This document shows, piece by piece, positions 1-64,000 of a stretch of DNA of 64,000 nucleotides. The notes under the pieces are model-generated. The model was not told the DNA's origin and did no database searches. It saw only the letters and a list, made by a program, of their open reading frames with translations. A program made the position numbers and the translations under genes. This DNA is from a virus. Its lineage: Duplodnaviria; Heunggongvirae; Uroviricota; Caudoviricetes. The stretch lies in IMG/VR virus record IMGVR_UViG_3300026484_000248, positions 34,711 through 98,710 of that record; one strand, given 5' to 3'. How positions within the stretch are numbered: position 1 is the first letter of the stretch; each line of letters starts with the position of its first letter.

Positions 1-283
1 TCCCATATCTGCAAATGGTGATATGGCACTAACAGCACCTGCCATCATAGGATTGTCTGTTCCATAGCTATTTTGTGAGCTATCCACTACTCCACCTTCG
101 GGCATCGGTAATACAAAACTTTTAAATGGTTGAGGAACGGCAGCAGGTAATGCTTCTGTTACAGATTTTGCCTTCATTATATCTGCTTCATATTCATAAG
201 CTATAAACATTATTGACGGTCTGATTCCACCACTTTGCGGCTCAGGTGTCAATAAATTAAGAGGATACATCATATCATAACTC
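1..283 (-). CDS. partial ORF (start ATG 281-283, C-terminus beyond window edge); unknown virion/baseplate-neighbourhood protein
   Basis: The open minus-strand frame begins MMYPLNLLTPEPQSGG and runs off the window; it lies immediately downstream of the tape-measure-like gene and was not in the ORF track because it is incomplete. Confidence 0.3.
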
Positions 284-295
284 CTTTTAGTTTAT

Positions 296-3200
296 TTATA
301 CAAGTCTACCTAAGTATGCTGTTTCCAACTCATTAAACGCCGAACCATGCAAATTAATATTGGCAGTTGGTGCTGGAGCCGGCACTTGTACTACAACTGG
401 TGCTGGTGCCTTTTCTACTTTAGGTGCCGGTACCGGTTTTGGGGTGACCGAACTTGCAGCCAACTTTTTAGTTTTGTTATCTAATTCAACTGGAGTTTCT
501 CTTTTAGGAGCTACACTTATTTTACCAGTTGATTTAGCGGTAGCACTTTTCTTAATAATTTCTGGGTTAGTCTGGTTAGCACTTAGACCAAAATCAGGCT
601 GTGTTTGGTTTGCAACTTGTGCTTCAACTGCGTCTCTGGTTTCTTTTACTTCTTTTTTGTCTGTATTGCCTACCAAACCTTTTAATTTATCAAACATTCC
701 AACAGACTTATCTTTAACAGAACTTAAACCATTCTTAGCAGCATCTTTTGTTTTATTAAATCCTTTTTTAACAGTATTTCCTATACCATCAGATTTAACT
801 GAACTTACAATAGATCCTATACCTTTACCCATAGATGAACCTGCTATAGCATCTGTCATATTCCCAAAATCTTTAGATGTAAAGTCAAGTGAAGCACTTC
901 CTTTAACCTTTTCACCTCTTGCCTTTTTATCCGCTAAAGTTTCAACTAACGATCCGTCTTCTCCCACAAATCCTAATTCCATTATCATATCTTGGAATCC
1001 ACCTAAAAATCCTTCATCAGCTTTTTTAAGTCCCATTTTCGCAGTTTCCATATCACTCATATCACCATCACCATTAGTGTCGAATTTTAAATCCAATCCT
1101 AAATTGTTTTCTTCATCAGTAGTTCTTCCACCTAACTCAGCAATTGCATCTTTTCTACCATCAATTTTAGTTTGGTGTAAAGTTGCTTTACTATCTAAAA
1201 CTTTCTTTTCTAGTTCTAATTTTTCTCTTTTCTTATTAGATTCGCCATCTGTTTTACCTTCTAATTCTTTTAATAAAGAAGCATTAGAGTTTTTTTCTTT
1301 ATTAATTTTATTTAATTCTATTTGAGAAGCGTTTATCTCTTTATCAATTTCATCCATTTCCGGATATTTGTCTAACTTAGCTTTTATTTCTTTAAGTTTT
1401 TTAATTTGTCCGTCTATTTTTTCTTTCTTTTCAACTGAGTCTTTATCTTTTTTGCCTTTTAGTCCTTCTGATACCACAGTATAAGATTCTATTCTACTGT
1501 CAAGTAAATCAAATCGTTTTTCAAAATCCTCTTCTTGTTTTAATTGTACCCCAGGCTTAAAACCTTTAACTGGTTTAACAATATCTGCTAAACTTTTGTC
1601 GTCTTCTTGTTTGGCAAGACCAGTTTCTATTTTTGATTCTTGTACTTGATTTTCAGCTTTCTCTTCTTCTTTAGGTAACTCTGCACTTAAACTCGATTGC
1701 TCGTCTTGTTTAATCGGAATAGCTTTCGCTTTTTTCTTTTCTACAAATAATTTAGTACCTGCAAATATTTTATCAATATCGTCTACTTGTGGATTCATAT
1801 TACTTAAATCAACTAAAGATAAATTTTGATTTTTAGCAATCTGTGCCATTGTTTCCCCTGGTTCAGAAATGTAAAACTTTCTATCGTCTTTATCTGTAGA
1901 ACTACTAATTATCTCTGCTGTAGTTTCAGATTTAGTAAAATCTCCGACTTTTTGTTTTGACTCTCCTTGCTCTACCAAACTAGGAGTTTCTGTTTGTTTG
2001 GGGGCTCTTCTTAAACTATTAGATAATTCCCTAGGCATGGACTCTGCTTTAGCATTTTCTTTTTTGTCTGCTAAAGTTTCTATAAGAGAACCATTATTAT
2101 TAGTTGCTCCAAGTGCCATCATTGTTTGTTGGAACATATCTAATGCATTTGTATCTACATTATGTAAAACAGCACCTGCTTTCTCATAACTTGAAACCTC
2201 TCCGTCACCATCTTTATCATTATTAATATCCTCAATTAATTCTTCGTCTTTTACAGTTGTTTCATATTCATCTTTTTCTAGATTAGTTTCTAAAGTTTTA
2301 AGTTTATTAATTTTATCTTTTAGATTTGTTAATCTTTCTTTACTAGGTTTGTCAGATAAACCAGTTAAGCTTTTAGCGATGTTTTCATACTGTTCTATTC
2401 TTGAAGGTAAAATATCAAATCTCTTATTGTATTCCTCTTTCATTCCTTGTCCGGCAGCAGTATCCGAAAAAACTTTTTTGGCTGCAATTTCAGGAGTTTC
2501 TCTTACTTCTGCTTTAGGCTCTCCTTTTATACTACTATCATTTGCTGGTTCTACTAAAGAGCTAATTCCTTCTCCTTTGGTTTCTTTTACGATTGTACTT
2601 CCTAATTTAAAACCATCTGCATTAATTTTTTCAATTTTACCTTTAGTAAACTTGCCCTCTGTAACTAATTTATCTACATTTAGTCCTTTTTTGCCAGCTT
2701 TTTTACCAGCTGCCCTTACATTTTTTCTATCTTGTTGAGTAAGAGAGTTTGGTTCCATATGCCAAGTCTCCAATTTTCCATCAGATTTATAAACATTTCT
2801 ATGAAAACCATATTTACCCATAATACCTGAACTCTCTGCTATAGCAAGTTGGTTACTTTGTGCATCAACTGCTAAACCATAATTGTGCATACTCCCACCT
2901 GGTACAGCTACAGAACCATCACTTTTTCCGTGATTCTTTTTAAGCATTTCTTTATAAAGTTTAGTTTGCTCTTGTACGCTTCTTCCTGTAGAGTTAAGTT
3001 GTAATTTTTGGCCAAACTCTTCTTTATATTCATATCCCATAGCAAGTAAATTATGTTTTACATCAGGGTTAAGATTTTTAATTTTAGTGCCCTTAAAAAC
3101 ATCTCCTTCTTTAATATCATCCACAGAAGTGATTTCTTTCTCTTCTTGTTCTGACGGTGTTGATGCTTTAACTTTTATAGGCTCAGGACTAAAAGTAGTT

Positions 3201-5524
3201 CCTGATTCGTTTAATATACCGCTATCTGTAGAAACTGTTCTCATTTCTGTTTTTAGAGGTTTTTTATCTCCTGAGACTGCTTTAGTATTTTTTGCTTTAT
3301 AAGAAACTTTATTGGCGTTTACATCTTTAAACTCTCCACTTGCCACTTGTTTAACAAATTCTTCTTTTGCCATAGCGTTATATTCATCTTCTGTTGTTTG
3401 AGCTATTTTATCATATTGTTCTTTTTGAGCATTAGTTAAAACAACAGACACTCCGTTAATTGTTACGGCATATCCTGATGATTTACTTCGTTCAAGTAAT
3501 TTGAAAATAGCATCCTCTGCATCTTTCCCTCTTCCCTCTGCTGCTTTTTTAACTAGTGCAGTTTTATCACCTTCTGTTTTTGCATCAGTTATATCTTTTA
3601 ACATACTTTCTGATAAAACAAATTCATTATAATGCACTAAACCAGCAACTTCATCTGATTTACCTTCACCAGTATATCCGCCCAATATAAATTGGTTCTT
3701 AGAAGCTTTCACTAAAGTGGCTATAGGATTATCGCTATCGTTTGCAGCTTTACCTAGCATTGATTCGTTTGCTTTAGGAAGTTTAAATTCTTGAGTTGCC
3801 TTTTCTTTATCTTTACTTAATTGAATAAGTTCGTCTAGTTTACTTTCGCTATCACTATCTAAAGATGCATTTTCTTTCATAGCCAGTAAATCTTTTAAAG
3901 TAACAGTTCCTTTTTCTAATCCTATTTGCACTTGGTCTGTATTTAAAGTATTGTACCCCATATCATCAGTCCACATTCCGTCTGCTTCCATTTTTGAAGC
4001 CCTTCCTTTGAAATCTTTTTCTTGTGCTTCTGCCGCTTGTGCTTTTGCTGTTTTACCAAAAATCATATCAGTAACTACATCGGGAACTAAGGGATTTGCT
4101 CTTAGCATATCTTCAAAAAATTGCCCTATACCTCTAAATTTATCAGCAACCCAATCTCCTATTTTAACAACCCCTGCCTTAACAGTTCCCCAAATACTTT
4201 TTCCAAGTTCTGCTATTTTTTCTACACTAAACATATTTTTAATTTCTTTAGTAAAATTAGGAAAGAATGTTTCTAGCAAATCCCATACCGTAACAATTAA
4301 ACCGAGGAAAGGTACTATTTTAGCAAGAGGTTTAAGTACTTTTAAAACACCACCTATTCCTTTACCTATTTTCACTGCTCCGCCTATGCCCTTTTCCAAT
4401 AAAGAGCTACCGATTTGTTTAACTTTAGAACTTACACCTGATAATTTTTCTCCCATGCCTGAAAATTTTTCACTCATATTTTCTTTAAAGGCAGCTAATT
4501 TACCTGTTGACTCTCCAAATCCTATTCCCATTTTTTCAAATAGTTTGCCTGAACCTTCTTTAAGGGCTGATACTGTAGAGCTTAATCCTTCTTTAACTTT
4601 ATCAGTAATTTTGCCTACGATAGGCCCAACTTTTGCCGATACAGTATCTTTGATTTTTATTAAACCATCTTTAGCAAGCTCAGTAACTTTACCAATACCT
4701 TTTCCTGCTAGTTCTTTTCCTTTGTTCCACGCTTTTTCAAGTCCTTCTTTACCCATACTTGCTAATTCTGAAACTCCTTCATATGCTAACTTTCCTACAC
4801 CTTTAATAAGTTTGAACATCCCTTTAACAGTGAAAGCCCCTATTTTTCCTACGTATTTGCCAAGTGTTTTAAATAATCCAGCACCCATACTAAAAAGAGA
4901 TTTAATAGTTTTTAAAGGATTAGCCAATAGTTTTGCAATTCCTAGGGTTCCTAAAATAGTTTTAAAATGTTTTTGAATAAACGGGAAAATTTTATCTTTA
5001 ATGAAGGGCCATAGTTTTTTCTTTATAAGAGGCCATAATGTTTTAATTAAATAACCAGCTGCAAGTAATTTGGAAATCATTAAAAGCATTCCGCCTTTTG
5101 GTTTATCTTTTACTTTCTGAATTACTGTTCTTGATTTTTCTTTAACTTTGGCAGCTGCTGCTTTTAATGATGCTTTATACTGATGTTTTCTATTATACTC
5201 TGCTTTTTTTTGTTCTTCAAGTGCTTCTTTTTGAACCGCAAGATTATCTTTATTGATTTCCATATTATGTCTGGTTATCTCAGCTATTACTTTTAATTTA
5301 GAAGTTTCACGCTTATCTTGAGAAATCATTTTACTGTCTAAATGTTTTTTTAATTTAGAGATTTCTTCTATAACAATATTATTTTTTGCTAAATTTCTTT
5401 TAACATTAGTCTTTAATTCTATTTCAGGTATTTTTTGATTAAGTGTTTTTTCGTTTCTTTGAATGCGCACCTCTGAAGCTGTTATTCGTTTTTGAATTTT
5501 GTCTTTTTTAAATAATTTAAACAT
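296..5524 (-). CDS. tail tape-measure / tail hub-like giant protein (1742 aa) with internal LAS/M15-type peptidoglycan peptidase motif and LysM domain
   Basis: The protein has long coiled-coil and Gly-rich hydrophobic segments typical of tape measure proteins; a SMHNYGLAVD motif (SxHxxGxAxD zinc site of M15/VanY-like peptidases, about nt 2740-2960); a LysM-like segment YISEPGETMAQIAKNQNLSLVDLSNMNPQVDDIDKIF (about nt 1745-1880); an RBS GGGGAAG upstream; and TATAAATA late-promoter motif upstream. Confidence 0.6.
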   Translation of the reverse strand: MFKLFKKDKIQKRITASEVRIQRNEKTLNQKIPEIELKTNVKRNLAKNNIVIEEISKLKKHLDSKMISQDKRETSKLKVIAEITRHNMEINKDNLAVQKEALEEQKKAEYNRKHQYKASLKAAAAKVKEKSRTVIQKVKDKPKGGMLLMISKLLAAGYLIKTLWPLIKKKLWPFIKDKIFPFIQKHFKTILGTLGIAKLLANPLKTIKSLFSMGAGLFKTLGKYVGKIGAFTVKGMFKLIKGVGKLAYEGVSELASMGKEGLEKAWNKGKELAGKGIGKVTELAKDGLIKIKDTVSAKVGPIVGKITDKVKEGLSSTVSALKEGSGKLFEKMGIGFGESTGKLAAFKENMSEKFSGMGEKLSGVSSKVKQIGSSLLEKGIGGAVKIGKGIGGVLKVLKPLAKIVPFLGLIVTVWDLLETFFPNFTKEIKNMFSVEKIAELGKSIWGTVKAGVVKIGDWVADKFRGIGQFFEDMLRANPLVPDVVTDMIFGKTAKAQAAEAQEKDFKGRASKMEADGMWTDDMGYNTLNTDQVQIGLEKGTVTLKDLLAMKENASLDSDSESKLDELIQLSKDKEKATQEFKLPKANESMLGKAANDSDNPIATLVKASKNQFILGGYTGEGKSDEVAGLVHYNEFVLSESMLKDITDAKTEGDKTALVKKAAEGRGKDAEDAIFKLLERSKSSGYAVTINGVSVVLTNAQKEQYDKIAQTTEDEYNAMAKEEFVKQVASGEFKDVNANKVSYKAKNTKAVSGDKKPLKTEMRTVSTDSGILNESGTTFSPEPIKVKASTPSEQEEKEITSVDDIKEGDVFKGTKIKNLNPDVKHNLLAMGYEYKEEFGQKLQLNSTGRSVQEQTKLYKEMLKKNHGKSDGSVAVPGGSMHNYGLAVDAQSNQLAIAESSGIMGKYGFHRNVYKSDGKLETWHMEPNSLTQQDRKNVRAAGKKAGKKGLNVDKLVTEGKFTKGKIEKINADGFKLGSTIVKETKGEGISSLVEPANDSSIKGEPKAEVRETPEIAAKKVFSDTAAGQGMKEEYNKRFDILPSRIEQYENIAKSLTGLSDKPSKERLTNLKDKINKLKTLETNLEKDEYETTVKDEELIEDINNDKDGDGEVSSYEKAGAVLHNVDTNALDMFQQTMMALGATNNNGSLIETLADKKENAKAESMPRELSNSLRRAPKQTETPSLVEQGESKQKVGDFTKSETTAEIISSSTDKDDRKFYISEPGETMAQIAKNQNLSLVDLSNMNPQVDDIDKIFAGTKLFVEKKKAKAIPIKQDEQSSLSAELPKEEEKAENQVQESKIETGLAKQEDDKSLADIVKPVKGFKPGVQLKQEEDFEKRFDLLDSRIESYTVVSEGLKGKKDKDSVEKKEKIDGQIKKLKEIKAKLDKYPEMDEIDKEINASQIELNKINKEKNSNASLLKELEGKTDGESNKKREKLELEKKVLDSKATLHQTKIDGRKDAIAELGGRTTDEENNLGLDLKFDTNGDGDMSDMETAKMGLKKADEGFLGGFQDMIMELGFVGEDGSLVETLADKKARGEKVKGSASLDFTSKDFGNMTDAIAGSSMGKGIGSIVSSVKSDGIGNTVKKGFNKTKDAAKNGLSSVKDKSVGMFDKLKGLVGNTDKKEVKETRDAVEAQVANQTQPDFGLSANQTNPEIIKKSATAKSTGKISVAPKRETPVELDNKTKKLAASSVTPKPVPAPKVEKAPAPVVVQVPAPAPTANINLHGSAFNELETAYLGRLV

Positions 5525-5574
5525 AACTTCCCCTATAATTTACAATTATTTATAAGGGAAGTAAAGTTTTAAAA

Positions 5575-6267
5575 TCAAGCCCAAAGTAGATTTGGTATGT
5601 AAGTGTAGTCTATAGTTTCTTTAGTTTCACATTCGGGACAAACCCAGTTATATTCTAATTCAACTTCGTCTACCATTTTTTGATATTTTTCAAATAATTC
5701 GTCAAATATCTTAGTTGGTAATTTATCTATAAATTTATTTAGTTCTCTGTGACTAAATTTATCTTGTAACTCACCATTTATTTCTATAGCGTGTATATGC
5801 AATAAAAAGTCCTGGAAAATGTACTCAACAACTCCTTTATCCATTTTTAAAAAGTCTTTTTCTTTGTTGGTCCTTATAGGGCCCATTACAAATTTTAGGT
5901 CTTTAATCTGCACTTCTTTATAATTTGCGGGTCTATAAGTCATTACTTCAGAAATTTTTACTTTTAAATCTATTTTCTTTCCACAACTTTTACACTCGTG
6001 CTCATCTTCTATAAAATTTGATATACTCTCACATCTGATATCTATAATTAATTTCTTTTGTTCTGATGCTGATAATACAATATCCTTCTCCTCTATAGCA
6101 GGTGCCAATAAAGTATCAAAAATAATTTTATCTGTTATTTCAGAATCGTCTTTTTCTAGAAGCTTAAGATAGTTTCTTTCATCTTTTGCTGTCCATTGTC
6201 TAAATTTAACTTGTTTATCTCCAATTACTGATGTGTAATCATAACCAGATTCATATATTAACGCCAT
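5575..6267 (-). CDS. zinc-ribbon protein (CxxC...CxxC), paralog of 6510..7205; possible tail/baseplate assembly factor
   Basis: The protein is collinear with and clearly similar to the neighbouring ORF (IGDKxxKFxxWTxKxExxYL; two Cys pairs); it sits directly upstream of the tape-measure-like gene on the same strand. Confidence 0.4.
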   Translation of the reverse strand: MALIYESGYDYTSVIGDKQVKFRQWTAKDERNYLKLLEKDDSEITDKIIFDTLLAPAIEEKDIVLSASEQKKLIIDIRCESISNFIEDEHECKSCGKKIDLKVKISEVMTYRPANYKEVQIKDLKFVMGPIRTNKEKDFLKMDKGVVEYIFQDFLLHIHAIEINGELQDKFSHRELNKFIDKLPTKIFDELFEKYQKMVDEVELEYNWVCPECETKETIDYTYIPNLLWA

Positions 6268-6509
6268 TGTTTTCCTTTTATATTATATAGTAATTATACT
6301 TTAATCCCACTTAATTTATTAGCCAAAATATTTAACATAACTGTTTATCTATTTATTCTTATTCTGTTCTTCTATTGTTTTACTTAAAAGTCCAAAATAA
6401 ATATCTCGTTCAAAAGGCAACATATCGTCAACTTCTTGAATACTATAATGTCCAAAATACTTCATATTGCTGTAGTATTGATATAGACTAGATAAATTTG
6501 ACTCTACAG

Positions 6510-7205
6510 TTATGTCCACAAAAAATTTGGCAAGTGATCAAATTCAACATTATTTTCCTCGTTACATACCATGCAGTATGTTTTCAATTCAAATTCTAAA
6601 GAACTTTTCATCCCTTGAAACTCTTTATATACTTTATCAAAAATAAATGTGGGCATTTCTTCTACAAATTCCTGAAGTTCATCAAAACTGAAAGTATCTT
6701 CTACTTCTCCGTCTATAGTTATACTTTGTATATGAAGTAAAAATTCTGTAAAAGCGTAATCAATATTTGTTTCTTGGTTATCTAGCCTACTTCTTAGTCT
6801 TTCAGAAACTATATCACCAAATTTGAAAATCATATTTTCTACTTCTACATCTTTGTAATTATCAGGAGTATATTTAACAATTGAATCAAAATTTACATCT
6901 ATATCATTTACTTGTTTACATTTTGTACAAGCGTATCTCATTGGAAAAGTAGATCCAAGAGATTTTTTTCTTATTTCTATAATAAGCATTTTTTGTTCAT
7001 TTTGTGAAAGTACAATATCGGGGTTTTCAAGACAAGGTTTAATTAATAAATCAAAAAGCATAGTATCTGTTACTTTAGTTTCTGATTCAACCGCTATTAA
7101 ATAGTCTTTTTCATTTTTAGTAGTCCAAGGTTTAAATTTATATTCTTTATCGCCTATTGTTGCTGTGTTGTTATATTCAACTTTGTATTTTAAAGCCATT
7201 TTCAT
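6510..7205 (-). CDS. zinc-ribbon protein, paralog of 5575..6267
   Basis: It is paralogous to 5575..6267; a bidirectional late-promoter motif GTATAAATATTTATAAA lies upstream. Confidence 0.4.
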   Translation of the reverse strand: MKMALKYKVEYNNTATIGDKEYKFKPWTTKNEKDYLIAVESETKVTDTMLFDLLIKPCLENPDIVLSQNEQKMLIIEIRKKSLGSTFPMRYACTKCKQVNDIDVNFDSIVKYTPDNYKDVEVENMIFKFGDIVSERLRSRLDNQETNIDYAFTEFLLHIQSITIDGEVEDTFSFDELQEFVEEMPTFIFDKVYKEFQGMKSSLEFELKTYCMVCNEENNVEFDHLPNFLWT

Positions 7206-7217
7206 TCCTTTATGTTT

Positions 7218-7234
7218 GTATAAATATTTATAAA
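7218..7234. promoter_or_regulatory. bidirectional T4-type late promoter motif GTATAAATATTTATAAA
   Basis: TATAAATA occurs on both strands between the divergent genes 6510..7205(-) and 7245..7826(+); an identical 17-mer is present at 61476..61492. Confidence 0.45.
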
Positions 7235-7244
7235 GGAGAAATAT

Positions 7245-7826
7245 ATGTCAGGACCAAAGAGCACCGAAGCAAAATTAATGAATTGGCAAGATCCAAGTAA
7301 ATTTAGAATTTTTATGACAGGAGCTGGTGCGGATGCATTAGAACTTCCTGACCCGGAACTTTTAACTATGGCGTGTAATGGTGTAGAAATGGCAAGTATC
7401 GCTACAACACCTATAGAAGATTATACAGCAGAAGAGTGGAGATTTGCTTCAGGTAGAACAGAAGCTTATCAGATAGCCATAACTTTTAAAGACTTTAATA
7501 ACTTTGAACTATACAGAGCTTGGAGTACTTCTATTCAAAAGTTTCAGCGATGGTACCCAGCTTCTCAATATTTTAATTTAGAAATCCATACTGCCTCAGA
7601 CTTTAGTATAGAAAAATTTGAAAAAATTCTAGAATTTAAAAAGTGTATATTGACTAATGTTAGTGGTCCTACTCTAAGTAATGACGCTGTTGCAAGTGTT
7701 GCAGAATTTTCAGTTCAACTTAAATCTAGTTATGTTGAAATAGAAGGAGGTAGTGGATTCCTTAAAAATATGATGGGCGGCCTAGGTGTTGCAAGTGCTG
7801 TAAAAGCAGTAGCGGGGTTATTTTAA
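7245..7826 (+). CDS. putative tail/baseplate structural protein
   Basis: It has the RBS AAAGGAG, a late promoter, and is translationally coupled to the following tail tube gene (ATGGG overlap at 7826). Confidence 0.35.
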   Translation: MSGPKSTEAKLMNWQDPSKFRIFMTGAGADALELPDPELLTMACNGVEMASIATTPIEDYTAEEWRFASGRTEAYQIAITFKDFNNFELYRAWSTSIQKFQRWYPASQYFNLEIHTASDFSIEKFEKILEFKKCILTNVSGPTLSNDAVASVAEFSVQLKSSYVEIEGGSGFLKNMMGGLGVASAVKAVAGLF

Positions 7827-8344
7827 TGGGAGTTATTAATGAATTATTAGATACTTTAGGTATGGGCGCTAGGTCCAACAAATATATGGTTAATATTAAT
7901 GGACTAGGAAAAAAATTTGAAGTAGGAAAAATGGGAGATACTTTGGCTAAAAGTACAACTATTCCGGGTAGAAGTTTTAATGAAGTAAGTATATGGAATC
8001 AAGGGAGATTGACAACTATAGCAGGGGATCCTGATTACAGTGGAACTTGGTCAGTTACTTTTAGAGATACAGAAGAACACAAATTAAGAACAATTTTTAT
8101 AGATTGGATGGAATTCATCGGAACAGTTCAGAGAAACGCAAGAGAAGCAAACTCGCATAATGACTATATGACAACTTCACAAGTTAGCCAATTAAGTACA
8201 GTTGATAACAGCGTTACCGCTACTTACGAGTTCTATGATATATGGCCTAAAAGTATTTCTGATAGCTCACTGTCTGATGATGCACAAGATATGTTAGAGT
8301 TTACAGTAGAATTTAATTTTTCTAGTTGGAGTAAAATATGTTAG
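7826..8344 (+). CDS. tail tube protein, T4 gp19-like (paralog 1)
   Basis: The C-terminal block ATYEFYDIWPKSISDSSLSDDAQDMLEFTVEFNFSSW matches the conserved gp19 C-terminus (GLWPTNV..L.WD..N.IQTFEVTLALDYWE); it is about 45% identical to 10183..10707. Confidence 0.7.
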   Translation: MGVINELLDTLGMGARSNKYMVNINGLGKKFEVGKMGDTLAKSTTIPGRSFNEVSIWNQGRLTTIAGDPDYSGTWSVTFRDTEEHKLRTIFIDWMEFIGTVQRNAREANSHNDYMTTSQVSQLSTVDNSVTATYEFYDIWPKSISDSSLSDDAQDMLEFTVEFNFSSWSKIC

Positions 8345-10113
8345 TATTCTTTTAAGAATACTTTATTGCCTGAATCATAAATTTTTCTATAACCGTTGTT
8401 AAACATATTTATGGTTTCAGTAACATCTGGATTAAAGATTTCTAATAATCCTTTTAACTTATGTTTTTGGAACTTGTTTCTAGACCATAGTATGTTTTCT
8501 TTAGGATGGAAATAAAAATAGTTAGGTGTAGTATTATATTTAAAAGTAAAGCCTGATTTTATATAAAAATTACCTGTACTCCATCTTCTATTAGCGTAAG
8601 ATAAAAGACTTTTAGGTTTATATGTTTTCTCGAAGTACTTAAGCATTCTAGAACCTCCACCTTGTATAGTATAACCTTTTTTAGTGCAGAACCTAATAAG
8701 TTCATAATCTATATCTTTATTAAACCTAGGCTTACCAAAAGTCATTATAGACATTAGACTGTCTTCATAATACATCCCTATTTTTATAGAAGAGTTACAG
8801 TATCCCTGCATATGGTTGTCATCAATAAATCTTCTAGCTTCCTTAGTTGGTACTTCTTTTATACTGCATTTTCTAGCTCCTATTTTTTTATTTTTATTTA
8901 ATTTATCTTCTATCATAGAAACCCATATAGACTTTTTATTTTTATCTAACCATTCATTTTCAAATATATGAAATAGTTGTATTCCTTTTTCTTCCGCTAA
9001 CTCCGTCTTTCTAAGATGTTTATTTCTATGTTCTATAGGTTTATTAAACATTGAATGCTTAGAATGACCGAAGCTATGCCACATAAGACCGTTATATTCT
9101 ATAGCAAAATTATGTTCTTTGGAATATAAGTCTAATTCAAGTGGTTTTATTAGTTTTCTATCGTTAATAGTAAAAATATTATTAAATTCTATGTTAATTT
9201 CCTTCTCTTTAGAGAATTTACTTTTAAAAGGTATAGTTAAATCTTTCATTTTCTTATATACAAACGAAGTAGATCTTTTATAATCTACTTTAATAGATTC
9301 TATGTCTATTTTTTCATCCCTCAAATATCTCTCTATTATGATTCTTTTATTGAAAGGTTTCCAATTTATATAACCATCACCCGTACCATTTTTTTTATTT
9401 TTAATTTCTACTATCGCTGCTCTACCTTCCTCTGAGCCAAAATATGTAGTTGCACCATATTTTACTAGGTTATTCGCTGCTCTTTTCTGAGGATTATTAT
9501 AGTTCTCATCACCGTATCTTTCTAGTTTAGTTTTCTTAGCTTTTATAATACTTTCTTCGAGCATTGCAAAGTTTTTTACGCCATATTTTTCCATATTGTT
9601 TAGTTGAGTTTTTAAAGTTCTTTTATTATAGTCTACTTTACTTTTAACTTTGGGTTTTTCTTTGGCGATAGAACATTTTATTTTGCATTTATTATCGCAT
9701 TTATTTTTATAACCTTTCTTAAATGAAATAAAGCTATGTTCTTTTAAACATATCACGCAATATTTGGGTTGATATAAGAGATCGTACACTTCTTTAATTG
9801 AAATATTATACATTTTGACTTTCCTTGAAGAAATCCCTTTACTTTTAGTTAATACTAAATTGATATTTTCTTTAGTAATTTTTATCGATTTTTTCTCTAT
9901 GGCCATTCTGCACTTAGGCTCCCCACAAGTTACTCTGTATCCTTTTTTAAAAGAATTAAAAAGTACATTTTTACCACATACGCACTTAGGGGTACTGGTA
10001 CCGTGGTATATATTATATAGTTCTTTTGTTGTAGTATTAAATTTTTTGTTTACGCCAGGTTTAGGGTTGCCTAAGGAATTAAGTAGATGGTTGTGAATGA
10101 AATTTTTGTCCAT
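8341..10113 (-). CDS. free-standing homing-endonuclease-like protein (N-terminal Cys4 zinc-ribbon repeats + conserved C-terminal module)
   Basis: The track ORF is extended; the likely start is the internal MDKNFIHNHL. It has repeated PKCxCG..FxSFKxGY...C...C modules and KYG..NYNN repeats, and an E-Y-N-G-x-x-W-H motif reminiscent of Vsr/PD-(D/E)xK nucleases. The C-terminal 200 aa are nearly identical to 19646..21274 (ARKCSIKEVPTKEAR..NHMQGY..GGGSRMLKYFEK..SYANRRWSTGNFY). It is inserted between the two tail tube paralogs. Confidence 0.55.
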   Translation of the reverse strand: MDKNFIHNHLLNSLGNPKPGVNKKFNTTTKELYNIYHGTSTPKCVCGKNVLFNSFKKGYRVTCGEPKCRMAIEKKSIKITKENINLVLTKSKGISSRKVKMYNISIKEVYDLLYQPKYCVICLKEHSFISFKKGYKNKCDNKCKIKCSIAKEKPKVKSKVDYNKRTLKTQLNNMEKYGVKNFAMLEESIIKAKKTKLERYGDENYNNPQKRAANNLVKYGATTYFGSEEGRAAIVEIKNKKNGTGDGYINWKPFNKRIIIERYLRDEKIDIESIKVDYKRSTSFVYKKMKDLTIPFKSKFSKEKEINIEFNNIFTINDRKLIKPLELDLYSKEHNFAIEYNGLMWHSFGHSKHSMFNKPIEHRNKHLRKTELAEEKGIQLFHIFENEWLDKNKKSIWVSMIEDKLNKNKKIGARKCSIKEVPTKEARRFIDDNHMQGYCNSSIKIGMYYEDSLMSIMTFGKPRFNKDIDYELIRFCTKKGYTIQGGGSRMLKYFEKTYKPKSLLSYANRRWSTGNFYIKSGFTFKYNTTPNYFYFHPKENILWSRNKFQKHKLKGLLEIFNPDVTETINMFNNGYRKIYDSGNKVFLKEY

Positions 10114-10125
10114 TGTTTTCCTTTT

Positions 10126-10170
10126 TATATAAATAACTGTAAATATTGTACAATAATATTTATAATTATA
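10126..10170 (+). promoter_or_regulatory. late promoter region (TATAAATA at 10128-10135; TATAAT at 10161-10166) upstream of tail tube paralog 2
   Basis: The motifs lie directly upstream of the RBS GGAGG and the ATG at 10183. Confidence 0.4.
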
Positions 10171-10182
10171 GGAGGAATACAA

Positions 10183-10707
10183 ATGGGTGTATTAGAAGAA
10201 TTAAAAACAAGTCTTGCAATGGGTGCAAGAGGTAATAAGTATAAAATTATGTTAGCTGCTCCAGTAGGGCCACAAGATGATTTTTTAATAGATACTATAG
10301 GTAAAGGTGGAGCGATTCCAGCCAAAACAATAGGACAAATCGAAATTTGGACACAAGGAAGAAAATTAATTGTTGCAGGTGATGCAGCGTTTGAAAATGC
10401 TTGGAATTTGACTTTCTGGAATACACAAGATCATGCTCTTAGAACAGCGTTTGATAAGTGGATGTTATATATTGATGATATGGACAATCACAATAGAACG
10501 GCGACTGATCATGCTTCATATATGACAGAAGGAGCTCAAATCCAACAACTTAATACAGCCGATAATGCGGTTACGGCTACTTATAACTTTTATAACTTAT
10601 GGCCTACAGGTATTTCGGCAATTGATATGGCAGATGACCAACAAGATGCTATTACAGAATTTTCTGTAGACTTTGCTTACTCTCACTGGGTTAGAACAGA
10701 CGCATAA
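10183..10707 (+). CDS. tail tube protein, T4 gp19-like (paralog 2)
   Basis: The start is assigned at the internal ATG after the RBS GGAGG; the C-terminus ATYNFYNLWPTGISAIDMADDQQDAITEFSVDFAYSHWV closely matches the T4 gp19 C-terminal motif. Confidence 0.75.
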   Translation: MGVLEELKTSLAMGARGNKYKIMLAAPVGPQDDFLIDTIGKGGAIPAKTIGQIEIWTQGRKLIVAGDAAFENAWNLTFWNTQDHALRTAFDKWMLYIDDMDNHNRTATDHASYMTEGAQIQQLNTADNAVTATYNFYNLWPTGISAIDMADDQQDAITEFSVDFAYSHWVRTDA

Positions 10708-10799
10708 TCTTAATATAAGTATATGTTTTATCCTGAAGTATTTTACTTCAGGTTTTCTTTCTCTTTCCTAATGTTATAAATAATATTAAAAGGAAACTT

Positions 10800-11612
10800 A
10801 TGCAGTACTTTAACCACAATTCAATCAAAAATTATACTATAGCTCTGTTAGATATGTTTAATGACATTCATATCCCTAGATATAATTCTAAAGGTGAGCG
10901 AATTAAAGATATTAATGTCCCTATTAAATTTGGTAATAGAGATAAAGCTTATATATTATCAGAACACGACCTAGAAAATCTTCATAATGGAAATGTTAAT
11001 ACACTTCCTAGAATGGTACTTGCTTTTAACGGGATGTCGAAAGCACCTCAACGAGATACCAACAAACTCCACAAAATTAACAAAAGAAAAGTAAATGGAG
11101 ACCCTTCCTCCCTAATGTATGAATATCATTATAATGCGGTCGCATACGATTTTACTTTTACTATATATCTTGCTACTAGAACTTTTACAGATGCTACTAT
11201 AATCATAGAGCAAATAGCTCCTATGTTTAGACCTGACATTACATTAAAAATTCAGGAATTGGACATTCAAGAAACTCCTACTTCTGTACCTGTTCAATTA
11301 GGAGATTTTGGAATAGAACTACCTGAAGATATGAGTGAAGAAGAAATTAGAATTATCGAAGTAGATTTCCCTTTAACACTAAAAGGTAATTTATATTTGC
11401 CAATTAAAGATGCTGAAATTATTAAAGAAATTGAAGTTAATATGCTTAATATTGAAAGTACCAGAAATAAAAAAGGAATTGCTTACGAGTTAGAATATAA
11501 AGATGCTATTATTACTGCTAAAAGTACAGAAGGGCAGACTGTTGAAAATATAGAAGAGATTAAAACAGAACTAGAAAATGTTATTCCTTCGTTTGAAGAA
11601 GAAAACAATTAA
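10800..11612 (+). CDS. hypothetical late (virion-associated) protein
   Basis: TATAAATA is present at 10775-10782 with an RBS; the ORF is 270 aa with no recognisable motif. Confidence 0.4.
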   Translation: MQYFNHNSIKNYTIALLDMFNDIHIPRYNSKGERIKDINVPIKFGNRDKAYILSEHDLENLHNGNVNTLPRMVLAFNGMSKAPQRDTNKLHKINKRKVNGDPSSLMYEYHYNAVAYDFTFTIYLATRTFTDATIIIEQIAPMFRPDITLKIQELDIQETPTSVPVQLGDFGIELPEDMSEEEIRIIEVDFPLTLKGNLYLPIKDAEIIKEIEVNMLNIESTRNKKGIAYELEYKDAIITAKSTEGQTVENIEEIKTELENVIPSFEEENN

Positions 11613-11651
11613 AAAAACTTCTTATAGTAAAATTAAAAAGGAAAAATAAAA

Positions 11652-12281
11652 ATGAATTTAGAAGAAAGAATAGAGCAATATGATAAAATAACTAATGAGT
11701 TTACAAAAAACGAGGATGCTATAACCAATAAAATATTAAGTAGCTCACCTGAGGAAGTTATTCGAGATAGTAAAAAATTTATGTCATTATGTGATGTATT
11801 TGAAATAGATGCAGGTGAAATGGAAGAAAATATGCTTAAAGAAAAGGAAAAAACACTTAAAGCCATAACTCCAGAACATTACAAAGAAGAAATAGAAGTA
11901 ACAAGTATTATTGAAACAGATGATTTAATGTTTGATTTTACTCTTATAAGAAAGAATTTAAGAAATAATATACAAAGTACATCTACTTTACTTGAGAAGT
12001 TTGGAGAAGATTTGGGTTCTAGTCACGCTGAAGATGTTTCAGGCCAAATGCTTTTAGGATATTCTGAGTTAATAAAAAGCGTAAATACTTCTATGAAATT
12101 GTTAATTGATAGCTACAGCTCTGTGGCCAAGACGCAGACAGAAATTAAAAAGTTAATCTCATTAAATAAAGATTTGGATGAGAAAAATAGTGAGGCTGAC
12201 GAAACTTCAAGTGTAACTAATATAGTAAATTTTGTTGGTACGCCAGCTGAGATGTTAGCAAATTTAAAAGGTGCTAAATAG
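11652..12281 (+). CDS. hypothetical protein
   Basis: The ORF is 209 aa with a coding-like composition and is preceded by an RBS AAAGGAAAAA. Confidence 0.35.
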   Translation: MNLEERIEQYDKITNEFTKNEDAITNKILSSSPEEVIRDSKKFMSLCDVFEIDAGEMEENMLKEKEKTLKAITPEHYKEEIEVTSIIETDDLMFDFTLIRKNLRNNIQSTSTLLEKFGEDLGSSHAEDVSGQMLLGYSELIKSVNTSMKLLIDSYSSVAKTQTEIKKLISLNKDLDEKNSEADETSSVTNIVNFVGTPAEMLANLKGAK

Positions 12282-12347
12282 CCCTGGCGTACTATTTTTT
12301 GCTTTTTCTTGGTCATTTATTTTATATAGTTCTTTATAAATAGAAAG

Positions 12348-13028
12348 TTATATACCCACTATTCCTTTCAATCTATTAATTGATTTAGTTCTTTTCTTTT
12401 TCTCTTTAAGAGCAAGAACATTATAAACAGTTGAAATTCTATCTTCATATTCGTTTATCCAAGTAGGGGCAAACAAATTTTCAAATTGTTTAAGAGTATC
12501 TGACATTTCTTTTTTGCTTTCATTTTGTTCTCTTTTTTCTTCCATTTCGTTTATTATCTGAACTGTTGGGTCTTTAGGATTAATTGCTTCATCTATATCC
12601 ATATCCCATTTTAATCCAAATCTTGAGTTTAAACCAGCGAAAGATGGTTCATCTCTATCTACAAAAGAATAAAAAATGCCCCCACCAAGAAAAAACTTAT
12701 CATGAATTTTATTAATTATTCTTTGAACAACAATATCAATGTAATAAACTTTTTCAAGCCCTATTTTACTTGTCGTAAGGACTTTATATGTTTCGTCTGT
12801 ATCTGGATTGTCATTTATTAATGCCAGTTTTAAGGCACTAGCATAATATCGTCTATAAAATGAAAATCTTTCATCATTTTCATTTCTTTGGAACTGTATT
12901 TTGTGTTTTTTACAAACAGATTCAATCCCTTGTTTAAATTCTAAGCATAAATAATCAATAATTTCAGTATAAGACTGATTGTTAATATCTACATCAACAT
13001 TTAAATTGTAAAAATCTATTCCTACCAT
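12348..13028 (-). CDS. hypothetical protein
   Basis: It is a 226-aa ORF in the minus-strand operon, translationally coupled to 13028..13579. Confidence 0.4.
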   Translation of the reverse strand: MVGIDFYNLNVDVDINNQSYTEIIDYLCLEFKQGIESVCKKHKIQFQRNENDERFSFYRRYYASALKLALINDNPDTDETYKVLTTSKIGLEKVYYIDIVVQRIINKIHDKFFLGGGIFYSFVDRDEPSFAGLNSRFGLKWDMDIDEAINPKDPTVQIINEMEEKREQNESKKEMSDTLKQFENLFAPTWINEYEDRISTVYNVLALKEKKKRTKSINRLKGIVGI

Positions 13029-13579
13029 TAATTCGCCAATCTATAATTATTTAAAGTATTAATTAAATCCATTTCAAAAGTACTAAATCTTCCATAGCTT
13101 TCAAGTATTTCAAAATCTGTTTTTGAAGTATATAAACAAATTGCTCTACCTAATTCTGGTTCCCATTTAAAATTTCCTGTTCTAAAAAGTGCTGCAGTTG
13201 TATAAATTTTTTCTGTAAGAACGATGCTTATTGCTGTTTTAATACCTTTAAGACTATATACATCTTCACAAAAATCAGACCAAGGATAAAAATTCTCAGG
13301 GTCTTGTAAAATATCATTTAAGTTATCTAAATCTTCAGATACTCCGGCATTTAAGCTAATTACAGTTTTATGATTACGACTCCAATCAAATAATATTTTA
13401 TACGCTTCTTCCTTTTCTAAATCAATTAAATCCAATTTATCTTTCTGAGATGGGTTTGGAACATATTTGTTGAAAATCTCAACTGTGCTATGTAATGTTT
13501 GGATTCCTTTTGCCATTGGCGACAACATAAAATGACTAAATGTATAGCATCTTTTCTCTAAATCTTTTGTATTTTTCAT
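13028..13579 (-). CDS. hypothetical protein
   Basis: It is a 183-aa ORF with overlapping start and stop codons with its neighbours. Confidence 0.4.
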   Translation of the reverse strand: MKNTKDLEKRCYTFSHFMLSPMAKGIQTLHSTVEIFNKYVPNPSQKDKLDLIDLEKEEAYKILFDWSRNHKTVISLNAGVSEDLDNLNDILQDPENFYPWSDFCEDVYSLKGIKTAISIVLTEKIYTTAALFRTGNFKWEPELGRAICLYTSKTDFEILESYGRFSTFEMDLINTLNNYRLAN

Positions 13580-13959
13580 TTCTTTCCTTTATTTTGTATT
13601 AAATCAAAAGTAATTATTTTAATATCTTTTATATTCATTGAGTTATTATTAGTAATTGCTCTTATGCCGAATTGATAATTAATTAAACCATTTTCCAATA
13701 AATCTTTTTTATCACCAATAAATTCTATATCTGCTACAAGATTTTCATCTTCAATTCTATAATTTTTACTAATACAAGCATTTATCGAATCAATTTGATG
13801 CTTAGTATTTCTTTTTCCTTTTGAGTCAATTCCACCATTTAATTCTTTATCTTTTAATTGTTTTAATTGTTTTTGAATTTCCTCAAGAACTTCTTTTGAA
13901 TATATTAAACCATTTGGCGAAATAGTTTGCTCATTTAGTTGTCTTATAACTACTTTCAT
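13576..13959 (-). CDS. hypothetical protein
   Basis: It is a 127-aa ORF and the first gene downstream of the non-coding island on the minus strand. Confidence 0.4.
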   Translation of the reverse strand: MKVVIRQLNEQTISPNGLIYSKEVLEEIQKQLKQLKDKELNGGIDSKGKRNTKHQIDSINACISKNYRIEDENLVADIEFIGDKKDLLENGLINYQFGIRAITNNNSMNIKDIKIITFDLIQNKGKK

Positions 13960-14925
13960 TTCTTTCCTTTATAAAAATAAAAATTCAATATTATTAATAA
14001 ATCTCTTTACAAGATTTAACTTTATTTGATATTGAATTTTTATATTTATTGAATATACTACCCTATGTTAAGGTATCGCTTCCTTAATGTTTTCGTTAAT
14101 TTTGCGACTTGAAATCCTCTTCATCCGGCCATAGTGATATTACTTTAGTAATTGTCTTAAAAAGTTATTTTTTTAAGAATTTACTTAATTTTATTTCTGG
14201 TTATTCTCACATAATTTGTATATTTACCTATTATCCTGCCTGGATAATAGGGGCTATATTTAGCCGCTTAGTGGTGAGTAACTAGCCTTTCATCCCTTTG
14301 GACTTCACTGCAAAACCTCAATCCATTCTCGCGCATTAATAGACACATTACAGCATTAACTGCTCCATTGCTGGACTACGCGTAGACGCCTACTTTAACT
14401 CTAAACTATCTGATAACCTGTGTCTTAATTGGGCGATAATTATAATAAAGCGAACTTTTCATTCTATTTTGTAAACACTAAGTTTAAGTACTTTTTGTAT
14501 TCTTTGTTATACCCTTATACCGTTACTCGACGTTATCTTTTACGATATTAATAGTTTATACTAAGATTTACTTAATAAATGATAGGAATGGAGAGATTTG
14601 AACTCATCAACCTTCGGATTTAAGTTCCGCCGCTCTACCTTTAGAGCTACATCCCTATAACTTTTAAGAGCATCTGTTTGTAAACTTCTCTTAAAATTAA
14701 GTGTTTAAGTGTTTAAAATATATCTTAATCTTTCATTGAAATCATTCTTCTGAGTAACTATACGGTGACTTTCTATAATTCTATCTTTTACTCTGTTAAT
14801 AAGATTTCATAATGTAATTTATACTACTGAGTCTGTTTCAACTCTAATATTTTTAGGTAGAGATTTGTTTCTAATTTTAGTCTTACCTATACTACCGTAT
14901 TCCTTATAAATATCTTTTGTTGTCT
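13960..14925 (-). other. ~1 kb non-coding island, locally GC-elevated and hairpin-rich; transcribed leader / candidate structured ncRNA(s) containing the tRNA-like gene
   Basis: No ORF of 60 aa or more exists on either strand; the composition shifts toward GC; it contains the perfect hairpins CCTATTATCC-TGCCT-GGATAATAGG (about 14230-14255) and GGCTA-TATT-TAGCC; an early-type promoter on the minus strand at 14926-14950 points into it. Confidence 0.4.
14583..14656 (-). tRNA. tRNA-like gene (acceptor 7/7 bp, D-arm 4 bp with GG, T-loop TTCAAAT, short variable arm); anticodon loop reads ACUUAAA, giving an apparent anticodon UUA (ochre-suppressor-like); possibly degenerate
   Basis: The minus-strand sequence is AGGGATG-TA-GCTC-TAAAGGTA-GAGC-G-(G)CGGA-ACTTAAA-TCCG(A)-AGGTTG-ATGAG-TTCAAAT-CTCTC-CATTCCT-A. 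The acceptor stem is fully paired with one G.U; the T-stem has only 3 Watson-Crick pairs; C33 is unusual. Confidence 0.5.
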
Positions 14926-14950
14926 AAGTATAATTATAACATAAATAAAC
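14926..14950 (-). promoter_or_regulatory. early-type extended -10 promoter (minus strand TGTTATAAT) driving the non-coding island/tRNA
   Basis: The plus strand reads ctaagtataattataacataaataaac, a palindromic TTATAATTATAA core shared with at least 8 other intergenic sites. Confidence 0.45.
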
Positions 14951-14955
14951 TTAAC

Positions 14956-15534
14956 TTAAACAGAACCTTTAGGATATTTTAATATTTTAGTGATACTTGT
15001 TAAATCTTTTCTCATATCTTTAACTGAATATTCTGAGTTTACTGCGTTTAGGAAATTATCTAGTCCAACATTTTTAATGAACTCTAAAGAACTAACAGCT
15101 ATTTTATTCCAAAATTCACTTGAATGGTATAACCATTCTTCAATTTTATCCGCTATATCATCTGTAGTGACTACTTTACCTCTAGCTATAACAGATGAAC
15201 AACTATACTCTAATAATGTTTCTACATCTTTAATATCTGAAACTTTTAAATAATTAGCAACTCTTGCCTTAACCAGCATTCTATCACCCACATAGCTTAA
15301 TAAAGTCTTATTATTTACTGCATAGCCTTTATAAGCATAAGGTATATTCTTTTTAAACATAACTCCAGTAACTTCTGAGTCGTTCGCAACTTTAACATTG
15401 CCTAAGTAATTCCAAGATTGATTTCTTGAGCCTTCCCAATAACCATCCGAAAATTGGCCTAATAATTCTGAATCTAATAACACCTTCTGAGCTTCGTTTT
15501 CTACTATAATTAACGCTTTGTTTGAGTTTATCAT
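14956..15534 (-). CDS. hypothetical protein
   Basis: It is a 192-aa ORF with a TGTTATAAT promoter 30 nt upstream (15561-15574). Confidence 0.45.
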   Translation of the reverse strand: MINSNKALIIVENEAQKVLLDSELLGQFSDGYWEGSRNQSWNYLGNVKVANDSEVTGVMFKKNIPYAYKGYAVNNKTLLSYVGDRMLVKARVANYLKVSDIKDVETLLEYSCSSVIARGKVVTTDDIADKIEEWLYHSSEFWNKIAVSSLEFIKNVGLDNFLNAVNSEYSVKDMRKDLTSITKILKYPKGSV

Positions 15535-15560
15535 TTTGTTACCTTTTAAGTTAGTCTATA

Positions 15561-15574
15561 CATAATTATAACAT
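15561..15574 (-). promoter_or_regulatory. early-type promoter TGTTATAAT (minus strand)
   Basis: The plus strand reads cataattataacat, about 30 nt upstream of the ATG at 15534. Confidence 0.45.
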
Positions 15575-15606
15575 AAGATTCTTAATATAACATTAAATCC
15601 GCAAGT

Positions 15607-15870
15607 TTATTGATTGATATAATCAGGCTCCACCTTAACTGTATTGTTGGCTACTAATTCGAAATTTTCAATACCTTCTTCAAGCTTCTGTAAAAGGGCA
15701 TTCTTAGCAACGCCAGCGATATTTAATCTCACTTGTTGGTGTTGTATTTCTGTATCGACTGTTCTTATATCGCCTAGTAATTTTTGTGAAGTTTCATCCA
15801 GTGAGTCTAAGTAATACTTGTTCTTGTTTATTGTGATAGTTTGTCTTTCAACTATTTTTGGTTCTGTCAT
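15607..15870 (-). CDS. hypothetical small protein
   Basis: It is an 87-aa ORF overlapping the start of the next ORF. Confidence 0.35.
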   Translation of the reverse strand: MTEPKIVERQTITINKNKYYLDSLDETSQKLLGDIRTVDTEIQHQQVRLNIAGVAKNALLQKLEEGIENFELVANNTVKVEPDYINQ

Positions 15871-16276
15871 TTGTTTCCTTTTTAATTTTTACTAAATCGC
15901 TTTTTGCTTTGATATTCATATATTCTCGATTCCAAGAAAAGAGTTCAAAGGTCATACTATCTTTTACTAAAGCGCTTAAATCCACTTTAGTGGGTTGCAC
16001 TCTTAATCCTATATAATTATTTTTATAAATTATCCAATTAAACAAGATGCCGTTCTTAATAAAAAATTTCTCAAGATTATCGAGCATATACATTTTAAAG
16101 ACCATATATTTTTTTATTTGAAAATTGTTATCTTGCCATTTGTCAAACATTATCTGATTAATATTGTTATCTTCACTTTCAAATGGTCTAACTGAAGCAC
16201 TTGAGAAAATATTAGAAATATTTTCAGCATTATAGTTTATATCTTCTAATAATATAAACCACATTTTAGTAGACAT
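15848..16276 (-). CDS. hypothetical protein
   Basis: It is a 142-aa ORF. Confidence 0.35.
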   Translation of the reverse strand: MSTKMWFILLEDINYNAENISNIFSSASVRPFESEDNNINQIMFDKWQDNNFQIKKYMVFKMYMLDNLEKFFIKNGILFNWIIYKNNYIGLRVQPTKVDLSALVKDSMTFELFSWNREYMNIKAKSDLVKIKKETNDRTKNS

Positions 16277-16597
16277 TTATCTACCTATTCTTTGAATATT
16301 TAAATGCTCCATACCTTTTCCGTCTATGAAAGGGATAATAATTACTTTTTCAGCAGATGCGAAATTTGCTGCCATTAGTCTGTAAATATTTGTAATATTA
16401 TCAAATAAAGTTCCTTTTGTATCATATCTCAATAAGACTTTTAATTTAGTAATTTCTTGTTCACTAAGGTTAATTCCTGTTACATCTTTTAAAATTTCAA
16501 ATACAAAAGTGTCGTTCTTTTGTATATCTTTAAAACCGTTTTGTAATATTTTTGGTTCTGTTATTTCCTCTGCTTTTTCAGTTTTTTTCTTTGCCAT
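16277..16597 (-). CDS. hypothetical protein
   Basis: It is a 106-aa ORF preceded by an RBS AAAGGAACAACAA. Confidence 0.4.
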   Translation of the reverse strand: MAKKKTEKAEEITEPKILQNGFKDIQKNDTFVFEILKDVTGINLSEQEITKLKVLLRYDTKGTLFDNITNIYRLMAANFASAEKVIIIPFIDGKGMEHLNIQRIGR

Positions 16598-16746
16598 ATT
16601 GTTGTTCCTTTTAATATTAGTATGTTGCCAACTTAATCTGTTTATTCCTAAGTACTTGCAATCACTTGTTGCTCAGTTAGTGCTTTACCCGTAATTGTAT
16701 TTCTTGCCCTTCATCAGAAACTAAAGTTGCTCTATACTCAATTAGA

Positions 16747-17355
16747 TTATTTGCCTTCTTTTTCTTTTTTATCTGAATCTTTTTCTTTTAACTTAAGTTT
16801 AGCCATCGCTTTACCTACTAATGTTCTGTATTCGTCTCTTGCCTCTGAACTACTGCCCCAATTAGTATCAAGTGATTCAACAGCTTCATCTTGAAATTTA
16901 AAAGCAAAATCCATAGCAGGAAGCAAATTTAAGTCCAGATTTTCTACACTATAACTTAATGTTATATGGGGTTTATAATCATCAAATTCCGAAATAAATT
17001 TATATTCTTGTACAAGCGCTTCATTTCGTTTAAGTAAATCTTGTGAATTTATTTCTGCAACTAATGCATCTTTATTTTCCCCAAATAGATTAAATTCTTT
17101 GAAAGTCCCTACTGCAGTATATTCAGCTGGTTCAATTTCCTCAACTTGTGGTTTCTTAGAATAAATTAAGCTGCAATGTAAATCCGTATTAATCTTTTGG
17201 CCTTTAAGATATTTTTCTTGATATTCTTTTACTGCCAGTTCAGTTTCCTCTGATAATTTAACCGATATATAAACCCCGTCCGGAAAATGAACCTCTTCAT
17301 GTTCTTCTCCGGTTTCTATATTATTTTCAGTAATATATTGTCTAAAGGTTACCAT
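16747..17355 (-). CDS. 2H phosphoesterase family protein (LigT / 2',3'-cyclic phosphodiesterase-like)
   Basis: It carries two H-x-T/S-x motifs (DLHCSLIY and KPHITLSY) with the spacing typical of the 2H superfamily. Confidence 0.5.
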   Translation of the reverse strand: MVTFRQYITENNIETGEEHEEVHFPDGVYISVKLSEETELAVKEYQEKYLKGQKINTDLHCSLIYSKKPQVEEIEPAEYTAVGTFKEFNLFGENKDALVAEINSQDLLKRNEALVQEYKFISEFDDYKPHITLSYSVENLDLNLLPAMDFAFKFQDEAVESLDTNWGSSSEARDEYRTLVGKAMAKLKLKEKDSDKKEKEGK

Positions 17356-17600
17356 TATAAATAGCCTTTATCGCCTGGTTTAAAATGTCCTTTGTTAATA
17401 TTTTTTTCCCAATAAGCTTTAATTTTATCATTAGTAGCTCTATCTGAAAGATTAAACCCTCTATTATTAGAATTTATTAATGATGAATAAGTAACATAAC
17501 CACTATACTTATCAGCATTTTTCAATATTTGCTCTAATTCCTCATCTGTTGGAACGGGTTTTTTTGATTTCTCACTTATGTATTCACTAAATTTTTGCAT
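17355..17600 (-). CDS. hypothetical small protein
   Basis: It is an 81-aa ORF with coupled start and stop codons. Confidence 0.35.
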   Translation of the reverse strand: MQKFSEYISEKSKKPVPTDEELEQILKNADKYSGYVTYSSLINSNNRGFNLSDRATNDKIKAYWEKNINKGHFKPGDKGYL

Positions 17601-17635
17601 TTTAATTCTCCTTTATTATTATTTATAGAAAGCTG

Positions 17636-18094
17636 TTACGAACAGCTTTCACAAATATAATTGTCTCCACCTTCTTTTTCTTGTTTTAAATAATAACTTG
17701 TTTTTACTCCTAATTTGAATCCATATAGATGCAATTGAGTTAATTCTAAAAGACTATCGGGTTTTGTGATATAAGTATTAATACTTTGCGCCTGGTCAAG
17801 CCATTTCTGCCTAACTGCTGCATTTTCAATTAAAATAAATTGATTACAACCAAAGCTTCTTTTGTAGAATCTATTATTTATTCTAAAATTTGGAACAAGA
17901 GTCGGTATTGTTTGGGTTCCTTCTTCTTTATAAAAGAAGTCGGCAATTGGTTCTATACTTTCTGTTGCATTACATGCTTTCCCACTTGTATTATGACTTA
18001 TACAACCATTACTTAGTGCATATTCATGCACTTCAGGAACCTTTATATCCCAAGTATGTTCTGTTAATCCATCTGTTATTTTTTTAATTTTCAT
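17636..18094 (-). CDS. nrdA: nrdA fragment 3: C-terminal intein-2 segment (about 35 aa, ..VHEYALSNGCISHN) fused to the NrdA C-terminal extein (TSGKACNATESIEP..HLYGFKLGVKTSYYL..CESCS)
   Basis: The extein aligns with the E. coli NrdA C-terminus (ESIEP, HFYGWKQGLKTGMYYL, terminal Cys pair); the intein blocks F/G end in HN followed by Thr +1; it is in the same frame as 18647..19630. Confidence 0.7.
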   Translation of the reverse strand: MKIKKITDGLTEHTWDIKVPEVHEYALSNGCISHNTSGKACNATESIEPIADFFYKEEGTQTIPTLVPNFRINNRFYKRSFGCNQFILIENAAVRQKWLDQAQSINTYITKPDSLLELTQLHLYGFKLGVKTSYYLKQEKEGGDNYICESCS

Positions 18095-18114
18095 ATATTT
18101 TCCTTTATTATACC

Positions 18115-18372
18115 TTATTGTTCTTGGGAGATTTCAACAATCTCCATATTTTCATCCAAGTCCGCGACTTGAACCCAACCCTCTGAACCATCTTTATATT
18201 TAACAAGTAATTTATGATTAAGTGTGAATTTATAAGAACTTCCATCTTCAAATTCAATTTCCCTAACAGGTTGTTTGCCATTATACCAGATTTTAGTTAC
18301 ATTTTTATCACCAAATCTCGTAGGAATAGTTATTCCCTTTTTTATATATTTACTAACTTTAATTACCTTCAT
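18115..18372 (-). CDS. Hint-domain (intein N-terminal splicing region)-like 85-aa ORF lying between nrdA fragments 2 and 3, in a different frame
   Basis: It has a block-B-like GSSYKFTLNHKLLV (G..h..T..H) and a GWVQVADLDENMEIV segment like intein 1 (GYVQAKELLKTDKL); it has its own RBS and ATG; it lacks an N-terminal Cys. Confidence 0.45.
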   Translation of the reverse strand: MKVIKVSKYIKKGITIPTRFGDKNVTKIWYNGKQPVREIEFEDGSSYKFTLNHKLLVKYKDGSEGWVQVADLDENMEIVEISQEQ

Positions 18373-18646
18373 ATTTTTCCTTTATAATATTTAATACTTC
18401 TTGACTTTTAAAAAATTATTCTCATTACTCCATATTTTAAAAATCTCAAAACTATTATCTTTCGCTAATTTTATTTTTTCATTTTGTATTTTTAAGATTT
18501 CTTCTGAACTTCTTTTACTTTAAGGACATTCCCATTCTTTTATATTTGGATGACAATGAATACATCATAATAATTATATTTAATCATTTTACGCCCACTT
18601 AACTTTATATCCATTTATAAAAATGAAGTAGTAGGCACAATTAAAA

Positions 18647-19630
18647 TCATATATATACTATATCCATACCTTCACAAATTTCCCCTGCTGTTATTTTTAC
18701 TTCTATATTATTTTTTAATATAGTTACTTCTTTATGAGTAGGTATATGCTTAATGTCTCCATTTTCTAAAACAATTCCTATATATTCGGTTTTAAAATCT
18801 AACCATTGTTGGGTTTCTTCATTCATTATTTTATTATAATCTATATTAAAATCATCCATAATATTTTGTAAGGATTTAATGCCTTCATTAGTTTTAATTT
18901 CAGTTTTCATTTCAGAACAGGCGGTTGGAGCTATGGCCATCAGAGCCGCATTTCTTAAACCAGTTACTTTAATTTTTTCTCTTAATTTGTTCCATCTGTC
19001 CATTTTAGGTAGATAATCAGTTAAATTAACTGTTTCTTTATTTGCTAAATCAATTGGTAAAATACCCTCAGCCCATTTTGTTTCGTAGAATTTTTCAAAT
19101 TTGCCTTTTTCCTCTGCTAATTCAGCACTAACTGAAATAATTATATAAGATAAATCATCAAATAATTTGTCTGTTTCTTCTAGTGCCTCTTGTGTATCAA
19201 TAATAATTTCTTTTAACGCTAAGTAATTTGCAAAGTTAAGAACTCCAATACCCAAATATCTATACATTAAGTTTGAATTTTTACCTTCTTTTACTGGATA
19301 GTTAGCAACATCTACAGTATTATCGAGTCCTCTTACAAGAGTTCTAATTAATTGCCATTTTTGTCCTTCATCCATATAAAACCATCTTTCAAGATTTACT
19401 GAACTAAGGTTACATAAAGCAATTTCACCTGCTGTATATCTTTTAACAATTCTTTTTTCTCCATTTTCCATTGTAAATAATTCTTCATTAATTAATTCCG
19501 ACGGTCGTGATGGAAGTACTATCTCTGTGCAGTTATGTACCAGTATATCATTTGCATAAAAATTATGGTTATCTTCTACAGTAATATCATATACAGGCAT
19601 TTCCTCTTCTAAATATTCTATTTTAATCAT
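18647..19630 (-). CDS. nrdA: nrdA fragment 2: C-intein-1 (MIKIEYLEEEMPVYDITVEDNHNFYANDILVHN) + middle extein (CTEIVLPS...LMAIAPTA, about 204 aa) + N-terminal piece of intein 2 (CSEMKTEIKT..., about 90 aa, ends TGA)
   Basis: The extein matches NrdA CLEIALPT..LCTLS.NL..LGIGV.NFA..GILPID..GLRN..ALMP; intein block F/G lies before the catalytic Cys; the start codon has an RBS. Confidence 0.75.
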   Translation of the reverse strand: MIKIEYLEEEMPVYDITVEDNHNFYANDILVHNCTEIVLPSRPSELINEELFTMENGEKRIVKRYTAGEIALCNLSSVNLERWFYMDEGQKWQLIRTLVRGLDNTVDVANYPVKEGKNSNLMYRYLGIGVLNFANYLALKEIIIDTQEALEETDKLFDDLSYIIISVSAELAEEKGKFEKFYETKWAEGILPIDLANKETVNLTDYLPKMDRWNKLREKIKVTGLRNAALMAIAPTACSEMKTEIKTNEGIKSLQNIMDDFNIDYNKIMNEETQQWLDFKTEYIGIVLENGDIKHIPTHKEVTILKNNIEVKITAGEICEGMDIVYI

Positions 19631-19645
19631 CTTTTTTCCTTTATT

Positions 19646-21274
19646 TTATTTATATTCTTTAACATAAACCTTGTTGCCTGAATCATATATTTTTCTATAA
19701 CCATTATTATGCATATTTTCTGCTTCAGTAACATCTGGATTAAAAGTTTCTAATAATCCTTTTAACTTATGTTTTTGGAACTTATTTCTAGACCATAGTA
19801 TGTTTTCTTTAGGATGGAAATAAAAATAGTTAGGTGTAGTATTATATTTAAAAGTGAAGCCTGATTTTATATAGAAATTACCTGTACTCCATCTTCTATT
19901 AGCGTAAGATAAAAGACTTTTAGGTTTATACGTTTTCTCGAAGTACTTAAGCATTCTAGAACCTCCACCTTGTATAGTATAACCTTTTTTAGTGCAGAAC
20001 CTAATAAGTTCATAATCTATATTTTTATTAAACCTAGGCTTACCAAAAGTCATTATAGACATTAGGTTGTCTTCATGATACATTCCTATTTTTATAGAAG
20101 AGTTGCAGTATCCCTGCATATGGTTATCATCAATAAATTTTCTAGCTTCCTTAGTTGGTACTTCTTTTATACTACATTTTCTAGCTCCTATTTTTTTATT
20201 TTTACTTAATTTATCTTCTATCATAGAAACCCATATAGATTTTTTATTTTTATCTAACCATTCATTTTCAAATATATGGAATAGTTGTATTCTTTTTTCT
20301 TCACAAGCTTCAGTTTTAATAAGATGGTAGTTTTTATTTTTAAATTTATTAGAATGCCAATATAAACCATTATATTCAATGGCAAAATTATATTCTTCAG
20401 AATACATATCTAATTCATAAGGTTTTATTATTTTTCTATTATCATATATAAATAAATCCTTAAATAGGGCCTTCATATTATCTGACACCTGTCTACCTAT
20501 TCTTGAAACACTAGAAGCATAAAAACTCATGTTTTTAAAAGCATTATAAGTGCAATTAAAATATTCACATGCAGTATAAATATCAAAATTTTTATTTAAT
20601 ACAAAGTGTTTAATTATAAATGTTTCATTAAAATTATTTAAATTATTAAAATGTTTTCTGGAAGAATTTTTATTTCCACTAAAATCTTTTTTAAAAGAAT
20701 CTAATTGAGCATAACTAGAAACACCATATTTTTCCATCATAGTATTATGAATTTTCTCTTTATTATTATAGTTTTTATCACCATATTTTTCTAATTTAGT
20801 TTTCTTGCTTTTTTCTATATTATTATAGTTTTTATCACCATATTTTTCTAATTTAGTTTTCTTGCTTTTTTCTATATTATTAATACTTGACTGATGGGTA
20901 TTATTAGATATCATAGTATCTTGTGCTTTTTTTCTTGATTCTTTAGACTGTGCTTTTTTAATCACCTTATTATGAATAGTCTTATCCTGAAAAACACTTA
21001 CATATCCGTACTTTTCTAACATTGTTTGTTGAGTCTTTTTAATTCTATTAAGTTTACTACATTCTTTACAAGTTTTATTATACCCTTTATTTAATGAAAT
21101 AAATCGTTTTTTATTGCCACAAGAACATAAACTATCATTATTATAAAAGTCCCATATGAACTTACTAGGTTCTTTCATATAATTTTTTTCTTCTAATGTA
21201 AAAGTGTGATTATTATATCTTCTGCTTTTTTTATTCCAAATAAGATCTATTTTTTCTTTTAATTCTTTTGTCAT
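19646..21274 (-). CDS. free-standing homing-endonuclease-like gene inserted inside nrdA intein 1 (same family as 8341..10113 and 57414..59135)
   Basis: It has N-terminal Cys4 zinc-ribbon modules, a 57-bp tandem in-frame duplication (KTKLEKYGDKNYNN x2), EYNGLYWHS, and a C-terminal module about 90% identical to 8341..10113; it is in the same frame as both flanking nrdA pieces but separated from them by TAA codons. Confidence 0.6.
   Translation of the reverse strand: MTKELKEKIDLIWNKKSRRYNNHTFTLEEKNYMKEPSKFIWDFYNNDSLCSCGNKKRFISLNKGYNKTCKECSKLNRIKKTQQTMLEKYGYVSVFQDKTIHNKVIKKAQSKESRKKAQDTMISNNTHQSSINNIEKSKKTKLEKYGDKNYNNIEKSKKTKLEKYGDKNYNNKEKIHNTMMEKYGVSSYAQLDSFKKDFSGNKNSSRKHFNNLNNFNETFIIKHFVLNKNFDIYTACEYFNCTYNAFKNMSFYASSVSRIGRQVSDNMKALFKDLFIYDNRKIIKPYELDMYSEEYNFAIEYNGLYWHSNKFKNKNYHLIKTEACEEKRIQLFHIFENEWLDKNKKSIWVSMIEDKLSKNKKIGARKCSIKEVPTKEARKFIDDNHMQGYCNSSIKIGMYHEDNLMSIMTFGKPRFNKNIDYELIRFCTKKGYTIQGGGSRMLKYFEKTYKPKSLLSYANRRWSTGNFYIKSGFTFKYNTTPNYFYFHPKENILWSRNKFQKHKLKGLLETFNPDVTEAENMHNNGYRKIYDSGNKVYVKEYK
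20764..20877. repeat. 57-bp tandem in-frame duplication inside endonuclease gene 19646..21274
   Basis: tattatagtttttatcaccatatttttctaatttagttttcttgcttttttctatat is repeated twice and encodes IEKSKKTKLEKYGDKNYNN x2. Confidence 0.8.
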
Positions 21275-21322
21275 TCTTTTGATATCCTGGCAATTATTTT
21301 ATATTTTACTAACTTTGGGCAT

Positions 21323-23014
21323 TTATTCTTTTATATTTAATTTATCTGTTTTAAGCAATTCTTTTGCTTGGACATAACCCCTATTTTCAGTCCATATTTT
21401 ATGTTCGGGAGTACAAACAATATTTTTACCCGTTTTTTCATCAATAATTTTCATTACTCTTGTTTTGGGGTTTGTCATAGCAAAATCTGTAACTATTTTA
21501 TATTCAACTTTTTTAAGTTTTGTATTATATGATTTCACTTTGTCGCCTATTTTAATGTCCTTAAGTTCTTTTGTCCCTTTTTCGGTTTGTACTTTAGTAT
21601 CACCTTTTAAACATAAATTTGAACTACCAATATATCTATTAAGCATTGAAGTGTTATTAACATTTTCTTCATGGAACAAATATATATTACCAGTTTCTGT
21701 TCTTTCTTTCATCATCTTTTCCCAAAGATCTCTCGCTTTAATTTTTTTCTTTTTGATATTTGTTTTATTACTGTACATTTCATAATTTTTATTAAATTCT
21801 TCTCCAAATACACCAACCAATAACGGAGTATCTTTAGGGTCAAATAACCACACTTCTTCATCCATTTCAACTGCATCCAGAAAGTTTTGATTCATTTTCA
21901 TTGCATATTGTAAACCTCTTGCCCTATTTTCATCAGTACCACCATTACTTTTAAGTGATAAAATATCAGTAACATCTAAATGCCACCAAGAGAAGTAAAT
22001 TGCAAGGGCACCTTGCCTTTTCCCGCCTTGATTCCAAGCTTTCATAATACTTTCAAAGAATTTCATAAATGGTACAGGCCCAGAACTATAACCTTGAGTT
22101 CCTTCAATATAACTTCCCCCAGCTCTCATCGCTGTAATATCTAATGCTGTTCCACCTTTAAATTTTGAATAAATTCCCAGGTTTTTACCAGTATCTAAAA
22201 TATTATGACTATCATCTGCTAAAGTATTTAATACACAAGAACTTAATTGCTGCCCAGGAGTTAAAGCATTTAACATAATTGGAGTAGCAACAGTATATTG
22301 ATGTTGTGAAATAGCATCATATAATTCAATCATTTTTTGAACTCTGTTATCCTTTTCGTCAATAGTAAGTGCAATAGCAACTCTCATATAAGATATTTGG
22401 GGTAATTCTAATTTATTTCTTTTACTATAATTAAGACAATACTTATCAAAAAATGTTACAAGTGCTTTATAATTAAAAATTAAATCTCTTTCAGGGTTAA
22501 TTGCAGTATTTAATTGCTGTATTTCATCTTCAGTTAGTTTATTAACTGTAAATTTATCGTAAATTTTCTTTTCAATCCCTTTAGTGAGGATATCTTTTAA
22601 TTCTGGATAAGTATTATGGTCACTTATGTTATAAGTTTCTTTATAATATTCAAGTAATTGTAATTTTGCCGCTACTTCTTCCCACATTGGATTAAGCATA
22701 CTGATTTTATTAACTGCAGTAATGATTAATTGCTTGTACATATCTTTAATATGAATTTCTTTATGTAATTTAACCTTAGTATCTCTGAGTAATTCCTCTT
22801 TCATATATTGATTTGGGCAAGACCAATCAACTACTTTATCTAATTTCTTTGGATGGAAAGGTTCTTTATGTCCTTTCCTTTTTATAATAATTATTTTTGA
22901 TGCTTTTATTTCTTCTTGATTTGAAATATCAATATTTTCCTTATTTTCTACTGCCTGAGACAAAGTGCCTAAAGGCACTTTGTTATATCTTTTTGCTTTA
23001 TTCTTATTACTCAC
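21323..23014 (-). CDS. nrdA: nrdA fragment 1: class I ribonucleotide reductase alpha N-terminal extein (about 467 aa, ends ...IGSSNL) fused to the N-terminal half of intein 1 (CLKGDTKVQT...GKNIVCTPEHKIW..., 96 aa)
   Basis: It has the ATP-cone and RNR large-subunit motifs; SNL is followed by an intein block A (CLKGDTKV) and block B (TPEH) and then a TAA stop; the following catalytic Cys (CTEI) lies in the next fragment. Confidence 0.8.
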   Translation of the reverse strand: MSNKNKAKRYNKVPLGTLSQAVENKENIDISNQEEIKASKIIIIKRKGHKEPFHPKKLDKVVDWSCPNQYMKEELLRDTKVKLHKEIHIKDMYKQLIITAVNKISMLNPMWEEVAAKLQLLEYYKETYNISDHNTYPELKDILTKGIEKKIYDKFTVNKLTEDEIQQLNTAINPERDLIFNYKALVTFFDKYCLNYSKRNKLELPQISYMRVAIALTIDEKDNRVQKMIELYDAISQHQYTVATPIMLNALTPGQQLSSCVLNTLADDSHNILDTGKNLGIYSKFKGGTALDITAMRAGGSYIEGTQGYSSGPVPFMKFFESIMKAWNQGGKRQGALAIYFSWWHLDVTDILSLKSNGGTDENRARGLQYAMKMNQNFLDAVEMDEEVWLFDPKDTPLLVGVFGEEFNKNYEMYSNKTNIKKKKIKARDLWEKMMKERTETGNIYLFHEENVNNTSMLNRYIGSSNLCLKGDTKVQTEKGTKELKDIKIGDKVKSYNTKLKKVEYKIVTDFAMTNPKTRVMKIIDEKTGKNIVCTPEHKIWTENRGYVQAKELLKTDKLNIKE

Positions 23015-24133
23015 TTATAATCCTTTTGCTCTTGTATATGATTCTAATTTACCGTCTGGTATATCATTTTTCATAATACCGATTGAATAAATTGACATAT
23101 CTGATTCTTGTTGCGCTACATTAGATATATTTAAATCCTTTTCGCCTTCAAAATATTGAACTGTATCTGTTTTAATAATATTAAATGGTTTTGCTACACC
23201 TATTGATGATAGTCTATCATCAACATAATATTTCATAAAATCTTCTACAACTCTTTTAGTCAATGTTGGTATATCACCAAAACTTGCTAAATAATCATAA
23301 AACTCTAATTCATCTCTAAGTACATCCAAAAATGTTTTAGTTGCCATATTACTAAACCATTTAGAATTAATTAACTCACTAAATCCTTCTGATTTTGTTT
23401 TTTTGAGTATTTGAATTGTTCCCGATACCATACTTGTATGAATATCTTCATCAAAATTAATTAATTTAATGATTCTTGTAGCACCTTGGATTTTATTATT
23501 ATAATTATTGTTAATAACATAAGTTACCAAAAATGATACATAAAATTTAACACCTTCAAGTGCTAATATACCAACAAGTAATTCTAAAATTATTTTTTTC
23601 TTTTCAGTTTCATCGCTAATACTATCAATATTTTTAACTCTTTTATATAATTCAATTTCATTATTTACTCTTTTTTGAATTTCCGGATAATCAGCAATTC
23701 TATCAAATATTGCTGAAGCATCACTAAAAATACCTCTTAATATATGAGAGTAAGATAAACTATGAATTAATTCAAAATAGCCCTGTGTCTTAAACATCGC
23801 TTCAAACTCAGGATTTGTGCATAAACTAGCTAATATTTCTTCAAGTCCACTATTTTGAGCAGAGTCCATTAATGTTTGAAATAACCAAACCCTAATCATA
23901 ATTTCCTGAATGTATTCAGGCATTTCAAAAAATTTAAGTGCATCATTTGTCATACTTATTTCTTTTGGATTCCAAAAAGCATTTCTTTGTTTTTCTTCCA
24001 TCGCTACTGCAAATGGAAATTTCGGATTATCGTATCTTTGGAAACCTGAATAGGAACCGAAAAATATTCTTTCCTTTGCATTCTTTGGTACTAAATTTTC
24101 AGTGCAAAGAATTCGTTCACATGAACTGCCCAT
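23015..24133 (-). CDS. nrdB: ribonucleotide reductase small subunit (NrdB)
   Basis: The protein shows IFFG...RYD, the ferritin-like di-iron motifs (E..H, FYVSF, EDIHT) and collinearity with E. coli NrdB. Confidence 0.8.
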   Translation of the reverse strand: MGSSCERILCTENLVPKNAKERIFFGSYSGFQRYDNPKFPFAVAMEEKQRNAFWNPKEISMTNDALKFFEMPEYIQEIMIRVWLFQTLMDSAQNSGLEEILASLCTNPEFEAMFKTQGYFELIHSLSYSHILRGIFSDASAIFDRIADYPEIQKRVNNEIELYKRVKNIDSISDETEKKKIILELLVGILALEGVKFYVSFLVTYVINNNYNNKIQGATRIIKLINFDEDIHTSMVSGTIQILKKTKSEGFSELINSKWFSNMATKTFLDVLRDELEFYDYLASFGDIPTLTKRVVEDFMKYYVDDRLSSIGVAKPFNIIKTDTVQYFEGEKDLNISNVAQQESDMSIYSIGIMKNDIPDGKLESYTRAKGL

Positions 24134-24136
24134 ATT

Positions 24137-24532
24137 CTACCCTTTACTTTGTTTAATTGAAATACCATTTGGGTTATAATCATCTGCTAACTCTTTTAAC
24201 ATTCTTCGTCTGTCGGCTTCTGTTTGCTTTTCAATTTCTTCTTTTCTATCTAAATACCTTTTCTCTTCAATATAGTCTTCAAAATTATGGTCATAAGCAT
24301 ATCTATTCGTTTCATAATCTGTTAAAATTGTTTTAATCATATTTTCTTCTGGCTTCTGAAATGTACATTTTTTATTTTTAATATACATCTTCTTAAACTC
24401 TTTCTTGTTGTAACTTAATATTTTGCCGCCAGTTGTAACACCATCTTTATCGTACTCAAAAATTATTGACCTTTTTGAATCACTCTTTACTAATAACACT
24501 ATCTGCTTCGTTTCTTTGTTTTTATAGAACAA
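24137..24532 (-). CDS. hypothetical protein
   Basis: It is a 131-aa ORF directly upstream of nrdB. Confidence 0.4.
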   Translation of the reverse strand: MFYKNKETKQIVLLVKSDSKRSIIFEYDKDGVTTGGKILSYNKKEFKKMYIKNKKCTFQKPEENMIKTILTDYETNRYAYDHNFEDYIEEKRYLDRKEEIEKQTEADRRRMLKELADDYNPNGISIKQSKG

Positions 24533-24576
24533 CCTAATTTCCTTATCTTTTATATTATTTATATTATACTGGGTTT

Positions 24577-25860
24577 TTACTTAATTACTTCAATAAGTGT
24601 TCTAACACCAAAACCTGTTGCACCTTTAACATTACTACCAAAACCTTTATCTACAAAACTAGGCCCTGCAATATCAATATGAATAAATTTATTTTTATTT
24701 TTCTTTTTAACCGCTTCTGTTAGAAATAATCCTGCTTTTTGACAACCCATTGTAGGAGTTCCTGTATTACTTAAATCAGCAACATCATCTTTCACACCAT
24801 CTAACATATATTTATGGAAAGGAGCATCTAAAAATATTTCACCTTGTTTATCTCCAGCTTTTTGAATTTTTCTTTTTAATTTATTGTTAAAAGAAACTAA
24901 TCCTGCTGCTTCATTTCCAAATTGAGCCACTGCACTTCCGGTTAATGTTGCTATTGAAGTCATTGTATCAAACTTTTTATTTTGTTCTTGTGCTAAACAG
25001 ATATTATCAAAAAGTACTAATCTTCCTTCTGCATCTGTGTTATTAATTTTAACAGTTTTGCCGTTTTTCATTGTAAGAATATCGCCTGGTCTGTAAGCAT
25101 TTTCATTAATCATATTTTCTGCTAATGCAATATAACAAATAACTTCTGAATTCCCACCATTTAATCTTAGGTATTCCATTAAACCAATAAGGGTCATTGC
25201 TCCTGCTTTATCTGCTTGCATTTTTACCATTGAGTTTGTTGGTTTTATTGAAAGTCCTCCTGAATCATATGTTAAACCTTTTCCAACAAAAATATGTCTT
25301 TTTGTATTTTGGTCTTGATTTTCTGGAGTATAAGTCATTTTAATTGTCATTGCTTCTTGATTACTTGCAGCATTTACCGCTAAATGACCATTCATATTTA
25401 ATTGTTCTAATTTATCTTTTCCATATAATTCAATAGTAATGCCGGAATTAACAAAAATATCTAAAACTAAATCTAAAACATATTCAGCATTTGCAATATT
25501 TGGTGGTGTGTTTACTAAATCTCTTGTAAGGTATTGTGCTTTAATAATATTTCTAGCATTTGCTAATTCAATTGCATTAGCATTATATTCAATTTCTATT
25601 TTTTTATAGTTATCTTTTTTCTTAATACTGTATTGATAATCACCTAAAATAGTTCCTTCAATAAATGCTTGTGAACCGTTCGGAATAGTCATTTCTATTT
25701 TTTTAATTTTTTCATTAATACAAAATTGAGTTACTTTAAATCCAAGAACTCGCCAATCTTCATCTGTTTTAGTATCTTTTGTTCCGACTACAAGGAACAA
25801 ACCTTGTTTTTTTATTCCTGTCTTGTTTTTTTTAAATTCAGTTATAAGTACTTTTTTCAT
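24577..25860 (-). CDS. pepA: M17 leucyl aminopeptidase (PepA-like)
   Basis: The NTDAEGRLVLFD signature of cytosol aminopeptidases is present; the length is 427 aa; the start overlaps the ClpP stop codon. Confidence 0.75.
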   Translation of the reverse strand: MKKVLITEFKKNKTGIKKQGLFLVVGTKDTKTDEDWRVLGFKVTQFCINEKIKKIEMTIPNGSQAFIEGTILGDYQYSIKKKDNYKKIEIEYNANAIELANARNIIKAQYLTRDLVNTPPNIANAEYVLDLVLDIFVNSGITIELYGKDKLEQLNMNGHLAVNAASNQEAMTIKMTYTPENQDQNTKRHIFVGKGLTYDSGGLSIKPTNSMVKMQADKAGAMTLIGLMEYLRLNGGNSEVICYIALAENMINENAYRPGDILTMKNGKTVKINNTDAEGRLVLFDNICLAQEQNKKFDTMTSIATLTGSAVAQFGNEAAGLVSFNNKLKRKIQKAGDKQGEIFLDAPFHKYMLDGVKDDVADLSNTGTPTMGCQKAGLFLTEAVKKKNKNKFIHIDIAGPSFVDKGFGSNVKGATGFGVRTLIEVIK

Positions 25861-26441
25861 TAAGAACCCACAATCATATCAATTAAACCAATTTCCATTG
25901 CTTCTTCAGGGCTTAAAAATTTATCTCTATCTGTTAATACACAGATTTCTTCATAAGAAGTTTTGCCTTTTGTATATTCCGACATTTGTCTCATAAGTTT
26001 TTCTTGTAAATATTTTGACTCATTATAATCAATTTCCATATCTTGGAATTTACCTTGTGTTCCGCCTGCTAATGAATGAATCATAATTCTCGCGTTTGGC
26101 ATAGCACTTCTTGTACCTGTTCCTGCTGCTAGGATTTGATTTCCCATACTCATTGCAATGCCAGTACAAATTGTATTAACTGGAGTTTTAATATGACGCA
26201 TAACATCAATAATTCCGTTACCAGCATAAATACTTCCGCCACCACTTGAGATGTACATATTGATTTCTTTGCAGTCTTCTTTACTATCTAAGTATAATAA
26301 TTGTGCTTTAATTGTTGTTGCTAAATCATCACCAATACCATTTTCCAAAATGACAATATTTTCCTCAAATAGCTTGTCTATCATTGTATATTGTCTATCA
26401 CTTCTTCCGTCTTTTTCTGCCACATTTGGTAAAAATATCAT
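25860..26441 (-). CDS. clpP: ClpP-family serine protease subunit
   Basis: YISSGGGSIYAGNGIIDVMRHIKTPVNTICTGIAMSMGNQIL..ARIMIHSLAGG aligns with the ClpP catalytic Ser/His region (INSPGG..AG..IYD....TIC.G.AASMG...MIHQP.GG). Confidence 0.75.
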   Translation of the reverse strand: MIFLPNVAEKDGRSDRQYTMIDKLFEENIVILENGIGDDLATTIKAQLLYLDSKEDCKEINMYISSGGGSIYAGNGIIDVMRHIKTPVNTICTGIAMSMGNQILAAGTGTRSAMPNARIMIHSLAGGTQGKFQDMEIDYNESKYLQEKLMRQMSEYTKGKTSYEEICVLTDRDKFLSPEEAMEIGLIDMIVGS

Positions 26442-26474
26442 TTTTAATCCTTTAAATTTTGTTATATTTGTGTT

Positions 26475-26663
26475 TTATATTGCTCTGTATTCTTGAGCTG
26501 TAAGTATATCCATTCTTAAGTTTTCCACATCTTTTAAATCCAGTTTTTCAAGTGATTTCAGAAGATAAGTTATTTCTTTTACGGTGGGATATGTTTTTGA
26601 TTTGTGTGCTTCTTTGATATTAAATTTTGAATCAAAGAATACTATGTAGTATTCTTCATCCAT
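26475..26663 (-). CDS. hypothetical small protein
   Basis: It is a 62-aa ORF. Confidence 0.3.
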   Translation of the reverse strand: MDEEYYIVFFDSKFNIKEAHKSKTYPTVKEITYLLKSLEKLDLKDVENLRMDILTAQEYRAI

Positions 26664-26666
26664 TTT

Positions 26667-27332
26667 TTATCCTAGCATTTGTAAGATTAAACTTGTTTGC
26701 TTTCGAACTTTTTTCTCAAAACTTTTAGTACTAATATTTAGGATTCTAGCATTATCTAGCATTAAGTCTAATTGTGCTTTTCTTTTTTCAAGATTTGTTC
26801 TTTGTGCTGTTGTAATTTCTGTAACAGTTGCCGTCTCTTGAGTGGTTTCGATTGAGTCCATAAATGATTGTAATCTGTCTCTATTTTCAAAAGATTTAAT
26901 TGCGTCCTTAATTTTTAAACCTTGGGGTTCAATAATTTCCTTAAGTGAAGTACCTGTCTGTTCTACTTCTTTTGTAATATTTACAAATAAATCATTTAAC
27001 TTTAACACTGCTTTTTTAACTTCTGGTTTTGAGGTTATTTCAGCTAGATATTCATTAAAAATATCATTAACTTCATTAAGTGCTTCTTCCTCAGTATTAT
27101 CTTCTGGTTCTTGAATATCTTTATCTGCTTTTGATTTTGTTTCTTCATAATCATCTACTAATGAATCCCACAGCGAACCTGGAATTAAACCTTGTAGATT
27201 ATTCATTCTGTTTTTAATAACATTAACTTTATAATCATCTTTTATAAGAATTCCAACTAAATCACATTTTAACATAATTTCATTTGTAACCTCTAACTCA
27301 TCTTCTAATAATTGTATTTTATTTAATTCCAT
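26667..27332 (-). CDS. hypothetical acidic coiled-coil protein
   Basis: It is a 221-aa ORF. Confidence 0.4.
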   Translation of the reverse strand: MELNKIQLLEDELEVTNEIMLKCDLVGILIKDDYKVNVIKNRMNNLQGLIPGSLWDSLVDDYEETKSKADKDIQEPEDNTEEEALNEVNDIFNEYLAEITSKPEVKKAVLKLNDLFVNITKEVEQTGTSLKEIIEPQGLKIKDAIKSFENRDRLQSFMDSIETTQETATVTEITTAQRTNLEKRKAQLDLMLDNARILNISTKSFEKKVRKQTSLILQMLG

Positions 27333-27523
27333 TTTCTTTCCTTTTATTGTTTATATATTATAACATTTTCTTTCTTAAAGTCTTATTAATTTTAAAGCAT
27401 TCATTAGGGATGTAACATTTTTCACCATTATCAAACATGATGTAAGAATCATTCTTACCAGTTGATAATATTCGACCAGTTAAATCTTCTATAACATCAT
27501 ATTTATTTGGGATAGTAATTATT

Positions 27524-28042
27524 TTAGTCACGCTCAGACCCGTTTTTGTTTTTTTTAGAAATTACTCCATCATCAACTGCATTAAACATATCAACTTCTG
27601 CTTTATGCCCATCTTGTGTAGTTGTACTAAAAACCTCAACTCCTTCTATTGATTCTAATCTTTTATTAAAATCATTTATATCATTTCCTCTTTTTAAGAT
27701 CATAAATTCATCTCCACCAATTCTAAAAATTATACTATCTTCAAACTTTTCTTTCAAATCATTAGCAACTTTTTGAATAAATTCATCACCCGCTTCAAAT
27801 GAAACATCTCTATTTAATGCATGCAATCCATTTAAGTCTACCATTGCCAATATAAATCTATGTCCGAATTCTTTATAGGAGTACCACATTTCATCAAATC
27901 TATCATTAAAATCTGATCGTCTTAATAATCCTGTCAAACTATCATACTTATAATTTTTGATTATAAGTCGCAATTTTTGTACTTCCTGTTTTAATTTTGT
28001 ATTTGTCTTTTCCAAATACTCATTCTTTTCCTTCTGTGTCAT
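27524..28042 (-). CDS. GGDEF-domain protein (putative diguanylate cyclase; N-terminal coiled coil)
   Basis: YDSLTGLLRR..F...F......AMVDLNGLHALNRDVSFEAGDEF...RIGGDEFMIL carries all GGDEF catalytic-core hallmarks with an intact GGDEF; no RxxD I-site is present. Confidence 0.6.
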   Translation of the reverse strand: MTQKEKNEYLEKTNTKLKQEVQKLRLIIKNYKYDSLTGLLRRSDFNDRFDEMWYSYKEFGHRFILAMVDLNGLHALNRDVSFEAGDEFIQKVANDLKEKFEDSIIFRIGGDEFMILKRGNDINDFNKRLESIEGVEVFSTTTQDGHKAEVDMFNAVDDGVISKKNKNGSERD

Positions 28043-28076
28043 ATTGATTTCCTTTTAATTTTATTTATAGAAATGG

Positions 28077-29528
28077 CTATGATAAATTCATAGCCATTTC
28101 TTTCATTTCTAAACATCTTTCAAGTGTATCTGTTGTATCTTTGTCGCTTCTAAATTCAATAAATCTTGGATGAGATAATGCGTATGTTTCAGATCCTCTT
28201 GCTTTAGTAATATCATTAAATTGAACTGTAAAAACTTTTCCAATATAATTGTTTCTATTATTGTTAATTTCTTCAAGCATTTCATCAGTAAAACCTGAAG
28301 TGCTTCCTTTAATTGTTCCTTCATCATTTTCAAAAACTAAAGAACCGAATGTTTTCTCCCTTTTAGTACCTGGTGTTCCTTCAATAAAACCTACTACTCT
28401 CATTTCAGCATCAATCTCAAGTTTTAATTTTAGTTGCGTTTTGCTAGTTCCATCTTTATAAACATTTCCAAAATCTTTAAGAATTGCTCCTTCTAAACCT
28501 TCTTTCATTTTTTCTGAAGTAAATTCATAAGCTTCTTTAAGATTATTTACATTTTTATGTTCTATAACTCTTATTTGATTAGAATCAACTCTTGAAATAA
28601 TACTTTTCAATTTTTCAAATCTTTCAGAATAAGGTACTTTAGGTAAATTTTTCTTATCTTTTAATCCAGCTAATTGATAATCTCCAGAAGTTACAAAATC
28701 CCAAACCTCAAAAACTATATTTTCATAAGGAACTTTATCAGAATTAAGTAATCCATTACCTAAACTTCTTGGTAAAATATATTCCTTATTATTTGCTTTA
28801 TGTTCATTATAATTATTAATTAATGTTTCAGCATCGTTTGTACCATTCTTTTTATCAGCTTTTTTCATTTTAGGTAAGACTAATTTTAAGATATCTTTAT
28901 CACAAATTACTGTCATTTCACCATGCAGGTATCCTTCTTCAATATTCTTTAAAACTTCTTCCAATGAAGGATATGAATAACTTTCACCACTTCTTGAAAT
29001 AAATGATGCAGAAGTTCCTGTAGTTGAACATTCTCTATATGTACCATCGGCTTTTAATTCAACAATAGCAGGAAAAGAAATATTTTTCTCAATGTTCTTC
29101 TTTGTTCCAATATCACATCTCATATAAATTGGTTTTGTTATTAAACCTTTCATTACTTTGTTGATGTTTGTTCTACCCATATTAATTTTTAAATCTCTAC
29201 CTAAAATTAATTTGATAATCTCTCTATCTGCTTCTGACATATCTTCTAAAATATCTTCAACTAATGCTATTGCAGCATTTCCAGTAACTTCTCTTCTTGC
29301 TAGTTTTTCTAATCTATCTAAACCATCTGATAAATCTCTTCTATTTTCTGAAGTACCAGCTTTTACATTTTTCATTGTAACACCAAATGAATATACTACT
29401 TTATCATAAGTCATTTTAAGTACTCTTCGCACTAAAGTGTCTGATTTATAAGCTGTTAAAGTAGCTATTTTGTCATTAGTTGAGTTTGTTTTGTTAATTT
29501 TCTCTATAAAGTTTGTGATATTTGTCAT
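28077..29528 (-). CDS. ATP-dependent DNA ligase (T4 gp30-like)
   Basis: Motif I reads ELKADGTYRE (KxDG); the length of 483 aa is close to T4 ligase (487 aa); a TGTTATAAT promoter lies 25 nt upstream. Confidence 0.7.
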   Translation of the reverse strand: MTNITNFIEKINKTNSTNDKIATLTAYKSDTLVRRVLKMTYDKVVYSFGVTMKNVKAGTSENRRDLSDGLDRLEKLARREVTGNAAIALVEDILEDMSEADREIIKLILGRDLKINMGRTNINKVMKGLITKPIYMRCDIGTKKNIEKNISFPAIVELKADGTYRECSTTGTSASFISRSGESYSYPSLEEVLKNIEEGYLHGEMTVICDKDILKLVLPKMKKADKKNGTNDAETLINNYNEHKANNKEYILPRSLGNGLLNSDKVPYENIVFEVWDFVTSGDYQLAGLKDKKNLPKVPYSERFEKLKSIISRVDSNQIRVIEHKNVNNLKEAYEFTSEKMKEGLEGAILKDFGNVYKDGTSKTQLKLKLEIDAEMRVVGFIEGTPGTKREKTFGSLVFENDEGTIKGSTSGFTDEMLEEINNNRNNYIGKVFTVQFNDITKARGSETYALSHPRFIEFRSDKDTTDTLERCLEMKEMAMNLS

Positions 29529-29540
29529 TTGTTTCCTTTT

Positions 29541-29569
29541 TTGTTATATATAATTATAACATAATAACC
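29541..29569 (-). promoter_or_regulatory. early-type promoter (TGTTATAAT on minus strand)
   Basis: The plus strand reads ttgttatatataattataacataataacc, directly upstream of the ligase ATG. Confidence 0.45.
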
Positions 29570-29584
29570 TTATGCTAAAATTAA

Positions 29585-29800
29585 TTATTCAATCTTATCT
29601 TGTGTTAATAATGGTGCTGGTGTTTTTGCTTTTAAACTTCTTCTTAATATAATCACTGGTTCACTACATATATTTATTAATCCTTTTTCCAGAAAACCAG
29701 AATCAGGATTAAATCCTTGTTCTTCAAATAATATATTACAACACAAGTTGAATAAGTTACTTCCATCTACATCTAAGTTTTTAGTATCTAAAAATCCCAT
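29585..29800 (-). CDS. hypothetical small protein
   Basis: It is a 71-aa ORF. Confidence 0.3.
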   Translation of the reverse strand: MGFLDTKNLDVDGSNLFNLCCNILFEEQGFNPDSGFLEKGLINICSEPVIILRRSLKAKTPAPLLTQDKIE

Positions 29801-29894
29801 ACATCATCTTCAGTGAAAAAGTGTGTATAACCTTTTGCCAATTCTAAAGCTATTTCTTTTATTAATTTTTTATTTGAAAGTATTCCCATTTTTT

Positions 29895-30161
29895 TTATTC
29901 CTCCTCTTCTATATCACAACAATATTCTGCATCAAACTCATTATCATATTCACATCCACATTCATCACAAGTGTATACATTTTCTTCATAATCATGTTCT
30001 GATTTTAAAGCATCATAATCATTTGGTCTCATTTCTTTTAAGATTTCTGAAGGCCAAAATCTAGTTCCTGCTATTGTAACTTCACCTTGTTCATCTAATA
30101 TCTCGTCAAATTCACTATCTGAAATTTCTTTAATTATTGTTGATTCTGTAACTGTTGCCAT
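29895..30161 (-). CDS. small acidic zinc-ribbon protein
   Basis: It has the C-terminal cluster YTCDECGCEYDNEFDAEYCCD; a promoter lies at 30175-30200. Confidence 0.4.
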   Translation of the reverse strand: MATVTESTIIKEISDSEFDEILDEQGEVTIAGTRFWPSEILKEMRPNDYDALKSEHDYEENVYTCDECGCEYDNEFDAEYCCDIEEEE

Positions 30162-30212
30162 TTTATATCCTTTTTGTTATATAATTATAACATTAATATC
30201 TTTAAAACAATA

Positions 30213-30509
30213 TTAAATAAAGTATTCTGGATTAAGCATTTCAAATATTTTTAAAGCTTTTTCCAAATTTTGAGATATTTGGATGTTAAAGTCAGCTTTT
30301 TGTGCAGAAAAAGCAATAACACAAATATCATTTTGAATTACTGGAATATCATATTCTCTTAATTTTTTTACTGAAAAATTAATAATTCTATCACTAATAT
30401 CATTATCAAAATTAATCAACTCAAATAAGAACTCATTTATTATTTCCGTTCCTATTAAATCTACAAATAATCTACTATTTTGATAACCAGCTTGTGTGTA
30501 AAAATTCAT
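30213..30509 (-). CDS. small protein of the PEYFI-tail family (ends ...LNPEYFI)
   Basis: It shares the conserved C-terminal pentapeptide with 4 paralogs. Confidence 0.45.
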   Translation of the reverse strand: MNFYTQAGYQNSRLFVDLIGTEIINEFLFELINFDNDISDRIINFSVKKLREYDIPVIQNDICVIAFSAQKADFNIQISQNLEKALKIFEMLNPEYFI

Positions 30510-30949
30510 AGGAAATATTCTGGATTTTTTCTTTCAAATAACGGTACAAAAATACTTTTGAAATCGTTCTTTAGTTCCCTTAATAAAATTGAACGCTGTT
30601 TGGCAATTGCTTTTTCTTGTTCTCTAAGTTTTTTATATAAATTCATTTTATTATAAATCTCTATATTTTCTTGAAATAATTGAAGAGCTTCTTCCTCAAA
30701 TTCAAAGGCTTCATTACTTTGAGCTACTCCAAATTCAGCAGGTCTTGTTTCATTAGTCGCTTGATATTCTTTAAATACTAAGTGCATATTTTTCCTTTTT
30801 TCTAAATTATTCCATAAACCGAGCTTTATTTCACATTCTATACAAATTTTATAATTATGTTGACTTCTCCAATTATAAGTAAATGAAGTATTTTGTTTTT
30901 CTGTATTACAAACTTTACATTTATAACTCTTACATTTTGGTATAAACAT
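30506..30949 (-). CDS. PEYFI-tail family protein with N-terminal Cys4 zinc ribbon (ends ...KNPEYFL)
   Basis: It has CKSYKCKVC...CIEC and the C-terminal NPEYFL; it overlaps the next gene by 4 nt. Confidence 0.45.
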   Translation of the reverse strand: MFIPKCKSYKCKVCNTEKQNTSFTYNWRSQHNYKICIECEIKLGLWNNLEKRKNMHLVFKEYQATNETRPAEFGVAQSNEAFEFEEEALQLFQENIEIYNKMNLYKKLREQEKAIAKQRSILLRELKNDFKSIFVPLFERKNPEYFL

Positions 30950-30958
30950 TTTCTTTTC

Positions 30959-31153
30959 CTATATAAAATATTCCGGATATTTAATTTCAAAATCACTGAA
31001 TGTTTTTCTGCCGTATTCTGTTAAAGTAATCCACCTATCTTTTTTATCATTTATTTTTATTTCATTATTTCTAATAAGATAACCTTTATTTTTAAAAAAT
31101 TTCCTCATTGCCGCTTTTGTTAAAAGTACATTTTTATATTTTCTTTTGAACAT
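30959..31153 (-). CDS. PEYFI-tail family small protein (ends ...KYPEYFI)
   Basis: It has the C-terminal motif. Confidence 0.4.
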   Translation of the reverse strand: MFKRKYKNVLLTKAAMRKFFKNKGYLIRNNEIKINDKKDRWITLTEYGRKTFSDFEIKYPEYFI

Positions 31154-31222
31154 AAATTATCTAAATCCAAATCAAATTCTTTTCTTTTATATAAATTATC
31201 TAATAATGTAATAAGTTTTAAA

Positions 31223-31504
31223 TTAAATCCCATATTCTGGATAATCCTCTTCAACTTTTTTAAGTGTTAAGCCATTGTAATTTGTACAAAGATAATCACT
31301 AACCATCGCTCTCACCAAATCTTCCGGACTTTTTAAATTATTAATTAAATGTCTTCTAACCAATAAATTCATTTCAACCGTTACTTTTGGACTTCCAAAT
31401 TCATTTGCATAAAAACTTGACGAGATTTCATTTTCTCTTACTGTTAATTCTTTTAAATAAAAACTTTCCATTAATGGTGACAAAGCTAAATCTATCGTTG
31501 ACAT
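31223..31504 (-). CDS. PEYFI-tail family small protein (ends ...DYPEYGI)
   Basis: It has a variant of the C-terminal motif. Confidence 0.4.
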   Translation of the reverse strand: MSTIDLALSPLMESFYLKELTVRENEISSSFYANEFGSPKVTVEMNLLVRRHLINNLKSPEDLVRAMVSDYLCTNYNGLTLKKVEEDYPEYGI

Positions 31505-31526
31505 CTTACTCTCCTTTATAAAAGTC

Positions 31527-32405
31527 TTATTTTACACTAAATATAAAACTTGATTTTTCATTCCCTACAGTTGTAGGAGTAACTCCATTCCATTTTTTAA
31601 TACTTTCTAACTTCAGTAATTTATCTGTAACACTTTTTGAAACAGTTTTATTTGCATAAGCCTCACTATCAGCTTTAATTTTTACAGCTTCTGCCTCACC
31701 TTTTGCTTTAGCTATTACAGCTTGAGCTTCGTTTTCCGCTTTCTTAACTAACTCAAGACTTGCTAGGGCGGTTTGTTTTGCGACTTGAACTTCTAACATT
31801 TTTTGGGTAATTTTCTCTGGTACCAAAATGTCTTTTAAATTAATTCCTACTAATGTAAAATATGGGTTTTTACTATATGAACTTTTTAATAAATCCGTTA
31901 ATGTTTTCTCTACTTCTGCCCTATGGTCCATAATTGTATCTACACTAAATTTAGAAATTGTACTTTGAACAGCTTCTCTATTTACTTGAAGGACTTTCTT
32001 ATAGAAACTGTTTTCAAAATCCCCATCTTCTCTGTACATTAAGGGCAAATTTTCTGCATTCGGTCTAACTTCAATACTTAATGCCAGCCCTACCGGAATA
32101 CCTTTCTTATCTAAACCTTTAAGTGGCGTTTCATATTGTAAAAGCTCAGTGTCTTGTTTTCCCGATTCTGACTTACTATAATTAATTAAAATAGGTCTAA
32201 TTGTCTTAATGTCCATTGTCTGATAAATTGGCACAAAAATGTGATAACCAGGTTGAACTGCTTGCATATCATACTTAGTTCCTGTTTTCATAATACCTCT
32301 ATCTCCGTCATTTACAATTGCTACTCCAGTTTTAGTTGCTATCATAATCCCTAAAATTAATAGTAAAGTAAACATTGCTCCTGTTATATAACCTAAAATT
32401 CTCAT
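31527..32405 (-). CDS. SPFH/band-7 (prohibitin / HflK/C-like) membrane protein
   Basis: It has an N-terminal transmembrane helix, an SPFH core, and an Ala/Glu/Lys-rich coiled coil (EAQAVIAKAKGEAEAVKIKADSEAYA). Confidence 0.6.
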   Translation of the reverse strand: MRILGYITGAMFTLLLILGIMIATKTGVAIVNDGDRGIMKTGTKYDMQAVQPGYHIFVPIYQTMDIKTIRPILINYSKSESGKQDTELLQYETPLKGLDKKGIPVGLALSIEVRPNAENLPLMYREDGDFENSFYKKVLQVNREAVQSTISKFSVDTIMDHRAEVEKTLTDLLKSSYSKNPYFTLVGINLKDILVPEKITQKMLEVQVAKQTALASLELVKKAENEAQAVIAKAKGEAEAVKIKADSEAYANKTVSKSVTDKLLKLESIKKWNGVTPTTVGNEKSSFIFSVK

Positions 32406-32892
32406 TTTCTTTCCTTTTTTTATTATTACATTATCTAAATGTATGTTGTTTAATGTTCTTATTTGGAAATTTTAATACCCAAATAATCCAAAACTTGATT
32501 TCTTAATAGTAAAATTGTATTTCTCTTTAATAAACTATTAGTTTTTAAAAGTAAGTTGCCTTACTAAATGGTAGTCAAACATGCTATATTTTTCTACTTT
32601 AAAACATAAAGCCATATCAAATAATTCTAGTTAATTTAATAATTTCTCCTTTTCTGTATTATATCACTTTATTTTCTATCATTAACAATACTATTAAAAC
32701 ATAATCGTCACTACAAATGTGATTCCAAATGTCTGTACTGCCCTGTTAAATAAATTTTCTGTTATTTTAATCTTTCTTTTTGTTTTAATTTCTTAAGATA
32801 ATCTCTGTTATCTTGAACCTGTTTTTCTTGAATTTTGATTATATTTTCAAGTGCCTTAATTTGTCTTTCATTCTTTTCTCTTTCTGTCTCCA

Positions 32893-33423
32893 TTATGCGC
32901 CCACCATTATTTCTCCTTCTTTAGACTTACAAATTTCCATAATTTTCCTCATTATTTTTGTTTGTCTATCAGTTACTTCTTTTCTCTCTTCTATCAAATA
33001 TTCTATTAATTCAACAGTATTCTTAACGTATTTTTTAGTTGGTCCGTCTATAACATTAGATAATCTATCTAAAAGTTTAAGCGTAAAGGCATATCGTGAC
33101 ATCTTTTCCATTTTATCTTTAAGATATTCATTCTTACCCATTAATTTACTCTGTTTTTTATCGCTTGTTAATTCAATAACTATACTTGAAACTAATGGGC
33201 CAAATTCCCTTTCTAGTTCATGATAAGTCGTTTCTGTGTCCTCTAAAGTATCATGAAGTAATGCAGCACATTTTAGCTCGTCTATATGTTTTGAAGTTCC
33301 CTTATATTTTTGAACTAATTCCATAACAATAATGGGATGCGTTACATAAGGCAATCCTGTACTTCTTCGTTCTTGACCTTTATGCTTTTCCGATGCAAAT
33401 TGAATTGCTTTAATTACTAACAT
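32893..33423 (-). CDS. HD-domain (p)ppGpp hydrolase-like protein (RelA/SpoT HD; small alarmone hydrolase-like)
   Basis: AIQFASEKHKGQERRSTGLPYVTHP...AALLHDTLEDTETTYHELEREFG matches the hydrolase-domain consensus of RelA/SpoT/Mesh1. Confidence 0.6.
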   Translation of the reverse strand: MLVIKAIQFASEKHKGQERRSTGLPYVTHPIIVMELVQKYKGTSKHIDELKCAALLHDTLEDTETTYHELEREFGPLVSSIVIELTSDKKQSKLMGKNEYLKDKMEKMSRYAFTLKLLDRLSNVIDGPTKKYVKNTVELIEYLIEERKEVTDRQTKIMRKIMEICKSKEGEIMVGA

Positions 33424-33507
33424 TTTGTGCCTTTATATAATTTTATAATAAAATAAGATGAATATCTTTCTTTAAAAAATTCTTTCTAAATTTAAATATT
33501 CTCTTTC

Positions 33508-33927
33508 TTACTTTTTTTCTTTAATTTGTTTAATAAGACTTATGCACTCATTTTCAACATATCTCAGATCTTTAACTGTATCATCTGCGTCTGCAAAATC
33601 TCTCCACATTTGAATTCGTAAAGATGCAGCGTTTCTCAATTTTTCATCGATTTTATTATCTTCTAGTAATTTTTTAGTAAAATCAATGTCTGGCGCGTCT
33701 CCACAATGACCGCAATCAAAACCAATCCATCTAATTTTATCTGGTGTAGAAATTGGATAACCTGAATTTCCACCAGTATAAGTTATCCCGCCGTGACAAC
33801 TTAATTCATCTTCATTTATTTCTACATTTAACGGAACCGCCACATACCCCATTCTAAAACCTAGGGATTTTTTAATAGCAACAACATATTGAATTCCTTC
33901 ACTAGCATCAACTTTTTCTATAATCAT
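33508..33927 (-). CDS. hypothetical protein (HGG..Y.GG...W.GFDCGH.GD motif)
   Basis: It is a 139-aa ORF with a conserved-looking His/Asp cluster of unknown family. Confidence 0.35.
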   Translation of the reverse strand: MIIEKVDASEGIQYVVAIKKSLGFRMGYVAVPLNVEINEDELSCHGGITYTGGNSGYPISTPDKIRWIGFDCGHCGDAPDIDFTKKLLEDNKIDEKLRNAASLRIQMWRDFADADDTVKDLRYVENECISLIKQIKEKK

Positions 33928-33938
33928 TATTTTCCTTT

Positions 33939-34274
33939 TTAATCTCTTAATTCTGTATATCCAAAAGCATCAACCATGAATGAAGCTCCTCTTATTTGAA
34001 TTATATCACCAACTGAGGTACTTCTACACCCATCTTTAAACTCATTTGCCACTTCTATTCTTGAGTCTAAATACCATGCATTACTTAAATTCTGAGTAAT
34101 ACTAAAAGCTGTTTCATATGGGTTTTCTCCTTTTTGAATATCTATATCACAAACTTTAATATAATTATTATGTTTTAATTGATCCATTGCGAAATCAAAT
34201 CTTTCTTTTTCATTATATATACACATCATTTCTCCAAATTGTTCTCTTGGTAAATGTCTTACAGTAACTAACAT
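33939..34274 (-). CDS. hypothetical protein
   Basis: It is a 111-aa ORF with a promoter at 34296-34318. Confidence 0.35.
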   Translation of the reverse strand: MLVTVRHLPREQFGEMMCIYNEKERFDFAMDQLKHNNYIKVCDIDIQKGENPYETAFSITQNLSNAWYLDSRIEVANEFKDGCRSTSVGDIIQIRGASFMVDAFGYTELRD

Positions 34275-34338
34275 TTTAAGTCCTTTTGTTTTATTAAATA
34301 ATTATAACACTTTAACCTTAAACTAAAATTAAATGTAA

Positions 34339-34911
34339 CTATGCATACCAACTTCTGTAAAATGTTTTATTTTCATCTTTATTAATTTTGTTGGCACTTC
34401 CACAAGGTCTTTTGAAACTGTCTCCATTTAATCTTACAGTAATCTCTTCACCTCTAAAATCATTTGCTACCGGTTTAACATTTTCTGATGCCCAACTTGT
34501 AGTTTCCACGCTTTCATAACTAATTAGTCTAACTTTAATTGTCGCTGCAGTTTTCTTTTCAGTTACCTGATAAAAATCTAAGTTAGTTTGTTCCCATCCC
34601 CAAGAATAACAAAATATATCTCCAACTTGAACATTTTTAGCATCTTCTGTTTTTTGGAGTTTTTGCTTTGCTTTTCTCTCTTTTTCTTTTACCTCGTTTG
34701 AAATTTTATTATTGTACCATTCTAAACAATATTCCAACATTCTATCTTCATCTTTAAATCTTGTATAAAATACAGTTTTTGTGCCATATTTGCTTCTTTT
34801 AGCAATCCTGTTAAGTTTAGCAATTCTTTTATCTTCTATAGTTAATATATAGCCTTCTTTACCTAATGTTAAAAATGCTTCTGTAAGTTGTTTTATTTTA
34901 TCAGTATTCAT
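34339..34911 (-). CDS. hypothetical protein
   Basis: It is a 190-aa ORF with a promoter at 34938-34962. Confidence 0.35.
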   Translation of the reverse strand: MNTDKIKQLTEAFLTLGKEGYILTIEDKRIAKLNRIAKRSKYGTKTVFYTRFKDEDRMLEYCLEWYNNKISNEVKEKERKAKQKLQKTEDAKNVQVGDIFCYSWGWEQTNLDFYQVTEKKTAATIKVRLISYESVETTSWASENVKPVANDFRGEEITVRLNGDSFKRPCGSANKINKDENKTFYRSWYA

Positions 34912-34978
34912 AATGTTTTCCTAATGTTAAATGTTTTCTTATATAATTATAACATCCTAACCTTAAATAACATTAAAA

Positions 34979-35590
34979 TCATTTATAATTTTCTAAGATT
35001 TTCAAACCTTCTAATGCCTTAACATTAAAACTTCTACGATGTTGTTCAGTATAACCATATTTTTTAATTGCTTCTATATGTCCTTTTGTTCCGTAACCTG
35101 CATTATTTTTCCAGTCATACATAGGATATTTTTCATCCCATTCTTTCATTCTTTTATCTTTTTCAACCTTAGCAATAATACTTGCTGCAGCAACAATACT
35201 AACTTTAGCATCTGCTTTTACAAGAGTTTCAATACCAGTTTCATAATTACATTTGCCATCATAGAGTATTTTTGTTCTATTATTTTCTTTAAAATAATCT
35301 TTAATATAAGTCAAACTATAATTACAAGCATCTGATAGTCCATTATCATCAATATAATTTGCATAGATTTCAACTACCTTGTAATCCACTATTTTAACTA
35401 CTTCTTCATAAAGTGCTTCTCGTTTTTTCTTTGACATACTTTTACTATCATTCGCAAAAGCAATATCTTTAATTGTTTTGCCTTCTTTTAAAACTGCACC
35501 AACAAAAATAAGTGAGCCTGCCAAATTTCCTCTGCCCGCTTCATCTATTCCAACATAATCCTGATACTGCGCATCTAATTCCTTAAGCAT
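34979..35590 (-). CDS. rnhB: ribonuclease HII
   Basis: It has GIDEAGRGNLAG, DSK, the IIAKVEKDKRM region and GYGTKGH..AI..YG.T..HR.SF; the start is reassigned to the internal ATG (35590) with an RBS, because the track N-terminus is a spurious extension. Confidence 0.7.
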   Translation of the reverse strand: MLKELDAQYQDYVGIDEAGRGNLAGSLIFVGAVLKEGKTIKDIAFANDSKSMSKKKREALYEEVVKIVDYKVVEIYANYIDDNGLSDACNYSLTYIKDYFKENNRTKILYDGKCNYETGIETLVKADAKVSIVAAASIIAKVEKDKRMKEWDEKYPMYDWKNNAGYGTKGHIEAIKKYGYTEQHRRSFNVKALEGLKILENYK

Positions 35591-35604
35591 TATTATCCTT
35601 TGTA

Positions 35605-35631
35605 TTTTATAAATAATTATAACTAAAATAC
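35605..35631. promoter_or_regulatory. promoter-like TATAAATAATTATAAC element between divergent rnhB and endonuclease VII genes
   Basis: A palindromic -10-like motif lies about 20 nt from each start codon. Confidence 0.35.
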
Positions 35632-35648
35632 ACTTAAAAAGGCTTTTA

Positions 35649-36173
35649 ATGGAAGAATTAAAACAACTAAAAAGCAAAGATATTACAAAAATAAGAGATG
35701 AAATCCTATATTTTCAGCAAGGTAAATGTGCATTATGTCATAATCCAATAACAGAAAAATCTGGAACTTCATTAGACCATCAACATAGAACAAAAGATTC
35801 CATAATCGGTGAAAATGGAGGTGGATTAGTTCGTGGAGTGCTCTGCAGAAGCTGTAATGTCTTTGAAGGTAAGATATGGAATAATAGTAAAAGATTTGGA
35901 TTGCACGATAATTTATCAAATTGGTTAAGAGATTTAGCAGATTATTTAGATAAAGAAAATTATCCTTTGATTCATCCTTCAGAAGAGCCTAGGGAACCGA
36001 AGGTATCAAAAAGAAATTATAATAAATGTAAAAAATTATACAATGAAGAGGAATTTATACCTAAAAGAAAAAATCAGAAGAAAAAACCTATGATAGAATA
36101 CCCTAAGACAGGTAAACTAACAAAAGGACTTCGTGAATTATTTGAGAGGTTTGGAATAAGTCCTTATAATTAG
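35649..36173 (+). CDS. endonuclease VII-like Holliday junction resolvase (T4 gp49 family)
   Basis: GKCALCHNPI...SLDHQHRTKD...GLVRGVLCRSCNVFEGK matches the Endonuclease_7 zinc/HNH-like core (DHDH.TG.VRGLLC..CN..LG). Confidence 0.65.
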   Translation: MEELKQLKSKDITKIRDEILYFQQGKCALCHNPITEKSGTSLDHQHRTKDSIIGENGGGLVRGVLCRSCNVFEGKIWNNSKRFGLHDNLSNWLRDLADYLDKENYPLIHPSEEPREPKVSKRNYNKCKKLYNEEEFIPKRKNQKKKPMIEYPKTGKLTKGLRELFERFGISPYN

Positions 36174-36188
36174 GACTTATTCCCAAGA

Positions 36189-36623
36189 TTACATATCTGC
36201 TACTAACTCTTTAGCATTTTCTCTAGCTAATTTTAAATCATATTTACCAGCATATTTTGCTTTCATATAACTCATAAGTTGTGCAACTTTCATTTTACCA
36301 GATTCAGCCATTGCTTGTCTAATAGCATCTTCGTCCATATCGTATTCTTTTTCATTAATAGCTTCGTTCATTGCTTTTTTATGTTTTTTAATCATATCAT
36401 TATAAAATTTAGCAATCATGTTACTATCGTTTTCTTTATCCAAAAGTTCAACGAACTCTTCAGGTGTAGCATCACCACCATAAATAGGTGCATCAGGATA
36501 GTTATCTTGGAACCAGTCATACATATCTTGTGTAAATTTATTGTCCTCTGTACCTTTGTATAATGCGTTTATCATATTGTCTTGTGACGCCTTTTCGTTT
36601 AAGTAATCTTTAAATGTTTTCAT
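36189..36623 (-). CDS. hypothetical acidic protein
   Basis: It is a 144-aa ORF. Confidence 0.35.
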   Translation of the reverse strand: MKTFKDYLNEKASQDNMINALYKGTEDNKFTQDMYDWFQDNYPDAPIYGGDATPEEFVELLDKENDSNMIAKFYNDMIKKHKKAMNEAINEKEYDMDEDAIRQAMAESGKMKVAQLMSYMKAKYAGKYDLKLARENAKELVADM

Positions 36624-36715
36624 TTCATTCTCCTGTTTTATTAATATTTATAAATTTCATTATACTAAATTACACTAAATTTGTACTAAATTTGTACTAA
36701 ATTGTACTAATCCTT

Positions 36716-39436
36716 CTATAACTTTTTACTAAATTTCAAAATATCTTCGTCTTGAAAATATTTGGCTTCACCTTTAATATAACCTATACTTTTAATGAAT
36801 TTTAAGAATTTTGTTTTGACATTTAACTCAGAATCTATTTTTGCTATTTCATTTATACTATATCTACTCTTTAATTTTAAAGTTCCTGATAGAAGACTAA
36901 TGTAACTAAGAAATTCTGTATAAGACTTATTCTGTAAACTCGACACATCTCCCGAAATAGTTTGAGATAACAAATAAAGGCTGTAAGTTTGTGAATTAAA
37001 AGCCTTTTTAGCTATGCGTAATTTAGTTATCATTCCTAGATATTTAAAATTTGTTTCTAATTGCTTTTCAGTTAAAAATAAAATCTCATCTTTTGTTAAA
37101 TTACCTTTAAATTTTTCTTGTATCTCAAGTGCTAGAAGTTCTACAGTTTCAGACTTAGAAAGTTCAACAGTTTTATTCCTTAAAGCATCAATATCAGCAA
37201 GGCTAAAATCTTTGTTTTCCCATTCTTTGAGAACTTTTATTTGATCTTGTTTCTCTTGATTTTTGATTTCTTTAATTGTTTCTTTTAAGTCAAATTTTTT
37301 ATCTTCAATATAGATATTGAAGATATTACCAGTAAACTGATGTTCTAATAATATCTTAAAAGCATTTGCATGGTTATTTTTAGTAATATTAAAAAAAGCT
37401 TCTATTTTGTTTACATAAGAACCCAATTTGGTTAATTTTAGTTTACCGGTTTTATAATCCACATCAACTAGCAATGTAGCGTCTTTATTGGTATAAAAAT
37501 TATTAATGTTTGTCTCTGCGATTGAGTTGATACTTTTAACATCAGTATCAAAATAAAATTGCCTTTCCTCTAAAAAATAATGAATTTCTTCTGCTGTTCT
37601 ACTTCTTTTAATCATCTGAAGACTCGAAACCACATCTGTACTCATCCCTGAGTCATAATGAAAATGTTTTCTAACATTATTAAGATTGGAAACTCCAACA
37701 GTTAAAGTGGGTGAATATAAAATAACTTCATAAGCATTATGTTTAAATTCTTTAAATTTTTTGAAGATTATCTCTTTAGTATAAGAAGGGGTCTCAGCAT
37801 TAAGCATAATTACTTTTACTCCTGCTCTTTTTAACTTTAAATCTATTGCTTTCATTATGTTATTACTTGTAAAAGATGCAGTTAAATGAGTTCCTTTTTC
37901 TAATAACTTGGATTCTTCTATTAAAGTACTTGCAAAATGTTCTTTGTTTTTGTATTCAAATAATTTAATATCATCACGGTAAACATTATCAATCATAGAA
38001 ATAGACCTCTTATTGAAAAAAATATCTTCATAACCAGTTAAAAATGCATCAGCCACTAAAGTTCTTTTAGTATCAAGTAAGATTTTAAACTTAACAATAT
38101 TAATATTAGAGTTTGGAGTAAGATTACTTCGATGGTGAAATAAAAGTGATATAAACTCATCAAGAATAACAACATCAAATTTATCAATATCAAATCTGTG
38201 CAAACTATCAAATTGCACTACAAGGCTTTGATTTTGCTTCCAAGCATCCTTATCTTTGTACCACATCATATCATATTTTTCGGCAAAATCTTGTGCCACT
38301 GATACTCTATTAGAAATTAAAATTACTCTTTCTTTTCTTTTGTGGGCTTTCTGTATGCATACTTCTATTCCGTTAGATTTGGCAGTCCCCATTGCTGATT
38401 TAATCTTTAAAATATCTTTATTACTTTCTAAAAATTTATCAATTATCTCGGACTTTCTACTATCACTAAAATCTAAATAACGCTCGTCACATTTATAATA
38501 AGTATTATATTTAAAAGTATTTTCTTTAATTAACTGATGTCTCTGTTCATCTTTTGTTTTGTTTTTAAGCCATTTCTTACCCACCGGAGTAGTTTTAAGT
38601 AAATTAAAAATACTTACAGTTCGATCTTTATTATGATGATTCATTACTAAAGGTTGAGTACTAAACCAAAAGAAGCCACCTGGTGATTTAACTTCACTTG
38701 TATGAGTAAAATTAATTGCACCTTCTGTAGATAAAGAATTTCTGATAGGACTATAACCTAAAGTAGCAAAAATTGAAATACATTCATCTATAACCTCATT
38801 ATTATAAGAAACTTCTACTTTATAATTATTACCCATAGATTCTTTTATGTTTTCAATATGCACATCTTTGTCAGTAAATTTGATGCCTTTTTCATTATAA
38901 TGAACTATCATTTTAGAATGGCTAGGTGCCTGATACGATTGTAGACTCCCGACTGTTAAATCAACTTTACATTTAGAACCCAATTCAATCTGTAGTTGAG
39001 TCAAAGCAACTTTTATTATTTCATATTTATTCTCAAAAGAAACCCTTAATATTCCTTTCATATTAAAACAATCTTTACCATTCCAACTTCTTGACTTACC
39101 AAGAATGCAACTAAAATTTTTATCTTTAAAATATTCTATAGTTTCTAAATAATCTTCTTTGGTAGTTATCTTATCCAAATCTAAGATTATATTTTTTAAT
39201 CTCTTATATGCGTATGGTTTGAGGTGCTTTTGATCTCTGATTATTTGAGTGGGTTCTTTAAGATTAAGTGGTTGAGAAAGTGTAAAATGATTAGTCATCA
39301 TTTGAAATGCTACACTTAAAGTTTCACTTTCTTTATTGGCAAAAAGGAAAGATTCGTCTACATATTTCGAAACAACATGCTTTGCTTTTTTCGGGTTTTC
39401 AGTACCATTAAACATAGTTATCTGTATTGCTGCCAA
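36716..39436 (-). CDS. large P-loop NTPase (Walker A SAMGTAKS, Walker B VVILDEF) - putative replicative primase/helicase-like protein
   Basis: It is 906 aa with a central NTPase core and N-terminal and C-terminal extensions of unknown family; a 545-bp AT-rich non-coding region lies upstream. Confidence 0.45.
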   Translation of the reverse strand: MAAIQITMFNGTENPKKAKHVVSKYVDESFLFANKESETLSVAFQMMTNHFTLSQPLNLKEPTQIIRDQKHLKPYAYKRLKNIILDLDKITTKEDYLETIEYFKDKNFSCILGKSRSWNGKDCFNMKGILRVSFENKYEIIKVALTQLQIELGSKCKVDLTVGSLQSYQAPSHSKMIVHYNEKGIKFTDKDVHIENIKESMGNNYKVEVSYNNEVIDECISIFATLGYSPIRNSLSTEGAINFTHTSEVKSPGGFFWFSTQPLVMNHHNKDRTVSIFNLLKTTPVGKKWLKNKTKDEQRHQLIKENTFKYNTYYKCDERYLDFSDSRKSEIIDKFLESNKDILKIKSAMGTAKSNGIEVCIQKAHKRKERVILISNRVSVAQDFAEKYDMMWYKDKDAWKQNQSLVVQFDSLHRFDIDKFDVVILDEFISLLFHHRSNLTPNSNINIVKFKILLDTKRTLVADAFLTGYEDIFFNKRSISMIDNVYRDDIKLFEYKNKEHFASTLIEESKLLEKGTHLTASFTSNNIMKAIDLKLKRAGVKVIMLNAETPSYTKEIIFKKFKEFKHNAYEVILYSPTLTVGVSNLNNVRKHFHYDSGMSTDVVSSLQMIKRSRTAEEIHYFLEERQFYFDTDVKSINSIAETNINNFYTNKDATLLVDVDYKTGKLKLTKLGSYVNKIEAFFNITKNNHANAFKILLEHQFTGNIFNIYIEDKKFDLKETIKEIKNQEKQDQIKVLKEWENKDFSLADIDALRNKTVELSKSETVELLALEIQEKFKGNLTKDEILFLTEKQLETNFKYLGMITKLRIAKKAFNSQTYSLYLLSQTISGDVSSLQNKSYTEFLSYISLLSGTLKLKSRYSINEIAKIDSELNVKTKFLKFIKSIGYIKGEAKYFQDEDILKFSKKL

Positions 39437-39865
39437 TTCCTTTCCTTCTTTTTTTATTATTATAACTTTTTTATACTTAATTTAATTAAAAAATAGTTGT
39501 ATTACCTATCCGAAACTATTCTAATTTAGTTCCGTATTTTTATAAAGACATTATGTTATAACTTTTTAATTTGTTGAATTTTCATTTCTAAAATACCACT
39601 CTTTAAATGGTATTTATTTTTATATTAAGTAATTTTAATATATTTTTCTCTATAAATAGAAAGTTATAATACTTTATAAAACCTCATCATAAGTAAAAAT
39701 TGGAATGAATAAAACACTAAAAGTTGTTCTTTTAAAACTTTGCATTTTCTTTGTTTTATAAGGTTTAACTAAAACGCTTCTTCCCTTTGTCAAAATACTA
39801 ATATTTTTTCTAATTATTTTTTCTTTTCTTGTGATTATCATTGTATATCCTTAAAATTTATAATA

Positions 39866-39990
39866 TAATTGTATCATAATAAACTTAAAATAGGTTTAAA
39901 TAAAATACTCTGGAAATTCAGTTCTAATATCTTCTAATCTTTTTGAAAAGAACTTATTGTTTTATGTTATTTTCAATGTATTCTAACAAT
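39866..39990 (-). pseudogene. duplicated fragment: promoter + 3' end of a PEYFI-family gene (copy of 40229..40377 with a 24-nt internal deletion)
   Basis: A near-identical 125-bp direct repeat includes the ...TEFPEYFI-encoding end and the taatataattgta(a/t)cataataaac promoter motif. Confidence 0.5.
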
Positions 39991-40198
39991 TATATTGATT
40001 ATTTAATGCTGTTTCATAAGCTACTTCAGAAACAAGTTCCATTAATTCAGCCATATCGTCTTTATTTAATTCGCACACATTATTAGATAAATATCTTCCG
40101 TAAAATTCTTCTGGTGTAACTCCAGCTACTCTTAATAAAGCATCTTTATCAACTGGTAACCAATTATAAAATTCCTCTTGTGTATTAAATACTAACAT
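39983..40198 (-). CDS. hypothetical small protein
   Basis: It is a 71-aa ORF with a promoter at 40211-40245. Confidence 0.35.
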   Translation of the reverse strand: MLVFNTQEEFYNWLPVDKDALLRVAGVTPEEFYGRYLSNNVCELNKDDMAELMELVSEVAYETALNNQYNC

Positions 40199-40262
40199 TT
40201 GTTTCTCCTGTAATTATAATGTTTTGTTAATATAATTGTAACATAATAAACTTAAAATAAGT

Positions 40263-40550
40263 TTAAATAAAATACTCTGGAAATTCAGTTCTAATATCTT
40301 CTAATCTTTTTGAAAAGAACTTATTGTCTTCTTTTATTTTCCAATTTATGTTATTTTCAAGGTATTCTAACAATGCTCCGAGATTGTCAAAAATCTGATA
40401 CTCTTTCGCTTGTATTTTAACGCCACCGTAATAAGTTTCGTAATTTCCCATATTGGAACTTATTTTAATAACCTCTTTTGCTATATTAAAAATAGCTGGG
40501 GTTACTTCACCGTATGTGTTTTCCGGGTTAAAATATATATAGGTTTTCAT
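40263..40550 (-). CDS. PEYFI-tail family small protein (ends ...TEFPEYFI)
   Basis: It has the C-terminal motif and is the fifth family member. Confidence 0.45.
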   Translation of the reverse strand: MKTYIYFNPENTYGEVTPAIFNIAKEVIKISSNMGNYETYYGGVKIQAKEYQIFDNLGALLEYLENNINWKIKEDNKFFSKRLEDIRTEFPEYFI

Positions 40551-40813
40551 ATGTCTAAAAAGCTTAATTTATAGGGATTTTCATCTATAAAATATAAACT
40601 TTTATTAACCCACATTCTTGTATTATTTTTATCCAATTCCCAAGTTATTATATTATTAATATTTGCTTTATACATTATAATAGTATCTGATTTCAAATCA
40701 AAACAACAGCTTGATTCTAATATATCTTCAGGCCTAATTTCACCCTGAAAACATTCATTTTCAGAAATAAATTTTAAAATATTTTTTGGCATTTGTATTG
40801 CGTATTCTTCCAT
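40547..40813 (-). CDS. hypothetical small protein
   Basis: It is an 88-aa ORF with a 4-nt overlap. Confidence 0.35.
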   Translation of the reverse strand: MEEYAIQMPKNILKFISENECFQGEIRPEDILESSCCFDLKSDTIIMYKANINNIITWELDKNNTRMWVNKSLYFIDENPYKLSFLDI

Positions 40814-40821
40814 AACAACTA

Positions 40822-42183
40822 CTATAGTAAAATATGAACATTTTGCTTAGATCTAGTACAAGCAACATAAAACAATCGTAACAAATCTGTATCATTTACA
40901 TAACCCAGGTTACTCATATCAACAAAGACATCTATATAGCTTGAGCCTTGTAGTTTGTGCGTAGTACTAGAAAACTGTGGTTTTACTTCCAAAAATACTG
41001 CTAATAAGTCAAAGTACATTTTCCAAGCCATCCTATCTTTTTGTTTAATGGCATTCGCTTTTAATAGTGCACAAGCATGTTCGTAATCTACTTTTGATTC
41101 TTCAGCCAACATATTAAACTTCCTACCATCGGTAGTTGTGCACTTGTATCCTTTAAAAATCTTACCTTTAAAATCAAAATCCGTAAAAGTACTTTGCTTA
41201 AGACTTAAAACTTCAGAATTAACAAACCCGTTTTGCCCAAATTCTAAATTATCTTGAGTACTTTGCTGCACTACAAATAAATCTAAAGGATGGATTTCTG
41301 GAATTTCCCCATTTTCATCTTTAGTATAATAACTTCTGATACTTGTATTATATTTTTCAACATTAGCATTCGTAAATGTTGCTATTACATCGTCATCATT
41401 TCCTAATCTATCTTTTTTAATAAACTCACCGATAAATTCTTTTTTAGTTTTGTAGAATTTTATTTTATTATGGGCACCAGCATCTCGTTCTTTTACTAAG
41501 TAATTAAATAAATCATATTTAGTCATATTAGAACTTATCATAGAACGGATTTTTGTTACGAAATTTATAACTTCCATATCTGTATTTCTAATAAGTTCTG
41601 ATAGATTATAGTGATTTATCGAACTATTATCATATATGGCGTGATTAGTGTGTGTTTCTCCCACTGGTAAAAGTTGAAACTCGTCGCCTATAAACAGAAA
41701 AGAACTAATTCTAGAATTTTGATACATTTCTTCTTTAAGAAATTTAAACATTTCTTTCGACACCATCGAACTCTCATCTAGAATACAAATATCAAATTTT
41801 TCTTTTGCTAATGAGCTCATTGTTTTATTACTTGTATCTTTTACAAATTTTTGCTCTCCTGTTTCCACATTAACTTTACCAGGCTTTAAACCTAAAAATG
41901 AATGTAAAGACGCAAAACTCAATTTCTTATGTTGGATTCCTATTGTATTCCTAATAACTTTTGTGGCCTGGTGCGTAGGAGCCACTACTGCTATCTTAAA
42001 ATTCATATTCAATAAGGTTTGAACTATCTTTTTTGATAAAAAGGTTTTGCCTGTCCCTGCTGGGCCTTTCAAAGATACCCAAGAATGTTCAGCAAATATA
42101 TCACCATTTCTAACTTCCTTAATATCTTCTATTATACTATTATAAGCATGTTCTTGCTCTTCTGTTAATTTAATATTTTCCAT
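40822..42183 (-). CDS. dda: Dda-like SF1B DNA helicase
   Basis: It has GPAGTGKT, ILDESSM, THKLQGSSYIDVFV and YVACTRSKQNVHI and is collinear with T4 Dda (439 aa); a promoter lies at 42191-42219. Confidence 0.75.
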   Translation of the reverse strand: MENIKLTEEQEHAYNSIIEDIKEVRNGDIFAEHSWVSLKGPAGTGKTFLSKKIVQTLLNMNFKIAVVAPTHQATKVIRNTIGIQHKKLSFASLHSFLGLKPGKVNVETGEQKFVKDTSNKTMSSLAKEKFDICILDESSMVSKEMFKFLKEEMYQNSRISSFLFIGDEFQLLPVGETHTNHAIYDNSSINHYNLSELIRNTDMEVINFVTKIRSMISSNMTKYDLFNYLVKERDAGAHNKIKFYKTKKEFIGEFIKKDRLGNDDDVIATFTNANVEKYNTSIRSYYTKDENGEIPEIHPLDLFVVQQSTQDNLEFGQNGFVNSEVLSLKQSTFTDFDFKGKIFKGYKCTTTDGRKFNMLAEESKVDYEHACALLKANAIKQKDRMAWKMYFDLLAVFLEVKPQFSSTTHKLQGSSYIDVFVDMSNLGYVNDTDLLRLFYVACTRSKQNVHILL

Positions 42184-42190
42184 ACCCTTC

Positions 42191-42219
42191 CTTTATAATA
42201 AATTATAACATTTTTTTAC
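42191..42219 (-). promoter_or_regulatory. early-type promoter (TGTTATAAT on minus strand)
   Basis: The plus strand reads ctttataataaattataacatttttttac, 20 nt upstream of the dda ATG. Confidence 0.45.
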
Positions 42220-43145
42220 TTAAAAGGATTAATAATTTCCCCAATATACAATCCAACTAAGTTAAGTTTTTTCTTGATGTTCAAACTAACCCTGGATCGT
42301 TTAGAAAAACCTAAAGGTTTAGAAGAAGAAGTTTTTAATAGTGCTTCTGATATAACTTTAACATCCTTAGTAGAAAGATTGGAGTAAATCACGTCTCCTT
42401 TTCGGAGAACATTAAAAAATTTAGATTGTTTTAATTTAGTAATAGCCACTTTTTTATCGTGTTCTTTTCTTATAGTAGATATTTCACCGTTGATTAAAGT
42501 TATTTCTTTATCTTTAGTTATCTCACTTTTTTTGGTAATTTCTTTTTGAATAGAAGAGTGCTCTCCATTTTCAAGTTGAAAAATTTTCCTTCTGGTTTTG
42601 GCCATTTTTTTATGTCCTTCTTGATACGAAGTAGTTTTCATGCCTTCTTTGTTTATATACGATTCTTTCCTTTTAGATGCACCTTTAATGGCACCTATTT
42701 GTGCTTTAGAAAATTTCCTTCCGTCTTTGTAAACTATTTCACTAAGCATTTTACTATGTTTTATACTTCTATTTTCCATTTTCTTTTGAAATTCTTCTGG
42801 GGCAATTAAATCTTCCTTTTTTATTTTCTTTTTTGCAATATCTTGTGTATGCATCCTAGTAAAAGCACTTAATTGACTATAGTTATCTATGGCTTCGGTA
42901 AGCATCCAATGAGCGTGATAATGGTCTGAGTGTTTTAGGTGCGTTCCGTTCCACGGATGTTCTTTAAGATTACTGTATTCTGGAAAACAAGACTTAGCTT
43001 TGGGTAAAATATGGTGATGAGATGTTTTACCTTTTATTTTTTCTTGATTTTTTTCTATACAGTAATTTATATACTGTATTAGTTTTCTTTGTGATTTTAT
43101 TTTAATACTTGAGGCTAAGAACTTTTGTAGTATTTTATTTTTCAT
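42216..43145 (-). CDS. HNH homing endonuclease with NUMOD3-like C-terminal repeats
   Basis: It has an N-terminal HHHILPK...NL....WNGTHL..DHYHAHW (HNH core) and C-terminal T/S-K-E repeats; it is paralogous to 44007..45128 and 50558..51481. Confidence 0.65.
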   Translation of the reverse strand: MKNKILQKFLASSIKIKSQRKLIQYINYCIEKNQEKIKGKTSHHHILPKAKSCFPEYSNLKEHPWNGTHLKHSDHYHAHWMLTEAIDNYSQLSAFTRMHTQDIAKKKIKKEDLIAPEEFQKKMENRSIKHSKMLSEIVYKDGRKFSKAQIGAIKGASKRKESYINKEGMKTTSYQEGHKKMAKTRRKIFQLENGEHSSIQKEITKKSEITKDKEITLINGEISTIRKEHDKKVAITKLKQSKFFNVLRKGDVIYSNLSTKDVKVISEALLKTSSSKPLGFSKRSRVSLNIKKKLNLVGLYIGEIINPFK

Positions 43146-43259
43146 TATGTTATCCTATAATTTAATAAACGAAGTGTCGAGCTTCTGGAAACTCGGCGTA
43201 ACAATTTTCTATATAGTATATAACCATTATAGAAATAAAGTTAGATTGTTACTTAAGAG

Positions 43260-43985
43260 TTAAAATACATATATTCCAAGTGGTTCAAATAATCCTTCTA
43301 ATTCTTCTTCTGATTTATCTATTAAGGCTTCACCTTTACTTTGCATATCAGCATAATTTATTTCTGAACCATTTACTAATTGGCTGTTATATTTTCCCAT
43401 TACTGTACTCCACATTACCCAAGCTTCACCCTCTGCCCTTTTTTTAATCCATTGATTACCGTAAATATTATCTATTTCCATCGGTGAATATTCTAATCCC
43501 ACTTCGAGTACCGCTACACTTGACATTGGTTGTTCATAAAATCTAAGTATCTTTGTATTAAAATTAAAATCGAAATTAACTTGAACATCAAAGATACTTC
43601 TAAGGTTAGACATTTTAGCCATTCTTTGTGTCATACTTTGAATATCTATATTAGAAACATTATCTTGCATATCTAATGAAATAGGATTCATGGCCAAGGT
43701 ATAACCAGCAGGTATGTTAATAAATGTAGAATAAGTACTTGATGCTTGCAGGCCAGTTACTGCTATAATATCGTCTGATAACTTATAATCCAATTTACCT
43801 GGTTCTAAGTTCACTAATAATGTTTCTTGTGTACAACCATCATATGCATACTCCGAATAAACCTCTATACTTTTATCTATACAATCATTAAGCATATCTT
43901 CTGTAAGTTCGACTTTTAATAGGGGTGCCCCAAGCCTTCTTTTAATATACTCTCTTAATGCTTCTGCTGTTTTAATTTTCGCCAT
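43260..43985 (-). CDS. neck protein, T4 gp13-like
   Basis: The N-terminus IKRRLGAPLLKVELTEDMLNDCIDKSIEVYSEYAYDG matches T4 gp13 ([35 protein letters not shown]); a TATAAATA late promoter lies at 44003-44014. Confidence 0.65.
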   Translation of the reverse strand: MAKIKTAEALREYIKRRLGAPLLKVELTEDMLNDCIDKSIEVYSEYAYDGCTQETLLVNLEPGKLDYKLSDDIIAVTGLQASSTYSTFINIPAGYTLAMNPISLDMQDNVSNIDIQSMTQRMAKMSNLRSIFDVQVNFDFNFNTKILRFYEQPMSSVAVLEVGLEYSPMEIDNIYGNQWIKKRAEGEAWVMWSTVMGKYNSQLVNGSEINYADMQSKGEALIDKSEEELEGLFEPLGIYVF

Positions 43986-44002
43986 AGGTTACCTCTTTAA
44001 TA

Positions 44003-44014
44003 TTATTTATATAC
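44003..44014 (-). promoter_or_regulatory. late promoter TATAAATA (minus strand) for gp13-like gene
   Basis: The minus strand reads gtatataaataata, about 20 nt upstream of the ATG at 43985. Confidence 0.4.
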
Positions 44015-45128
44015 TCACTTCTTCAACATATAAACCCACTAGATGACTCAAGTCCTTCTTAATTAGCCAATTCTTAGATTTAGTAGATTTGCCTAACCAA
44101 TTGTTTTTAGTAAATCTTACTAGAGTACTATATATTTCTTTTAATTTAATTTGGGGAACATTTTCGCTGACCAAAACCCCTTTATTAAAAATGTTAAAGA
44201 AACGCCCTTTCTCAATTTTGGTTTTCAATTCTTTCTTTTTGGCTTCTTTAGCTACAGTAGTTAAATTACCATTTTCATTATAAAACTCTTTATTCATAGC
44301 TTTCGAAATTAACTTGCCTCTTATTTTTTCCCTCGATAATTTTTTTCCTTCGTACATCTGCTCTTTCTGCATAGTTATGTTTCTCGCCTTAATAGATTCT
44401 TTGGCTATAGAAGTTGCTACTCCATCTTCATTTATAAACATTTGAGTCCTAGTGAAAGCACTTTTTCTAGCTGATTCTATAAATCTATTTATCGGTTGGC
44501 TGTTACCGTCTAGTATTTTTTTAGTCATAGTATTGAAACGGTTACTCACCATTAGTACTTCTGCCCCGCTTGCCTTTCTAGTTTTTGCACCTTTCTTGGA
44601 AGCTTCTTTGGATATTGAAGTGAGCCTACCTTTATCGTCAAAATAAGGTTTGGTTAGTTTTTCTACCCGTTTCCTACAAGCTTCTTTTTTTCTTGTGGTA
44701 TGTAACCCTCCTACTTCTATAGGTCTTCTCAAAAAATCTTCCCTATCTTTATAAGCCTTTTCTAATTTAACTTGGAACTCACCTTCAGGAATTAGGTCTA
44801 CTTCTGTTATTCTTTTATTCTTAATATCACAGTTATGCATTTTTGTGAATGCCAATAATTGACCATAATCATCTATAGCTTCGGTAAGTAACCAGTGAGC
44901 CTTGTAGTGTTTGCAGTACATTAAATGAACTCCATTCCACGGATTTTCTTTAAGGTTATTATAAGTTTCAAAAAGTTTATTTGGTAGAATGTGATGATGG
45001 CTGGTTTCACCTTTTATTCTATTTTCTTGATTATTTCTTAAACAATAATCTATATACTTCTTTATTTTTTCTGTTGATTTTATTTTAATATCTGAGTCTA
45101 AGAACTCTTGTAGTATTTTATTTTTCAT
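44007..45128 (-). CDS. HNH homing endonuclease with NUMOD3-like repeats
   Basis: It has HHHILPNKLF..NL....WNGVHL..KHYKAHW and repeated ..S/TIAKE..KKG.KTR.. modules. Confidence 0.65.
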   Translation of the reverse strand: MKNKILQEFLDSDIKIKSTEKIKKYIDYCLRNNQENRIKGETSHHHILPNKLFETYNNLKENPWNGVHLMYCKHYKAHWLLTEAIDDYGQLLAFTKMHNCDIKNKRITEVDLIPEGEFQVKLEKAYKDREDFLRRPIEVGGLHTTRKKEACRKRVEKLTKPYFDDKGRLTSISKEASKKGAKTRKASGAEVLMVSNRFNTMTKKILDGNSQPINRFIESARKSAFTRTQMFINEDGVATSIAKESIKARNITMQKEQMYEGKKLSREKIRGKLISKAMNKEFYNENGNLTTVAKEAKKKELKTKIEKGRFFNIFNKGVLVSENVPQIKLKEIYSTLVRFTKNNWLGKSTKSKNWLIKKDLSHLVGLYVEEVSI

Positions 45129-45200
45129 GATGTTATCCTATAATTTAATTTTATAAACTAAATTTCCCAGGTTATGCTCCAACTTGCTTTTAATCTCCTA

Positions 45201-45683
45201 TTATTCTGTTTCTATTCTAACATCAAAGTCTTCTGATACTTTCTGAAGGTCCGATACTAAATCCTCTATAGCCTCTACTTCAGCAGGAGTGTCGACAGAT
45301 TTTTTTACAGTTGATAAGAAATTATCTGATATTTCTTTTAATTCGTCCACTTCTTTTTGTATATTTTTCTTTATTACTTTTTTGGGTTTTTCTTTTCTTC
45401 TCTTAGCTTCTTTTGCCATAAATTCTTCAATTCCGTTAGGTATAAATACAGGAGTTGCTAGATAAGATGAAAATCCAGTCACTTCACCAATCATAACAAA
45501 GTGCTGAGGGTAAAATTTGGTGTAAGCATCTTCAGTAACTACTTGCTCTTTTTTAAATGTTTTTTCTCTTCCCATTAAACTTAAAGTTATTTCGGGTTGA
45601 TTAATTAATACTTTGTATTTTAGCATTTTGTATCCTTCTTTTATAGTATTTATAGTATATTTAAAGTTTAATTTATACCTCAA
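45201..45683 (-). CDS. hypothetical protein
   Basis: It is a 160-aa ORF. Confidence 0.35.
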   Translation of the reverse strand: MRYKLNFKYTINTIKEGYKMLKYKVLINQPEITLSLMGREKTFKKEQVVTEDAYTKFYPQHFVMIGEVTGFSSYLATPVFIPNGIEEFMAKEAKRRKEKPKKVIKKNIQKEVDELKEISDNFLSTVKKSVDTPAEVEAIEDLVSDLQKVSEDFDVRIETE

Positions 45684-45719
45684 TCTTTATCGACACCTTA
45701 GTATTCTTGGCTATGCATA

Positions 45720-45970
45720 TTTTCCCTTTTTCTTTAGGAACTCCTGGCGTTATTAAGTCGACTTTTGTTATACATAGCGTAAAAAGCACTTAACTGGCTA
45801 TATTTACTCACTGCTTCAGTAAATAACTAATGAGTATAATAGTGGCCAGAGTACTAAGAATCCGCTTTGGGAGTATATGATGATGTAAAAATTTGCTAAG
45901 TCCTTTATCGTTTAATATTCTTTTTCCTTGATTATTTACTAAACAGTGATCTATATACTTTTTCATTTAT
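45720..45970 (-). pseudogene. decayed N-terminal fragment of an HNH homing endonuclease (MKKYIDHCLVNNQGKRILNDKGLSKFLHHHILPKRIL..stop)
   Basis: The translation matches the N-termini of 44007..45128 and 50558..51481 and then hits stops. Confidence 0.5.
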
Positions 45971-46055
45971 AAGAGTGTGAAATTAGCGCCTTCACATTAT
46001 ATGCTATTCAGAGACCACTAAGAGTGGATAGTATATATTATCTCTCATTTGTTTT

Positions 46056-46063
46056 ATAAATAA
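46056..46063 (+). promoter_or_regulatory. late promoter TATAAATA upstream of the sheath gene
   Basis: gttttataaataatatt lies about 155 nt upstream of the ATG at 46218; a hairpin GTGCTTATTTAAGCAC precedes the RBS. Confidence 0.3.
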
Positions 46064-46217
46064 TATTAGACAAGACGAAGTATATATACCTTGGTTAACC
46101 ATATCCTGAGGGTTATATGGATCTCCCAAGCGAACTTTTGGTTACTAAGTTCTTAAAAATATATACTCTTGTACTTTCAAGTAACTAGTGCTTATTTAAG
46201 CACAAAGGAGAATTATT

Positions 46218-46420
46218 ATGGCACAAATGTCGCCGGGCGTTCAAGTGAATGAGATTGATTTATCAATCGTAGTACCAATGTTAGGAAATGCAACTGCATG
46301 TTTCGCAGGTGTTTTTACAAAAGGTCCAAGTGATAAATTTTTATTAATCACAAATGGAGAAGAATTAATTCAATATTATGGAGGCCCTACTAACGCAAAT
46401 TATAATGACTGGTCAGTTTT
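46218..46420 (+). CDS. tail sheath protein (T4 gp18-like) exon 1 (3' boundary approximate, somewhere between 46417 and 46431)
   Basis: MAQMSPGVQVNEIDLS..GNATACFAGVFTKGP..ITNGEELIQYYGGPTNANYNDW aligns with the T4 gp18 N-terminus (SPGIELKET...ALAGKF.WGP..I..VTNE.DLV..FG.PT...ADYF); the RBS is AAAGGAGAA. Confidence 0.75.
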
Positions 46421-46992
46421 AAAGGCAGCTTAATAATGACAAAAACTGATATAGAAGAATTTGTTAATCCTAATACAGGAAGACTATCAACAAGAATTAA
46501 GTCATATACCGACTTAAGTATTGAAGAATTATACTGTATATATAATGAAATAGAAAAATTTTACTTATAACAAAGTTAGGTTGATTGTAAACAAACTATG
46601 TCAAGTTAATTTTAATGTAAATGTTCTATTACATTAGAAAAATTATTAAGCTCTTTTAATAAGAGCCGTTCTATATAGTAATATATAGAATAATTAACTA
46701 TTGAATTGCTGGGATCACTTGTTAGGTTCTAATACCACAATATATCTGAAAAGAGTATATGAAGGTTTAAAAAATTAGAAATAGAGTCAATCAGCAGCCA
46801 AGCTACTAAGTCCATATAGGATATGTAGAAGGTTCAACGACTATTCCGAAAGGAAGTACACTAGAAGTCTAGTGGAAGTGGTAGTTGCCCAATGTTTGGG
46901 CAAAGATATAGTCTAGTCTTTATGGAGACATAAAGCAGTTCATAAGAGAACGGGATAAGATTAACGACCTTATTCGAATAAATCGTCCAATG
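46421..46992 (+). mobile_element. group I intron 1 (A element 46700-46813, B element 46831-46945; 5' region holds a decayed endonuclease ORF)
   Basis: GAATTGCTGGGATCACTTG...AATCAGCAGCCAAGCTACTAAGTCC (P3-P6/J6-7-like, compare Tetrahymena CAGCCAAGUCCUAAGUC) is followed by GGTTCAACGACTATTCCGAAAGGAAGTA...GATATAGTC...GGAGACATAAAGCAG (P7 ACGACUA/UAGUC G-site, P9); the terminal ...CCAATG precedes the exon. Confidence 0.7.
46436..46570 (+). pseudogene. truncated endonuclease N-terminal module (44 aa) inside intron 1
   Basis: MTKTDIEEFVNPNTGRLSTRIKSYTDLSIEELYCIYNEIEKFYL matches the N-terminal IY..Y..IE module of 63104.. and 60099.. but stops before the zinc ribbon. Confidence 0.45.
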
Positions 46993-48298
46993 TTATAACT
47001 TTTTACAATATGCTAACAAGTTATTAGTTTCAAGAGCAGTAGATGCGAATGGTACGTTTAAGGATTCAGGAAATAAAATTTATGCAGTAAATGAAGACGG
47101 AAAAGTGGAAGTTACAAACGCTCCATATTATATCCAAGTCGGTTCTGTTGTTAAATTTAATCCAGATCAAGAAAACGAATATACTGTAACTGCTATTGAA
47201 GAACCAACAAAGGCTGTAAAGCAAGTTGATAAAATTAAAATTAATGCTGCTGAAGAAGTAGATTATACTGTTAAAAATAGAAATGAAAGTGTAACTTATT
47301 CTGCTGGTTCTGATGACACAGTTGAAGATATTGCGTCTAACTTAGGTTCTTTAATCGAAAGTATAGATACAAATGCTACTAATGTTGCTGTAGATGGTGC
47401 TGTTATTACAGTTACTGCTTCAATTGCAGGTGTTGCTATGACTAATGAAATTATTGCTGGTAATATGACTGTAACTACTACTACTGAAAATAGTGAAGGT
47501 GAGTCTTACGAGCTAGTATTTGCAGATGTTAATGGTCAAACTGTTGATTTTACACAAAAAGATCCTGATGGGAATATTATAAGTGGTGCTGATATAGGGG
47601 CTCCTGTACTTGTTAAATATGCGGCTCAAAATGCATTAGTATGTGCTCCAAGAGACGGTGCCACTTTAAAAAGTGCTCACGAGTTAAAACCTGAAGCAAT
47701 TCATATTGCAAATGAAGCAGATTATGAAGTACAAGAAATGAGTATTCCAGTTACTGGAAATTCAAAACTTAAATTTATGGCCAAATCAAGTGGTGCATTA
47801 ATGAATGGTATTGAAATTGCTATCGCAAGAGAAGCAGATTTCGCAAGTGGTTCACAAAATGTTTTTAACGGACTTGTATTAAATGATTTCTTTGAAGCTA
47901 AACCTTTAGAGTCTAAGAAAGAGATTGCAATTGTAATAAGAAAAGATAAAAAAGTTACTGCTTCTTACATTGTTTCATTAATTCCGGGTTCAAAAGATTA
48001 CAGAAATAAATCAAATTATATTGAAGATATTATCAACAAATATGATGAGTTAGTTTTTGTTAAAGATAATACAAGTATTAATGATTTACCAGATTCAAGA
48101 TTATATACTGCTGCTAAATTAGCATTAGACGGTACTATAATTACTCCTGCAAGTAATAAAGTTCTTTATACTTCAAATGGTGGAGACGGTTATGTAAACT
48201 TTGGTGATATTGAATTCGCATATGGTTCAGTTTCTGATAATACTATCTTTGGTAAAAGTGCTAATAATACGGATTCTTCTCCTATTAGCTATGCTGCT
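46993..48298 (+). CDS. tail sheath protein exon 2 (about 435 codons; begins within ..YNFLQYANKLLVSRAVDANG..)
   Basis: The open frame starts at 46982; FLQYANKLLVSRAVD matches T4 gp18 FLQYGNDLRVVRAVDR directly after the exon-1 homology; it ends ...SPISYAA followed by TAA and an intron A element. Confidence 0.75.
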
Positions 48299-50272
48299 TA
48301 ATCAAGTAATTGATTAATGAACATTCATCTAATTGCTGGAAACACTCGGTAAGTTTTGGGTACTCGTTTATGAAAATAAGCAGTGATAATCCTAAAAATA
48401 GAGTCAATCAGCAGCCAAGTTAATTCAAATAATAAAATAACAAACAAAAATTAAAAGATACTTTTGGTAGGGTATCTTTTAATTACTACTTTTTTCCTAT
48501 AATTCAATATTTGTAAATTTTTAACAGAAATGATATGGTATATCTATATGCATTTTTATATATGGTGCCTTCTTGAGAGTGTGAAAGTTTTAATTCTTGA
48601 ATTAAAGCATTGTAGTTAGAATCTAATTGTAAAGTGTCAGTAGTCATGGGGTGATTAACCTCTTATCTTTTGATTAATAATAGTCCTGTCACTGAAGTTT
48701 TATCTTAATTAAGCTCTCAACCGTGACTGAGAAAGAGCTTAATTAATATAAAACCTCTTATTTGTTTTATTTAAAAAAGTTATTTTAATCCAAATTCTTC
48801 TTTATCATATGCCTTTTGTAAAGCGTTAAAATATTCCTCTTTTGTATAATCTCCATATTCTTCACTATGTCTTTCTATATGTAATTCGGAATTTAATTAG
48901 ACTTTAAGACTTTTTAATGTATAATTATAATATATAAAGAGATATTTAAATTATTATTGTTAAAAATGTTAATTCAATGATATTGCTAATCCCTAATAAG
49001 GACTACGGAGTATTTAAGAAGAAGTAAGTTAAAAATGTTAATTCAATGATATTGCTAATCCCTAATAAGGACTACGGAGTATTTAAGAAGAAGTAAGTTA
49101 GACTGTTTAAGAAACAAACATTGACTTTTTGGATAACTTAAAATATTGCTAATCCCTAATAAGGACTACGGAGTATTTAAGTAGAAGTAAGTTAAAAATG
49201 CTAATTCAATGATATTGCTAATCCCTAATAAGGACTACGGAGTATTTAAGAAGAAGTAAGTTAGACTGTTTAAGAAACAAACATTGACTTCTTTGACTTC
49301 ATTGAATTGATATTTTTAACTATAATAATTTAATTCATCTAAAGTTTTTTTGAGATTGTGTTGCATCATAATTTTTAAACATTTTGTTCCTTTGAGTAGT
49401 ATTGGAAAATACTTAATTTTTAATGGCTAACAAGCGGATTTTATCTTCAATTATTTCTATGCTTTTCATTGCTTCTTCGGTATCCATTTCCCTTAATTCC
49501 TTTATTTTATCGTAATATCCCTTAAGTTTTATCTCAAAACTGCTTTCTAATAAAATTCCCTAAATGTTTTCATGATTTACCCTTTTATAGATATTATAAA
49601 TAATAATGTAGTGATAATATATGTATATGTATTATCCTCAAGTTATTTGAAATTAAAAGGTTCAACGACTATCCCGAGAGGGAGTAGGGCCAAGTGGTCC
49701 GAAATGGTGAATATCCTCACTACCAAAATAGAGGATAAAGATATAGTCTGATCTATATGGAGACATATAGCAATCTAATTTGTTATCAACGATTAGATTT
49801 TGGTATAAGAATTAACGAGCTTATATGAACATAAATGAACAAAGAAGAAGTTGATCAAAAAGAAATAATATACTAAAGGTAGTAGGTATATTTTTTTGTG
49901 GTCCTACTATATAGTAATATATAGAAAGAATTATTTGAATTGCTGGAACATCTTGATAGTTCCAAGTAGGATATTAGGCAGTGATGACCTAACGACCCCT
50001 AAAAATCTTGGAAATAGAGACAATCAGCAGCTAAGTTAATTAAAACGTTTTCAACAGAAGATAATTTACAAATTATACTCTTTGATAAATAGAAAAATGG
50101 ATTAATTAAAAAGTTCAACGACTATCCCGAGAGGGAGTAGGGTGCAAGTGCATTCGAAGCGGATAACATCCTGTATATCTAACAGGATGATGATATAGTC
50201 TAGTCTTTATGAAGACATAAAGCAGTTCATAAGAGAACGGGTTTGAAGTAACGACTCAAATTGAATACAACG
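48299..50272 (+). mobile_element. composite intron region: intron copy 2 (A 48328-48428, B 49659-49775, with 310-bp tandem repeats and ORF debris) followed by or nesting intron copy 3 (A 49935-50040, B 50112-50225)
   Basis: There are two full sets of A/B core blocks; no credible coding exon lies between B2 and A3 (stops in all frames within about 30 nt), suggesting a nested twintron-like arrangement or a decayed copy. Confidence 0.55.
48960..49290. repeat. tandem repeat inside intron 2: four copies of core ATATTGCTAATCCCTAATAAGGACTACGGAGTATTTAAGAAGAAGTAAGTT arranged as two ~125-bp double-units
   Basis: The repeat is visible directly: ...gttaattcaatgatattgctaatccctaataaggactacggagtatttaagaagaagtaagtt... 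occurs 4 times. Confidence 0.8.
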
Positions 50273-50366
50273 ATAGATATAGTTATTGCAAATGAAGCAG
50301 CGCGTACTCAGGCGGGAGCATTAGCATCAGATAGAGCGGATCAAAATTACGGTTCGGTTGCGGCGT
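50273..50366 (+). CDS. tail sheath protein small exon (..IDIVIANEAARTQAGALASDRADQNYGSVAA; boundaries approximate)
   Basis: It is a GC-richer coding island between intron B3 and A4; the frame is open only here; it ends AA followed by TAA like the other exons. Confidence 0.45.
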
Positions 50367-51676
50367 AAGCCTCAATGTAAAACTTATTTAATTGCCGGAA
50401 CATCTTGTTAGGTTCTAAGTACAATATTATCCTGAAAAGAGATAACGACCTGTAAAAATCTTAGAAATAGAGAAAATCGGCAGCGAAGATTCCAAAACAT
50501 AAAAACTTTGAGTTTGGTAGCCAAAGTTTTTATAAATAAATTAAAAAGGAGAATATTATGTTTAATAGAATATTAAATATTTTTAAACAATCTAATTTAG
50601 AAATAAAATCTATACAAAAATTAGAACAGTATATAAAATATTGTATTAAGAATAATAATCAAAAAAGAATAAAATTTGAAACTGCTCATCACCATATTCT
50701 ACCAAATGCATTATTTCCGGAGCTGAGCAATTTAAGAGATACTCCGTGGAACGGAGTATATCTTATGCATTTTGATCATTATTATGCTCATTGGTTGCTT
50801 ACTGAAGCATTATATTCTCCAAGTATGCTATTTGCTTTTTGTGCTATGCATAATAAAGATATAAAAAATAATAGATTGGAGGAAAAAGATCTTATAGCAA
50901 AAAGCGATTTTCAACTTAAAATGGAAGAAAGAGGGATTTATATTTCTTTAAACAATAAAAGAAGAGCAAAAGAAGGAACCTTATTCGGCGGATATAAATT
51001 TTGTAGACTTGAATCTGAGAAGAAAAGACAACAAACTCTAAGAAAAAACCCGGACATACAGCGTCAAATGACACAAAATCAGAAAAAAACTCTCAACGAC
51101 CCTGCTTGGAAAAGTTCTAAAGGAAAGGATAAAGTATCTAAATGGCAAGCTACCAGAAAATTAAAAACTGAGGATGACGAACTAAGAAGAATAGAGAAAT
51201 TTAAGGTATCGTTTGCCAAAAGTTTCGATAAAGAAAAGCACTATCAAAAAACATTAAAAGCAGCAAAGTTTAAAAATTTTTGTATATTTGACAAAAATGA
51301 TAATCTAGTTTACCAATATGAGGGTTTGCTGACAGAATTTTGTAAGAATAACAATCTACCAATACAAGCTCTTAAGAAATCAAGTAGAAATAGTCCTATT
51401 TATGCATCTAAAGCAGGACTACGAAACGCTAAAATTAAAGGTTGGGATAAATACGAAGGATATTACTTAGTTTTGGCATAACAATAGTCCGAAATGACTA
51501 TAAACTAGGAATAACGTTCAACGACTATCCTCAAAGGAGGAGTACACTAGAAGTCTAGTGGAAAAGGTAAGCATCCTTTTGCTACCAAAATAAAAAGGAT
51601 GAAGATATAGTCTAATCTATACTGAGAAGTATAGCAGTCGCTAAAACGACGGTATTATATGTAACGATATAATATG
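50367..51676 (+). mobile_element. group I intron 4 (A 50390-50492, HNH endonuclease ORF between core halves, B 51514-51648, terminal ...ATAATATG)
   Basis: It has the A variant AATTGCCGG...ATCGGCAGCGAAG and the B block CGTTCAACGACTATCCTCAAAGGAGGAGTA...GATATAGTC...GAGAAGTATAGCAG. Confidence 0.65.
50558..51481 (+). CDS. intron-encoded HNH homing endonuclease (paralog of 42216..43145 and 44007..45128)
   Basis: It has HHHILPNALF..NL....WNGVYLMHFDHYYAHW; the late promoter TATAAATA at 50531-50538 and an RBS AAAGGAG are upstream; it is located between the A and B halves of intron 4. Confidence 0.65.
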   Translation: MFNRILNIFKQSNLEIKSIQKLEQYIKYCIKNNNQKRIKFETAHHHILPNALFPELSNLRDTPWNGVYLMHFDHYYAHWLLTEALYSPSMLFAFCAMHNKDIKNNRLEEKDLIAKSDFQLKMEERGIYISLNNKRRAKEGTLFGGYKFCRLESEKKRQQTLRKNPDIQRQMTQNQKKTLNDPAWKSSKGKDKVSKWQATRKLKTEDDELRRIEKFKVSFAKSFDKEKHYQKTLKAAKFKNFCIFDKNDNLVYQYEGLLTEFCKNNNLPIQALKKSSRNSPIYASKAGLRNAKIKGWDKYEGYYLVLA

Positions 51677-51877
51677 AATATAAAGTGTATCTGTTTCATT
51701 GGAGCAAGGTTCGAAGATGTTGTTGGTTTACAAAGTGCTAAAATAGTTGAAAATCTTATTAAAGATGCTCAAACTGGTGAATTAAATAGTGGTAATACTG
51801 CTAACTCATTCAACGCATTTTTTGGTAACTACAAATATCAATACGACAAATTTAATGATAAATTCAGATGGGTTTTA
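51677..51877 (+). CDS. tail sheath protein exon (NIKCICFIGARFEDVVGLQSAKIVENLIKDAQTGELNSGNTANSFNAFFGNYKYQYDKFNDKFRWVL; boundaries approximate)
   Basis: It is the only open frame between intron 4 and intron 5; it is flanked 3' by TAA TAG and an A element. Confidence 0.45.
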
Positions 51878-52257
51878 TAATAGAAGCTCCGGTTTATAGT
51901 AATATAAACTTGAAAACGAATCTAATTGCTGGAACATCTTGTTAAACTTATATACCACAATATACCTGAAAAGAGTATATGACGGTTAGAAAAATATAAG
52001 GTAGAGACAATCAGCAGCCAAGCTACTAAGTTATATAAGGTAGATATAATATGTAGAAGGTTCAACGACTATTCCTGAAGAGGAAGTACAGTGCAAGTTT
52101 AATGGCGCTGGAAATGGTTCGCATCCCGAAACGGATGAAGATATAGTCTAAACTATGTGGGGACATATAGTGGTATATAAAAACAAGGACCAAAAAAAGT
52201 TTTTATATAAACCAGATCTTAAAGTTGCGTTTAAGATTGGAATATTTTTTATAATTC

Positions 52258-53520
52258 TTATTTCTCAAAAGAAGACAAGAGCTCTTCTTTTGTTATACTA
52301 CATTTTCTATTTTTAGATAAATTTTTGCCAGACACCAACATCTCCAAATTACATATATTACCTATAATATTAGCAGGCATATTTTCTTTAAATCCCTGAA
52401 AAATAGAGTACTTATGATCTAGATGATAATTGTCTACTTGTATGCCTCTTTTTTCTATGTTTTCGAGGACACTTAAATCATTTTGATTTGTATATCTCCA
52501 AACCAACCTAGTATAATCTTTAAAATCTTTTACTTGATCCTCAGTTATCCAATTACCTAGTTTTTCATTAGTTTCTTTCATCTTTAATGCACTTCTTTCA
52601 TAACTGTTTAGGCCATTTTCGTCTATGTTGTTTAGTTTTGATACTTTCGCTTTTAATGCCCCCCTTTCGTAACTGTTTAATCCTTTTTCGTCTATGTTGT
52701 TTAGTTTTGTTTGGTGTTTCTTTTGTAATGCAGATTTAGATGTGCATTTTTTTCTAGTGCTTTCCATTTGAAAGGAATTTTCAACTCCATATTTAAGTAA
52801 CATTGTTTGTTTTCGTAATTCTAAGTTTAATGAATGTTTTGAAGCGCACTGTCTTGAGCAATATTTTTTATATCCTTTTGCTACGGATACAAATTTTGAT
52901 TCCTTATTACAAAATAAACATTTATTTTTTTCTTGTGTATTCGTATTTTCCTTAAAGAAAATATGATAAATTTTTTCTTTAATTAATTTTTGTTGTAATA
53001 ATTTATGATTATTAATATATGGCATATATAATTTATATTCTTGTTCTAAATAATTTTTATAAAACCATTTTTTATTTAAGCGTTGTGTCTCTATTATAGT
53101 TCTACTATTGTTTGTACCAATTAAATGGTTTAAAACAAGTTCTTTAAATGAAATTAATGCTTTATTTTTCTTTATGCCTTTATTTCTTCCTTTTGTGTTA
53201 AATTTTGCTGAACAAGAAAGATTACAAAATTTCTTATAGCCCTTATTTACATCTATAAACTTTGTTTTTTCATCACAATATTTACAAGTAGAATATATAT
53301 AGTTTCTATCATTGGGATTTTCTCCAGAACTATTTTGTAATTTTTCTTCTAACAATTTATTTTCTCTCATAAACACAAAAAGTTTTTCTTGATTTTGAAA
53401 AATTTCAGAAAATTCTAGGGAATTTTTTATAAAAAATTCTTTGTTTAGTCTTTTAGTATTTATCTTGTTTTTTACATTATATAAATAATTTTGTATTATA
53501 TAAATTTTATTGGTAATCAT
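52258..53520 (-). CDS. HNH homing endonuclease (C-terminal HNH YHLDHKYSIFQG..N..NLEMLVSGKNLSKNRK; N-terminal zinc-ribbon repeats), encoded antisense within intron 5
   Basis: It has Cys4 modules (KFIDVNKGYKKFCNLSCSAKF; KFVSVAKGYKKYCSRQCASKH) and a 66-bp tandem in-frame duplication (KLNNIDE.GLNSYER.ALK x2) at about 52585-52720. Confidence 0.6.
   Translation of the reverse strand: MITNKIYIIQNYLYNVKNKINTKRLNKEFFIKNSLEFSEIFQNQEKLFVFMRENKLLEEKLQNSSGENPNDRNYIYSTCKYCDEKTKFIDVNKGYKKFCNLSCSAKFNTKGRNKGIKKNKALISFKELVLNHLIGTNNSRTIIETQRLNKKWFYKNYLEQEYKLYMPYINNHKLLQQKLIKEKIYHIFFKENTNTQEKNKCLFCNKESKFVSVAKGYKKYCSRQCASKHSLNLELRKQTMLLKYGVENSFQMESTRKKCTSKSALQKKHQTKLNNIDEKGLNSYERGALKAKVSKLNNIDENGLNSYERSALKMKETNEKLGNWITEDQVKDFKDYTRLVWRYTNQNDLSVLENIEKRGIQVDNYHLDHKYSIFQGFKENMPANIIGNICNLEMLVSGKNLSKNRKCSITKEELLSSFEK
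52585..52720. repeat. 66-bp tandem in-frame duplication inside HNH gene 52258..53520
   Basis: It encodes KLNNIDE(K/N)GLNSYER(G/S)ALK.K twice. Confidence 0.7.
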
Positions 53521-53580
53521 TTTGTTGGTCCTTAATTTTTACTTTTACTTATATAATCAAAAAGAATTATAAAAAAATTG

Positions 53581-53800
53581 TTCTGTAGCAGGTGATGTTG
53601 CTGGTCTTAGAGCTGATACAAATACTTCATTAAATACTTGGTGGGCATCTGCTGGTCTTGATAGAGGTCAAATAAAGAATGCACAAAAAATTTCTTTCAA
53701 TCCTAATTTGGGGCAAAGAGATTTCTTATATAAAAATAAGATTAATCCAATTGTTTCTTTTCCGGGTCAAGGGAATGCTATAAAATATTGTAGCGCAGCA
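53581..53800 (+). CDS. tail sheath protein exon (..SVAGDVAGLRADTNTSLNTWWASAGLDRGQIKNAQKISFNPNLGQRDFLYKNKINPIVSFPGQGNAIKYCSAA; boundaries approximate)
   Basis: It is an open frame between intron 5 and intron 6 with the sheath C-terminal-domain flavour (NPIVSFPGQG); it ends AA followed by TAG and an A element. Confidence 0.5.
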
Positions 53801-54150
53801 TAGTAATATGTTGTATAAATGAATCGAATTGCTGGGACATCTTGAAGATATAGTACACCACAATAATCAAGAAATTAGATTATGAAGGTTAGAAAAGATG
53901 CTATATAGAGAAAATCAGCAGCCAAGCTACTAAGTCCAATGGATAAGTAGAAGGTTCAACGACTATTCCGAAAGGAAGTAGGAATCAAGTGATTCCGAAG
54001 CGGTTCACATCCTAATATTAAGTTAAGGATGAAGATATAGTCTGACCTATGTGGAGACATATAGAAAATTAAATAAATGAAAAAATAAGGGATTTAATTT
54101 GGTTGTAAGTAACGATTACAATTTAACATATTTGAGTATGGGGTCAAAAG
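53801..54150 (+). mobile_element. group I intron 6 (compact, ORF-less; A 53825-53937, B 53953-54065)
   Basis: A and B blocks are adjacent; the 3' end is tentatively placed at ...TATTTGAGTATG by analogy with other copies. Confidence 0.55.
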
Positions 54151-54329
54151 ACTTTACAGAGTAAACCAAGTGCGTCTTTGAAAATGGTTTATATACATAA
54201 TTATAAAATTGGGGAGTTTTATAATTATGCAGAAGCAAGTAATAACTTTCTATTTATAAAGAATGATAAAATAAGCGTGATTACTTTCTCTTTTTACGCA
54301 AAAATAATCAGGCAGATATAGTATATAAA
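54151..54329 (+). CDS. tentative tail sheath exon (..GQKTLQSKPSASLKMVYIHNYKIGEFYNYAEASNNFLFIKNDKISVITFSFYAKIIRQI)
   Basis: It is a 60-codon open frame immediately after intron 6; it ends with GGCAGATAT|AGTATATAAAAATG, resembling the 5' junction of intron 6 (GCGCAGCAT|AGTAATATG); there is no homology support. Confidence 0.3.
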
Positions 54330-54573
54330 AATGATTAAAAAATGTAATGATTATAAAGTAATTAGTTGTAAATGTTAATTTCAAGACAAAATCGTTCTAA
54401 AATTAGAAATTATTAAGTAATATTTTGTTATAATAATTTTACTTTTATAAATACTATTATATATTTTAATTATGATATTTAGGGGTTTTGTCAGGCTCAC
54501 TCTAAATATCATAATTAAGATATAAAAAAATTAAACGAGCCTGACAGCCGTTTATAATTAACGGAGATTAACA

Positions 54574-55917
54574 ATGAGGCAAAATTTTATCAATTTATAT
54601 ACTGCAGAATTAAAAAGATTAAAAGATTCAGACGTACTAAATTTTGCTGACTTTAACAAAGATAAAATTCAAGCTATCAAAAAAATGCTGATTTTTTTCA
54701 ACACAACATCAGATAACGAGCTTAATAAATTGCCTTCTATCATATTAAAATTCAACAAAGATAATTATATTTCTAATCACGAGCTAAAATTTATACAAAC
54801 AAGATACTATCATCTAATTAAACATAATTCCATCAAAAATTCTAAGTCAAACAAAATTAACAAATCTTATTTATTTGGTTTTGTTGAAGAAACAATTAAA
54901 GGTTTTTGTGTTATAAAGGGTAATAAATTGCATAAAAATAATTCAGTTTATGAAAAAACAAAAGAATGTAAAAATTTTATGAGTAAAATAGTACATATGC
55001 TAAAGAGTTATGAAGATATCATTAAAGAACAAGACGAGAAACTTTTTATTAGAAGTATTAAGAAATTCAATAATGCTAAAATTCAACGTATAGAGCCAAA
55101 TAAAGATTACAAAGCACCGTTCTATTTTGAAAAAGATAGAATAGAAGCCATAAATTATCTACAAAATACAAATTTACTTATTCAAATACCGTCAAAAAAT
55201 GCTAACGGGAGATTATATAACCGATACTGGAATAAATTAAAAAAAGAAGACAAAATAAATTTACTGCCTTCTTATACTTCTTATGATATTAATACATCTT
55301 TATATCAATTTTTGTTGCTGGAGGCAAAGAAGCATAATTTAGGATACAGCAATGTAAAACACTATATAGAAAACAAACAAGAATTAAGACAATTCATCTC
55401 TAAAGATACATTTAATAGTTTGCCTTATCATATAGAAAAAGGATATAAAATTTATGGCCAACAGTATATACTAGATTTAAGTGAAGAAATAAAATGTATA
55501 TTAAATACTATATTAAAAGGTGATTCATTATTTAGTATGTATGAATCATGGGAATCAACGATTATACAAGATTTTATAGATAAAAATGGTTTAGATAACT
55601 ATGTTACAAACCATGATGAAATTCTAGTTCATAGTAAAGAGAAAGTATCTTATGTGCCTGGTATATTTGGTATAGAAACAGCCGAAGAAAGAAAAGAAAT
55701 AGTTAAGGTATATAATAGCAAAACTCAAGAAGATTTTATAAGAGAAAGAGAAGAAAGAATAAAAGAACAAGATAGAAGAAGTATTATTATTCATTACAAA
55801 GGTGTCTTAAAGAGAACAAAGAATTTTTATAAGAGACAAGGATACATATATAAAATTGAATCATTAAAGGTTTCTTTTAATGAAAATTTATTAACTGAAT
55901 CATTATTAATTTTCTAA
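54574..55917 (+). CDS. intron-associated ORF of unknown family (447 aa, Lys/Asn-rich)
   Basis: It is preceded by a strong hairpin GTCAGGCTCAC...CGAGCCTGACAGCC (54490-54548) and an RBS GGAG; no HNH, GIY-YIG or LAGLIDADG motif is recognisable by eye. Confidence 0.4.
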   Translation: MRQNFINLYTAELKRLKDSDVLNFADFNKDKIQAIKKMLIFFNTTSDNELNKLPSIILKFNKDNYISNHELKFIQTRYYHLIKHNSIKNSKSNKINKSYLFGFVEETIKGFCVIKGNKLHKNNSVYEKTKECKNFMSKIVHMLKSYEDIIKEQDEKLFIRSIKKFNNAKIQRIEPNKDYKAPFYFEKDRIEAINYLQNTNLLIQIPSKNANGRLYNRYWNKLKKEDKINLLPSYTSYDINTSLYQFLLLEAKKHNLGYSNVKHYIENKQELRQFISKDTFNSLPYHIEKGYKIYGQQYILDLSEEIKCILNTILKGDSLFSMYESWESTIIQDFIDKNGLDNYVTNHDEILVHSKEKVSYVPGIFGIETAEERKEIVKVYNSKTQEDFIREREERIKEQDRRSIIIHYKGVLKRTKNFYKRQGYIYKIESLKVSFNENLLTESLLIF

Positions 55918-55918
55918 A

Positions 55919-56236
55919 TTAATCTTCTAACGACAAAAATCCTTCATTACCCAAATAACATAAGAAATCTCTATAATCTAATTCATCTAGCCTTCCTTCT
56001 CTTTTCATATAATTTAGGTAAGTAAACATCAATTCCCTACTATATAAATTATAATCTTCTGGGTTCCTTGGGTTTTTTCCTGATTGTAAAAGTAAAAGCA
56101 ATTCTTTTAACCTTAATGAATTTTCTTCATCTATATTTGAATTCGAGTCTATATTTTTCATTATTTCTTTAATTTTTTTATCACTTATATTCTTTTCTAG
56201 ATTAAAAATATAATCCTCCATTTCGTTTTCTAACAT
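55919..56236 (-). CDS. hypothetical small protein encoded antisense in intron 7 region
   Basis: It is a 105-aa ORF convergent with 54574..55917. Confidence 0.3.
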   Translation of the reverse strand: MLENEMEDYIFNLEKNISDKKIKEIMKNIDSNSNIDEENSLRLKELLLLLQSGKNPRNPEDYNLYSRELMFTYLNYMKREGRLDELDYRDFLCYLGNEGFLSLED

Positions 56237-56639
56237 TATAAATCCTTTTTTAATATTTATAAATAATTATAAGTTATGTAGAAATATATAATGTGTTCTT
56301 TGTAAAAAGAAGCCTTTCATTATCTGTCAGGCGCACTTAAAACCCATTGAATTGCTGGGACATCTTGAAGATATAGTACACCACAATAATCAAGAAATTA
56401 GATTATGAAGGTTAGAAAAGATACTATATAGAGAAAATCAGCAGCCAAGCTTCTAAGTTATAGTATATAATACGAAGAAGGTCCAACGACTATCCTGAAA
56501 AGGAGTAGGAAACAAGTGTTTCCGAAGTGGTGGGAATTATTATATTATCTCCCCAGATAAATTTTATAATAATTGTGATATAGTCTGAACTTCTAAGGAG
56601 ACTTAGAGAATTTGTTTAACGAACAAATGTAACATAATG

Positions 56640-56986
56640 TTGACAGAATAAACTAATTGTTCTGTATAAATCCATTGAATTGCTGGGACATCTTGTTAGA
56701 CTTTAGTACCACAATATATCTGAAAAGAGTATATGAAGGTTAGAAAAACTAAAGGTAGAGAAAATCAGCAGCCAAGTTGTTAAGTAGAACTATTATTTAA
56801 TAATTCTATATACAAAAGGTTCAGAGACTATCCGAAAGGAGTAGGAACTAAGCAGTTCCGAAGTGGTGGACATCCAAAAGGGTGAAGATATAGTCCAATC
56901 TTTATGGAGACATAAAGCAAAAATTAATTAATTAATGAATAATTAATTTTTGATATTTGTGTTGCGAACAAATATTAATATGAATG
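56640..56986 (+). mobile_element. group I intron 8 (compact; A 56676-56785, B 56818-56920; terminal ...ATATGAATG)
   Basis: It has B variant GGTTCAGAGACTATCCGAAAGGAGTA; only about 37 nt separate it from intron 7, with stops in all frames, so a coding exon 8 is doubtful. Confidence 0.5.
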
Positions 56987-57110
56987 AAATGTTAGAGGTT
57001 TATTTAATACTTTAGAGCGAGCAATTAGTCGTATGGCTAAATATTACCTGAATTATAACGGGTACGGAATTAGTAATAATACCGAAGATTGTAACTATAA
57101 GCTAGTTGCA
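56987..57110 (+). CDS. tail sheath protein exon (..NVRGLFNTLERAISRMAKYYLNYNGYGISNNTEDCNYKLVA; boundaries approximate)
   Basis: It is a GC-richer open frame between introns 8 and 9; it ends A followed by TAG and an A element. Confidence 0.45.
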
Positions 57111-59408
57111 TAGATATAAATCGAATTGCTGGGACATCTTAATAGGTTGTAGATAGGATATTATCTCGAAAGAAGATAACGAACCCTTAAAATTCTACAG
57201 ATAGAGACAATCAGCAGCCAAGCTTCTGTAAAATGAAGAAGGTTCAACGACTATTCCGAAAGGAAGTACACTAGAAGTCTAGTGGAAGTGGTTTACATCC
57301 TAAAAGTTAGGATGAAGATATAGTCTAATCTTTATGGAGACATAAAGCAGAAAAATTAATTAATTTTATAATATAATTATATTATAAAAACTTACTCAGG
57401 AGCAGTAAAAAAAATGAAAAAAGAAGAAATTCAAAGAAACTTATTAGATATTAAAGGAAATTTAAAATTTACTAAATTAAAAAAAGAATATCCTGGGATA
57501 TCCAAAGAAGATTGTTATAAAATCTTCTTTAATAAAACTGGTTTATGTCTAAAAGGACATAAACTAAAATTTATATCTTTTAAACAAGGCTATAGAGAAT
57601 GTAAAGTTTGTCAGGACTTAAATAACTTCTATAGTATTAATAATCTAAAAGAATACAGCAAAAATAACTTATTTACAAGTACGCAAATAAAAAAAATTTT
57701 CGAATATCATAATCTAAGCACAAAAGACATATATTTATGGAATAATAGTAAAAAATATTGCCCTATATGCAACAAAGAAAGAAAGTTTATAAATCAAGTA
57801 GGTTATGCTAAAACTTGTTCAGCTAAATGTGGAGCTAAACTTTTAAGACCAAAATTAAGCCAAGAACAAGAAAAAGAAAGACAGTTAAAGAAACAGAAAA
57901 CTTGTATAGAGAAGTATGGGGTAAAATGTACACTTGAATTAATAGATAATTCAGGCCCAAATAATGCTATGGCCAAAGCAGATTCTATAGGTAATATTAA
58001 GAAAAAGAAAACTATGCTAGAAAGGTATTATGTAGAATATCCTACTCAAAATAAAGATATATTAAAGAAAATTAAAGAAACTAGGAACAAAAACAAAAAG
58101 GATGATACTTTTGGGTATCATCATACTAGGAGACATTTTACTAATATAGGAGATTTTAATGAAGATTTTATAAAAGTAAATTTTATAAAAGAATATTTCC
58201 TTGAAAAGGCTTTTGAGGAATATTTCAATTGTAGTAGGAATACTACTTTAAGAATAAAAAGATTCTTTAATATGTGGGATGAACATTTATCCTTTCCGGA
58301 ACAAATAATTAAAAAACATCTTAAAGATTTTATTAAGACAAAGAAAGTAATACCTCCATATGAAATAGATTTTTATAACGAAAAGTTAAAATTTGGTGTA
58401 GAAGTTCATGGAGACTACTGGCATTCAATAGAATCAGGAACTGATAAAAATTATCATAAAATGAAGTCAGATATGTGCAAAGAAAAGGGAGTTGTCCTTT
58501 ATCAATTTTTCGAAAATGAAATTATAAATGATGAAGATATTGTAGCCTCAATGATCTCGTCTAAGATGGGTAATAATAGAAGGGTGTACGCCAGAAAATG
58601 TATTATAAAAGCGGTAAATGTAAAAGACTCTAAGGATTTTTGTAAGAAAACACATTTGCAAGGTTACGCAAAGTCTAAATTTAAGTTGGGTTTATACTAT
58701 AATAATGAATTAATACAATTAATGACAATAGGTAAACCCAGATACACTAAAGAAGCAGAATATGAAATAATAAGATTTAGTTCGAAATTAAATACCACTG
58801 TAGTGGGGGGATTTTCAAAACTATTAACTTATTTTGAGAGAAAATATAAACCCAAAAATATTATATCTTATGCCAATAGAAGATGGAGCGAAGGAGATGT
58901 GTATGAAAAGACAGGTTTTACTAAAATTAGAATAACTCCTCCTGGTTTTAGGTATTTTAAAGGAGGTAAATACTTTGCAAGGGAAGAGCTTCAAAAACAT
59001 AAATTAGAAGGAAAACTTAATATCTATAATAACAAAATTAGCACTAAAGAAAATATAAAAAATAACGGATACTTAACACTATATGATAGCGGGAATATAG
59101 TATATATAAAAAAAGGAGAAGATATTGAAAGATGATAAACAATATAGACTGAGATTAAAAATACCATTAGTCAACAAATGTACAGAAGATATTAATTTGA
59201 CTATTTTAGTTTCCAGTTTGTTGAAAGAATACAGTAAAAATAAGAATTTAAGAAGCAAGATTTTAAAGAACATAAATAAATAAATATATAAATAAATATA
59301 TAATTTATAATAACATTACTTAATAATACAGAGGAAGTTATAAAAAACGGTCTAAGGTACAATAGTATATTAATTTTTCGGTATTTGTTTAACGAACAAA
59401 TATGAATG
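57111..59408 (+). mobile_element. group I intron 9 (A 57122-57232, B 57241-57360 nearly identical to B1; endonuclease ORF after P9; terminal hairpin ATTTGTTTAACGAACAAAT followed by ATGAATG)
   Basis: Core blocks are present; the 3' end ...TATTTGTTTAACGAACAAATATGAATG is shared with introns 7 and 8. Confidence 0.6.
57414..59135 (+). CDS. intron-encoded homing-endonuclease-like protein of the zinc-ribbon + shared C-terminal module family (third member)
   Basis: It has a CLKGHKLKFISFKQGYRECKVC zinc ribbon, EVHGDYWHS, and the ARKCIIKAVNVKDSKDFCKKTHLQGY...VGGFSKLLTYFERKYKPKNIISYANRRWSEGDVY module, about 45% identical to 8341..10113 and 19646..21274. Confidence 0.6.
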   Translation: MKKEEIQRNLLDIKGNLKFTKLKKEYPGISKEDCYKIFFNKTGLCLKGHKLKFISFKQGYRECKVCQDLNNFYSINNLKEYSKNNLFTSTQIKKIFEYHNLSTKDIYLWNNSKKYCPICNKERKFINQVGYAKTCSAKCGAKLLRPKLSQEQEKERQLKKQKTCIEKYGVKCTLELIDNSGPNNAMAKADSIGNIKKKKTMLERYYVEYPTQNKDILKKIKETRNKNKKDDTFGYHHTRRHFTNIGDFNEDFIKVNFIKEYFLEKAFEEYFNCSRNTTLRIKRFFNMWDEHLSFPEQIIKKHLKDFIKTKKVIPPYEIDFYNEKLKFGVEVHGDYWHSIESGTDKNYHKMKSDMCKEKGVVLYQFFENEIINDEDIVASMISSKMGNNRRVYARKCIIKAVNVKDSKDFCKKTHLQGYAKSKFKLGLYYNNELIQLMTIGKPRYTKEAEYEIIRFSSKLNTTVVGGFSKLLTYFERKYKPKNIISYANRRWSEGDVYEKTGFTKIRITPPGFRYFKGGKYFAREELQKHKLEGKLNIYNNKISTKENIKNNGYLTLYDSGNIVYIKKGEDIER

Positions 59409-59670
59409 TAAATGGTTTGAATTCAATGATGTATATACAAGAAATAGATTTGTTGCTACTATTAAACCTTTCTTAGAAAGTGTTAAAGCTGGTAGAGGAG
59501 TTTATGACTTTTATGTTAGATGTGATGAAACTAATAATACACCACAAATTATTGATGCTAATCAGTTTGTTTGTGATATTGCTGTTAAACCTACAAGAGT
59601 TGCAGAGTTTATTACTCTAAATTTTGTGGCCATAGGAACTGGCGTAGAGTTCAGCGAGATTTTTGTATAA
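59409..59670 (+). CDS. tail sheath protein terminal exon (..KWFEFNDVYTRNRFVATIKPFLESVKAGRGVYDFYVRCDETNNTPQIIDANQFVCDIAVKPTRVAEFITLNFVAIGTGVEFSEIFV*)
   Basis: It has the conserved sheath C-terminal signature (..VKP.R.AEFI.L.FV..G.GV.F); TAA at 59668-59670. Confidence 0.7.
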
Positions 59671-59788
59671 GTAATTATACATTATCTTTACTTAAAAAAA
59701 GGAGGAAAATATTTTCCTCCTAATTAAGTAAAAATCCTATATAATAGGTTATATTAATTATATAAGTTCAAAAGTTTTTCTTCGCGGT

Positions 59789-60010
59789 TTGTACTTTTGG
59801 CTTTATATAAATAATATAAAAGACCGCGAACTTGTCTTATTCCGCAAGGACAAAATTATGAAAATCACAAAACAATACATAACAGAAAACCTTTTAACTA
59901 AAAAGAAAGGCCTAAATGCACAAAAATTAAGAAAATACAATATAACTATATCTATAGAAGAAATATATTGCATATTTAACGATTTGGATTATATTAAAGA
60001 AAAAAAATAA
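59789..60010 (+). pseudogene. truncated duplicate of an endonuclease N-terminal module (73 aa)
   Basis: ITKQYITENLL...IEEIYCIFNDLDYIKEKK duplicates the start of 60099..60899 (ITKQYIENYLIKKNGS... begins in its upstream region). Confidence 0.4.
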
Positions 60011-60098
60011 TATTAAGCAAAAATTCAAAGCTTTTGGTGTAGGTTATATTATCAACCATAAAAATGCAACAGTCACAAAACAATACATAGAAAACTAC

Positions 60099-60899
60099 TT
60101 GATTAAGAAAAATGGGTCGTTAAATCCGAATATAATGAAACAAATTTATACAAGTGCTAAAGATGTGTATCTGATATATTACGATATAGAAGTCCCCAAA
60201 TGTGTATGTGATAAAGAGCTAAGTTTTATTAGTTTCAAAGCAGGGTTTGTTAAACTTTGTAACTCCTGTTCTAGAAAAGACCCAGAAAGAAAAGCCAAAG
60301 TTTTAGAATCCCTAAAGAAAACTAATCTAGAAAGATATGGTGTTGAACATTACTTTAATAAAAAACAAGGCCAAAAAACAAGGATAGAACGATATGGTGA
60401 GCCCTTTTATAACAACCGTGAAAAAGCAGTCAAAACTTGTAAAGATAACGATTTATATGCTAAAGGTAGGCAAAAATTCAAAGATAGTTTAACCGAAGAA
60501 GAATATAAGGAACATTATAAAAAAGTATTTGAAAAAGTTTATGAAACTAAACTAGCTAAATATGGCGATAGGAACTACAACAACTCACTAAGTGGTCAAG
60601 AAGGTAAAAGGAAAACTATGGAATCTCAAGGATTATGGATTCCTCTCGACCAAATATCAGATTGGGAGCTTTATAAAAGAACTGTAAGAAAACAAACAGA
60701 AATTAATTATTCTCTTTATAAAGATAAAATAAACCCAAGTAATTATAATAGAGTTCTTTGTGGGAAAGACGGTCATCAACTCGATCATATTATTTCTGTA
60801 CAAGAAGGATTTTTAAATAATGTTCCTTCTTATATAATAGCTTCAGAAGATAATTTGCAGATGCTTACTTGGTCTGAAAATAGAGCCAAATGGGCATGA
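60099..60899 (+). CDS. HNH homing endonuclease (N-terminal PKCVCDKELSFISFKAGFVKLCNSC zinc ribbon, KYG repeats, C-terminal HNH GHQLDHIISV..NLQMLTWSENRAK)
   Basis: The motifs can be read directly; it lies between the sheath end and the portal gene. Confidence 0.65.
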   Translation: MIKKNGSLNPNIMKQIYTSAKDVYLIYYDIEVPKCVCDKELSFISFKAGFVKLCNSCSRKDPERKAKVLESLKKTNLERYGVEHYFNKKQGQKTRIERYGEPFYNNREKAVKTCKDNDLYAKGRQKFKDSLTEEEYKEHYKKVFEKVYETKLAKYGDRNYNNSLSGQEGKRKTMESQGLWIPLDQISDWELYKRTVRKQTEINYSLYKDKINPSNYNRVLCGKDGHQLDHIISVQEGFLNNVPSYIIASEDNLQMLTWSENRAKWA

Positions 60900-61164
60900 A
60901 GATTATGCCCCTAATTTTTCTATAGGATAAGTATTCACCGTTATAATTATGAAGAATATTTGCCCGCTTTTTCAATAGAGGCTTCTTTTAAGGGTGCTGT
61001 ATATCAAGCATATGTTCTAATGTATAAATTTGTTTAGCAGGGAGTTGTTTGTTGGAGATATTGTGAGGTTTGATGAAGTTAGTAATTGTCTAAGTTTAAT
61101 CCTTTTAAGTTATAATTATAACAAATTAAACTTAGACACACTTTAGAAATTTAAAAAATTTCTA

Positions 61165-61446
61165 TTATTTTTTACTTCTTTTTCTTTTTGGTTCCTCATC
61201 CACTTCTTCAGTAACTTTTAGAGCTGCAACTGGTGCTTCCACCAATAGTTCTTCTTTTGGTTTTTCAATTTTCTTTTCTACTTTTTTAGGAGCAGCTTTT
61301 TTAGGAGCTTTAGCAACTTTAATAGTAACAAATTTATCAGCATTCGCTAAAACAATAGGAGCGTCGTCTTTATATTCTACTCCTGCTATAATTGTTTGGC
61401 TCATTCCATTAAAATAAACCTTTGTATCCATTAGTACTTTTTTCAT
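61165..61446 (-). CDS. hypothetical small protein with Lys/Pro/Ala-rich basic tail
   Basis: It is a 93-aa ORF with a bidirectional late promoter upstream. Confidence 0.35.
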   Translation of the reverse strand: MKKVLMDTKVYFNGMSQTIIAGVEYKDDAPIVLANADKFVTIKVAKAPKKAAPKKVEKKIEKPKEELLVEAPVAALKVTEEVDEEPKRKRSKK

Positions 61447-61475
61447 ATTTAAATCCTCTTTTATTTTTTTTGTTT

Positions 61476-61492
61476 GTATAAATATTTATAAA
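61476..61492. promoter_or_regulatory. bidirectional late promoter GTATAAATATTTATAAA (identical to 7218..7234)
   Basis: It lies between the divergent genes 61165..61446(-) and the portal gene (+). Confidence 0.45.
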
Positions 61493-61508
61493 ATACAAAA
61501 GGTAAAAT

Positions 61509-63038
61509 ATGGCAGATAATAACAAAAATTTACTAATGGAAATGCTTGAAAAGCCTTTCCTAACGAAAAATTCAGATGACAACATTAAATTAACTTCTGA
61601 ACCTCGTATAGATGATATTGAACATTCTTTAGAAGATATGGTGCCCACTGGTTTCTTTGATACTGGTGATACCAACATTTATAGTGGGCAAGGTTCTAAA
61701 AAACAAAAGCAAACTCAATTACAAAATGAGTTAATATCAAGTTACAGAAGAATTGCTTCGACAGCTGAAGTAGCAGACGCCGTTAATGAAATAGTTGATG
61801 AGGCAATTTTTAGTCCAGGTTCTGCTGACATACTTAATATAGATTTTCTACTAGAAACCCCTCAGGAAGTTAAAGACAAATTCGCCGAAGAACTACGCGA
61901 TATTTTAAATAAAGTTAATTTAAGAAAAAATATATATTCTATGTTCTTAACTTTTTATATAGACGGTCAATTAAATATTCATTGTGCATATGATGAGGCT
62001 GACTTAGGTGGGGGCATCAAAAAATTAAATATCTTAAGTCCTTTTGGGTTAAACTTTAATTATTCCAAAGAAAGATGGGAATATGTTGATCTATCACATT
62101 CGCAAAATCAATTTACTACAACTACTAGAAAAGAATCTCGACATTTCGATAGAGAAGAAATTATTAGAATAGATTCAGGTATTTATTCGGATAATGTTAT
62201 TTTGAGTAATCTACATACAGCTATTAAACCGGCAAATATGCTAAGTACACTTGAAGATATGTTAATTCCTATGAGATTTACCCGTTCCGTTTCAAGAAGA
62301 GTTTTTAATGTAGATGTTTCAAATCTTAATAACAAAAAAGCAGAAGAAGTTATGAAGAAAAATCAAGCAAAGTTTAAATACAAAAAATTCTACGATTTAC
62401 AATCCGGAACAATATCCAATCAGCAACATATTAGTTCACTTACTGAAGATTATTGGTTCCCTAATAGGGGTGGTGAAAAAGGAACAACGGTAGATACAAT
62501 AGACGAAACCGGTAATCTAGGTGAATTGGGTGATGTTCTGTATTTTAAAAGAAAACTATATAGTACACTTAAAGTACCTACAAATAGAATTAATGATGAA
62601 GGCCCAGGAGAAGGGGGATTTGATTTTGACACTACTTCTATTAATAGAGAAGAACTTAAATTTTTTAACTTTATATCTAGACTAAGGAACCAATTCCTTG
62701 AATTATTTTATGAATTACTTAAAAGACAAGTAATTACAAAAGGAATTGCTACTGAAGAAGAGTGGGAAGATTTATTAAAAAATATGAAAATTAAATTTGT
62801 TTCTGAGAATAAATTCTTTGAAAAAATGGAAAGAGAGCATATTACAGAATCGTTAAGTTTATATAATGATATTGAAGATATGATAGGAAAATATTTTAGT
62901 CACTCCTATGTATTTAAAAAGGTACTAAAAATGAGTGATGAAGAAATCACTGAGATGAGTGAACAGATAGAACAAGAAAAGAAAGACCCGTTATATGCTA
63001 GGTTTTATAGTGATGGGGACAATGGTGACGGGTGGTAA
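61509..63038 (+). CDS. portal vertex protein, T4 gp20-like
   Basis: ELISSYRRIASTAEVADAVNEIVDEAIFS matches T4 gp20 ([29 protein letters not shown]); its 509 aa compare with 524 aa in T4. Confidence 0.75.
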   Translation: MADNNKNLLMEMLEKPFLTKNSDDNIKLTSEPRIDDIEHSLEDMVPTGFFDTGDTNIYSGQGSKKQKQTQLQNELISSYRRIASTAEVADAVNEIVDEAIFSPGSADILNIDFLLETPQEVKDKFAEELRDILNKVNLRKNIYSMFLTFYIDGQLNIHCAYDEADLGGGIKKLNILSPFGLNFNYSKERWEYVDLSHSQNQFTTTTRKESRHFDREEIIRIDSGIYSDNVILSNLHTAIKPANMLSTLEDMLIPMRFTRSVSRRVFNVDVSNLNNKKAEEVMKKNQAKFKYKKFYDLQSGTISNQQHISSLTEDYWFPNRGGEKGTTVDTIDETGNLGELGDVLYFKRKLYSTLKVPTNRINDEGPGEGGFDFDTTSINREELKFFNFISRLRNQFLELFYELLKRQVITKGIATEEEWEDLLKNMKIKFVSENKFFEKMEREHITESLSLYNDIEDMIGKYFSHSYVFKKVLKMSDEEITEMSEQIEQEKKDPLYARFYSDGDNGDGW

Positions 63039-63103
63039 AAAATAAGTTATAAATAAAAGTATATAAGGGGTTATACTCTTATAATTTTAATTCAAGTGAA
63101 TGT

Positions 63104-64000
63104 TATGACAAAGATAGAAATTCAAAATATTATAAATCCTAGAACTAATAGACTCCAATTATCAAAACTAACAATATCACTAGAAAAGGCTTACTGCATA
63201 TATAATAGTATAGAGACGCCTCCTTTATGTAAATGTGGTAAATCTTTACCTTTTATTAACTTTAAAAGTGGTTATAGAAAAAGTTGTGGTAATAGCAAAT
63301 GCAAAAATAAAAAACTTACAATGGAACCTAAAATATTAACAGATAAAGTTATAAACGAAATATTCAAAGGAAAAGGTTTTAATTATAAGTTGGCTCAAAA
63401 GTACGGTATAACCCAAAAAGATTGTTATGATTATAAGTTTCCTGGTAAAGAGATGTGTTCCTGTTCAACAAAGAAAAAATTTATAAATTTTAAAATAGGT
63501 TACAGACAAGTCTGTAATTGCAAAAAATCAGTGACATTAACTAAAGAGTTTATAATTGAAAATAACGGGGTTATTAATAATAAACTGAATCCCTCTTTTA
63601 TGAGAAAATATGACGTTACTGTAAATGAAGTATATTCAGTGTATAACAATATCTCTATACCCAAATGTCAATGTGGCGAGGAGTGTAAAGTATCTATCTT
63701 TAGTAAAGGACCTTCTTACTATTGTGGCAGGAAAGAATGTAAAAATTCTATATTAACTAGAGATTGGATATTATTTCCTGAAAATATTAATAGAGACTTT
63801 TGGATTAAAAACTTTTCTCAAGATGGATTTATAGATGTTTCTAAAGTTCATGAATATCATAATTTATCTTATACAGGAATTTATTTGAGAATTAAAGAAT
63901 TTAATCTTAAAATTAAAAAAGTAAATAAAGCGGAAGCTTTACTCTTAAACTTAGTGCATGGAGCAGAACTTAATACCAGGAAAATTATTACGCCTTTTGA
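63104..64000 (+). CDS. homing-endonuclease-like protein with four N-terminal Cys4 zinc-ribbon modules (partial, continues beyond window)
   Basis: It has the repeated PLCKCGKSLPFINFKSGYRKSCGNSKC / EMCSCSTKKKFINFKIGYRQVCNCK / PKCQCGEECKVSIFSKGPSYYCGRKEC modules; TATAAATA lies at 63048-63055. Confidence 0.5.

Follow-up and report, generated by a model that had tools for sequence, protein, structure and literature searches.

The window, that is, the whole 64,000-nucleotide stretch of viral DNA analysed here, carries nrdA on its minus strand, interrupted by two inteins, the first of which (intein 1) is split in two in the ordinary way. The N-piece of intein 1 forms the 3′ end of the minus-strand ORF 21323..23014, and its C-piece (33 aa) lies together with the NrdA middle extein at 18920..19630 on the same strand. 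The region between them encodes a 542-aa endonuclease (19646..21274; PHROG 3339, 'homing endonuclease', E=1e-118). The segment 18920..19630 matches Pfam Ribonuc_red_lgC (E=3.1e-45) and Intein_splicing (E=5.6e-7) and belongs to the same ORF as the N-piece of intein 2.

Intein 2 is distributed over several minus-strand features. Its N-piece comprises 90 aa (18650-18919, within ORF 18647..19630); it follows the extein end ...MAIAPTA and reads APTA/CSEMKTEIKT...GMDIVYI up to the stop codon (a slash marks an extein–intein junction). We divide it into a head of 44-45 codons (18785..18919; CSEMKTEIKT...QQWLDFKTE), which contains Cys1 within block A and follows directly on the middle extein (...MAIAPTA/C), and a tail of 45-46 aa plus stop (18647..18784; YIGIVLENGDIKHIPTHKEVTILKNNIEVKITAGEICEGMDIVYI), which copies family positions 69-112 in part and in degenerate form. 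Downstream of the N-piece stop come the 5′ leader of a dead endonuclease gene (18588..18646), with an RNA hairpin around the late-promoter-like TATAAATG, and what remains of that gene itself (18373..18587), a putative homing endonuclease gene of the free-standing kind that we call HEG-A. Together they leave about 275 nt without a long ORF before the 85-aa ORF (18115..18372). The latter consists of a leader, MKVIKVSKYIKKG, with a ribosome-binding site (18334..18372), derived from a former C-piece start, and a body (18115..18333; ITIPTRFGDK...IWYNGKQPV...FTLNHKLLV...ENMEIVEISQEQ, then stop) that carries block B (TLNH), is fused to no extein, and is proposed below as the middle piece (M-piece). 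The last intein ORF (17636..18094) begins with the 35-aa C-piece, MKIKKITDGLTEHTWDIKVPEVHEYALSNGCISHN (17990..18094; MKIKK...CISHN), which holds blocks F and G and is fused to the C-extein starting TSGKAC. This C-terminal NrdA extein (17636..17989) has 117 aa, ends in YYLKQ...CESCS, and matches Pfam Ribonuc_red_lgC (E=6.6e-14).

The coordinates, frames, and motifs given for intein 2 in the earlier note were all correct. The N- and C-pieces share one frame, their start codons lying 1536 nt apart, a distance divisible by three. The 85-aa ORF is in another frame and has its own ribosome-binding site, AAAGGA, about 7 nt before the ATG. A group I intron or another RNA element between the pieces was rejected as an explanation, as an Rfam scan of 17400-23200 returned no match. 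A sigma-70 promoter scan remained at background (19 found vs 14.4 expected).

Protein and contig searches revealed relatives with this intein inserted at an identical NrdA site (APTA/C...HN/TS). Both flanks of intein 2 are NrdA exteins (Pfam Ribonuc_red_lgC), and the nrdA genes of Vibrio and Campylobacter phages align across the site in two pieces, with the intein absent. At this site, contig L006 has a contiguous intein of ~150 aa. The two-piece form occurs in L005, L007, L009, L010, L011, L014, and L015, and L008 has the same layout with its N-piece cut by the contig end. The canonical split site holds an endonuclease gene or its remnant in L005, L007, L008, L010, L011, L014, and L015, and merely a 23-nt spacer in L009. 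A typical family N-piece (~113 aa) comprises a 44-aa head with Cys1 and a middle segment of ~69 aa, which includes IWYNGKQP and FTLNHKLLV and ends in ...E(G/N)M(D/E)IV. We built a family profile of 147 positions from seven related NrdA inteins, of which one is contiguous and six are two-piece. The profile matches the solved inteins Npu DnaE (E=3e-6) and gp41-1 (E=4e-3), and the family split point, at the start of the C-piece, aligns with the natural Npu DnaE split site.

Three ORFs of the window tile this profile. Positions 1-44 are covered by the head (N-piece residues 1-44; 44 bits), positions 42-112 by the 85-aa ORF (113 bits), and positions 113-147 by the C-piece (54 bits), which leaves no gap in the 147 positions. 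For positions 69-111/112, the tail gave a weak alignment (9-11 bits). The head also aligns with residues 1-44 of the contiguous L006 intein, and the head, ORF residues 14-81, and the C-piece joined together are 53% identical to it. The N-piece lacks positions 45-68, including seven family invariants (T50, G53, and I60-G64 in alignment A2), and the 85-aa ORF supplies exactly this absent segment. The N- and C-pieces together lack both positions 45-68 and block B, and three ORFs are needed to cover the profile.

The residues expected of a splicing intein are spread over the same three ORFs. In block A, Cys1 stands directly after the N-extein and is kept in L016, L013, and all family members. The TxxH of block B, which is invariant across the family, was found in the 85-aa ORF only (FTLNHKLLV). 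Blocks F and G are in the C-piece, which ends ...HTWDIKVPEVHEYALSNGCISHN/TSGKAC, that is, in HN followed by Thr+1. Cys1, TLNH, HN, and Thr+1 are all kept in the three lineages described below.

The 85-aa ORF itself matches Pfam Intein_splicing (E=4.9e-5, profile positions 35-92), under the gathering score. A homologue of 81 aa, ~70% identical, is a separate ORF in L001. The Pfam match, the 113-bit family score, and the homologue kept as a separate ORF indicate that the 85-aa ORF is not a chance ORF. Alignment A1, of four middle segments including that of this ORF, has 24 invariant columns, all of which are kept in the ORF and in L001. It had been described as a complete N-terminal splicing domain lacking the initial Cys; block B is indeed there, but the domain is not complete, as the first 44 residues with block A are absent and a 13-aa leader stands in their place. 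AlphaFold2 gave a beta-rich model of low confidence for the M-piece alone (pLDDT 57). A Foldseek search of the PDB with this model yielded no significant match, and inteins topped the list.

The comparison with related phages suggested in the earlier note showed that the three-piece layout is common to a second phage, represented by L016 and L001, and that in a third lineage, L013, the endonuclease is fused in frame. L016 and L001 are two separate contigs of one assembly, whose adjacency we infer. Their order is head and tail, hairpin, intact HEG-A, the 81-aa ORF, a second endonuclease gene, a 58-aa ORF, and the C-piece with its extein. The second endonuclease gene is of another kind and lies at the canonical site. 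The N-piece ORF of L016 (P0026) has both head and tail and is 73% identical over all 90 residues. In L013, which is more distant, the head and tail end the NrdA-N ORF, and an ORF of 624 aa holds a HEG-A homologue in frame with the leader, middle segment, C-piece, and C-extein, the leader stretch serving as an in-frame linker. The L013 intein is thus in two pieces, its split lying atypically early. The head/tail junction is colinear in all three lineages, the only ones from which the rearranged layout is known, which indicates that the rearrangement happened once. The three-piece layout predates the split of the window phage and the L001 phage.

We estimated dN/dS by the Nei-Gojobori method for the window against L016/L001. 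The values were 0.046 for the head (78% identical to L016), 0.11 for the C-piece (86% identical to L001), and 0.088 for the middle extein; that for the C-piece of intein 1 (window vs L016) was 0.019. The C-extein had a dN of 0.18 with synonymous sites saturated against L001, and its dN/dS is not estimable; comparisons with L013 are too saturated for use. The 85-aa ORF showed a dN/dS of 0.28 (p=0.001) at a dS of 0.78 against L001. This value falls within the range of 0.07-0.39 for the middle segments of canonical two-piece pairs, indicating that the ORF is as constrained as functional middle segments.

These values bear on the possibility that the locus is decaying, with intein 2 dead, nrdA on its way to a pseudogene, and the 85-aa ORF open by chance. 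The endonuclease gene inside the intein is clearly dead, and the element has been rearranged, as such decay would have it. Against this, none of the extein and intein ORFs is disrupted, the pieces have dN/dS values of 0.05-0.35 in comparison with a phage at dS ~0.8 or saturation, and contigs from three independent samples are 99.7-99.9% identical. We regard decay of the whole locus as very improbable.

The tail of the N-piece required a separate explanation. A comparison of the tail profile with the middle-segment profile by hhalign gave a probability of 93% (E=2.7e-7), and the tail ends in ...EGMDIVYI followed by a stop, as canonical N-pieces do. Judged by this profile match, the tail was copied from the canonical N-intein, from block B to its end, and has since diverged. 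The L016 tail is 69% identical, with a dN/dS of 0.35 (p=0.025 vs neutrality), and the L013 tail is 33% identical (z=6.8 against shuffles). The tail is conserved on a motif of its own, K.IP...L.NN, without TxxH. There are two histidines in the tail of the window and of L016 (KHIPTHK and KHIPGHQ, respectively) and none in L013; the L013 tail is thus unable to supply a block-B histidine.

Searches with the 90-aa N-piece by word-indexed protein search, against PDB and Pfam, and by scans of viral and genome contigs found nothing; the L016 homologue was found by exhaustive HMMER alone, over 1.84 billion representative proteins. Two other origins of the tail were considered and rejected. It is not the N-end of a foreign intein, with no relatives elsewhere among the 1.84 billion representative proteins, and the tail and leader do not make up a nested second intein, as both lack blocks A, F, and G. 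An AlphaFold2 model of the N-piece alone was uninformative (pLDDT 42).

The 90-aa and 35-aa pieces could by themselves be a sufficient compact split intein, the 85-aa protein being a leftover of a rearranged allele that at most modulates splicing, for example as a Cys-less decoy binding the C-piece. The homology of the tail to the block-B-to-end part of an N-intein fits such an arrangement, as does the purifying selection on the tail, and in the window and L016 an H-K/H-Q lies roughly at the block-B position. The gp41-1 split intein has pieces of 88 and 37 aa, and the two pieces here total 125 aa, the same size. A three-piece version of the Rma DnaB intein is reported to retain some activity without its middle piece (bioRxiv 10.1101/2023.01.30.526203), a further point in favour of two sufficient pieces. 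However, such an N-piece would have to work without positions 45-68 and their seven invariants, the conserved tail residues differ from those of block B, and the L013 tail is free of histidine. In addition, the 85-aa ORF keeps the family invariants and has remained open through a dS of ~0.8 under selection, and the middle segment of L013 forms one covalent chain with the C-piece. The idea of a complete mini-intein of 90 + 35 aa, which the earlier note had set against a third partner, is thereby weakened on sequence grounds, and we consider it unlikely, though less so than decay. The selection on the tail and its two histidines in the window count against a three-piece reading here.

The 275-nt stretch between the N-piece and the 85-aa ORF had been taken for non-coding debris. 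It proved to correspond to the 3′ quarter of a putative homing endonuclease gene, now frameshifted and with an internal deletion. By tblastn, window positions 18561-18406 correspond to residues 345-404 of the L001 HEG-A (65% identical, E=6e-26) and positions 18415-18362 to residues 402-419 in another frame; blastn against L001 gave 80.9% identity over 335 nt. The start of the gene, MIKY, is kept in the relic (ATG at 18587-18585) and is followed by a deletion of ~320 codons, while the last ~100 codons are interrupted by an in-frame stop and a frameshift and have lost 8 codons. The ORF fragment HCHPNIKEWECP, formerly called zinc-ribbon-like, is by tblastn actually a stretch of the HEG-A nuclease core (IFEYNGIHCHPNI...EWECP; IHCHPNI...EWECP).

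Intact homologues of HEG-A were found in L001, L013, L014, and L015. The L001 gene has at least 419 codons and lies directly upstream of the 81-aa ORF, whose start its stop overlaps by 14 nt. The overlap between endonuclease gene and C-piece in L014 and L015 is 26 nt. Upstream of the relic, the hairpin at 18588..18646 has a folding energy of -13.3 kcal/mol (z=-2.2), and its L016 counterpart around TATAAATA has -18.4 kcal/mol (z=-4.4). A hairpin enclosing TATAAAT(G/A) just upstream of the HEG-A start is thus kept in both the window and L016. A hairpin and a late-promoter element upstream of endonuclease genes have been described in fractured genes (Dassa et al. 2009, PMC2677866).

HEG-A matched nothing in Pfam and, searched by sequence or as a 13-sequence profile, nothing in the PDB; a scan of viral contigs with HEG-A as query also yielded nothing. 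Its sole PHROG match is 22677, of unknown function. By eye, the motif YYD...IFEYNG.H.HP...GF.V.EIW resembles a PD-(D/E)xK core. Its position and its presence/absence pattern mark HEG-A as a putative homing endonuclease. A second HEG-A relic just upstream of the C-piece, in favour of which a 29-nt direct repeat (79% identical) can be cited, was considered and set aside as weak, since the similarity in the start region is no greater than among other gene starts.

The origin of the leader of the 85-aa ORF could also be traced. In L014 and L015, the end of the endonuclease gene, ...NIIKEKYENKKDNK followed by a stop, overlaps the C-piece start MKIKKIT. In the window, the 85-aa ORF starts MKVIKV... 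after ...NIIKEKYE in the HEG-A frame, which is the same module in DNA (alignment A8). The 13-aa leader at the start of the 85-aa ORF therefore represents a former C-piece start that overlapped the HEG-A 3′ end.

For the 85-aa ORF, three options had been left open, namely a functional third partner, a decayed duplicate, and the relic of a lost endonuclease insertion. All three exist at the locus, as different pieces of DNA. The decayed duplicate is the N-piece tail and, by profile scores and hhalign, not the 85-aa ORF, and the endonuclease relic is the 275-nt stretch identified by tblastn to L001, again not the 85-aa ORF. For the ORF itself, its middle-segment invariants including TLNH, its dN/dS of 0.28, and its conservation as a free-standing ORF make a third partner the best-supported candidate.

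Taken together, these observations suggest that intein 2 of this phage nrdA is a working natural three-piece split intein, a reading to which we assign a probability of about 0.6. The N-piece would consist of the middle extein, the 44-aa head with block A and Cys1, and the 46-aa tail. The M-piece would be the free-standing 85-aa protein, with the 13-aa leader, the TLNH block-B segment, and no extein, and the C-piece would contribute 35 aa with blocks F and G, ending in HN, followed by Thr+1 and the C-extein. The three chains are predicted to assemble as one HINT domain and to trans-splice both NrdA exteins. With the two-piece intein 1 included, one NrdA would be put together from four polypeptides.

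The origin of this arrangement may be reconstructed as follows. To judge from the relatives, HEG-A normally resides at the canonical split site of the family. A copy of it, together with its flanks, would have entered the N-lobe between positions 44 and 45. The tail would go back to the upstream flank, an N-intein end, and the M-piece leader to the downstream flank, which comprised the first ~12 codons of a C-intein. In the simplest history, a cassette of N-intein end, stop, HEG-A, and C-intein start was copied into the intein, the canonical site also became split, and HEG-A decayed afterwards to ~215 nt in the window.

The tail and leader are conserved, and the segments from which they were copied normally pair with each other across the canonical split. 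Speculatively, the two copies might form an association module that tethers the N- and M-pieces, for which the insertion-derived Aeh1 NrdA tails (PMC3045599) offer a precedent. Tentatively, we envisage that the tail and leader copies zip the N- and M-pieces while the original pair joins the M- and C-pieces, with all three chains strictly needed; this would be the first natural three-piece intein of that kind, and we hold this fuller version to be doubtful. In an engineered three-piece gp41-1, all seven of seven N-intein sites were active and all three fragments were required (bioRxiv 10.1101/2023.01.30.526203). Early splits in the N-lobe also occur naturally, with N-pieces of 25 aa in AceL-TerL and 37 aa in GOS-TerL (PMC11766414).

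One phage NrdA split by an endonuclease gene has been shown to work unspliced, by way of insertion-derived tails (Crona et al. 2011, PMC3045599). The intein pieces here could accordingly be interaction domains through which the NrdA fragments assemble non-covalently, in the manner of the Aeh1 NrdA-a and NrdA-b tails, and the tail and leader here are also insertion-derived, as in Aeh1. Yet Cys1, TxxH, the terminal HN, and Thr+1 are kept in three diverged lineages, the pieces carrying these splicing residues are under strong to moderate purifying selection, and the break falls within the conserved reductase core (APTA/TSGK), at a position where L006 has a contiguous, presumably splicing, intein. 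Non-covalent assembly in place of splicing is therefore improbable in our view, less so than decay of the locus and more so than a sufficient pair of 90 + 35 aa.

Inteins are known as one-gene or two-gene elements. According to a 2023 preprint (bioRxiv 10.1101/2023.01.30.526203), a three-piece split intein had not yet been shown in nature, and our literature search turned up no natural intein with more than two pieces, before or after it. A natural three-piece intein kept by selection, as predicted here, would settle this point. Among the relatives, the intein occurs in a contiguous, a two-piece, an endonuclease-fused atypical, and a three-piece form, a range that may reveal how endonuclease genes fragment a domain. 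An evolved middle fragment, possibly with an association module, could be of use in protein logic with three inputs and in the ligation of multiple fragments. For annotation, the locus advises caution, as small ORFs without an extein near split inteins may be parts of an intein.

Fractured genes with split inteins and a free-standing endonuclease gene are known from gp41-1, NrdJ-1, NrdA-2, and IMPDH-1 (Dassa et al. 2009, PMC2677866). The present locus resembles them as a phage-type DNA-metabolism gene with intein pieces on consecutive same-strand ORFs. It shares with them an endonuclease gene between the pieces, here a relic, whose 3′ end overlaps the next intein ORF in L001, L014, and L015, and a hairpin with the TATAAATA element upstream of that gene. 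Ordinary examples of this class are intein 1 of the same nrdA and the inteins of L005, L007, L008, L010, L011, L014, and L015. Unlike these, intein 2 is cut twice, the extra cut lying in the N-lobe, which gives three ORFs, one of them free of extein, and its N-piece carries a degenerate duplicate segment. The NrdA site (APTA/TS) also differs from the thiyl-radical site of NrdA-1 to NrdA-7. With respect to the endonuclease, Vsr-like and EDxHD homing enzymes (Dassa 2009; I-Bth0305I) are the known comparison; searches of Pfam and the PDB returned no match for HEG-A.

Phage Aeh1 (PMC3045599) likewise has an nrdA broken by an endonuclease gene, with short insertion-made sequences at the C-terminus of the upstream and the N-terminus of the downstream fragment. 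In Aeh1, there is no intein and the fragments are unligated, whereas the break here lies inside an intein; the Aeh1 tails are needed for assembly, whereas the corresponding role of the tail and leader here is hypothesised.

Atypical split inteins (AceL-TerL, GOS-TerL, and VidaL) share with intein 2 the early N-lobe break and a block B on the downstream fragment, the split positions being probably equivalent, as judged by alignment to gp41-1 and Npu DnaE. L013 is essentially of this type, with the head and tail on one chain and the rest of the intein on another. The atypical split inteins are two-piece, in contrast to intein 2, whose upstream fragment has 90 aa, from a family-specific insertion and the tail. 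L013 differs from them in that its downstream fragment bears the endonuclease at its N-terminus.

The closest parallels to the proposed architecture are engineered three-piece inteins, namely Ssp DnaB split at S1 and S0 (Sun et al. 2004) and Rma DnaB, Npu DnaE, and gp41-1 (Weis et al. 2023). They too comprise N, M, and C fragments, with block B and no extein on M, one cut within the N-intein, and the other at the canonical site, and the constructs have the same polycistronic sequence of stop, ribosome-binding site, and start. Intein 2 differs in being natural, shaped by endonuclease gene insertions, and kept under selection, with splicing as a prediction, and it possesses an additional tail and leader that are absent from the engineered versions.

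Synonymous divergence (pS) across the second intein of nrdA was compared between the window (17636-19630) and L016/L001, two contigs of a sister phage. Values were lower beside the decayed relic of HEG-A, a putative homing endonuclease gene (0.44 in the tail of the N-piece, 0.48 in the M-piece, and 0.54 in the C-piece), than in the flanks (0.73 in the head, 0.65 in the middle extein, and 0.90 in the C-extein), although the samples are small. Because of this lower pS, the comparison hints that the endonuclease-proximal part was swapped between phages more recently than the remaining nrdA.

Three assemblies of the same phage, L002, L003, and L004 (ENA, Logan, JGI), are independent and 99.7-99.9% identical. 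Their contigs start at window positions 18591-18669, and in each the break lies about 80 nt or less from the HEG-A deletion junction. This suggests that other HEG-A states coexist as variants in these samples. The two copies of a direct repeat of 29 nt, which are 79% identical, stand directly upstream of start codons, at 18098-18126 for the C-piece and at 18375-18403 for the M-piece. The repeat could be the trace of a second HEG-A copy that formerly occupied the canonical split site; its copies are no more alike than other gene starts of the window are to one another.

The sister phage carries, at the canonical site, an endonuclease-like gene of 260 aa (L001 1571-2546, including a following 58-aa ORF), which carries DUF7487 repeats and an HLDH motif. 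This gene differs in kind from HEG-A, and the sister phage thus has two unrelated endonuclease genes in one intein. A Pfam search with the 58-aa ORF gave no match.

Intein 1 of the window nrdA is split into two pieces in the ordinary way (CLKGDTKV... / ...NDILVHN, followed by CTEIV), with its halves in the minus-strand ORFs 21323-23014 and 18647-19630. Between them, on the same strand, lies an endonuclease gene of 542 aa (19646-21274), which matched PHROG 3339 'homing endonuclease' (E=1e-118), with further matches to PHROG 559 HNH and Pfam DUF7487 repeats. The intein 1 site differs among relatives: L007 is without intein 1, L009 has the halves separated by a 123-aa ORF, and in L005 the intein is large and contiguous. 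Directly downstream of nrdA, the minus-strand 81-aa ORF (17355-17600) showed only a faint YfbR-like 5'-deoxynucleotidase match (E=0.005), below the Pfam cut-off. The second downstream gene, a 202-aa ORF (16747-17355, minus strand), is a phage counter-defence gene, with a match to Acb1, an anti-CBASS protein (Pfam PF23474, E=8.9e-26).

In the related contig L013, a HEG-A homologue is joined in frame with the remaining intein and the NrdA C-extein in a 624-aa ORF (P0003, 6001-7875). Translation would yield the endonuclease attached to the N-terminus of the large intein fragment, and splicing would then release it. It is unusual for an endonuclease to lie in the N-lobe and not at the conserved insertion site.

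Follow-up and report, generated by a model that had tools for sequence, protein, structure and literature searches.

Genes and transcription signals at the locus

The source phage is an uncultivated T4-like myovirus of 28% GC, and the window analysed here is a stretch of 64,000 nucleotides of its genome. Three ORFs were found at exactly the coordinates given in an earlier note, all on the minus strand and within 6 kb: a GGDEF protein gene (27524..28042), an SPFH gene (31527..32405) and an HD gene (32893..33423). They are separate accessory genes, each from a known family, with Pfam matches above the curated cut-offs and far beyond chance, and many metagenomic relatives keep them. The surrounding replication and nucleotide-metabolism block also holds ribonucleotide reductase (RNR), and Pfam matches bear out its reported inclusion of DNA ligase and RNase HII. 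The ATP-dependent DNA ligase (28077..29528, minus strand; Pfam DNA_ligase_A_M) lies directly upstream of the GGDEF gene, and the RNase HII gene (34979..35590, minus strand; Pfam RNase_HII, 8.8e-31) encodes 203 aa as called on the source contig. Elsewhere in the window is a homologue of the Acb1 family of anti-CBASS phosphodiesterases (16747..17355, minus strand; PF23474, from the gene calls of the source contig), evidence that this phage is already directed against cyclic-nucleotide immunity. The Acb1 of T4 leaves c-di-GMP uncleaved (PMC9117128).

The ligase and GGDEF genes are probably co-transcribed. Their adjacency is kept in three related phages (L007, where stop and start codons overlap, L009 and L017), and in L018 about 950 bp separate the GGDEF gene from a partial ligase match upstream of it. 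The attribution of all three genes to early-type promoters was not borne out: a generic sigma-70 scan returned 57 sites against 59.7 expected, with no enrichment, and the phage's own conserved motif TGTTATAATWAT, present upstream of the ligase, orf88, orf111, orf190 and RNase HII, is absent directly upstream of the GGDEF, SPFH and HD genes. The conserved promoter-like sequence (T)GTTATAATTAT lies upstream of the ligase (29550..29560, minus strand); exact copies precede eleven genes, and 40 matches with at most one mismatch were counted where 19.8 were expected. Nineteen nucleotides upstream of the GGDEF start codon is a TATAAATA box resembling T4 late promoters (28062..28069, minus strand). 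Copies of this box number 35 in the window, 13 of them preceding an ORF start by 16-24 nt, with gp13, gp15 and baseplate genes among these ORFs; the copy upstream of the GGDEF gene is not conserved in L007, L009 or L017. Between the ligase and GGDEF genes a terminator scan of the plus strand identified a 14-bp inverted repeat across the ligase stop codon (28069..28101), which is followed by no T-run on the coding (minus) strand.

The compact GGDEF protein

The GGDEF protein (172 aa) matches Pfam GGDEF (PF00990) at 1.5e-14, with 54.5 bits against a cut-off of 23.8, over profile positions 2-92 of 161 only. The claimed N-terminal coiled coil could be confirmed: in the AlphaFold2 model (pLDDT 91), residues 3-32 (27947..28036, minus strand) form one helix, and alignments A1 and A2 show conservation of its hydrophobic a/d positions (7, 10, 14, 17, 21, 24, 28 and 31), giving a leucine zipper of 3.5 heptads, a predicted parallel dimerisation stalk, joined directly to the GGDEF domain. 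That domain (aa 34-166; 27545..27943, minus strand) is rightly called compact, being about 133 aa long and shortened after the GGDEF hairpin, with about 18 residues fewer than a bacterial homologue. The active site described in the earlier note is intact, with the motif R107-I-G-G-D-E-F113. No sensor domain is present, and upstream of GGDEF no RxxD inhibitory site was found, the residues there being F100-E-D-S103. Every match of the protein in a phmmer search of the PDB was to a diguanylate cyclase, residues 5-120 aligning to the GCN4-WspR fusion 3i5c with the zipper included. The NCBIfam matches are likewise to diguanylate cyclases, and Foldseek gave TM-scores of up to 0.85 to such enzymes; PleD structures with bound ppGpp are among those listed.

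The protein belongs to a large family of 150-230 aa in IMG/VR viral contigs, represented by 31 close homologues and about 65 distant small cluster representatives. Across 65 representatives with identities down to 27%, D69, N77, G85, G110-D111-E112 and K164 are invariant, and D86 (Asp in 91%), R107 and F113 are nearly so; position 86 is N, S or Y in a few members. Such invariance of catalytic residues in a divergent family indicates purifying selection on catalysis, and the Mg2+ residues D69 and E112 are among those kept throughout.

The closest architectural parallels are DgcB of C. crescentus (6ttr), SiaD of P. aeruginosa (7e6g) and the engineered GCN4-WspR (3i5c), in each of which parallel stalk helices lead directly into the GGDEF domain at its DxLT start. 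They are the top structural matches to the phage protein in Foldseek, at TM-scores of 0.69-0.82, with identical catalytic residues, but the latter is virus-encoded, has a domain about 25 residues shorter beyond the GGDEF hairpin, and lacks an RxxD site, a sensor, a SiaC-type partner and an equivalent of PleD R446. Annotated phage proteins are also known that are small and stand-alone with a shortened domain, namely the 152-156-aa "diguanylate-cyclase GGDEF domain protein" of Yuavirus and Vojvodinavirus, a 183-aa protein of Bacillus phage SP-15, and Gp350 of Bacillus phage G. Their identity to the present protein is only 26-35%; that of Yuavirus differs in its SGDEF motif and its short N-terminal helix, and the hosting phages are 60-kb siphoviruses or Bacillus jumbo phages rather than T4-like. 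The Vojvodinavirus protein was linked by its authors, without biochemistry, to hyper-biofilm lysogens (PMC8471281).

On the basis of these residues and the structural model, the GGDEF protein is predicted to be a constitutive diguanylate cyclase. The earlier note had also raised the possibility of another cyclic oligonucleotide, and cGAMP, c-di-AMP, 2'-5'-linked or larger products made for counter-defence can be envisaged, either as a decoy silencing guards such as Panoptes while the phage uses Acb1 or sponges to run down host signals, or as a jammer of CBASS receptors. The phage encodes Acb1, one relative also has an Acb2/Tad1-like gene, and a phage-encoded counter-measure was predicted by the authors of Panoptes, whose OptS (an mCpol minimal CRISPR polymerase) shows that the product of a minimal palm-domain cyclase can be a non-canonical dinucleotide (PMC12657218). 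OptS is similarly sensor-less and produces a cyclic dinucleotide constitutively, but it is bacterial, has no GGDEF motif, makes 2',3'-c-di-AMP and is paired with a membrane effector, OptE (PMC12657218). The base-reading positions of GGDEF enzymes are an Asn at the sugar face and an Asp or Ser at the Watson-Crick face, of which Asp drives GTP specificity (PMC6456294). N77 and D86, nine residues apart, match this pair in its canonical Asn/Asp form; they are conserved in 91-100% of the family, and position 86 is not the Ser of Hypr GGDEFs. With all sequence and structure neighbours being c-di-GMP synthases, a different product is unlikely, the variants at position 86 and the truncated domain notwithstanding.

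That truncation, together with the replacement of R446 by Gly (only about 30% of the family have a basic residue there), means that catalysis could be impaired or altered. The protein might instead be inert and act through bound GTP or a host partner protein, in the manner of the scaffold or receptor proteins GdpS, LapD and FimX; non-enzymatic GGDEF proteins are well documented, and GdpS and LapD models are among the NCBIfam matches. Non-catalytic domains are, however, normally degenerate in the motif, whereas here the motif, the metal Asp, the base-reading Asn and Asp and the phosphate-binding Lys persist in very divergent members, and we regard inertness as slightly more doubtful even than a different product.

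The predicted alarmone hydrolase and the SPFH protein

The HD protein (176 aa) is a small alarmone hydrolase of the MESH1 type, consisting of a RelA/SpoT HD hydrolase domain only. It matches Pfam HD_4 (PF13328; 2e-12, 47.5 bits), TIGR00691 (spoT_relA, positions 1-119) and phrog_990 (6.5e-29), and its top PDB matches are human MESH1 (3nr1, 8e-17), Drosophila Mesh1 and bacterial small alarmone hydrolases (6yvc, 6z3n and 7qoc). The RelA/SpoT consensus claimed for it holds in full (H29, H57-D58, E61-D62, D119 and N123) and is invariant in four phage homologues, so that the residues required for 3'-pyrophosphohydrolase activity are all in place. PbcSpo of the Salmonella phage PVP-SE1, PaSpo of SSU5, ATfaRel of C. 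marina and the human and Drosophila MESH1 enzymes share these catalytic residues and likewise consist of one RelA/SpoT HD hydrolase domain in about 180 aa. Of the solved structures, the nearest belongs to metazoan MESH1 and not to a phage enzyme. Since NADPH too can be a substrate of MESH1-type enzymes, as proposed for the metazoan protein, and the gene lies in a nucleotide-metabolism block, the substrate might instead be NADPH or another phosphorylated nucleotide of phage metabolism. This is improbable given the complete hydrolase signature and the fact that both phage enzymes tested, those of PVP-SE1 and SSU5, neutralised alarmone- and tRNA-directed toxSAS toxins (PMC7229694). No toxSAS partner gene was found near the HD gene. 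A charged helical ORF of 43 aa (32762..32893, minus strand), whose start overlaps the HD stop codon, has a homologue in L009 (62% identity), there too between the HD and Band_7 genes.

The SPFH protein (292 aa) was correctly assigned, matching Pfam Band_7 (PF01145; 8.9e-17, 62.1 bits), phrog_200 (1.8e-37), Prohibitin-2 in the PDB (4e-10) and, below the equivalog cut-off of the model, TIGR01933 hflK (1.6e-8). As in prohibitin, HflK-HflC and PHROG 200 proteins, the Band_7 domain is combined with an N-terminal anchor (hydrophobic residues 3-23) and a C-terminal coiled coil, and the sequence identifies it as a membrane-anchored prohibitin/HflK-like scaffold of a common phage family. Neither an HflC-like nor an NfeD partner adjoins the gene.

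Independent genes and their predicted roles

The functional cluster proposed for the three genes was not upheld, for the ligase and some ten small, unrelated ORFs lie between them, and they are gained and lost independently in related phages: L007 has the GGDEF gene without HD and SPFH, L002 the reverse, and an unrelated, higher-GC phage (L003/L004) has HD alone. A single signalling module, in which the hydrolase might free GTP for the cyclase and SPFH organise both at the membrane, is the least probable alternative despite the shared strand, the known cross-talk of (p)ppGpp and c-di-GMP pathways and the HD-SPFH adjacency in the window, L001, L002 and L009, because that adjacency is limited to closely related phages, where shared ancestry explains it, and neighbour clustering at 56 viral loci that contain a small GGDEF ORF gave no recurrent HD or SPFH. 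The commonest neighbour family occurred in just 5 of these loci, so the GGDEF gene appears to act alone. Rather, we consider it reasonably probable that the locus carries three independent accessory genes, for a minimal diguanylate cyclase, a small alarmone hydrolase and an SPFH scaffold.

The enzyme identities rest on sequence and structural comparison, and from these we infer the products, the constitutive activity and the physiological roles. The expectation of "c-di-GMP up, alarmones down" is a reasonable prediction, since all needed catalytic residues are present in both enzymes and precedents exist in the YIP peptides and toxSAS neutralisation; for SPFH a link to nucleotide signalling is not evident, and the scaffold would probably modulate a membrane protease or membrane organisation. 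The HD protein would strip (p)ppGpp and (p)ppApp of their 3'-pyrophosphate, and may do the same to pyrophosphorylated tRNA, which MESH1 and ATfaRel repair; this activity would prevent a stringent response or abortive infection of the toxSAS type.

The GGDEF protein would be expressed from the ligase transcript, and possibly also from its own late-type promoter. The zipper, as judged from its heptads, would hold two catalytic domains as a parallel dimer, each half-site binding one GTP (base by N77 and D86, Mg2+ by D69 and E112, phosphates by K164), and the dimer would condense two GTP to c-di-GMP. With neither a sensor nor an RxxD product-inhibition site, it should be active once made, and c-di-GMP may flood the infected cell. 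Neither the window nor neighbouring loci yielded a c-di-GMP receptor or riboswitch encoded by the phage. Lytic Pbunavirus phages produce the outcome predicted here with a 3.6-kDa peptide, YIP, that activates the host cyclase YfiN, raising c-di-GMP and reducing swimming, swarming and twitching (PMC8085984), whereas the present phage brings its own cyclase. A further precedent is PlzR, which is induced by c-di-GMP and blocks pilus-dependent phages (PMC11461919). The authors of the YIP study noted that a lytic cycle may leave too little time for biofilm-type outputs (PMC8085984). The likeliest pay-off would be host reprogramming, with flagella and type IV pili turned off and the envelope altered, such that superinfecting phages would be excluded and the cell immobilised. 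The point of interest is the uncharacterised family of phage GGDEF proteins.

The GGDEF protein and its viral family

The genes for a GGDEF protein (27524-28042, 172 aa), an SPFH protein (31527-32405, 292 aa) and an HD protein (32893-33423, 176 aa), which the earlier note had described as a host-signalling cluster, are all present on the - strand, and their products match the families named there above the Pfam curated thresholds. For the GGDEF protein, the match to Pfam GGDEF (PF00990; E = 1.5e-14, 54.5 bits against a cut-off of 23.8) spans only positions 2-92 of the 161 in the profile, and TIGR00254 was matched at 51 bits (cut-off 37.4). Phmmer comparison with the PDB gave 38 matches, nearly all diguanylate cyclases (DGCs) or other GGDEF-domain proteins, including an engineered GCN4-zipper-WspR fusion that aligned from query residue 5, so that the alignment takes in the N-terminal helix. 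An AlphaFold2 model made from 25 homologues (pLDDT 91) consists of a long helix (residues 3-32) and then a four-stranded alpha/beta domain, without one beta-hairpin strand and the terminal strands of the GGDEF fold. Foldseek comparison of this model with the PDB returned 97 matches at E<=1e-3, of which those listed are GGDEF-domain proteins (TM-score up to 0.85), the top ones being the coiled-coil DGCs SiaD and DgcB, GCN4-WspR, and a phytochrome DGC. The proposed N-terminal coiled coil is borne out by a perfect a/d heptad of hydrophobic residues (7, 10, 14, 17, 21, 24, 28 and 31) that close and more distant members of the GGDEF family alike retain, and that enters an invariant Y31-K-Y-D34-x-L-T-G motif in fixed register. 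The architecture is that of the coiled-coil DGCs, and the protein is predicted to form a parallel homodimer via its zipper.

Alignment with DgcR identified D69 as the metal-binding Asp, N77 and D86 as the base-reading positions, and G109-F113 as the GGDEF hairpin. The active-site hairpin is intact (G109-G-D-E-F113), and the equivalents of PleD D327 and E370 are kept. Among 65 cluster representatives of the family, D69, L73, N77, G85, G110, D111, E112 and K164 are invariant, and conservation reaches 90% or more at Y31, D34, L36, T37, D44, D86, R107 and F113. The metal-binding residues, on which the earlier note had made an active enzyme depend, are present as D69 and E112. Near-invariance of catalytic residues in so divergent a family is what would be expected of an enzyme under purifying selection, not of a degenerate receptor.

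OptS proteins of the Panoptes system (mCpol) have a palm domain without a GGDEF motif and are encoded beside a 2TM-beta-barrel effector, OptE; the window protein was rejected as an OptS, having an intact GGDEF motif and, as neighbours, DNA ligase and small ORFs but no OptE, and PADLOC returned no match to it or to the SPFH protein. The alternative raised in the earlier note, that the compact domain makes a different cyclic oligonucleotide, is disfavoured because of the Asp at position 86. In the study of Hypr GGDEF proteins the base is read by a pair of residues with the same nine-residue spacing as N77 and D86, Asn339 at the sugar face and position 348 at the Watson-Crick face, and Asp at the second of these enforces use of GTP, whereas Ser there permits cGAMP synthesis (PMC6456294). 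When the base-contact positions were mapped through the DgcR alignment and the description of GacA N339/S348, the window protein was found to have D86 instead of the Ser of cGAMP-producing (Hypr) GGDEF proteins; across the family this position is Asp in 59 of the 65 representatives and Ser in one.

The window protein lacks an RxxD inhibitory site: at the place expected for it, five residues before GGDEF, stands F100-E-D-S103, and no conserved Arg occurs at the RxxD position anywhere in the family alignment. Compared with bacterial homologues, the domain is missing about 18-25 residues after the hairpin. The phosphate-binding Lys of the last helix is kept as the invariant K164; four residues further on, where Arg is expected, the window protein has Gly, and 20 of 65 relatives have a basic residue, with other basic residues nearby. 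We take this Lys/Arg pair to be that of PleD K442/R446, and the Gly is the main structural caveat on the predicted cyclase. With neither an inhibitory site nor a sensor domain, the protein would be a constitutive producer of 3'3'-c-di-GMP.

A word-indexed search returned 31 homologues (56-100% identity), all metagenomic, of which 28 have 165-200 aa, two are fragments of 118-129 aa and one has 235 aa. When 1.84 billion cluster representatives were searched exhaustively with phmmer, about 65 of the best 150 matches were proteins of 145-240 aa that aligned to the whole query (27-47% identity) and ranked above multi-domain bacterial DGCs. A scan of IMG/VR with the single protein gave no match; the family alignment was required as query, and with it 124 related stretches were found and 80 loci kept, 56 of which have a stand-alone GGDEF ORF of at most 240 aa. 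The RxGGDEF motif is intact in nearly all of these 56 (SGDEF in a few), their GC content is 20-70%, and many lie in contigs of 80-235 kb. Proteins of GGDEF fold were also found in BFVD from Bacillus phages G and SP-15 and Bordetella phage CN1, and phages of Yuavirus and Vojvodinavirus have an annotated GGDEF protein of 152-156 aa with an SGDEF motif. Among the matches listed from 185,579 representative bacterial genomes, the best have only 30-41% identity, and all seven that were inspected proved to be sensory DGCs with several domains (445-979 aa). A diguanylate cyclase match attributed to "Acinetobacter phage MD-2021a" was discarded, as the record looks bacterial, with ordinary bacterial genes (uvrB, an aminotransferase and a tRNA) around the match. 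The window protein represents a widespread, uncharacterised family of predicted minimal zipper-dimerised cyclases, found so far in stand-alone form in viral contigs only.

The GGDEF fold also occurs in a quite different viral context, as giant ORFs of about 2,000-3,500 aa with intact RxGGDEF, mostly in high-GC viral contigs (IMG/VR loci L052, L067, L073, L076, L078, L083, L086, L091 and L092; GC 39-69%). In another locus, a 155-kb viral contig (L021), a compact GGDEF gene is directly preceded by a GOLLD RNA (2280-2738, 224 bits) and about 12 arrayed tRNA genes (2346-5957).

The HD and SPFH proteins

The assignment of the HD protein to the RelA/SpoT hydrolases is upheld by a match to Pfam HD_4 (PF13328; E = 2e-12, 47.5 bits against a cut-off of 27.2) and by retention of all residues of the H...HD...ED...D..N pattern. 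Its alignment to the RelA/SpoT model TIGR00691 is confined to positions 1-119, which form the hydrolase part; it is a single-domain protein without a synthetase domain, and belongs to phrog_990. Its best PDB match is human MESH1 (8.4e-17), and the others include Drosophila Mesh1, Rel/SpoT hydrolase domains and bacterial small alarmone hydrolases. Residues H29, H57-D58, E61-D62, D119 and N123 align with the catalytic residues of MESH1 and are invariant in four phage homologues. Two weak PADLOC matches to JetA fall in the helical tail and were judged spurious. Stand-alone small alarmone hydrolases of Salmonella phages PVP-SE1 and SSU5 have been tested against toxSAS toxins and neutralised every one of them, and it has been proposed that phages use such enzymes to bypass alarmone-based abortive infection (PMC7229694); MESH1 and ATfaRel also strip pyrophosphate from toxSAS-modified tRNA. 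By this precedent, hydrolysis of (p)ppGpp or (p)ppApp is predicted for the HD protein. The gene belongs to an already experimentally tested kind of phage enzyme, and adds to the known examples of phages countering the stringent response and toxSAS defence.

The SPFH identity of the 31527-32405 product is likewise secure (Pfam Band_7, PF01145; E = 8.9e-17, 62.1 bits against a cut-off of 23.6), with further matches to phrog_200 (1.8e-37) and, in the PDB, to prohibitin-1/2, residues 105-246 aligning to prohibitin. Residues 3-23 are hydrophobic, a putative membrane anchor, and the C-terminal coiled coil is rich in Ala, Glu and Lys. The HflK equivalog model (TIGR01933) was matched below threshold (34.3 bits, cut-off 159.4), and the protein is best described as SPFH-like, not as an HflK orthologue. 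Nothing was found that links it to nucleotide signalling, the role in which it had been placed.

Genomic surroundings, gene linkage and promoters

The window corresponds, in reverse complement, to positions 1974-65973 of the 117-kb metagenome contig ENA ERZ27262648 k141_24581. It has a GC content of 25-34% and encodes T4-type gp13, gp15, and baseplate and tail-tube proteins, together with a Dda/PIF1 helicase, endonuclease VII, an intein-split ribonucleotide reductase, ClpP, an M17 peptidase, and a homologue of the anti-CBASS phosphodiesterase Acb1 (16747-17355, - strand). Megablast against 50,697 phage records found no near DNA match to the region, and the phage is without a close cultivated relative; its ligase and gp15 are closest, at 37-49% protein identity, to the group of Vibrio phage phiKT1024 and to Campylobacter Eucampyvirinae. 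From these genes and relationships, the window is assigned to an uncultivated T4-like myovirus.

Several features of the region were noted in passing. The related phage L009 encodes both Acb1 and an Acb2/Tad1 hairpin-domain protein (L009 17164-18012 and 18863-19087). The ribonucleotide reductase large subunit is split over several ORFs with Hint/intein-splicing domains (17636-23014, - strand), among which a 523-aa DUF7487-like ORF is inserted. A tRNA at 14583-14656 (- strand) scored 46.5 bits with Rfam and is absent from the ARAGORN output. Group I introns are unusually dense, being clustered on the + strand within about 11 kb (46645-57347): six reach at least the Rfam gathering score, at 73-88 bits (46645-46935, 49874-50222, 51864-52170, 56276-56608, 56640-56917 and 57044-57347), and three matches are weaker (48334-48438, 49617-49770 and 51390-51634). 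Five small ORFs on the - strand (stops at 31223, 30959, 30506, 30213 and 40263) share the C-terminal peptide (Y/N/F)-P-E-Y-(F/G)-(I/L), a protein-level motif, since the codons differ between them. This tail (DYPEYLI, SEYLI) is also found at the end of the ORF that directly follows ligase in both a related viral contig and Vibrio phage phiKT1024 (L002 19398-20243; L016 7440-7853), and may be a shared docking or degron signal, ClpP being encoded by the window phage; the phiKT1024 ORF is not a GGDEF protein. The 356 bp between orf43, a 43-aa ORF at 32762-32893, and the SPFH gene (32406-32761, - strand) have no coding-strand ORF of at least 40 aa and no Rfam match; in L009 the orf43 homologue abuts the SPFH gene directly.

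The GGDEF gene lies directly downstream of DNA ligase (28077-29528, - strand; Pfam DNA_ligase_A_M, E = 1.6e-19) in the window, with a 34-bp gap, and in the related loci L007 (overlapping stop and start), L009 and L017; in L018, about 950 bp separate it from a partial ligase match upstream. This adjacency is limited to the closest GGDEF clade, more distant members having other neighbours. When genes within 4 kb were clustered in the 56 small-GGDEF loci, no recurrent partner or receptor gene emerged, the most widely shared neighbour family occurring in five of the 56, which shows that the GGDEF gene has no obligate partner gene. The HD and SPFH genes lie next to each other in the window and also in L001, L002 and L009. 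L007 has the ligase-GGDEF pair and neither HD nor SPFH; L002 has HD, SPFH and ligase, with an unrelated 281-aa ORF in place of GGDEF; and an HD gene 54% identical to that of the window occurs alone in a different, higher-GC phage. The three genes have thus been gained and lost independently and do not form one module, contrary to the earlier proposal, and should not be annotated or studied as one.

Early-type promoters had also been proposed for all three genes. A generic sigma-70 scan of the window showed no enrichment (57 sites, 59.7 expected), so promoter claims cannot rest on it. Reading of upstream regions revealed a phage-specific motif, TGTTATAATWAT, promoter-like and of extended -10 type, often preceded by TTTAAGGTTA; when at most one mismatch is allowed, it occurs 40 times where 19.8 are expected, and none of the shuffles gave as many. 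The - strand has exact copies at 14930, 15562, 29550, 30181, 34298, 34943, 35613 and 39456, and the + strand at 54427, 60940 and 61109; they are found just upstream of ligase, orf88, orf111, orf190, RNase HII (34979-35590, - strand; Pfam RNase_HII, E = 8.8e-31) and other genes. No exact copy in the window is directly upstream of the GGDEF, SPFH or HD gene, and the early-promoter proposal is accordingly not supported. The T4-late consensus TATAAATA is present 16-24 nt upstream of 13 ORF starts, mostly of structural genes (gp13, gp15 and baseplate genes; for example 5547-5554, 7219-7226, 7225-7232, 10775-10782, 44004-44011, 50531-50538 and 61477-61484). One copy, at 28062-28069 (- strand), is 19 nt upstream of the GGDEF gene and is not kept in three relatives. 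Given no direct TGTTATAATWAT and a non-conserved TATAAATA, the GGDEF gene is most simply placed on the ligase transcript, with a lineage-specific late promoter of its own as a possibility. The earlier observation is largely correct except for its promoter statement. Of the interpretation, the enzyme identities stand, with the activities as predictions; a functional cluster and early promoters are not supported, nor is a different cyclase product.

Possible effect on the host

If the GGDEF protein dimerises and makes c-di-GMP constitutively, as we infer, c-di-GMP would rise in infected cells. The favoured pay-off, and the weakest part of the argument, is that this rise would immobilise the host and remodel its surface, with superinfection exclusion. 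It is favoured by analogy with two precedents: YIP peptides of lytic Pbunavirus phages activate the host cyclase YfiN, raising c-di-GMP and reducing swimming, swarming and twitching (PMC8085984), and PlzR, which is induced by c-di-GMP, keeps type IV pili from being assembled and stops infection by the phages that depend on them (PMC11461919). A search for riboswitches of c-di-GMP or ppGpp gave none in the window (E<=1) or in 11 related loci (gathering score), and no PilZ-type gene was found in the window or neighbouring loci.

In a further reading, improbable in our estimate, the compact zipper-GGDEF proteins would be a large clade of always-on cyclases that large lytic phages use as an offensive or counter-defence weapon. 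In one version, a flood of c-di-GMP, which the phage's own Acb1 would spare, would jam or pre-empt cyclic-nucleotide immune receptors or, alternatively, keep Panoptes-type decoy-guard systems silent. T4 Acb1 does not cleave c-di-GMP (PMC9117128), and the window homologue, if like it, would leave the cyclase product intact. Were this version true, it would match the "anti-anti-anti-defence" anticipated by the Panoptes authors.

The GGDEF, HD and SPFH genes each belong to a known family, and the GGDEF family is the most interesting element. A literature phrase search for a characterised phage-encoded DGC matched only the YIP peptides; in the literature surveyed there is apparently no biochemically characterised one, and in the sole documented case of phage-raised c-di-GMP the effect is indirect, exerted by peptides on a cyclase of the host. 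Minimal GGDEF proteins without a sensor or inhibition site are common in viral contigs. If active, the window protein would be a very small constitutive cyclase and a possible tool, and through its family viruses would directly write a second messenger that is central to bacteria.

Follow-up and report, generated by a model that had tools for sequence, protein, structure and literature searches.

The ssrA tag, the SspB XB tethering peptide and the HbYX motif of proteasomal ATPases are each read by one ATP-dependent machine. HbYX provides the last three residues of ATPases or activators docking onto 20S-type proteases. The ssrA-type and other non-polar C-terminal degrons consist of terminal hydrophobic residues with a free end. 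The MoxR-VWA systems, i.e., RavA-ViaA, CbbQ-CbbO, CoxD-CoxE, and NorQ-NorD, remodel specific client proteins, and a literature search found no client-recognition tail described for them. The signal of the T4 internal proteins is N-terminal and cleaved off, and the cargo genes are few and late or structural. Substrates of type I secretion end in an acidic residue and hydrophobic residues. In T4-type phages, C-terminal hydrophobic peptides bind the clamps, and promoter-carrying repeat cassettes, i.e., PeSL elements, shuffle small ORFs.

The window, i.e., the whole stretch of 64,000 nucleotides of DNA of an uncultured phage that was analysed, encodes proteins which share a C-terminal tail. The tail resembles ssrA, ClpX C-motif 1, the XB peptide and HbYX in being a short hydrophobic chain-end peptide with a free terminus on unrelated proteins. 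However, the sequences are unrelated, i.e., YPE and three hydrophobic residues against LAA, LRVVK, and hydrophobic-Tyr-X. The phage tail also differs in its patterned helix and invariant Pro-Glu, which precede or form part of it, in its presence on up to a quarter of the proteins of one phage, and in its suspected reader, which would be a MoxR-type ATPase, a protein with no such known tag. The tyrosine lies mostly at position -3 and not at -2 as in HbYX (among 354 members, Y at -2 in only 25 and F in 233), and the carriers are small non-ATPase proteins. As to the MoxR-VWA systems, the tail genes of relatives share operons with an AAA_5 ATPase, but the phage ATPases match no solved structure by sequence, being too divergent in a profile comparison, and none is encoded in the window. 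The T4 capsid targeting sequence and the encapsulin cargo peptides are similar in that one terminal peptide is found on many unrelated, fast-diversifying small proteins with genes in variable genome regions. Unlike the T4 signal, the phage tail is C-terminal and is carried by dozens of genes in a replication-gene context. The literature search for the motif strings and the concept returned nothing relevant, and the tail looks like an undescribed address tag.

Tail genes and the direct repeat in the window

The preliminary description listed five ORFs ending in a shared pentapeptide. All five were recovered on the minus strand at the coordinates below, each ending in P-E-Y-[F/G]-[I/L] before the stop codon.

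30213..30509, minus strand: tail gene of 98 aa, ending ..LKIFEMLNPEYFI (..NPEYFI), tail codons at 30216-30230
30506..30949, minus strand: tail gene of 147 aa, ending ..FERKNPEYFL
30959..31153, minus strand: tail ORF of 64 aa, ending ..FEIKYPEYFI
31130..31140, minus strand: homopolymer run, A5 in the window against A6 in locus L004, a one-base difference that splits a gene of approximately 91 aa
31223..31504, minus strand: tail gene of 93 aa, ending ..VEEDYPEYGI, with Gly at position -2
40263..40550, minus strand: tail gene of 95 aa, ending ..IRTEFPEYFI

They share their strand with the genes for replication and nucleotide metabolism among which they lie. PEY occurs 12 times in the six-frame translation of the window, and six of these are followed by [F/G][I/L] and a stop codon. 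The DNA pattern CCNGARTAYTTYHTNTRR had five matches against 0.01 expected, a number reached in none of 100 shuffles. At the rate of the control phage loci (3/2063 genes), the chance of at least five tails among approximately 67 genes is 6e-8.

The five proteins had been called otherwise dissimilar, and this was confirmed. Without the tail, BLASTP placed them in separate clusters, and hhalign of the orthologue groups without the last 13 residues gave probabilities below 2%.

Diverged orthologues in related loci keep the tail. The 98-aa gene has an orthologue in L021 (3854-4120) with 33% body identity and 5/5 identical terminal residues. The 147-aa protein has a CxxC..CxxC segment at its N-terminus followed by a long helical part, and the stop codon of its gene overlaps the next start codon (ATGA). 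Its orthologues in L004, L005, L009, L018, L019 (two copies), and L021 show body identities of 27-74%, and all carry the tail. Loss of one A splits the gene of approximately 91 aa (approximately 30959-31254) in the window, and the 64-aa ORF is what remains of its 3' part. The DNA alignment with L004 is 99% identical with a single gap at approximately 31135, and the gene is intact in L004 (8198-8473) and L005 (860-1147, ..EYPECFI). The 93-aa gene directly follows a Band_7/SPFH gene (31527-32405), and its orthologues end in ..DYPEYGL (L005), ..NYPEFFI (L019), and ..TYPEVII (L021). For the 95-aa gene, the L020 orthologue (1719-1979, ..KADFPEYFI) has 36% body identity and an identical tail (5/5).

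A direct repeat of approximately 130 bp, with copies 96-97% identical, lies at the 3' end of the 95-aa gene. The repeat and its dead sixth tail copy, which the preliminary description had noticed, are real, but the limits differ slightly from those first given. The features of this region and the promoter-like motifs were as follows.

39861..39990, minus strand: repeat copy A, a relic of the 3' end of the 95-aa gene that has lost 17 nt and offers no usable ORF
39983..40198, minus strand: ORF of 71 aa without tail, between the repeat copies (three-frame translation and pairwise alignment)
40228..40374, minus strand: repeat copy B, which covers approximately 37 codons from the 3' end of the 95-aa gene, the stop codon and the promoter-like motif that follows
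40230..40244, minus strand: promoter-like motif ATGTTATAATTATAT inside copy B, with a counterpart in copy A at 39863-39877 (one mismatch)
30179..30193, minus strand: promoter-like motif ATGTTATAATTATAT (extended -10) closely following the 98-aa gene on its 3' side

The dead tail codons lie at 39896-39913, with no usable ORF upstream. The frame of the 71-aa ORF continues into this dead tail and is broken by two stop codons. For the pattern ATGTTAYAATTATAT, which contains the extended -10 element, the window has 19 sites where 3.5 would be expected. The sites are mostly on the minus strand and several are between genes, including 30179, 40230, and 39863. A generic sigma-70 and terminator scan was uninformative in the AT-rich DNA of the window (27% GC), and the early promoter which the preliminary description placed in the repeat is a candidate only.

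As with the PeSL elements, a small ORF, here tail-less, is flanked by repeat copies that contain a recurring promoter-like motif. This arrangement is as expected from recombination between repeated promoter segments, and the 71-aa ORF was probably inserted, or took the place of another gene, when the repeated segment of 3' end and promoter recombined. The repeat differs from PeSL elements in including approximately 75 nt of coding sequence, and no stem-loop or terminator was found. A PeSL-like recombination would account for the sixth pseudo-copy only and not for the tail motif.

Anatomy and spread of the tail

The pentapeptide is best explained as the end of a C-terminal module of approximately 13 residues, i.e., hydrophobic(-13)-x-x-[L/I/F](-10)-[K/E]-x-x-[Y/H/N/F](-6)-P-E-[Y/L/F]-[F/L/Y]-[I/L/V]-COOH. 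In the module, a short amphipathic helix leads into a P-E turn, and three hydrophobic residues have to close the chain. The proline is invariant (163/163), the glutamate nearly so (162/163), and Y, H, N, or F is preferred at -6. The core motif is exactly C-terminal in 154 of 158 occurrences, never lies 1-5 residues from the end, and is internal four times (109,402 residues). AlphaFold2 models were made for the 98-aa protein (pLDDT 48, i.e., low confidence; helix 82-92, then the P-E-Y turn) and the 147-aa protein (pLDDT 70; helix 77-141). The two models, whose confidence is low to moderate, agree on a helix that runs to -7 and breaks at -6, after which come a single P-E-Y turn and two free terminal residues.

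The preliminary description reasoned that the docking idea would fall if orthologues lost the motif or if an overlapping DNA element explained it, and neither was found. Between orthologues, identity was 40% in the bodies, 39% at positions -13 to -6, and 85% in the last five residues, whereas core genes of the same phages were 47-73% identical. In the nucleotide sequence, information was 2.98 bits at each C of the proline codon and 0.02 bits at its third base. All four proline codons are used (CCA 20, CCT 18, CCG 6, CCC 2), near bulk usage, and no conservation was seen past the stop codon. Because the information is codon-periodic, the third position of the proline codon is free and nothing is conserved downstream, the tail is not a DNA element. 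The tail is under selection at the protein level and is strictly anchored at the C-terminus of many unrelated, fast-evolving, mostly small proteins.

The scope of a five-member family was greatly underestimated, as the tail was found on hundreds of proteins in many phages. At least 354 distinct tail-bearing proteins were detected (median 88 aa, range 40-379 aa), and 78 loci have at least two tail genes. In 40 related loci, 24% of the proteins bear the tail, and in the densest stretch it is found on 15 of 19 genes. After tail removal, 42 members fell into 27 BLAST clusters. A Pfam-A and PHROGs v4 scan of these 42 detected no family common to more than one member. The only Pfam matches were RING-finger models on a protein of L012, which is probably a chance member, and the five window proteins had no PHROG match below E = 1e-3. 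The tail-bearing proteins include products of cultured Vibrio phages (the group of phiKT1024, Va1, pv27, and phiTY18) and of one gene of Alteromonas phage AD45-P1.

Several searches gave no relatives. Near-identical DNA to positions 30000-42000 was not found in cultured phages, and tblastn with two family members and a search with a 20-aa consensus tail had no matches. The 906-aa helicase as a query in viral contigs found no related locus. A profile of the five window tails against protein representatives gave one repetitive artefact among the matches listed (E up to 1e-3). In genome contigs, the tail scan gave mostly single chance matches. The records with several matches were phage contigs that binning had assigned to an 'Ignavibacteria' and a 'Thermoplasmata' MAG, and this assignment is too weak as host evidence for the tail phages.

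Candidate receptors and alternative readings

The only genomic association of the tail is with genes of MoxR-type AAA+ ATPases. In MoxR-seeded, tail-poor loci, 21 of 146 genes within three positions of MoxR carried the tail against 9 of 396 further away (14.4% vs. 2.3%, p = 5e-7), and in a second collection 31 of 304 against 10 of 494 (10.2% vs. 2.0%, p = 6.5e-7); these loci are not independent events, since much of the signal comes from a few orthologous operon genes. The conserved operon order is MoxR, a Gad2-like protein (278-379 aa) ending in KY[P/A]EYFI, and a protein of approximately 95 aa ending in ..KPEEFI. In the N4-like lineage, tail genes are placed in operons with an AAA_5 ATPase and a VWA/DUF2201 protein. 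The sampling project of the window phage also yielded AT-rich contigs with MoxR and tail genes. The association is not complete. Alteromonas phage AD45-P1 encodes both MoxR and a DUF2201 protein, yet has only one or two tail genes, and some MoxR loci have none.

On this basis, it is a serious possibility, somewhat short of an even chance, that the tail is an address tag for one common receptor, most likely the phage MoxR-type AAA+ ATPase or its co-worker. The tail would act as a short linear motif that enters the receptor with its free carboxy-terminus, so that dozens of different accessory proteins of one phage would be handed to the same machine. The receptor would be a phage-encoded MoxR-type ATPase (Pfam AAA_5) or its partner protein, and in relatives this partner may be the DUF2201 VWA/metallopeptidase-like protein. 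The ATPase may engage the tail and then remodel, activate or unfold the tagged proteins, or it may use them as adaptors bringing host targets. No MoxR (AAA_5), DUF2201 or Gad2-like gene was found in the 64-kb window and the 10 kb beyond its left end, none of the MoxR homologues listed lay on the 117,018-bp contig of the window phage, and approximately 41 kb of the source contig is unread; the receptor is therefore one that we infer, and gene neighbourhood is not the same as binding. The preliminary description had proposed a docking motif for the sliding clamp, SSB or the phage ClpP. The docking idea in its general form, a protein-level C-terminal motif on unrelated early proteins, was supported, but the three named partners were not.

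The 'Gad2' label on the MoxR-adjacent carrier is a precomputed Pfam annotation, which flags this conserved protein as Gad2-like (anti-Gabija). A fresh Pfam scan did not reproduce the label and gave a weak nucleotidyltransferase match only.

Among the alternatives, a degradation tag deserves the most attention, although it is unlikely. The tail would deliver early proteins to an AAA+ protease (host ClpXP, ClpAP, FtsH, or Lon, or the phage ClpP with a host unfoldase), by which they would be removed together once unneeded or would saturate the host proteases. As in ssrA-type and other non-polar degrons, three hydrophobic residues form the exact C-terminus and a free end is required (154/158 terminal). 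The window also encodes ClpP (25860-26441, Ser-His-Asp triad conserved), which adjoins an M17 aminopeptidase (24577-25860), and the tail cluster is directly preceded by the gene of an HflK-like Band_7 protein. However, 80 ClpP-seeded phage loci carried the tail at background level, i.e., in 3 of 2063 genes with the loose pattern (0.15%) and in 2 of 2063 with the stricter one, and a relative with a 64%-identical ClpP had no tail on any of the 36 genes of its 20-kb locus. These results speak against ClpP as the docking partner. The invariant P-E and the patterned upstream helix are not features of known non-polar degrons. In place of ..LAA or AA-COOH free of upstream needs, the tail has P-E, three bulky hydrophobic residues and Y/H/N/F at -6. 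A pure instability signal would also be odd on the 280-380 aa enzyme-like protein of the MoxR operons, on which the tail has long been kept.

Two receptor candidates were discarded. ClpP, considered on account of the adjacent ClpP and M17 genes, was rejected as the leading candidate after the ClpP-seeded control. In the window, L005, L018, L019, and L021, the Band_7/SPFH gene immediately precedes the cluster, and it is absent from most tail-rich loci of the other lineage.

A tail without any common partner is rather unlikely. It would be an intrinsic cap or self-association element, kept by descent from one far-diverged ancestor. Tandem tail-gene paralogues are common (L050, L020, and L032), the residues at -6 (Y, H, N, and F) are single-base neighbours, as common descent would predict, and the amphipathic helix in the module would suit a structural cap. 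Against this, the carriers range from 40 to 379 aa with bodies unrelated at the profile level, and conservation at positions -13 to -6 does not exceed that of the bodies, in contrast to the last five residues. An internal structural helix need not end the chain, yet nearly all motifs are terminal and none lies just short of the end.

Distinctly unlikely is that the tail marks an expandable adaptor repertoire of the phage, in which variable bodies would bind host targets and the constant tail would plug into one AAA+ machine that remodels or destroys the target. The targets could be host defence or housekeeping proteins, and the machine could be MoxR with its VWA/metallopeptidase partner, or ClpP, which is encoded downstream in several of the same modules. 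Such a repertoire would be the counterpart, in a bacterial virus, of the F-box or PRANC-type viral adaptors.

A sorting signal, either for export from the cell in the manner of type I secretion or for loading into the capsid for injection, as with the T4 capsid targeting sequence or the encapsulin cargo peptides, is very doubtful. An acidic residue with three hydrophobic residues at the extreme C-terminus fits such a signal, and so does the logic of one terminal peptide on many unrelated cargo proteins. But the tail genes have replication and nucleotide-metabolism genes and extended -10 promoter-like motifs as neighbours and lie apart from late structural genes, none of the loci showed a transporter gene, and at least 20 cargo species per genome would be unlike the known cases.

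Recruitment to the replisome by docking onto the sliding clamp or SSB is highly improbable. The clamps of T4-type phages do bind C-terminal hydrophobic peptides, and the spacing E(-9)-x-x-h(-6)-x-x-aromatic-aromatic loosely resembles a PIP box. However, the Gln and Leu of the clamp-binding consensus are missing, and the tail shows no Q or L-x-L-F pattern as in QL[S/D]LF or the T4 gp45-binding C-termini. The SSB tip is disordered and acidic, ends in [I/L]-P-F-COOH and belongs to an OB-fold protein, whereas the tail comes after a helix, contains only one invariant Glu and is found on non-SSB carriers. None of the recognisable replication enzymes of the window (ligase, helicases, RNase HII, and RNR) carries the tail, and the SSB-like and nuclease-like (PD-(D/E)XK-like) proteins of the N4-like relatives have another ending, xLFK ([S/P/K]LFK). 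It is implausible that a quarter of all genes, and locally as many as 15 of 19, would encode clamp clients.

Conservation at the nucleic-acid level, as a promoter or UP element, a ribosome binding or translational-coupling signal, or a recombination site of cassettes, is close to refuted: a promoter-like motif follows two of the five tails, TGA stops are enriched on tail genes (30% vs. 17%, reflecting ATGA overlaps), the tail Glu is GAG in 41% vs. 17%, and the window repeat suggests that a tail and promoter segment was recombined, but the proline third base is free between invariant bases, Glu is written with either of its codons, residues are exchanged for physico-chemically similar ones (Y/F/L, F/L/Y, and I/L/V), and the downstream contexts of the five genes differ (overlap, 9 nt, 51 nt, 64 nt, and approximately 70 nt).

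Meaning for phage biology

Most of the small early genes of phages lack both detectable relatives and a handle on their function, and the shared tail offers one handle for all of them. The tail can be searched by a simple pattern, needs a free C-terminus and is carried by cultured Vibrio phages, which makes it directly testable. Being short and portable, a tag that a phage machine reads could in addition be developed into a tool. If a single receptor were found, dozens of unknown proteins per phage would be placed in one pathway. If this receptor is the phage MoxR-type ATPase, the tail would be the first client-recognition code for a poorly understood AAA+ family, and it would give a role to the MoxR and VWA genes of the sampled related phages.

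The tail and its carriers

Five ORFs of the window had been described as ending in P-E-Y-[F/G]-[I/L] immediately before the stop codon, and all of them were confirmed. The tail, i.e., Tyr-Pro-Glu followed by three hydrophobic residues, is exemplified in its 13-residue form by LKEFEKKYPEYFI. A degenerate DNA pattern for PEYF[I/L/M/F]-stop was found five times in the window, against 0.01 expected.

Tail genes and the associated repeat in the window
30213-30509, minus strand: tail gene
30506-30949, minus strand: tail gene
30959-31153, minus strand: tail-bearing 64-aa ORF
31223-31504, minus strand: tail gene
39861-39990, minus strand: repeat copy A, a relic of the copy B sequence, without ORF
39983-40198, minus strand: 71-aa ORF without tail, between the two repeat copies
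40228-40374, minus strand: repeat copy B, the 3' end of the 95-aa gene (40263-40550) with a promoter-like motif
40263-40550, minus strand: tail gene

The 64-aa ORF is present, but comparison with L004, a locus of a 99%-identical relative, showed it to be the distal part of an approximately 91-aa gene and not a full gene. One A is missing from an A6 run (A5 at window 31130-31140, minus strand, vs A6 in L004 8160-8482), and the gene is split into the 64-aa ORF and a short ORF, listed for the window at 44 aa and called as 37 aa. The difference may come from an assembly error or from slippage, or mark a recent pseudogene.

The direct repeat reported to carry a sixth copy of the motif is real, i.e., 39861-39990 vs 40228-40374, with 96-97% identity and a 17-nt deletion. 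The arrangement can be read as the product of recombination between repeated segments made up of a 3' end and a promoter, by which a gene was replaced or inserted; this would account for the sixth copy and not for the motif itself. The 71-aa ORF is in frame with the dead tail copy downstream (39896-39990, minus strand), and two stop codons intervene. The promoter-like motif, ATGTTAYAATTATAT, occurred 19 times in the window against 3.5 expected, mostly on the minus strand and in several cases in intergenic positions. A generic promoter scan of the window was uninformative in DNA of 27% GC.

The preliminary description spoke of a family of five. The five ORFs stand, but the size does not, as hundreds of carriers were found. 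IMG/VR was scanned with two codon-degenerate patterns; multi-hit contigs were numerous, and full ORF reading of these loci showed many further tails beyond the reach of the patterns. Among the 692 distinct proteins encoded in the 40 loci that had two or more tails, 163 (24%) were carriers. The core, PE and three hydrophobic residues, occurred 158 times, i.e., 154 at the exact C-terminus, none at 1-5 residues from the end and four internally. The densest stretches had the tail on 15 of 19 (L113), 14 of 23 (L065) and 12 of 28 genes (L054). The final tally was 354 distinct tail proteins, with 78 loci holding at least two; the proteins are small (median 88 aa, maximum 379 aa), and the commonest ends were PEYFI (103), PELFI (41) and PELLI (28). 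The tail is a modular, strictly C-terminal tag at the protein level, and it is borne by hundreds of small phage proteins that are not related to each other.

The carriers fall into two broad groups with a common early-gene module. The first, to which the window phage itself belongs, has a T4-like virion, and the second comprises kin of the N4-like Alteromonas phage AD45-P1. AD45-P1 has the same gene order as the window (SPFH, small ORF, ligase) and also a ClpP, with a single clear tail gene, gp027, ending in ..ERHPEYFL. In the cultured Vibrio phage phiKT1024, which belongs with Va1, pv27, phiTY18, SRILMA and TDDLMA in one phage group, 8 of the 77 genes of a 41-kb region also bear the tail. Publications on this group are genome descriptions. 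No description of the tail was found in the literature searched by motif strings and by concept, and the tail is undescribed in the libraries searched.

An IS607-like element, i.e., a serine recombinase and an OrfB/TnpB-like protein with HTH_OrfB_IS605 domain, lies amid a run of tail genes at 5713-7524 of L027 (contig IMGVR_UViG_3300026484_000351), and the insertion is also within L023 and L030. Phage contigs packed with tail genes were deposited in MAGs, i.e., L107, L113, L142 and L092 in "Ignavibacteria" D1103M12metaG_Bin_482 and the tail-rich L143 in "Thermoplasmata archaeon M9B1D". These contigs are probably mis-binned, so the MAG labels give no reliable host.

A conserved end on unrelated bodies

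Orthologues of the window tail proteins were located in related phages (L004, L005, L009, L018, L019/L020 and L021), and those of all five proteins keep the tail. Over 13 orthologue pairs, identity was 40% in the body and 39% at positions -13 to -6, counted from the last residue as -1, and reached 85% over the final five. For core genes of these phages it was 47-73%. Therefore, the carriers are accessory proteins that evolve fast except at a frozen end.

The bodies are otherwise dissimilar, as had been stated. Without the tail, 42 members formed 27 BLAST clusters. In profile-profile comparison of the five orthologue groups, six of ten pairs aligned, over the last 12-15 residues only; with the last 13 residues cut, the probability was below 2% for every pair. 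Pfam and PHROG searches gave no family match among the members, save one probable chance hit. The tail is thus a module that unrelated bodies have in common, although very old common ancestry of the carriers, whose alignments are shallow, may still lie behind it. AlphaFold2 models of two window proteins (pLDDT 48 and 70) predicted a helix to -7, a break, a single P-E-Y turn and a free end. The extended logo showed hydrophobic residues at -13 and -10, K/E at -9 and Y/H/N/F at -6.

Such an end would be a peptide through which all carriers dock onto a single reader. The main rival reading is that the tail is a protease degron. An explanation at the DNA level is unlikely. Codons were analyzed in tail-bearing genes gathered from related loci, with information content calculated over 162 genes. 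The invariant Pro used all four codons in proportions roughly as in bulk, and Glu used both; the two C's of the Pro codon held 2.98 bits each and the third base 0.02 bits. Information tracked codon phase throughout the tail and vanished past the stop codon, except for a weak G signal at the expected RBS of the next gene. Substitutions were conservative (Y/L/F at -3, F/L/Y at -2, I/L/V at -1), and downstream contexts differ among the five window genes. Because of the free third base, the phasing, the conservative substitutions and the differing contexts, a promoter, RBS or recombination site, the kind of overlapping DNA element raised as a possible refutation, is close to excluded. The invariant Glu was encoded by GAG in 41% of tails, compared with 17% for Glu across the bulk of these genes (46 genes, window and L004-L023).

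Gene content of the window phage

The window is the reverse complement of approximately 1974-65973 of a 117,018-bp ENA metagenome contig (ERZ27262648, k141_24581). From 14.9 to 45.7 kb it is a single long run of minus-strand genes of an uncultured phage. T4-like structural genes were found, i.e., gp13, gp15, baseplate, tail sheath and portal, with early and replication genes for ligase, two helicases, RNase HII, endonuclease VII, an HD protein, ribonucleotide reductase (RNR), ClpP, M17 aminopeptidase and Acb1. DNA search against cultured phages found no close relative. The 906-aa helicase showed 37% identity to that of a 191-195 kb Vibrio phage group and 29% to those of Campylobacter CP81-type phages.

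The ClpP homologue keeps the catalytic Ser-His-Asp and abuts the Peptidase_M17 (leucyl aminopeptidase) gene with one base in common (24577-26441, minus strand), forming a proteolysis pair within the early genes of this phage, whose virion is T4-like. A 172-aa gene between ligase and ClpP (window 27524-28042, minus strand; L004 11313-11831) has a precomputed Pfam GGDEF (diguanylate cyclase) match. A 202-aa protein (16747-17355, minus strand) matched Pfam Acb1, an anti-CBASS nuclease, at E = 9e-26. Homing endonucleases are numerous; at least three of the phrog_3339 type are dispersed over the window, besides several others. The RNR large subunit (18647-23014, minus strand) appears interrupted, i.e., a fragment at 18647-19630 is followed by a phrog_3339 homing endonuclease at 19646-21274 and then an RNR ORF, all on the minus strand. 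The equivalent of this ORF in L004 showed weak Hint-domain matches.

Candidate readers of the tail

A C-terminal docking motif had been proposed, with the clamp, SSB or phage ClpP as partners. The terminal motif at the protein level was borne out, but these partners were not supported. A clamp or SSB is an unlikely reader: none of the recognizable replication enzymes of the window carries the tail, and in the N4-like lineage SSB-like (approximately 228 aa) and PD-(D/E)XK-like proteins (approximately 262-275 aa) end instead in a separate motif, [S/P/K]-L-F-K, which may be their own replisome docking peptide.

Genes for proteins ending in [S/P/K]-L-F-K
L113, 1401-2189
L143, 2868-3554
L054, 4067-4870
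L074, 3476-4147
L032, 18047-18874

Against ClpP, 80 viral loci seeded on ClpP homologues of 38-76% identity held 2-3 tails in 2063 genes, and no tail gene was found in a 20-kb locus of a relative of the window phage (ClpP 64%, ligase 46% identical).

The best candidate reader of a docking tail would be the phage MoxR-type AAA+ machine. Tail genes repeatedly adjoin its gene (Pfam AAA_5) and, in the N4-like lineage, that of a DUF2201 VWA/metallopeptidase-like protein as well. In the tail-poor loci among 28 non-redundant MoxR-seeded viral loci, the tail was on 21 of the 146 genes lying at most three positions from MoxR vs 9 of the 396 more distant genes (odds ratio 7.2, p = 5e-7). A second collection of 75 loci gave 31/304 vs 10/494 (odds ratio 5.5, p = 6.5e-7). 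The loci are not phylogenetically independent, and the p values bear on gene neighbourhood, not on binding.

The arrangement is operon-like, conserved and of two forms. In one, MoxR is followed by a 278-379 aa protein ending in KY[P/A]EYFI, one of approximately 95 aa (..KPEEFI) and one ending in ..YPEFMV. In the other, it is followed by a 130-165 aa protein (..[F/Y]PEY[F/Y]I) and one of approximately 80 aa (..DYPE[L/F]W[I/V]). Bodies of the large MoxR-adjacent carrier are 22-28% identical, and the tail is kept; precomputed annotation assigns it to Pfam Gad2, and our own Pfam scan gave only a weak nucleotidyltransferase match. MoxR, DUF2201 and Gad2-like genes were looked for in the 64-kb window and in the 10 kb of the 117,018-bp contig that flank it on the left, and none was found. 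AT-rich contigs with MoxR and tail genes exist in the same JGI project, none tied to the window phage. Among the available fragments, no marker of the set MoxR, DUF2201, ClpP, Band_7 and Gad2-like fully separated tail-rich from tail-free loci by its presence in the former and absence from the latter. The MoxR profile had no PDB match by sequence.

In another MoxR subgroup (L293, L294, L297, L298 and L302), 234-255 aa proteins two genes downstream of MoxR end near ..Y-P-D-G-Y, a tail-like but distinct motif. The DUF2201 protein has H-N-M-L-H in L011 (9343-10569) where L023 (4137-5480) has H-E-S-L-H, and the putative metallopeptidase may be catalytically dead in one lineage.

The tag is conserved against fast-evolving bodies. 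The phiKT1024 group offers an experimental system for the tail. Terminal tags read by ATP-dependent machines are known already as a concept; this tag, its scale and its suspected reader are not.
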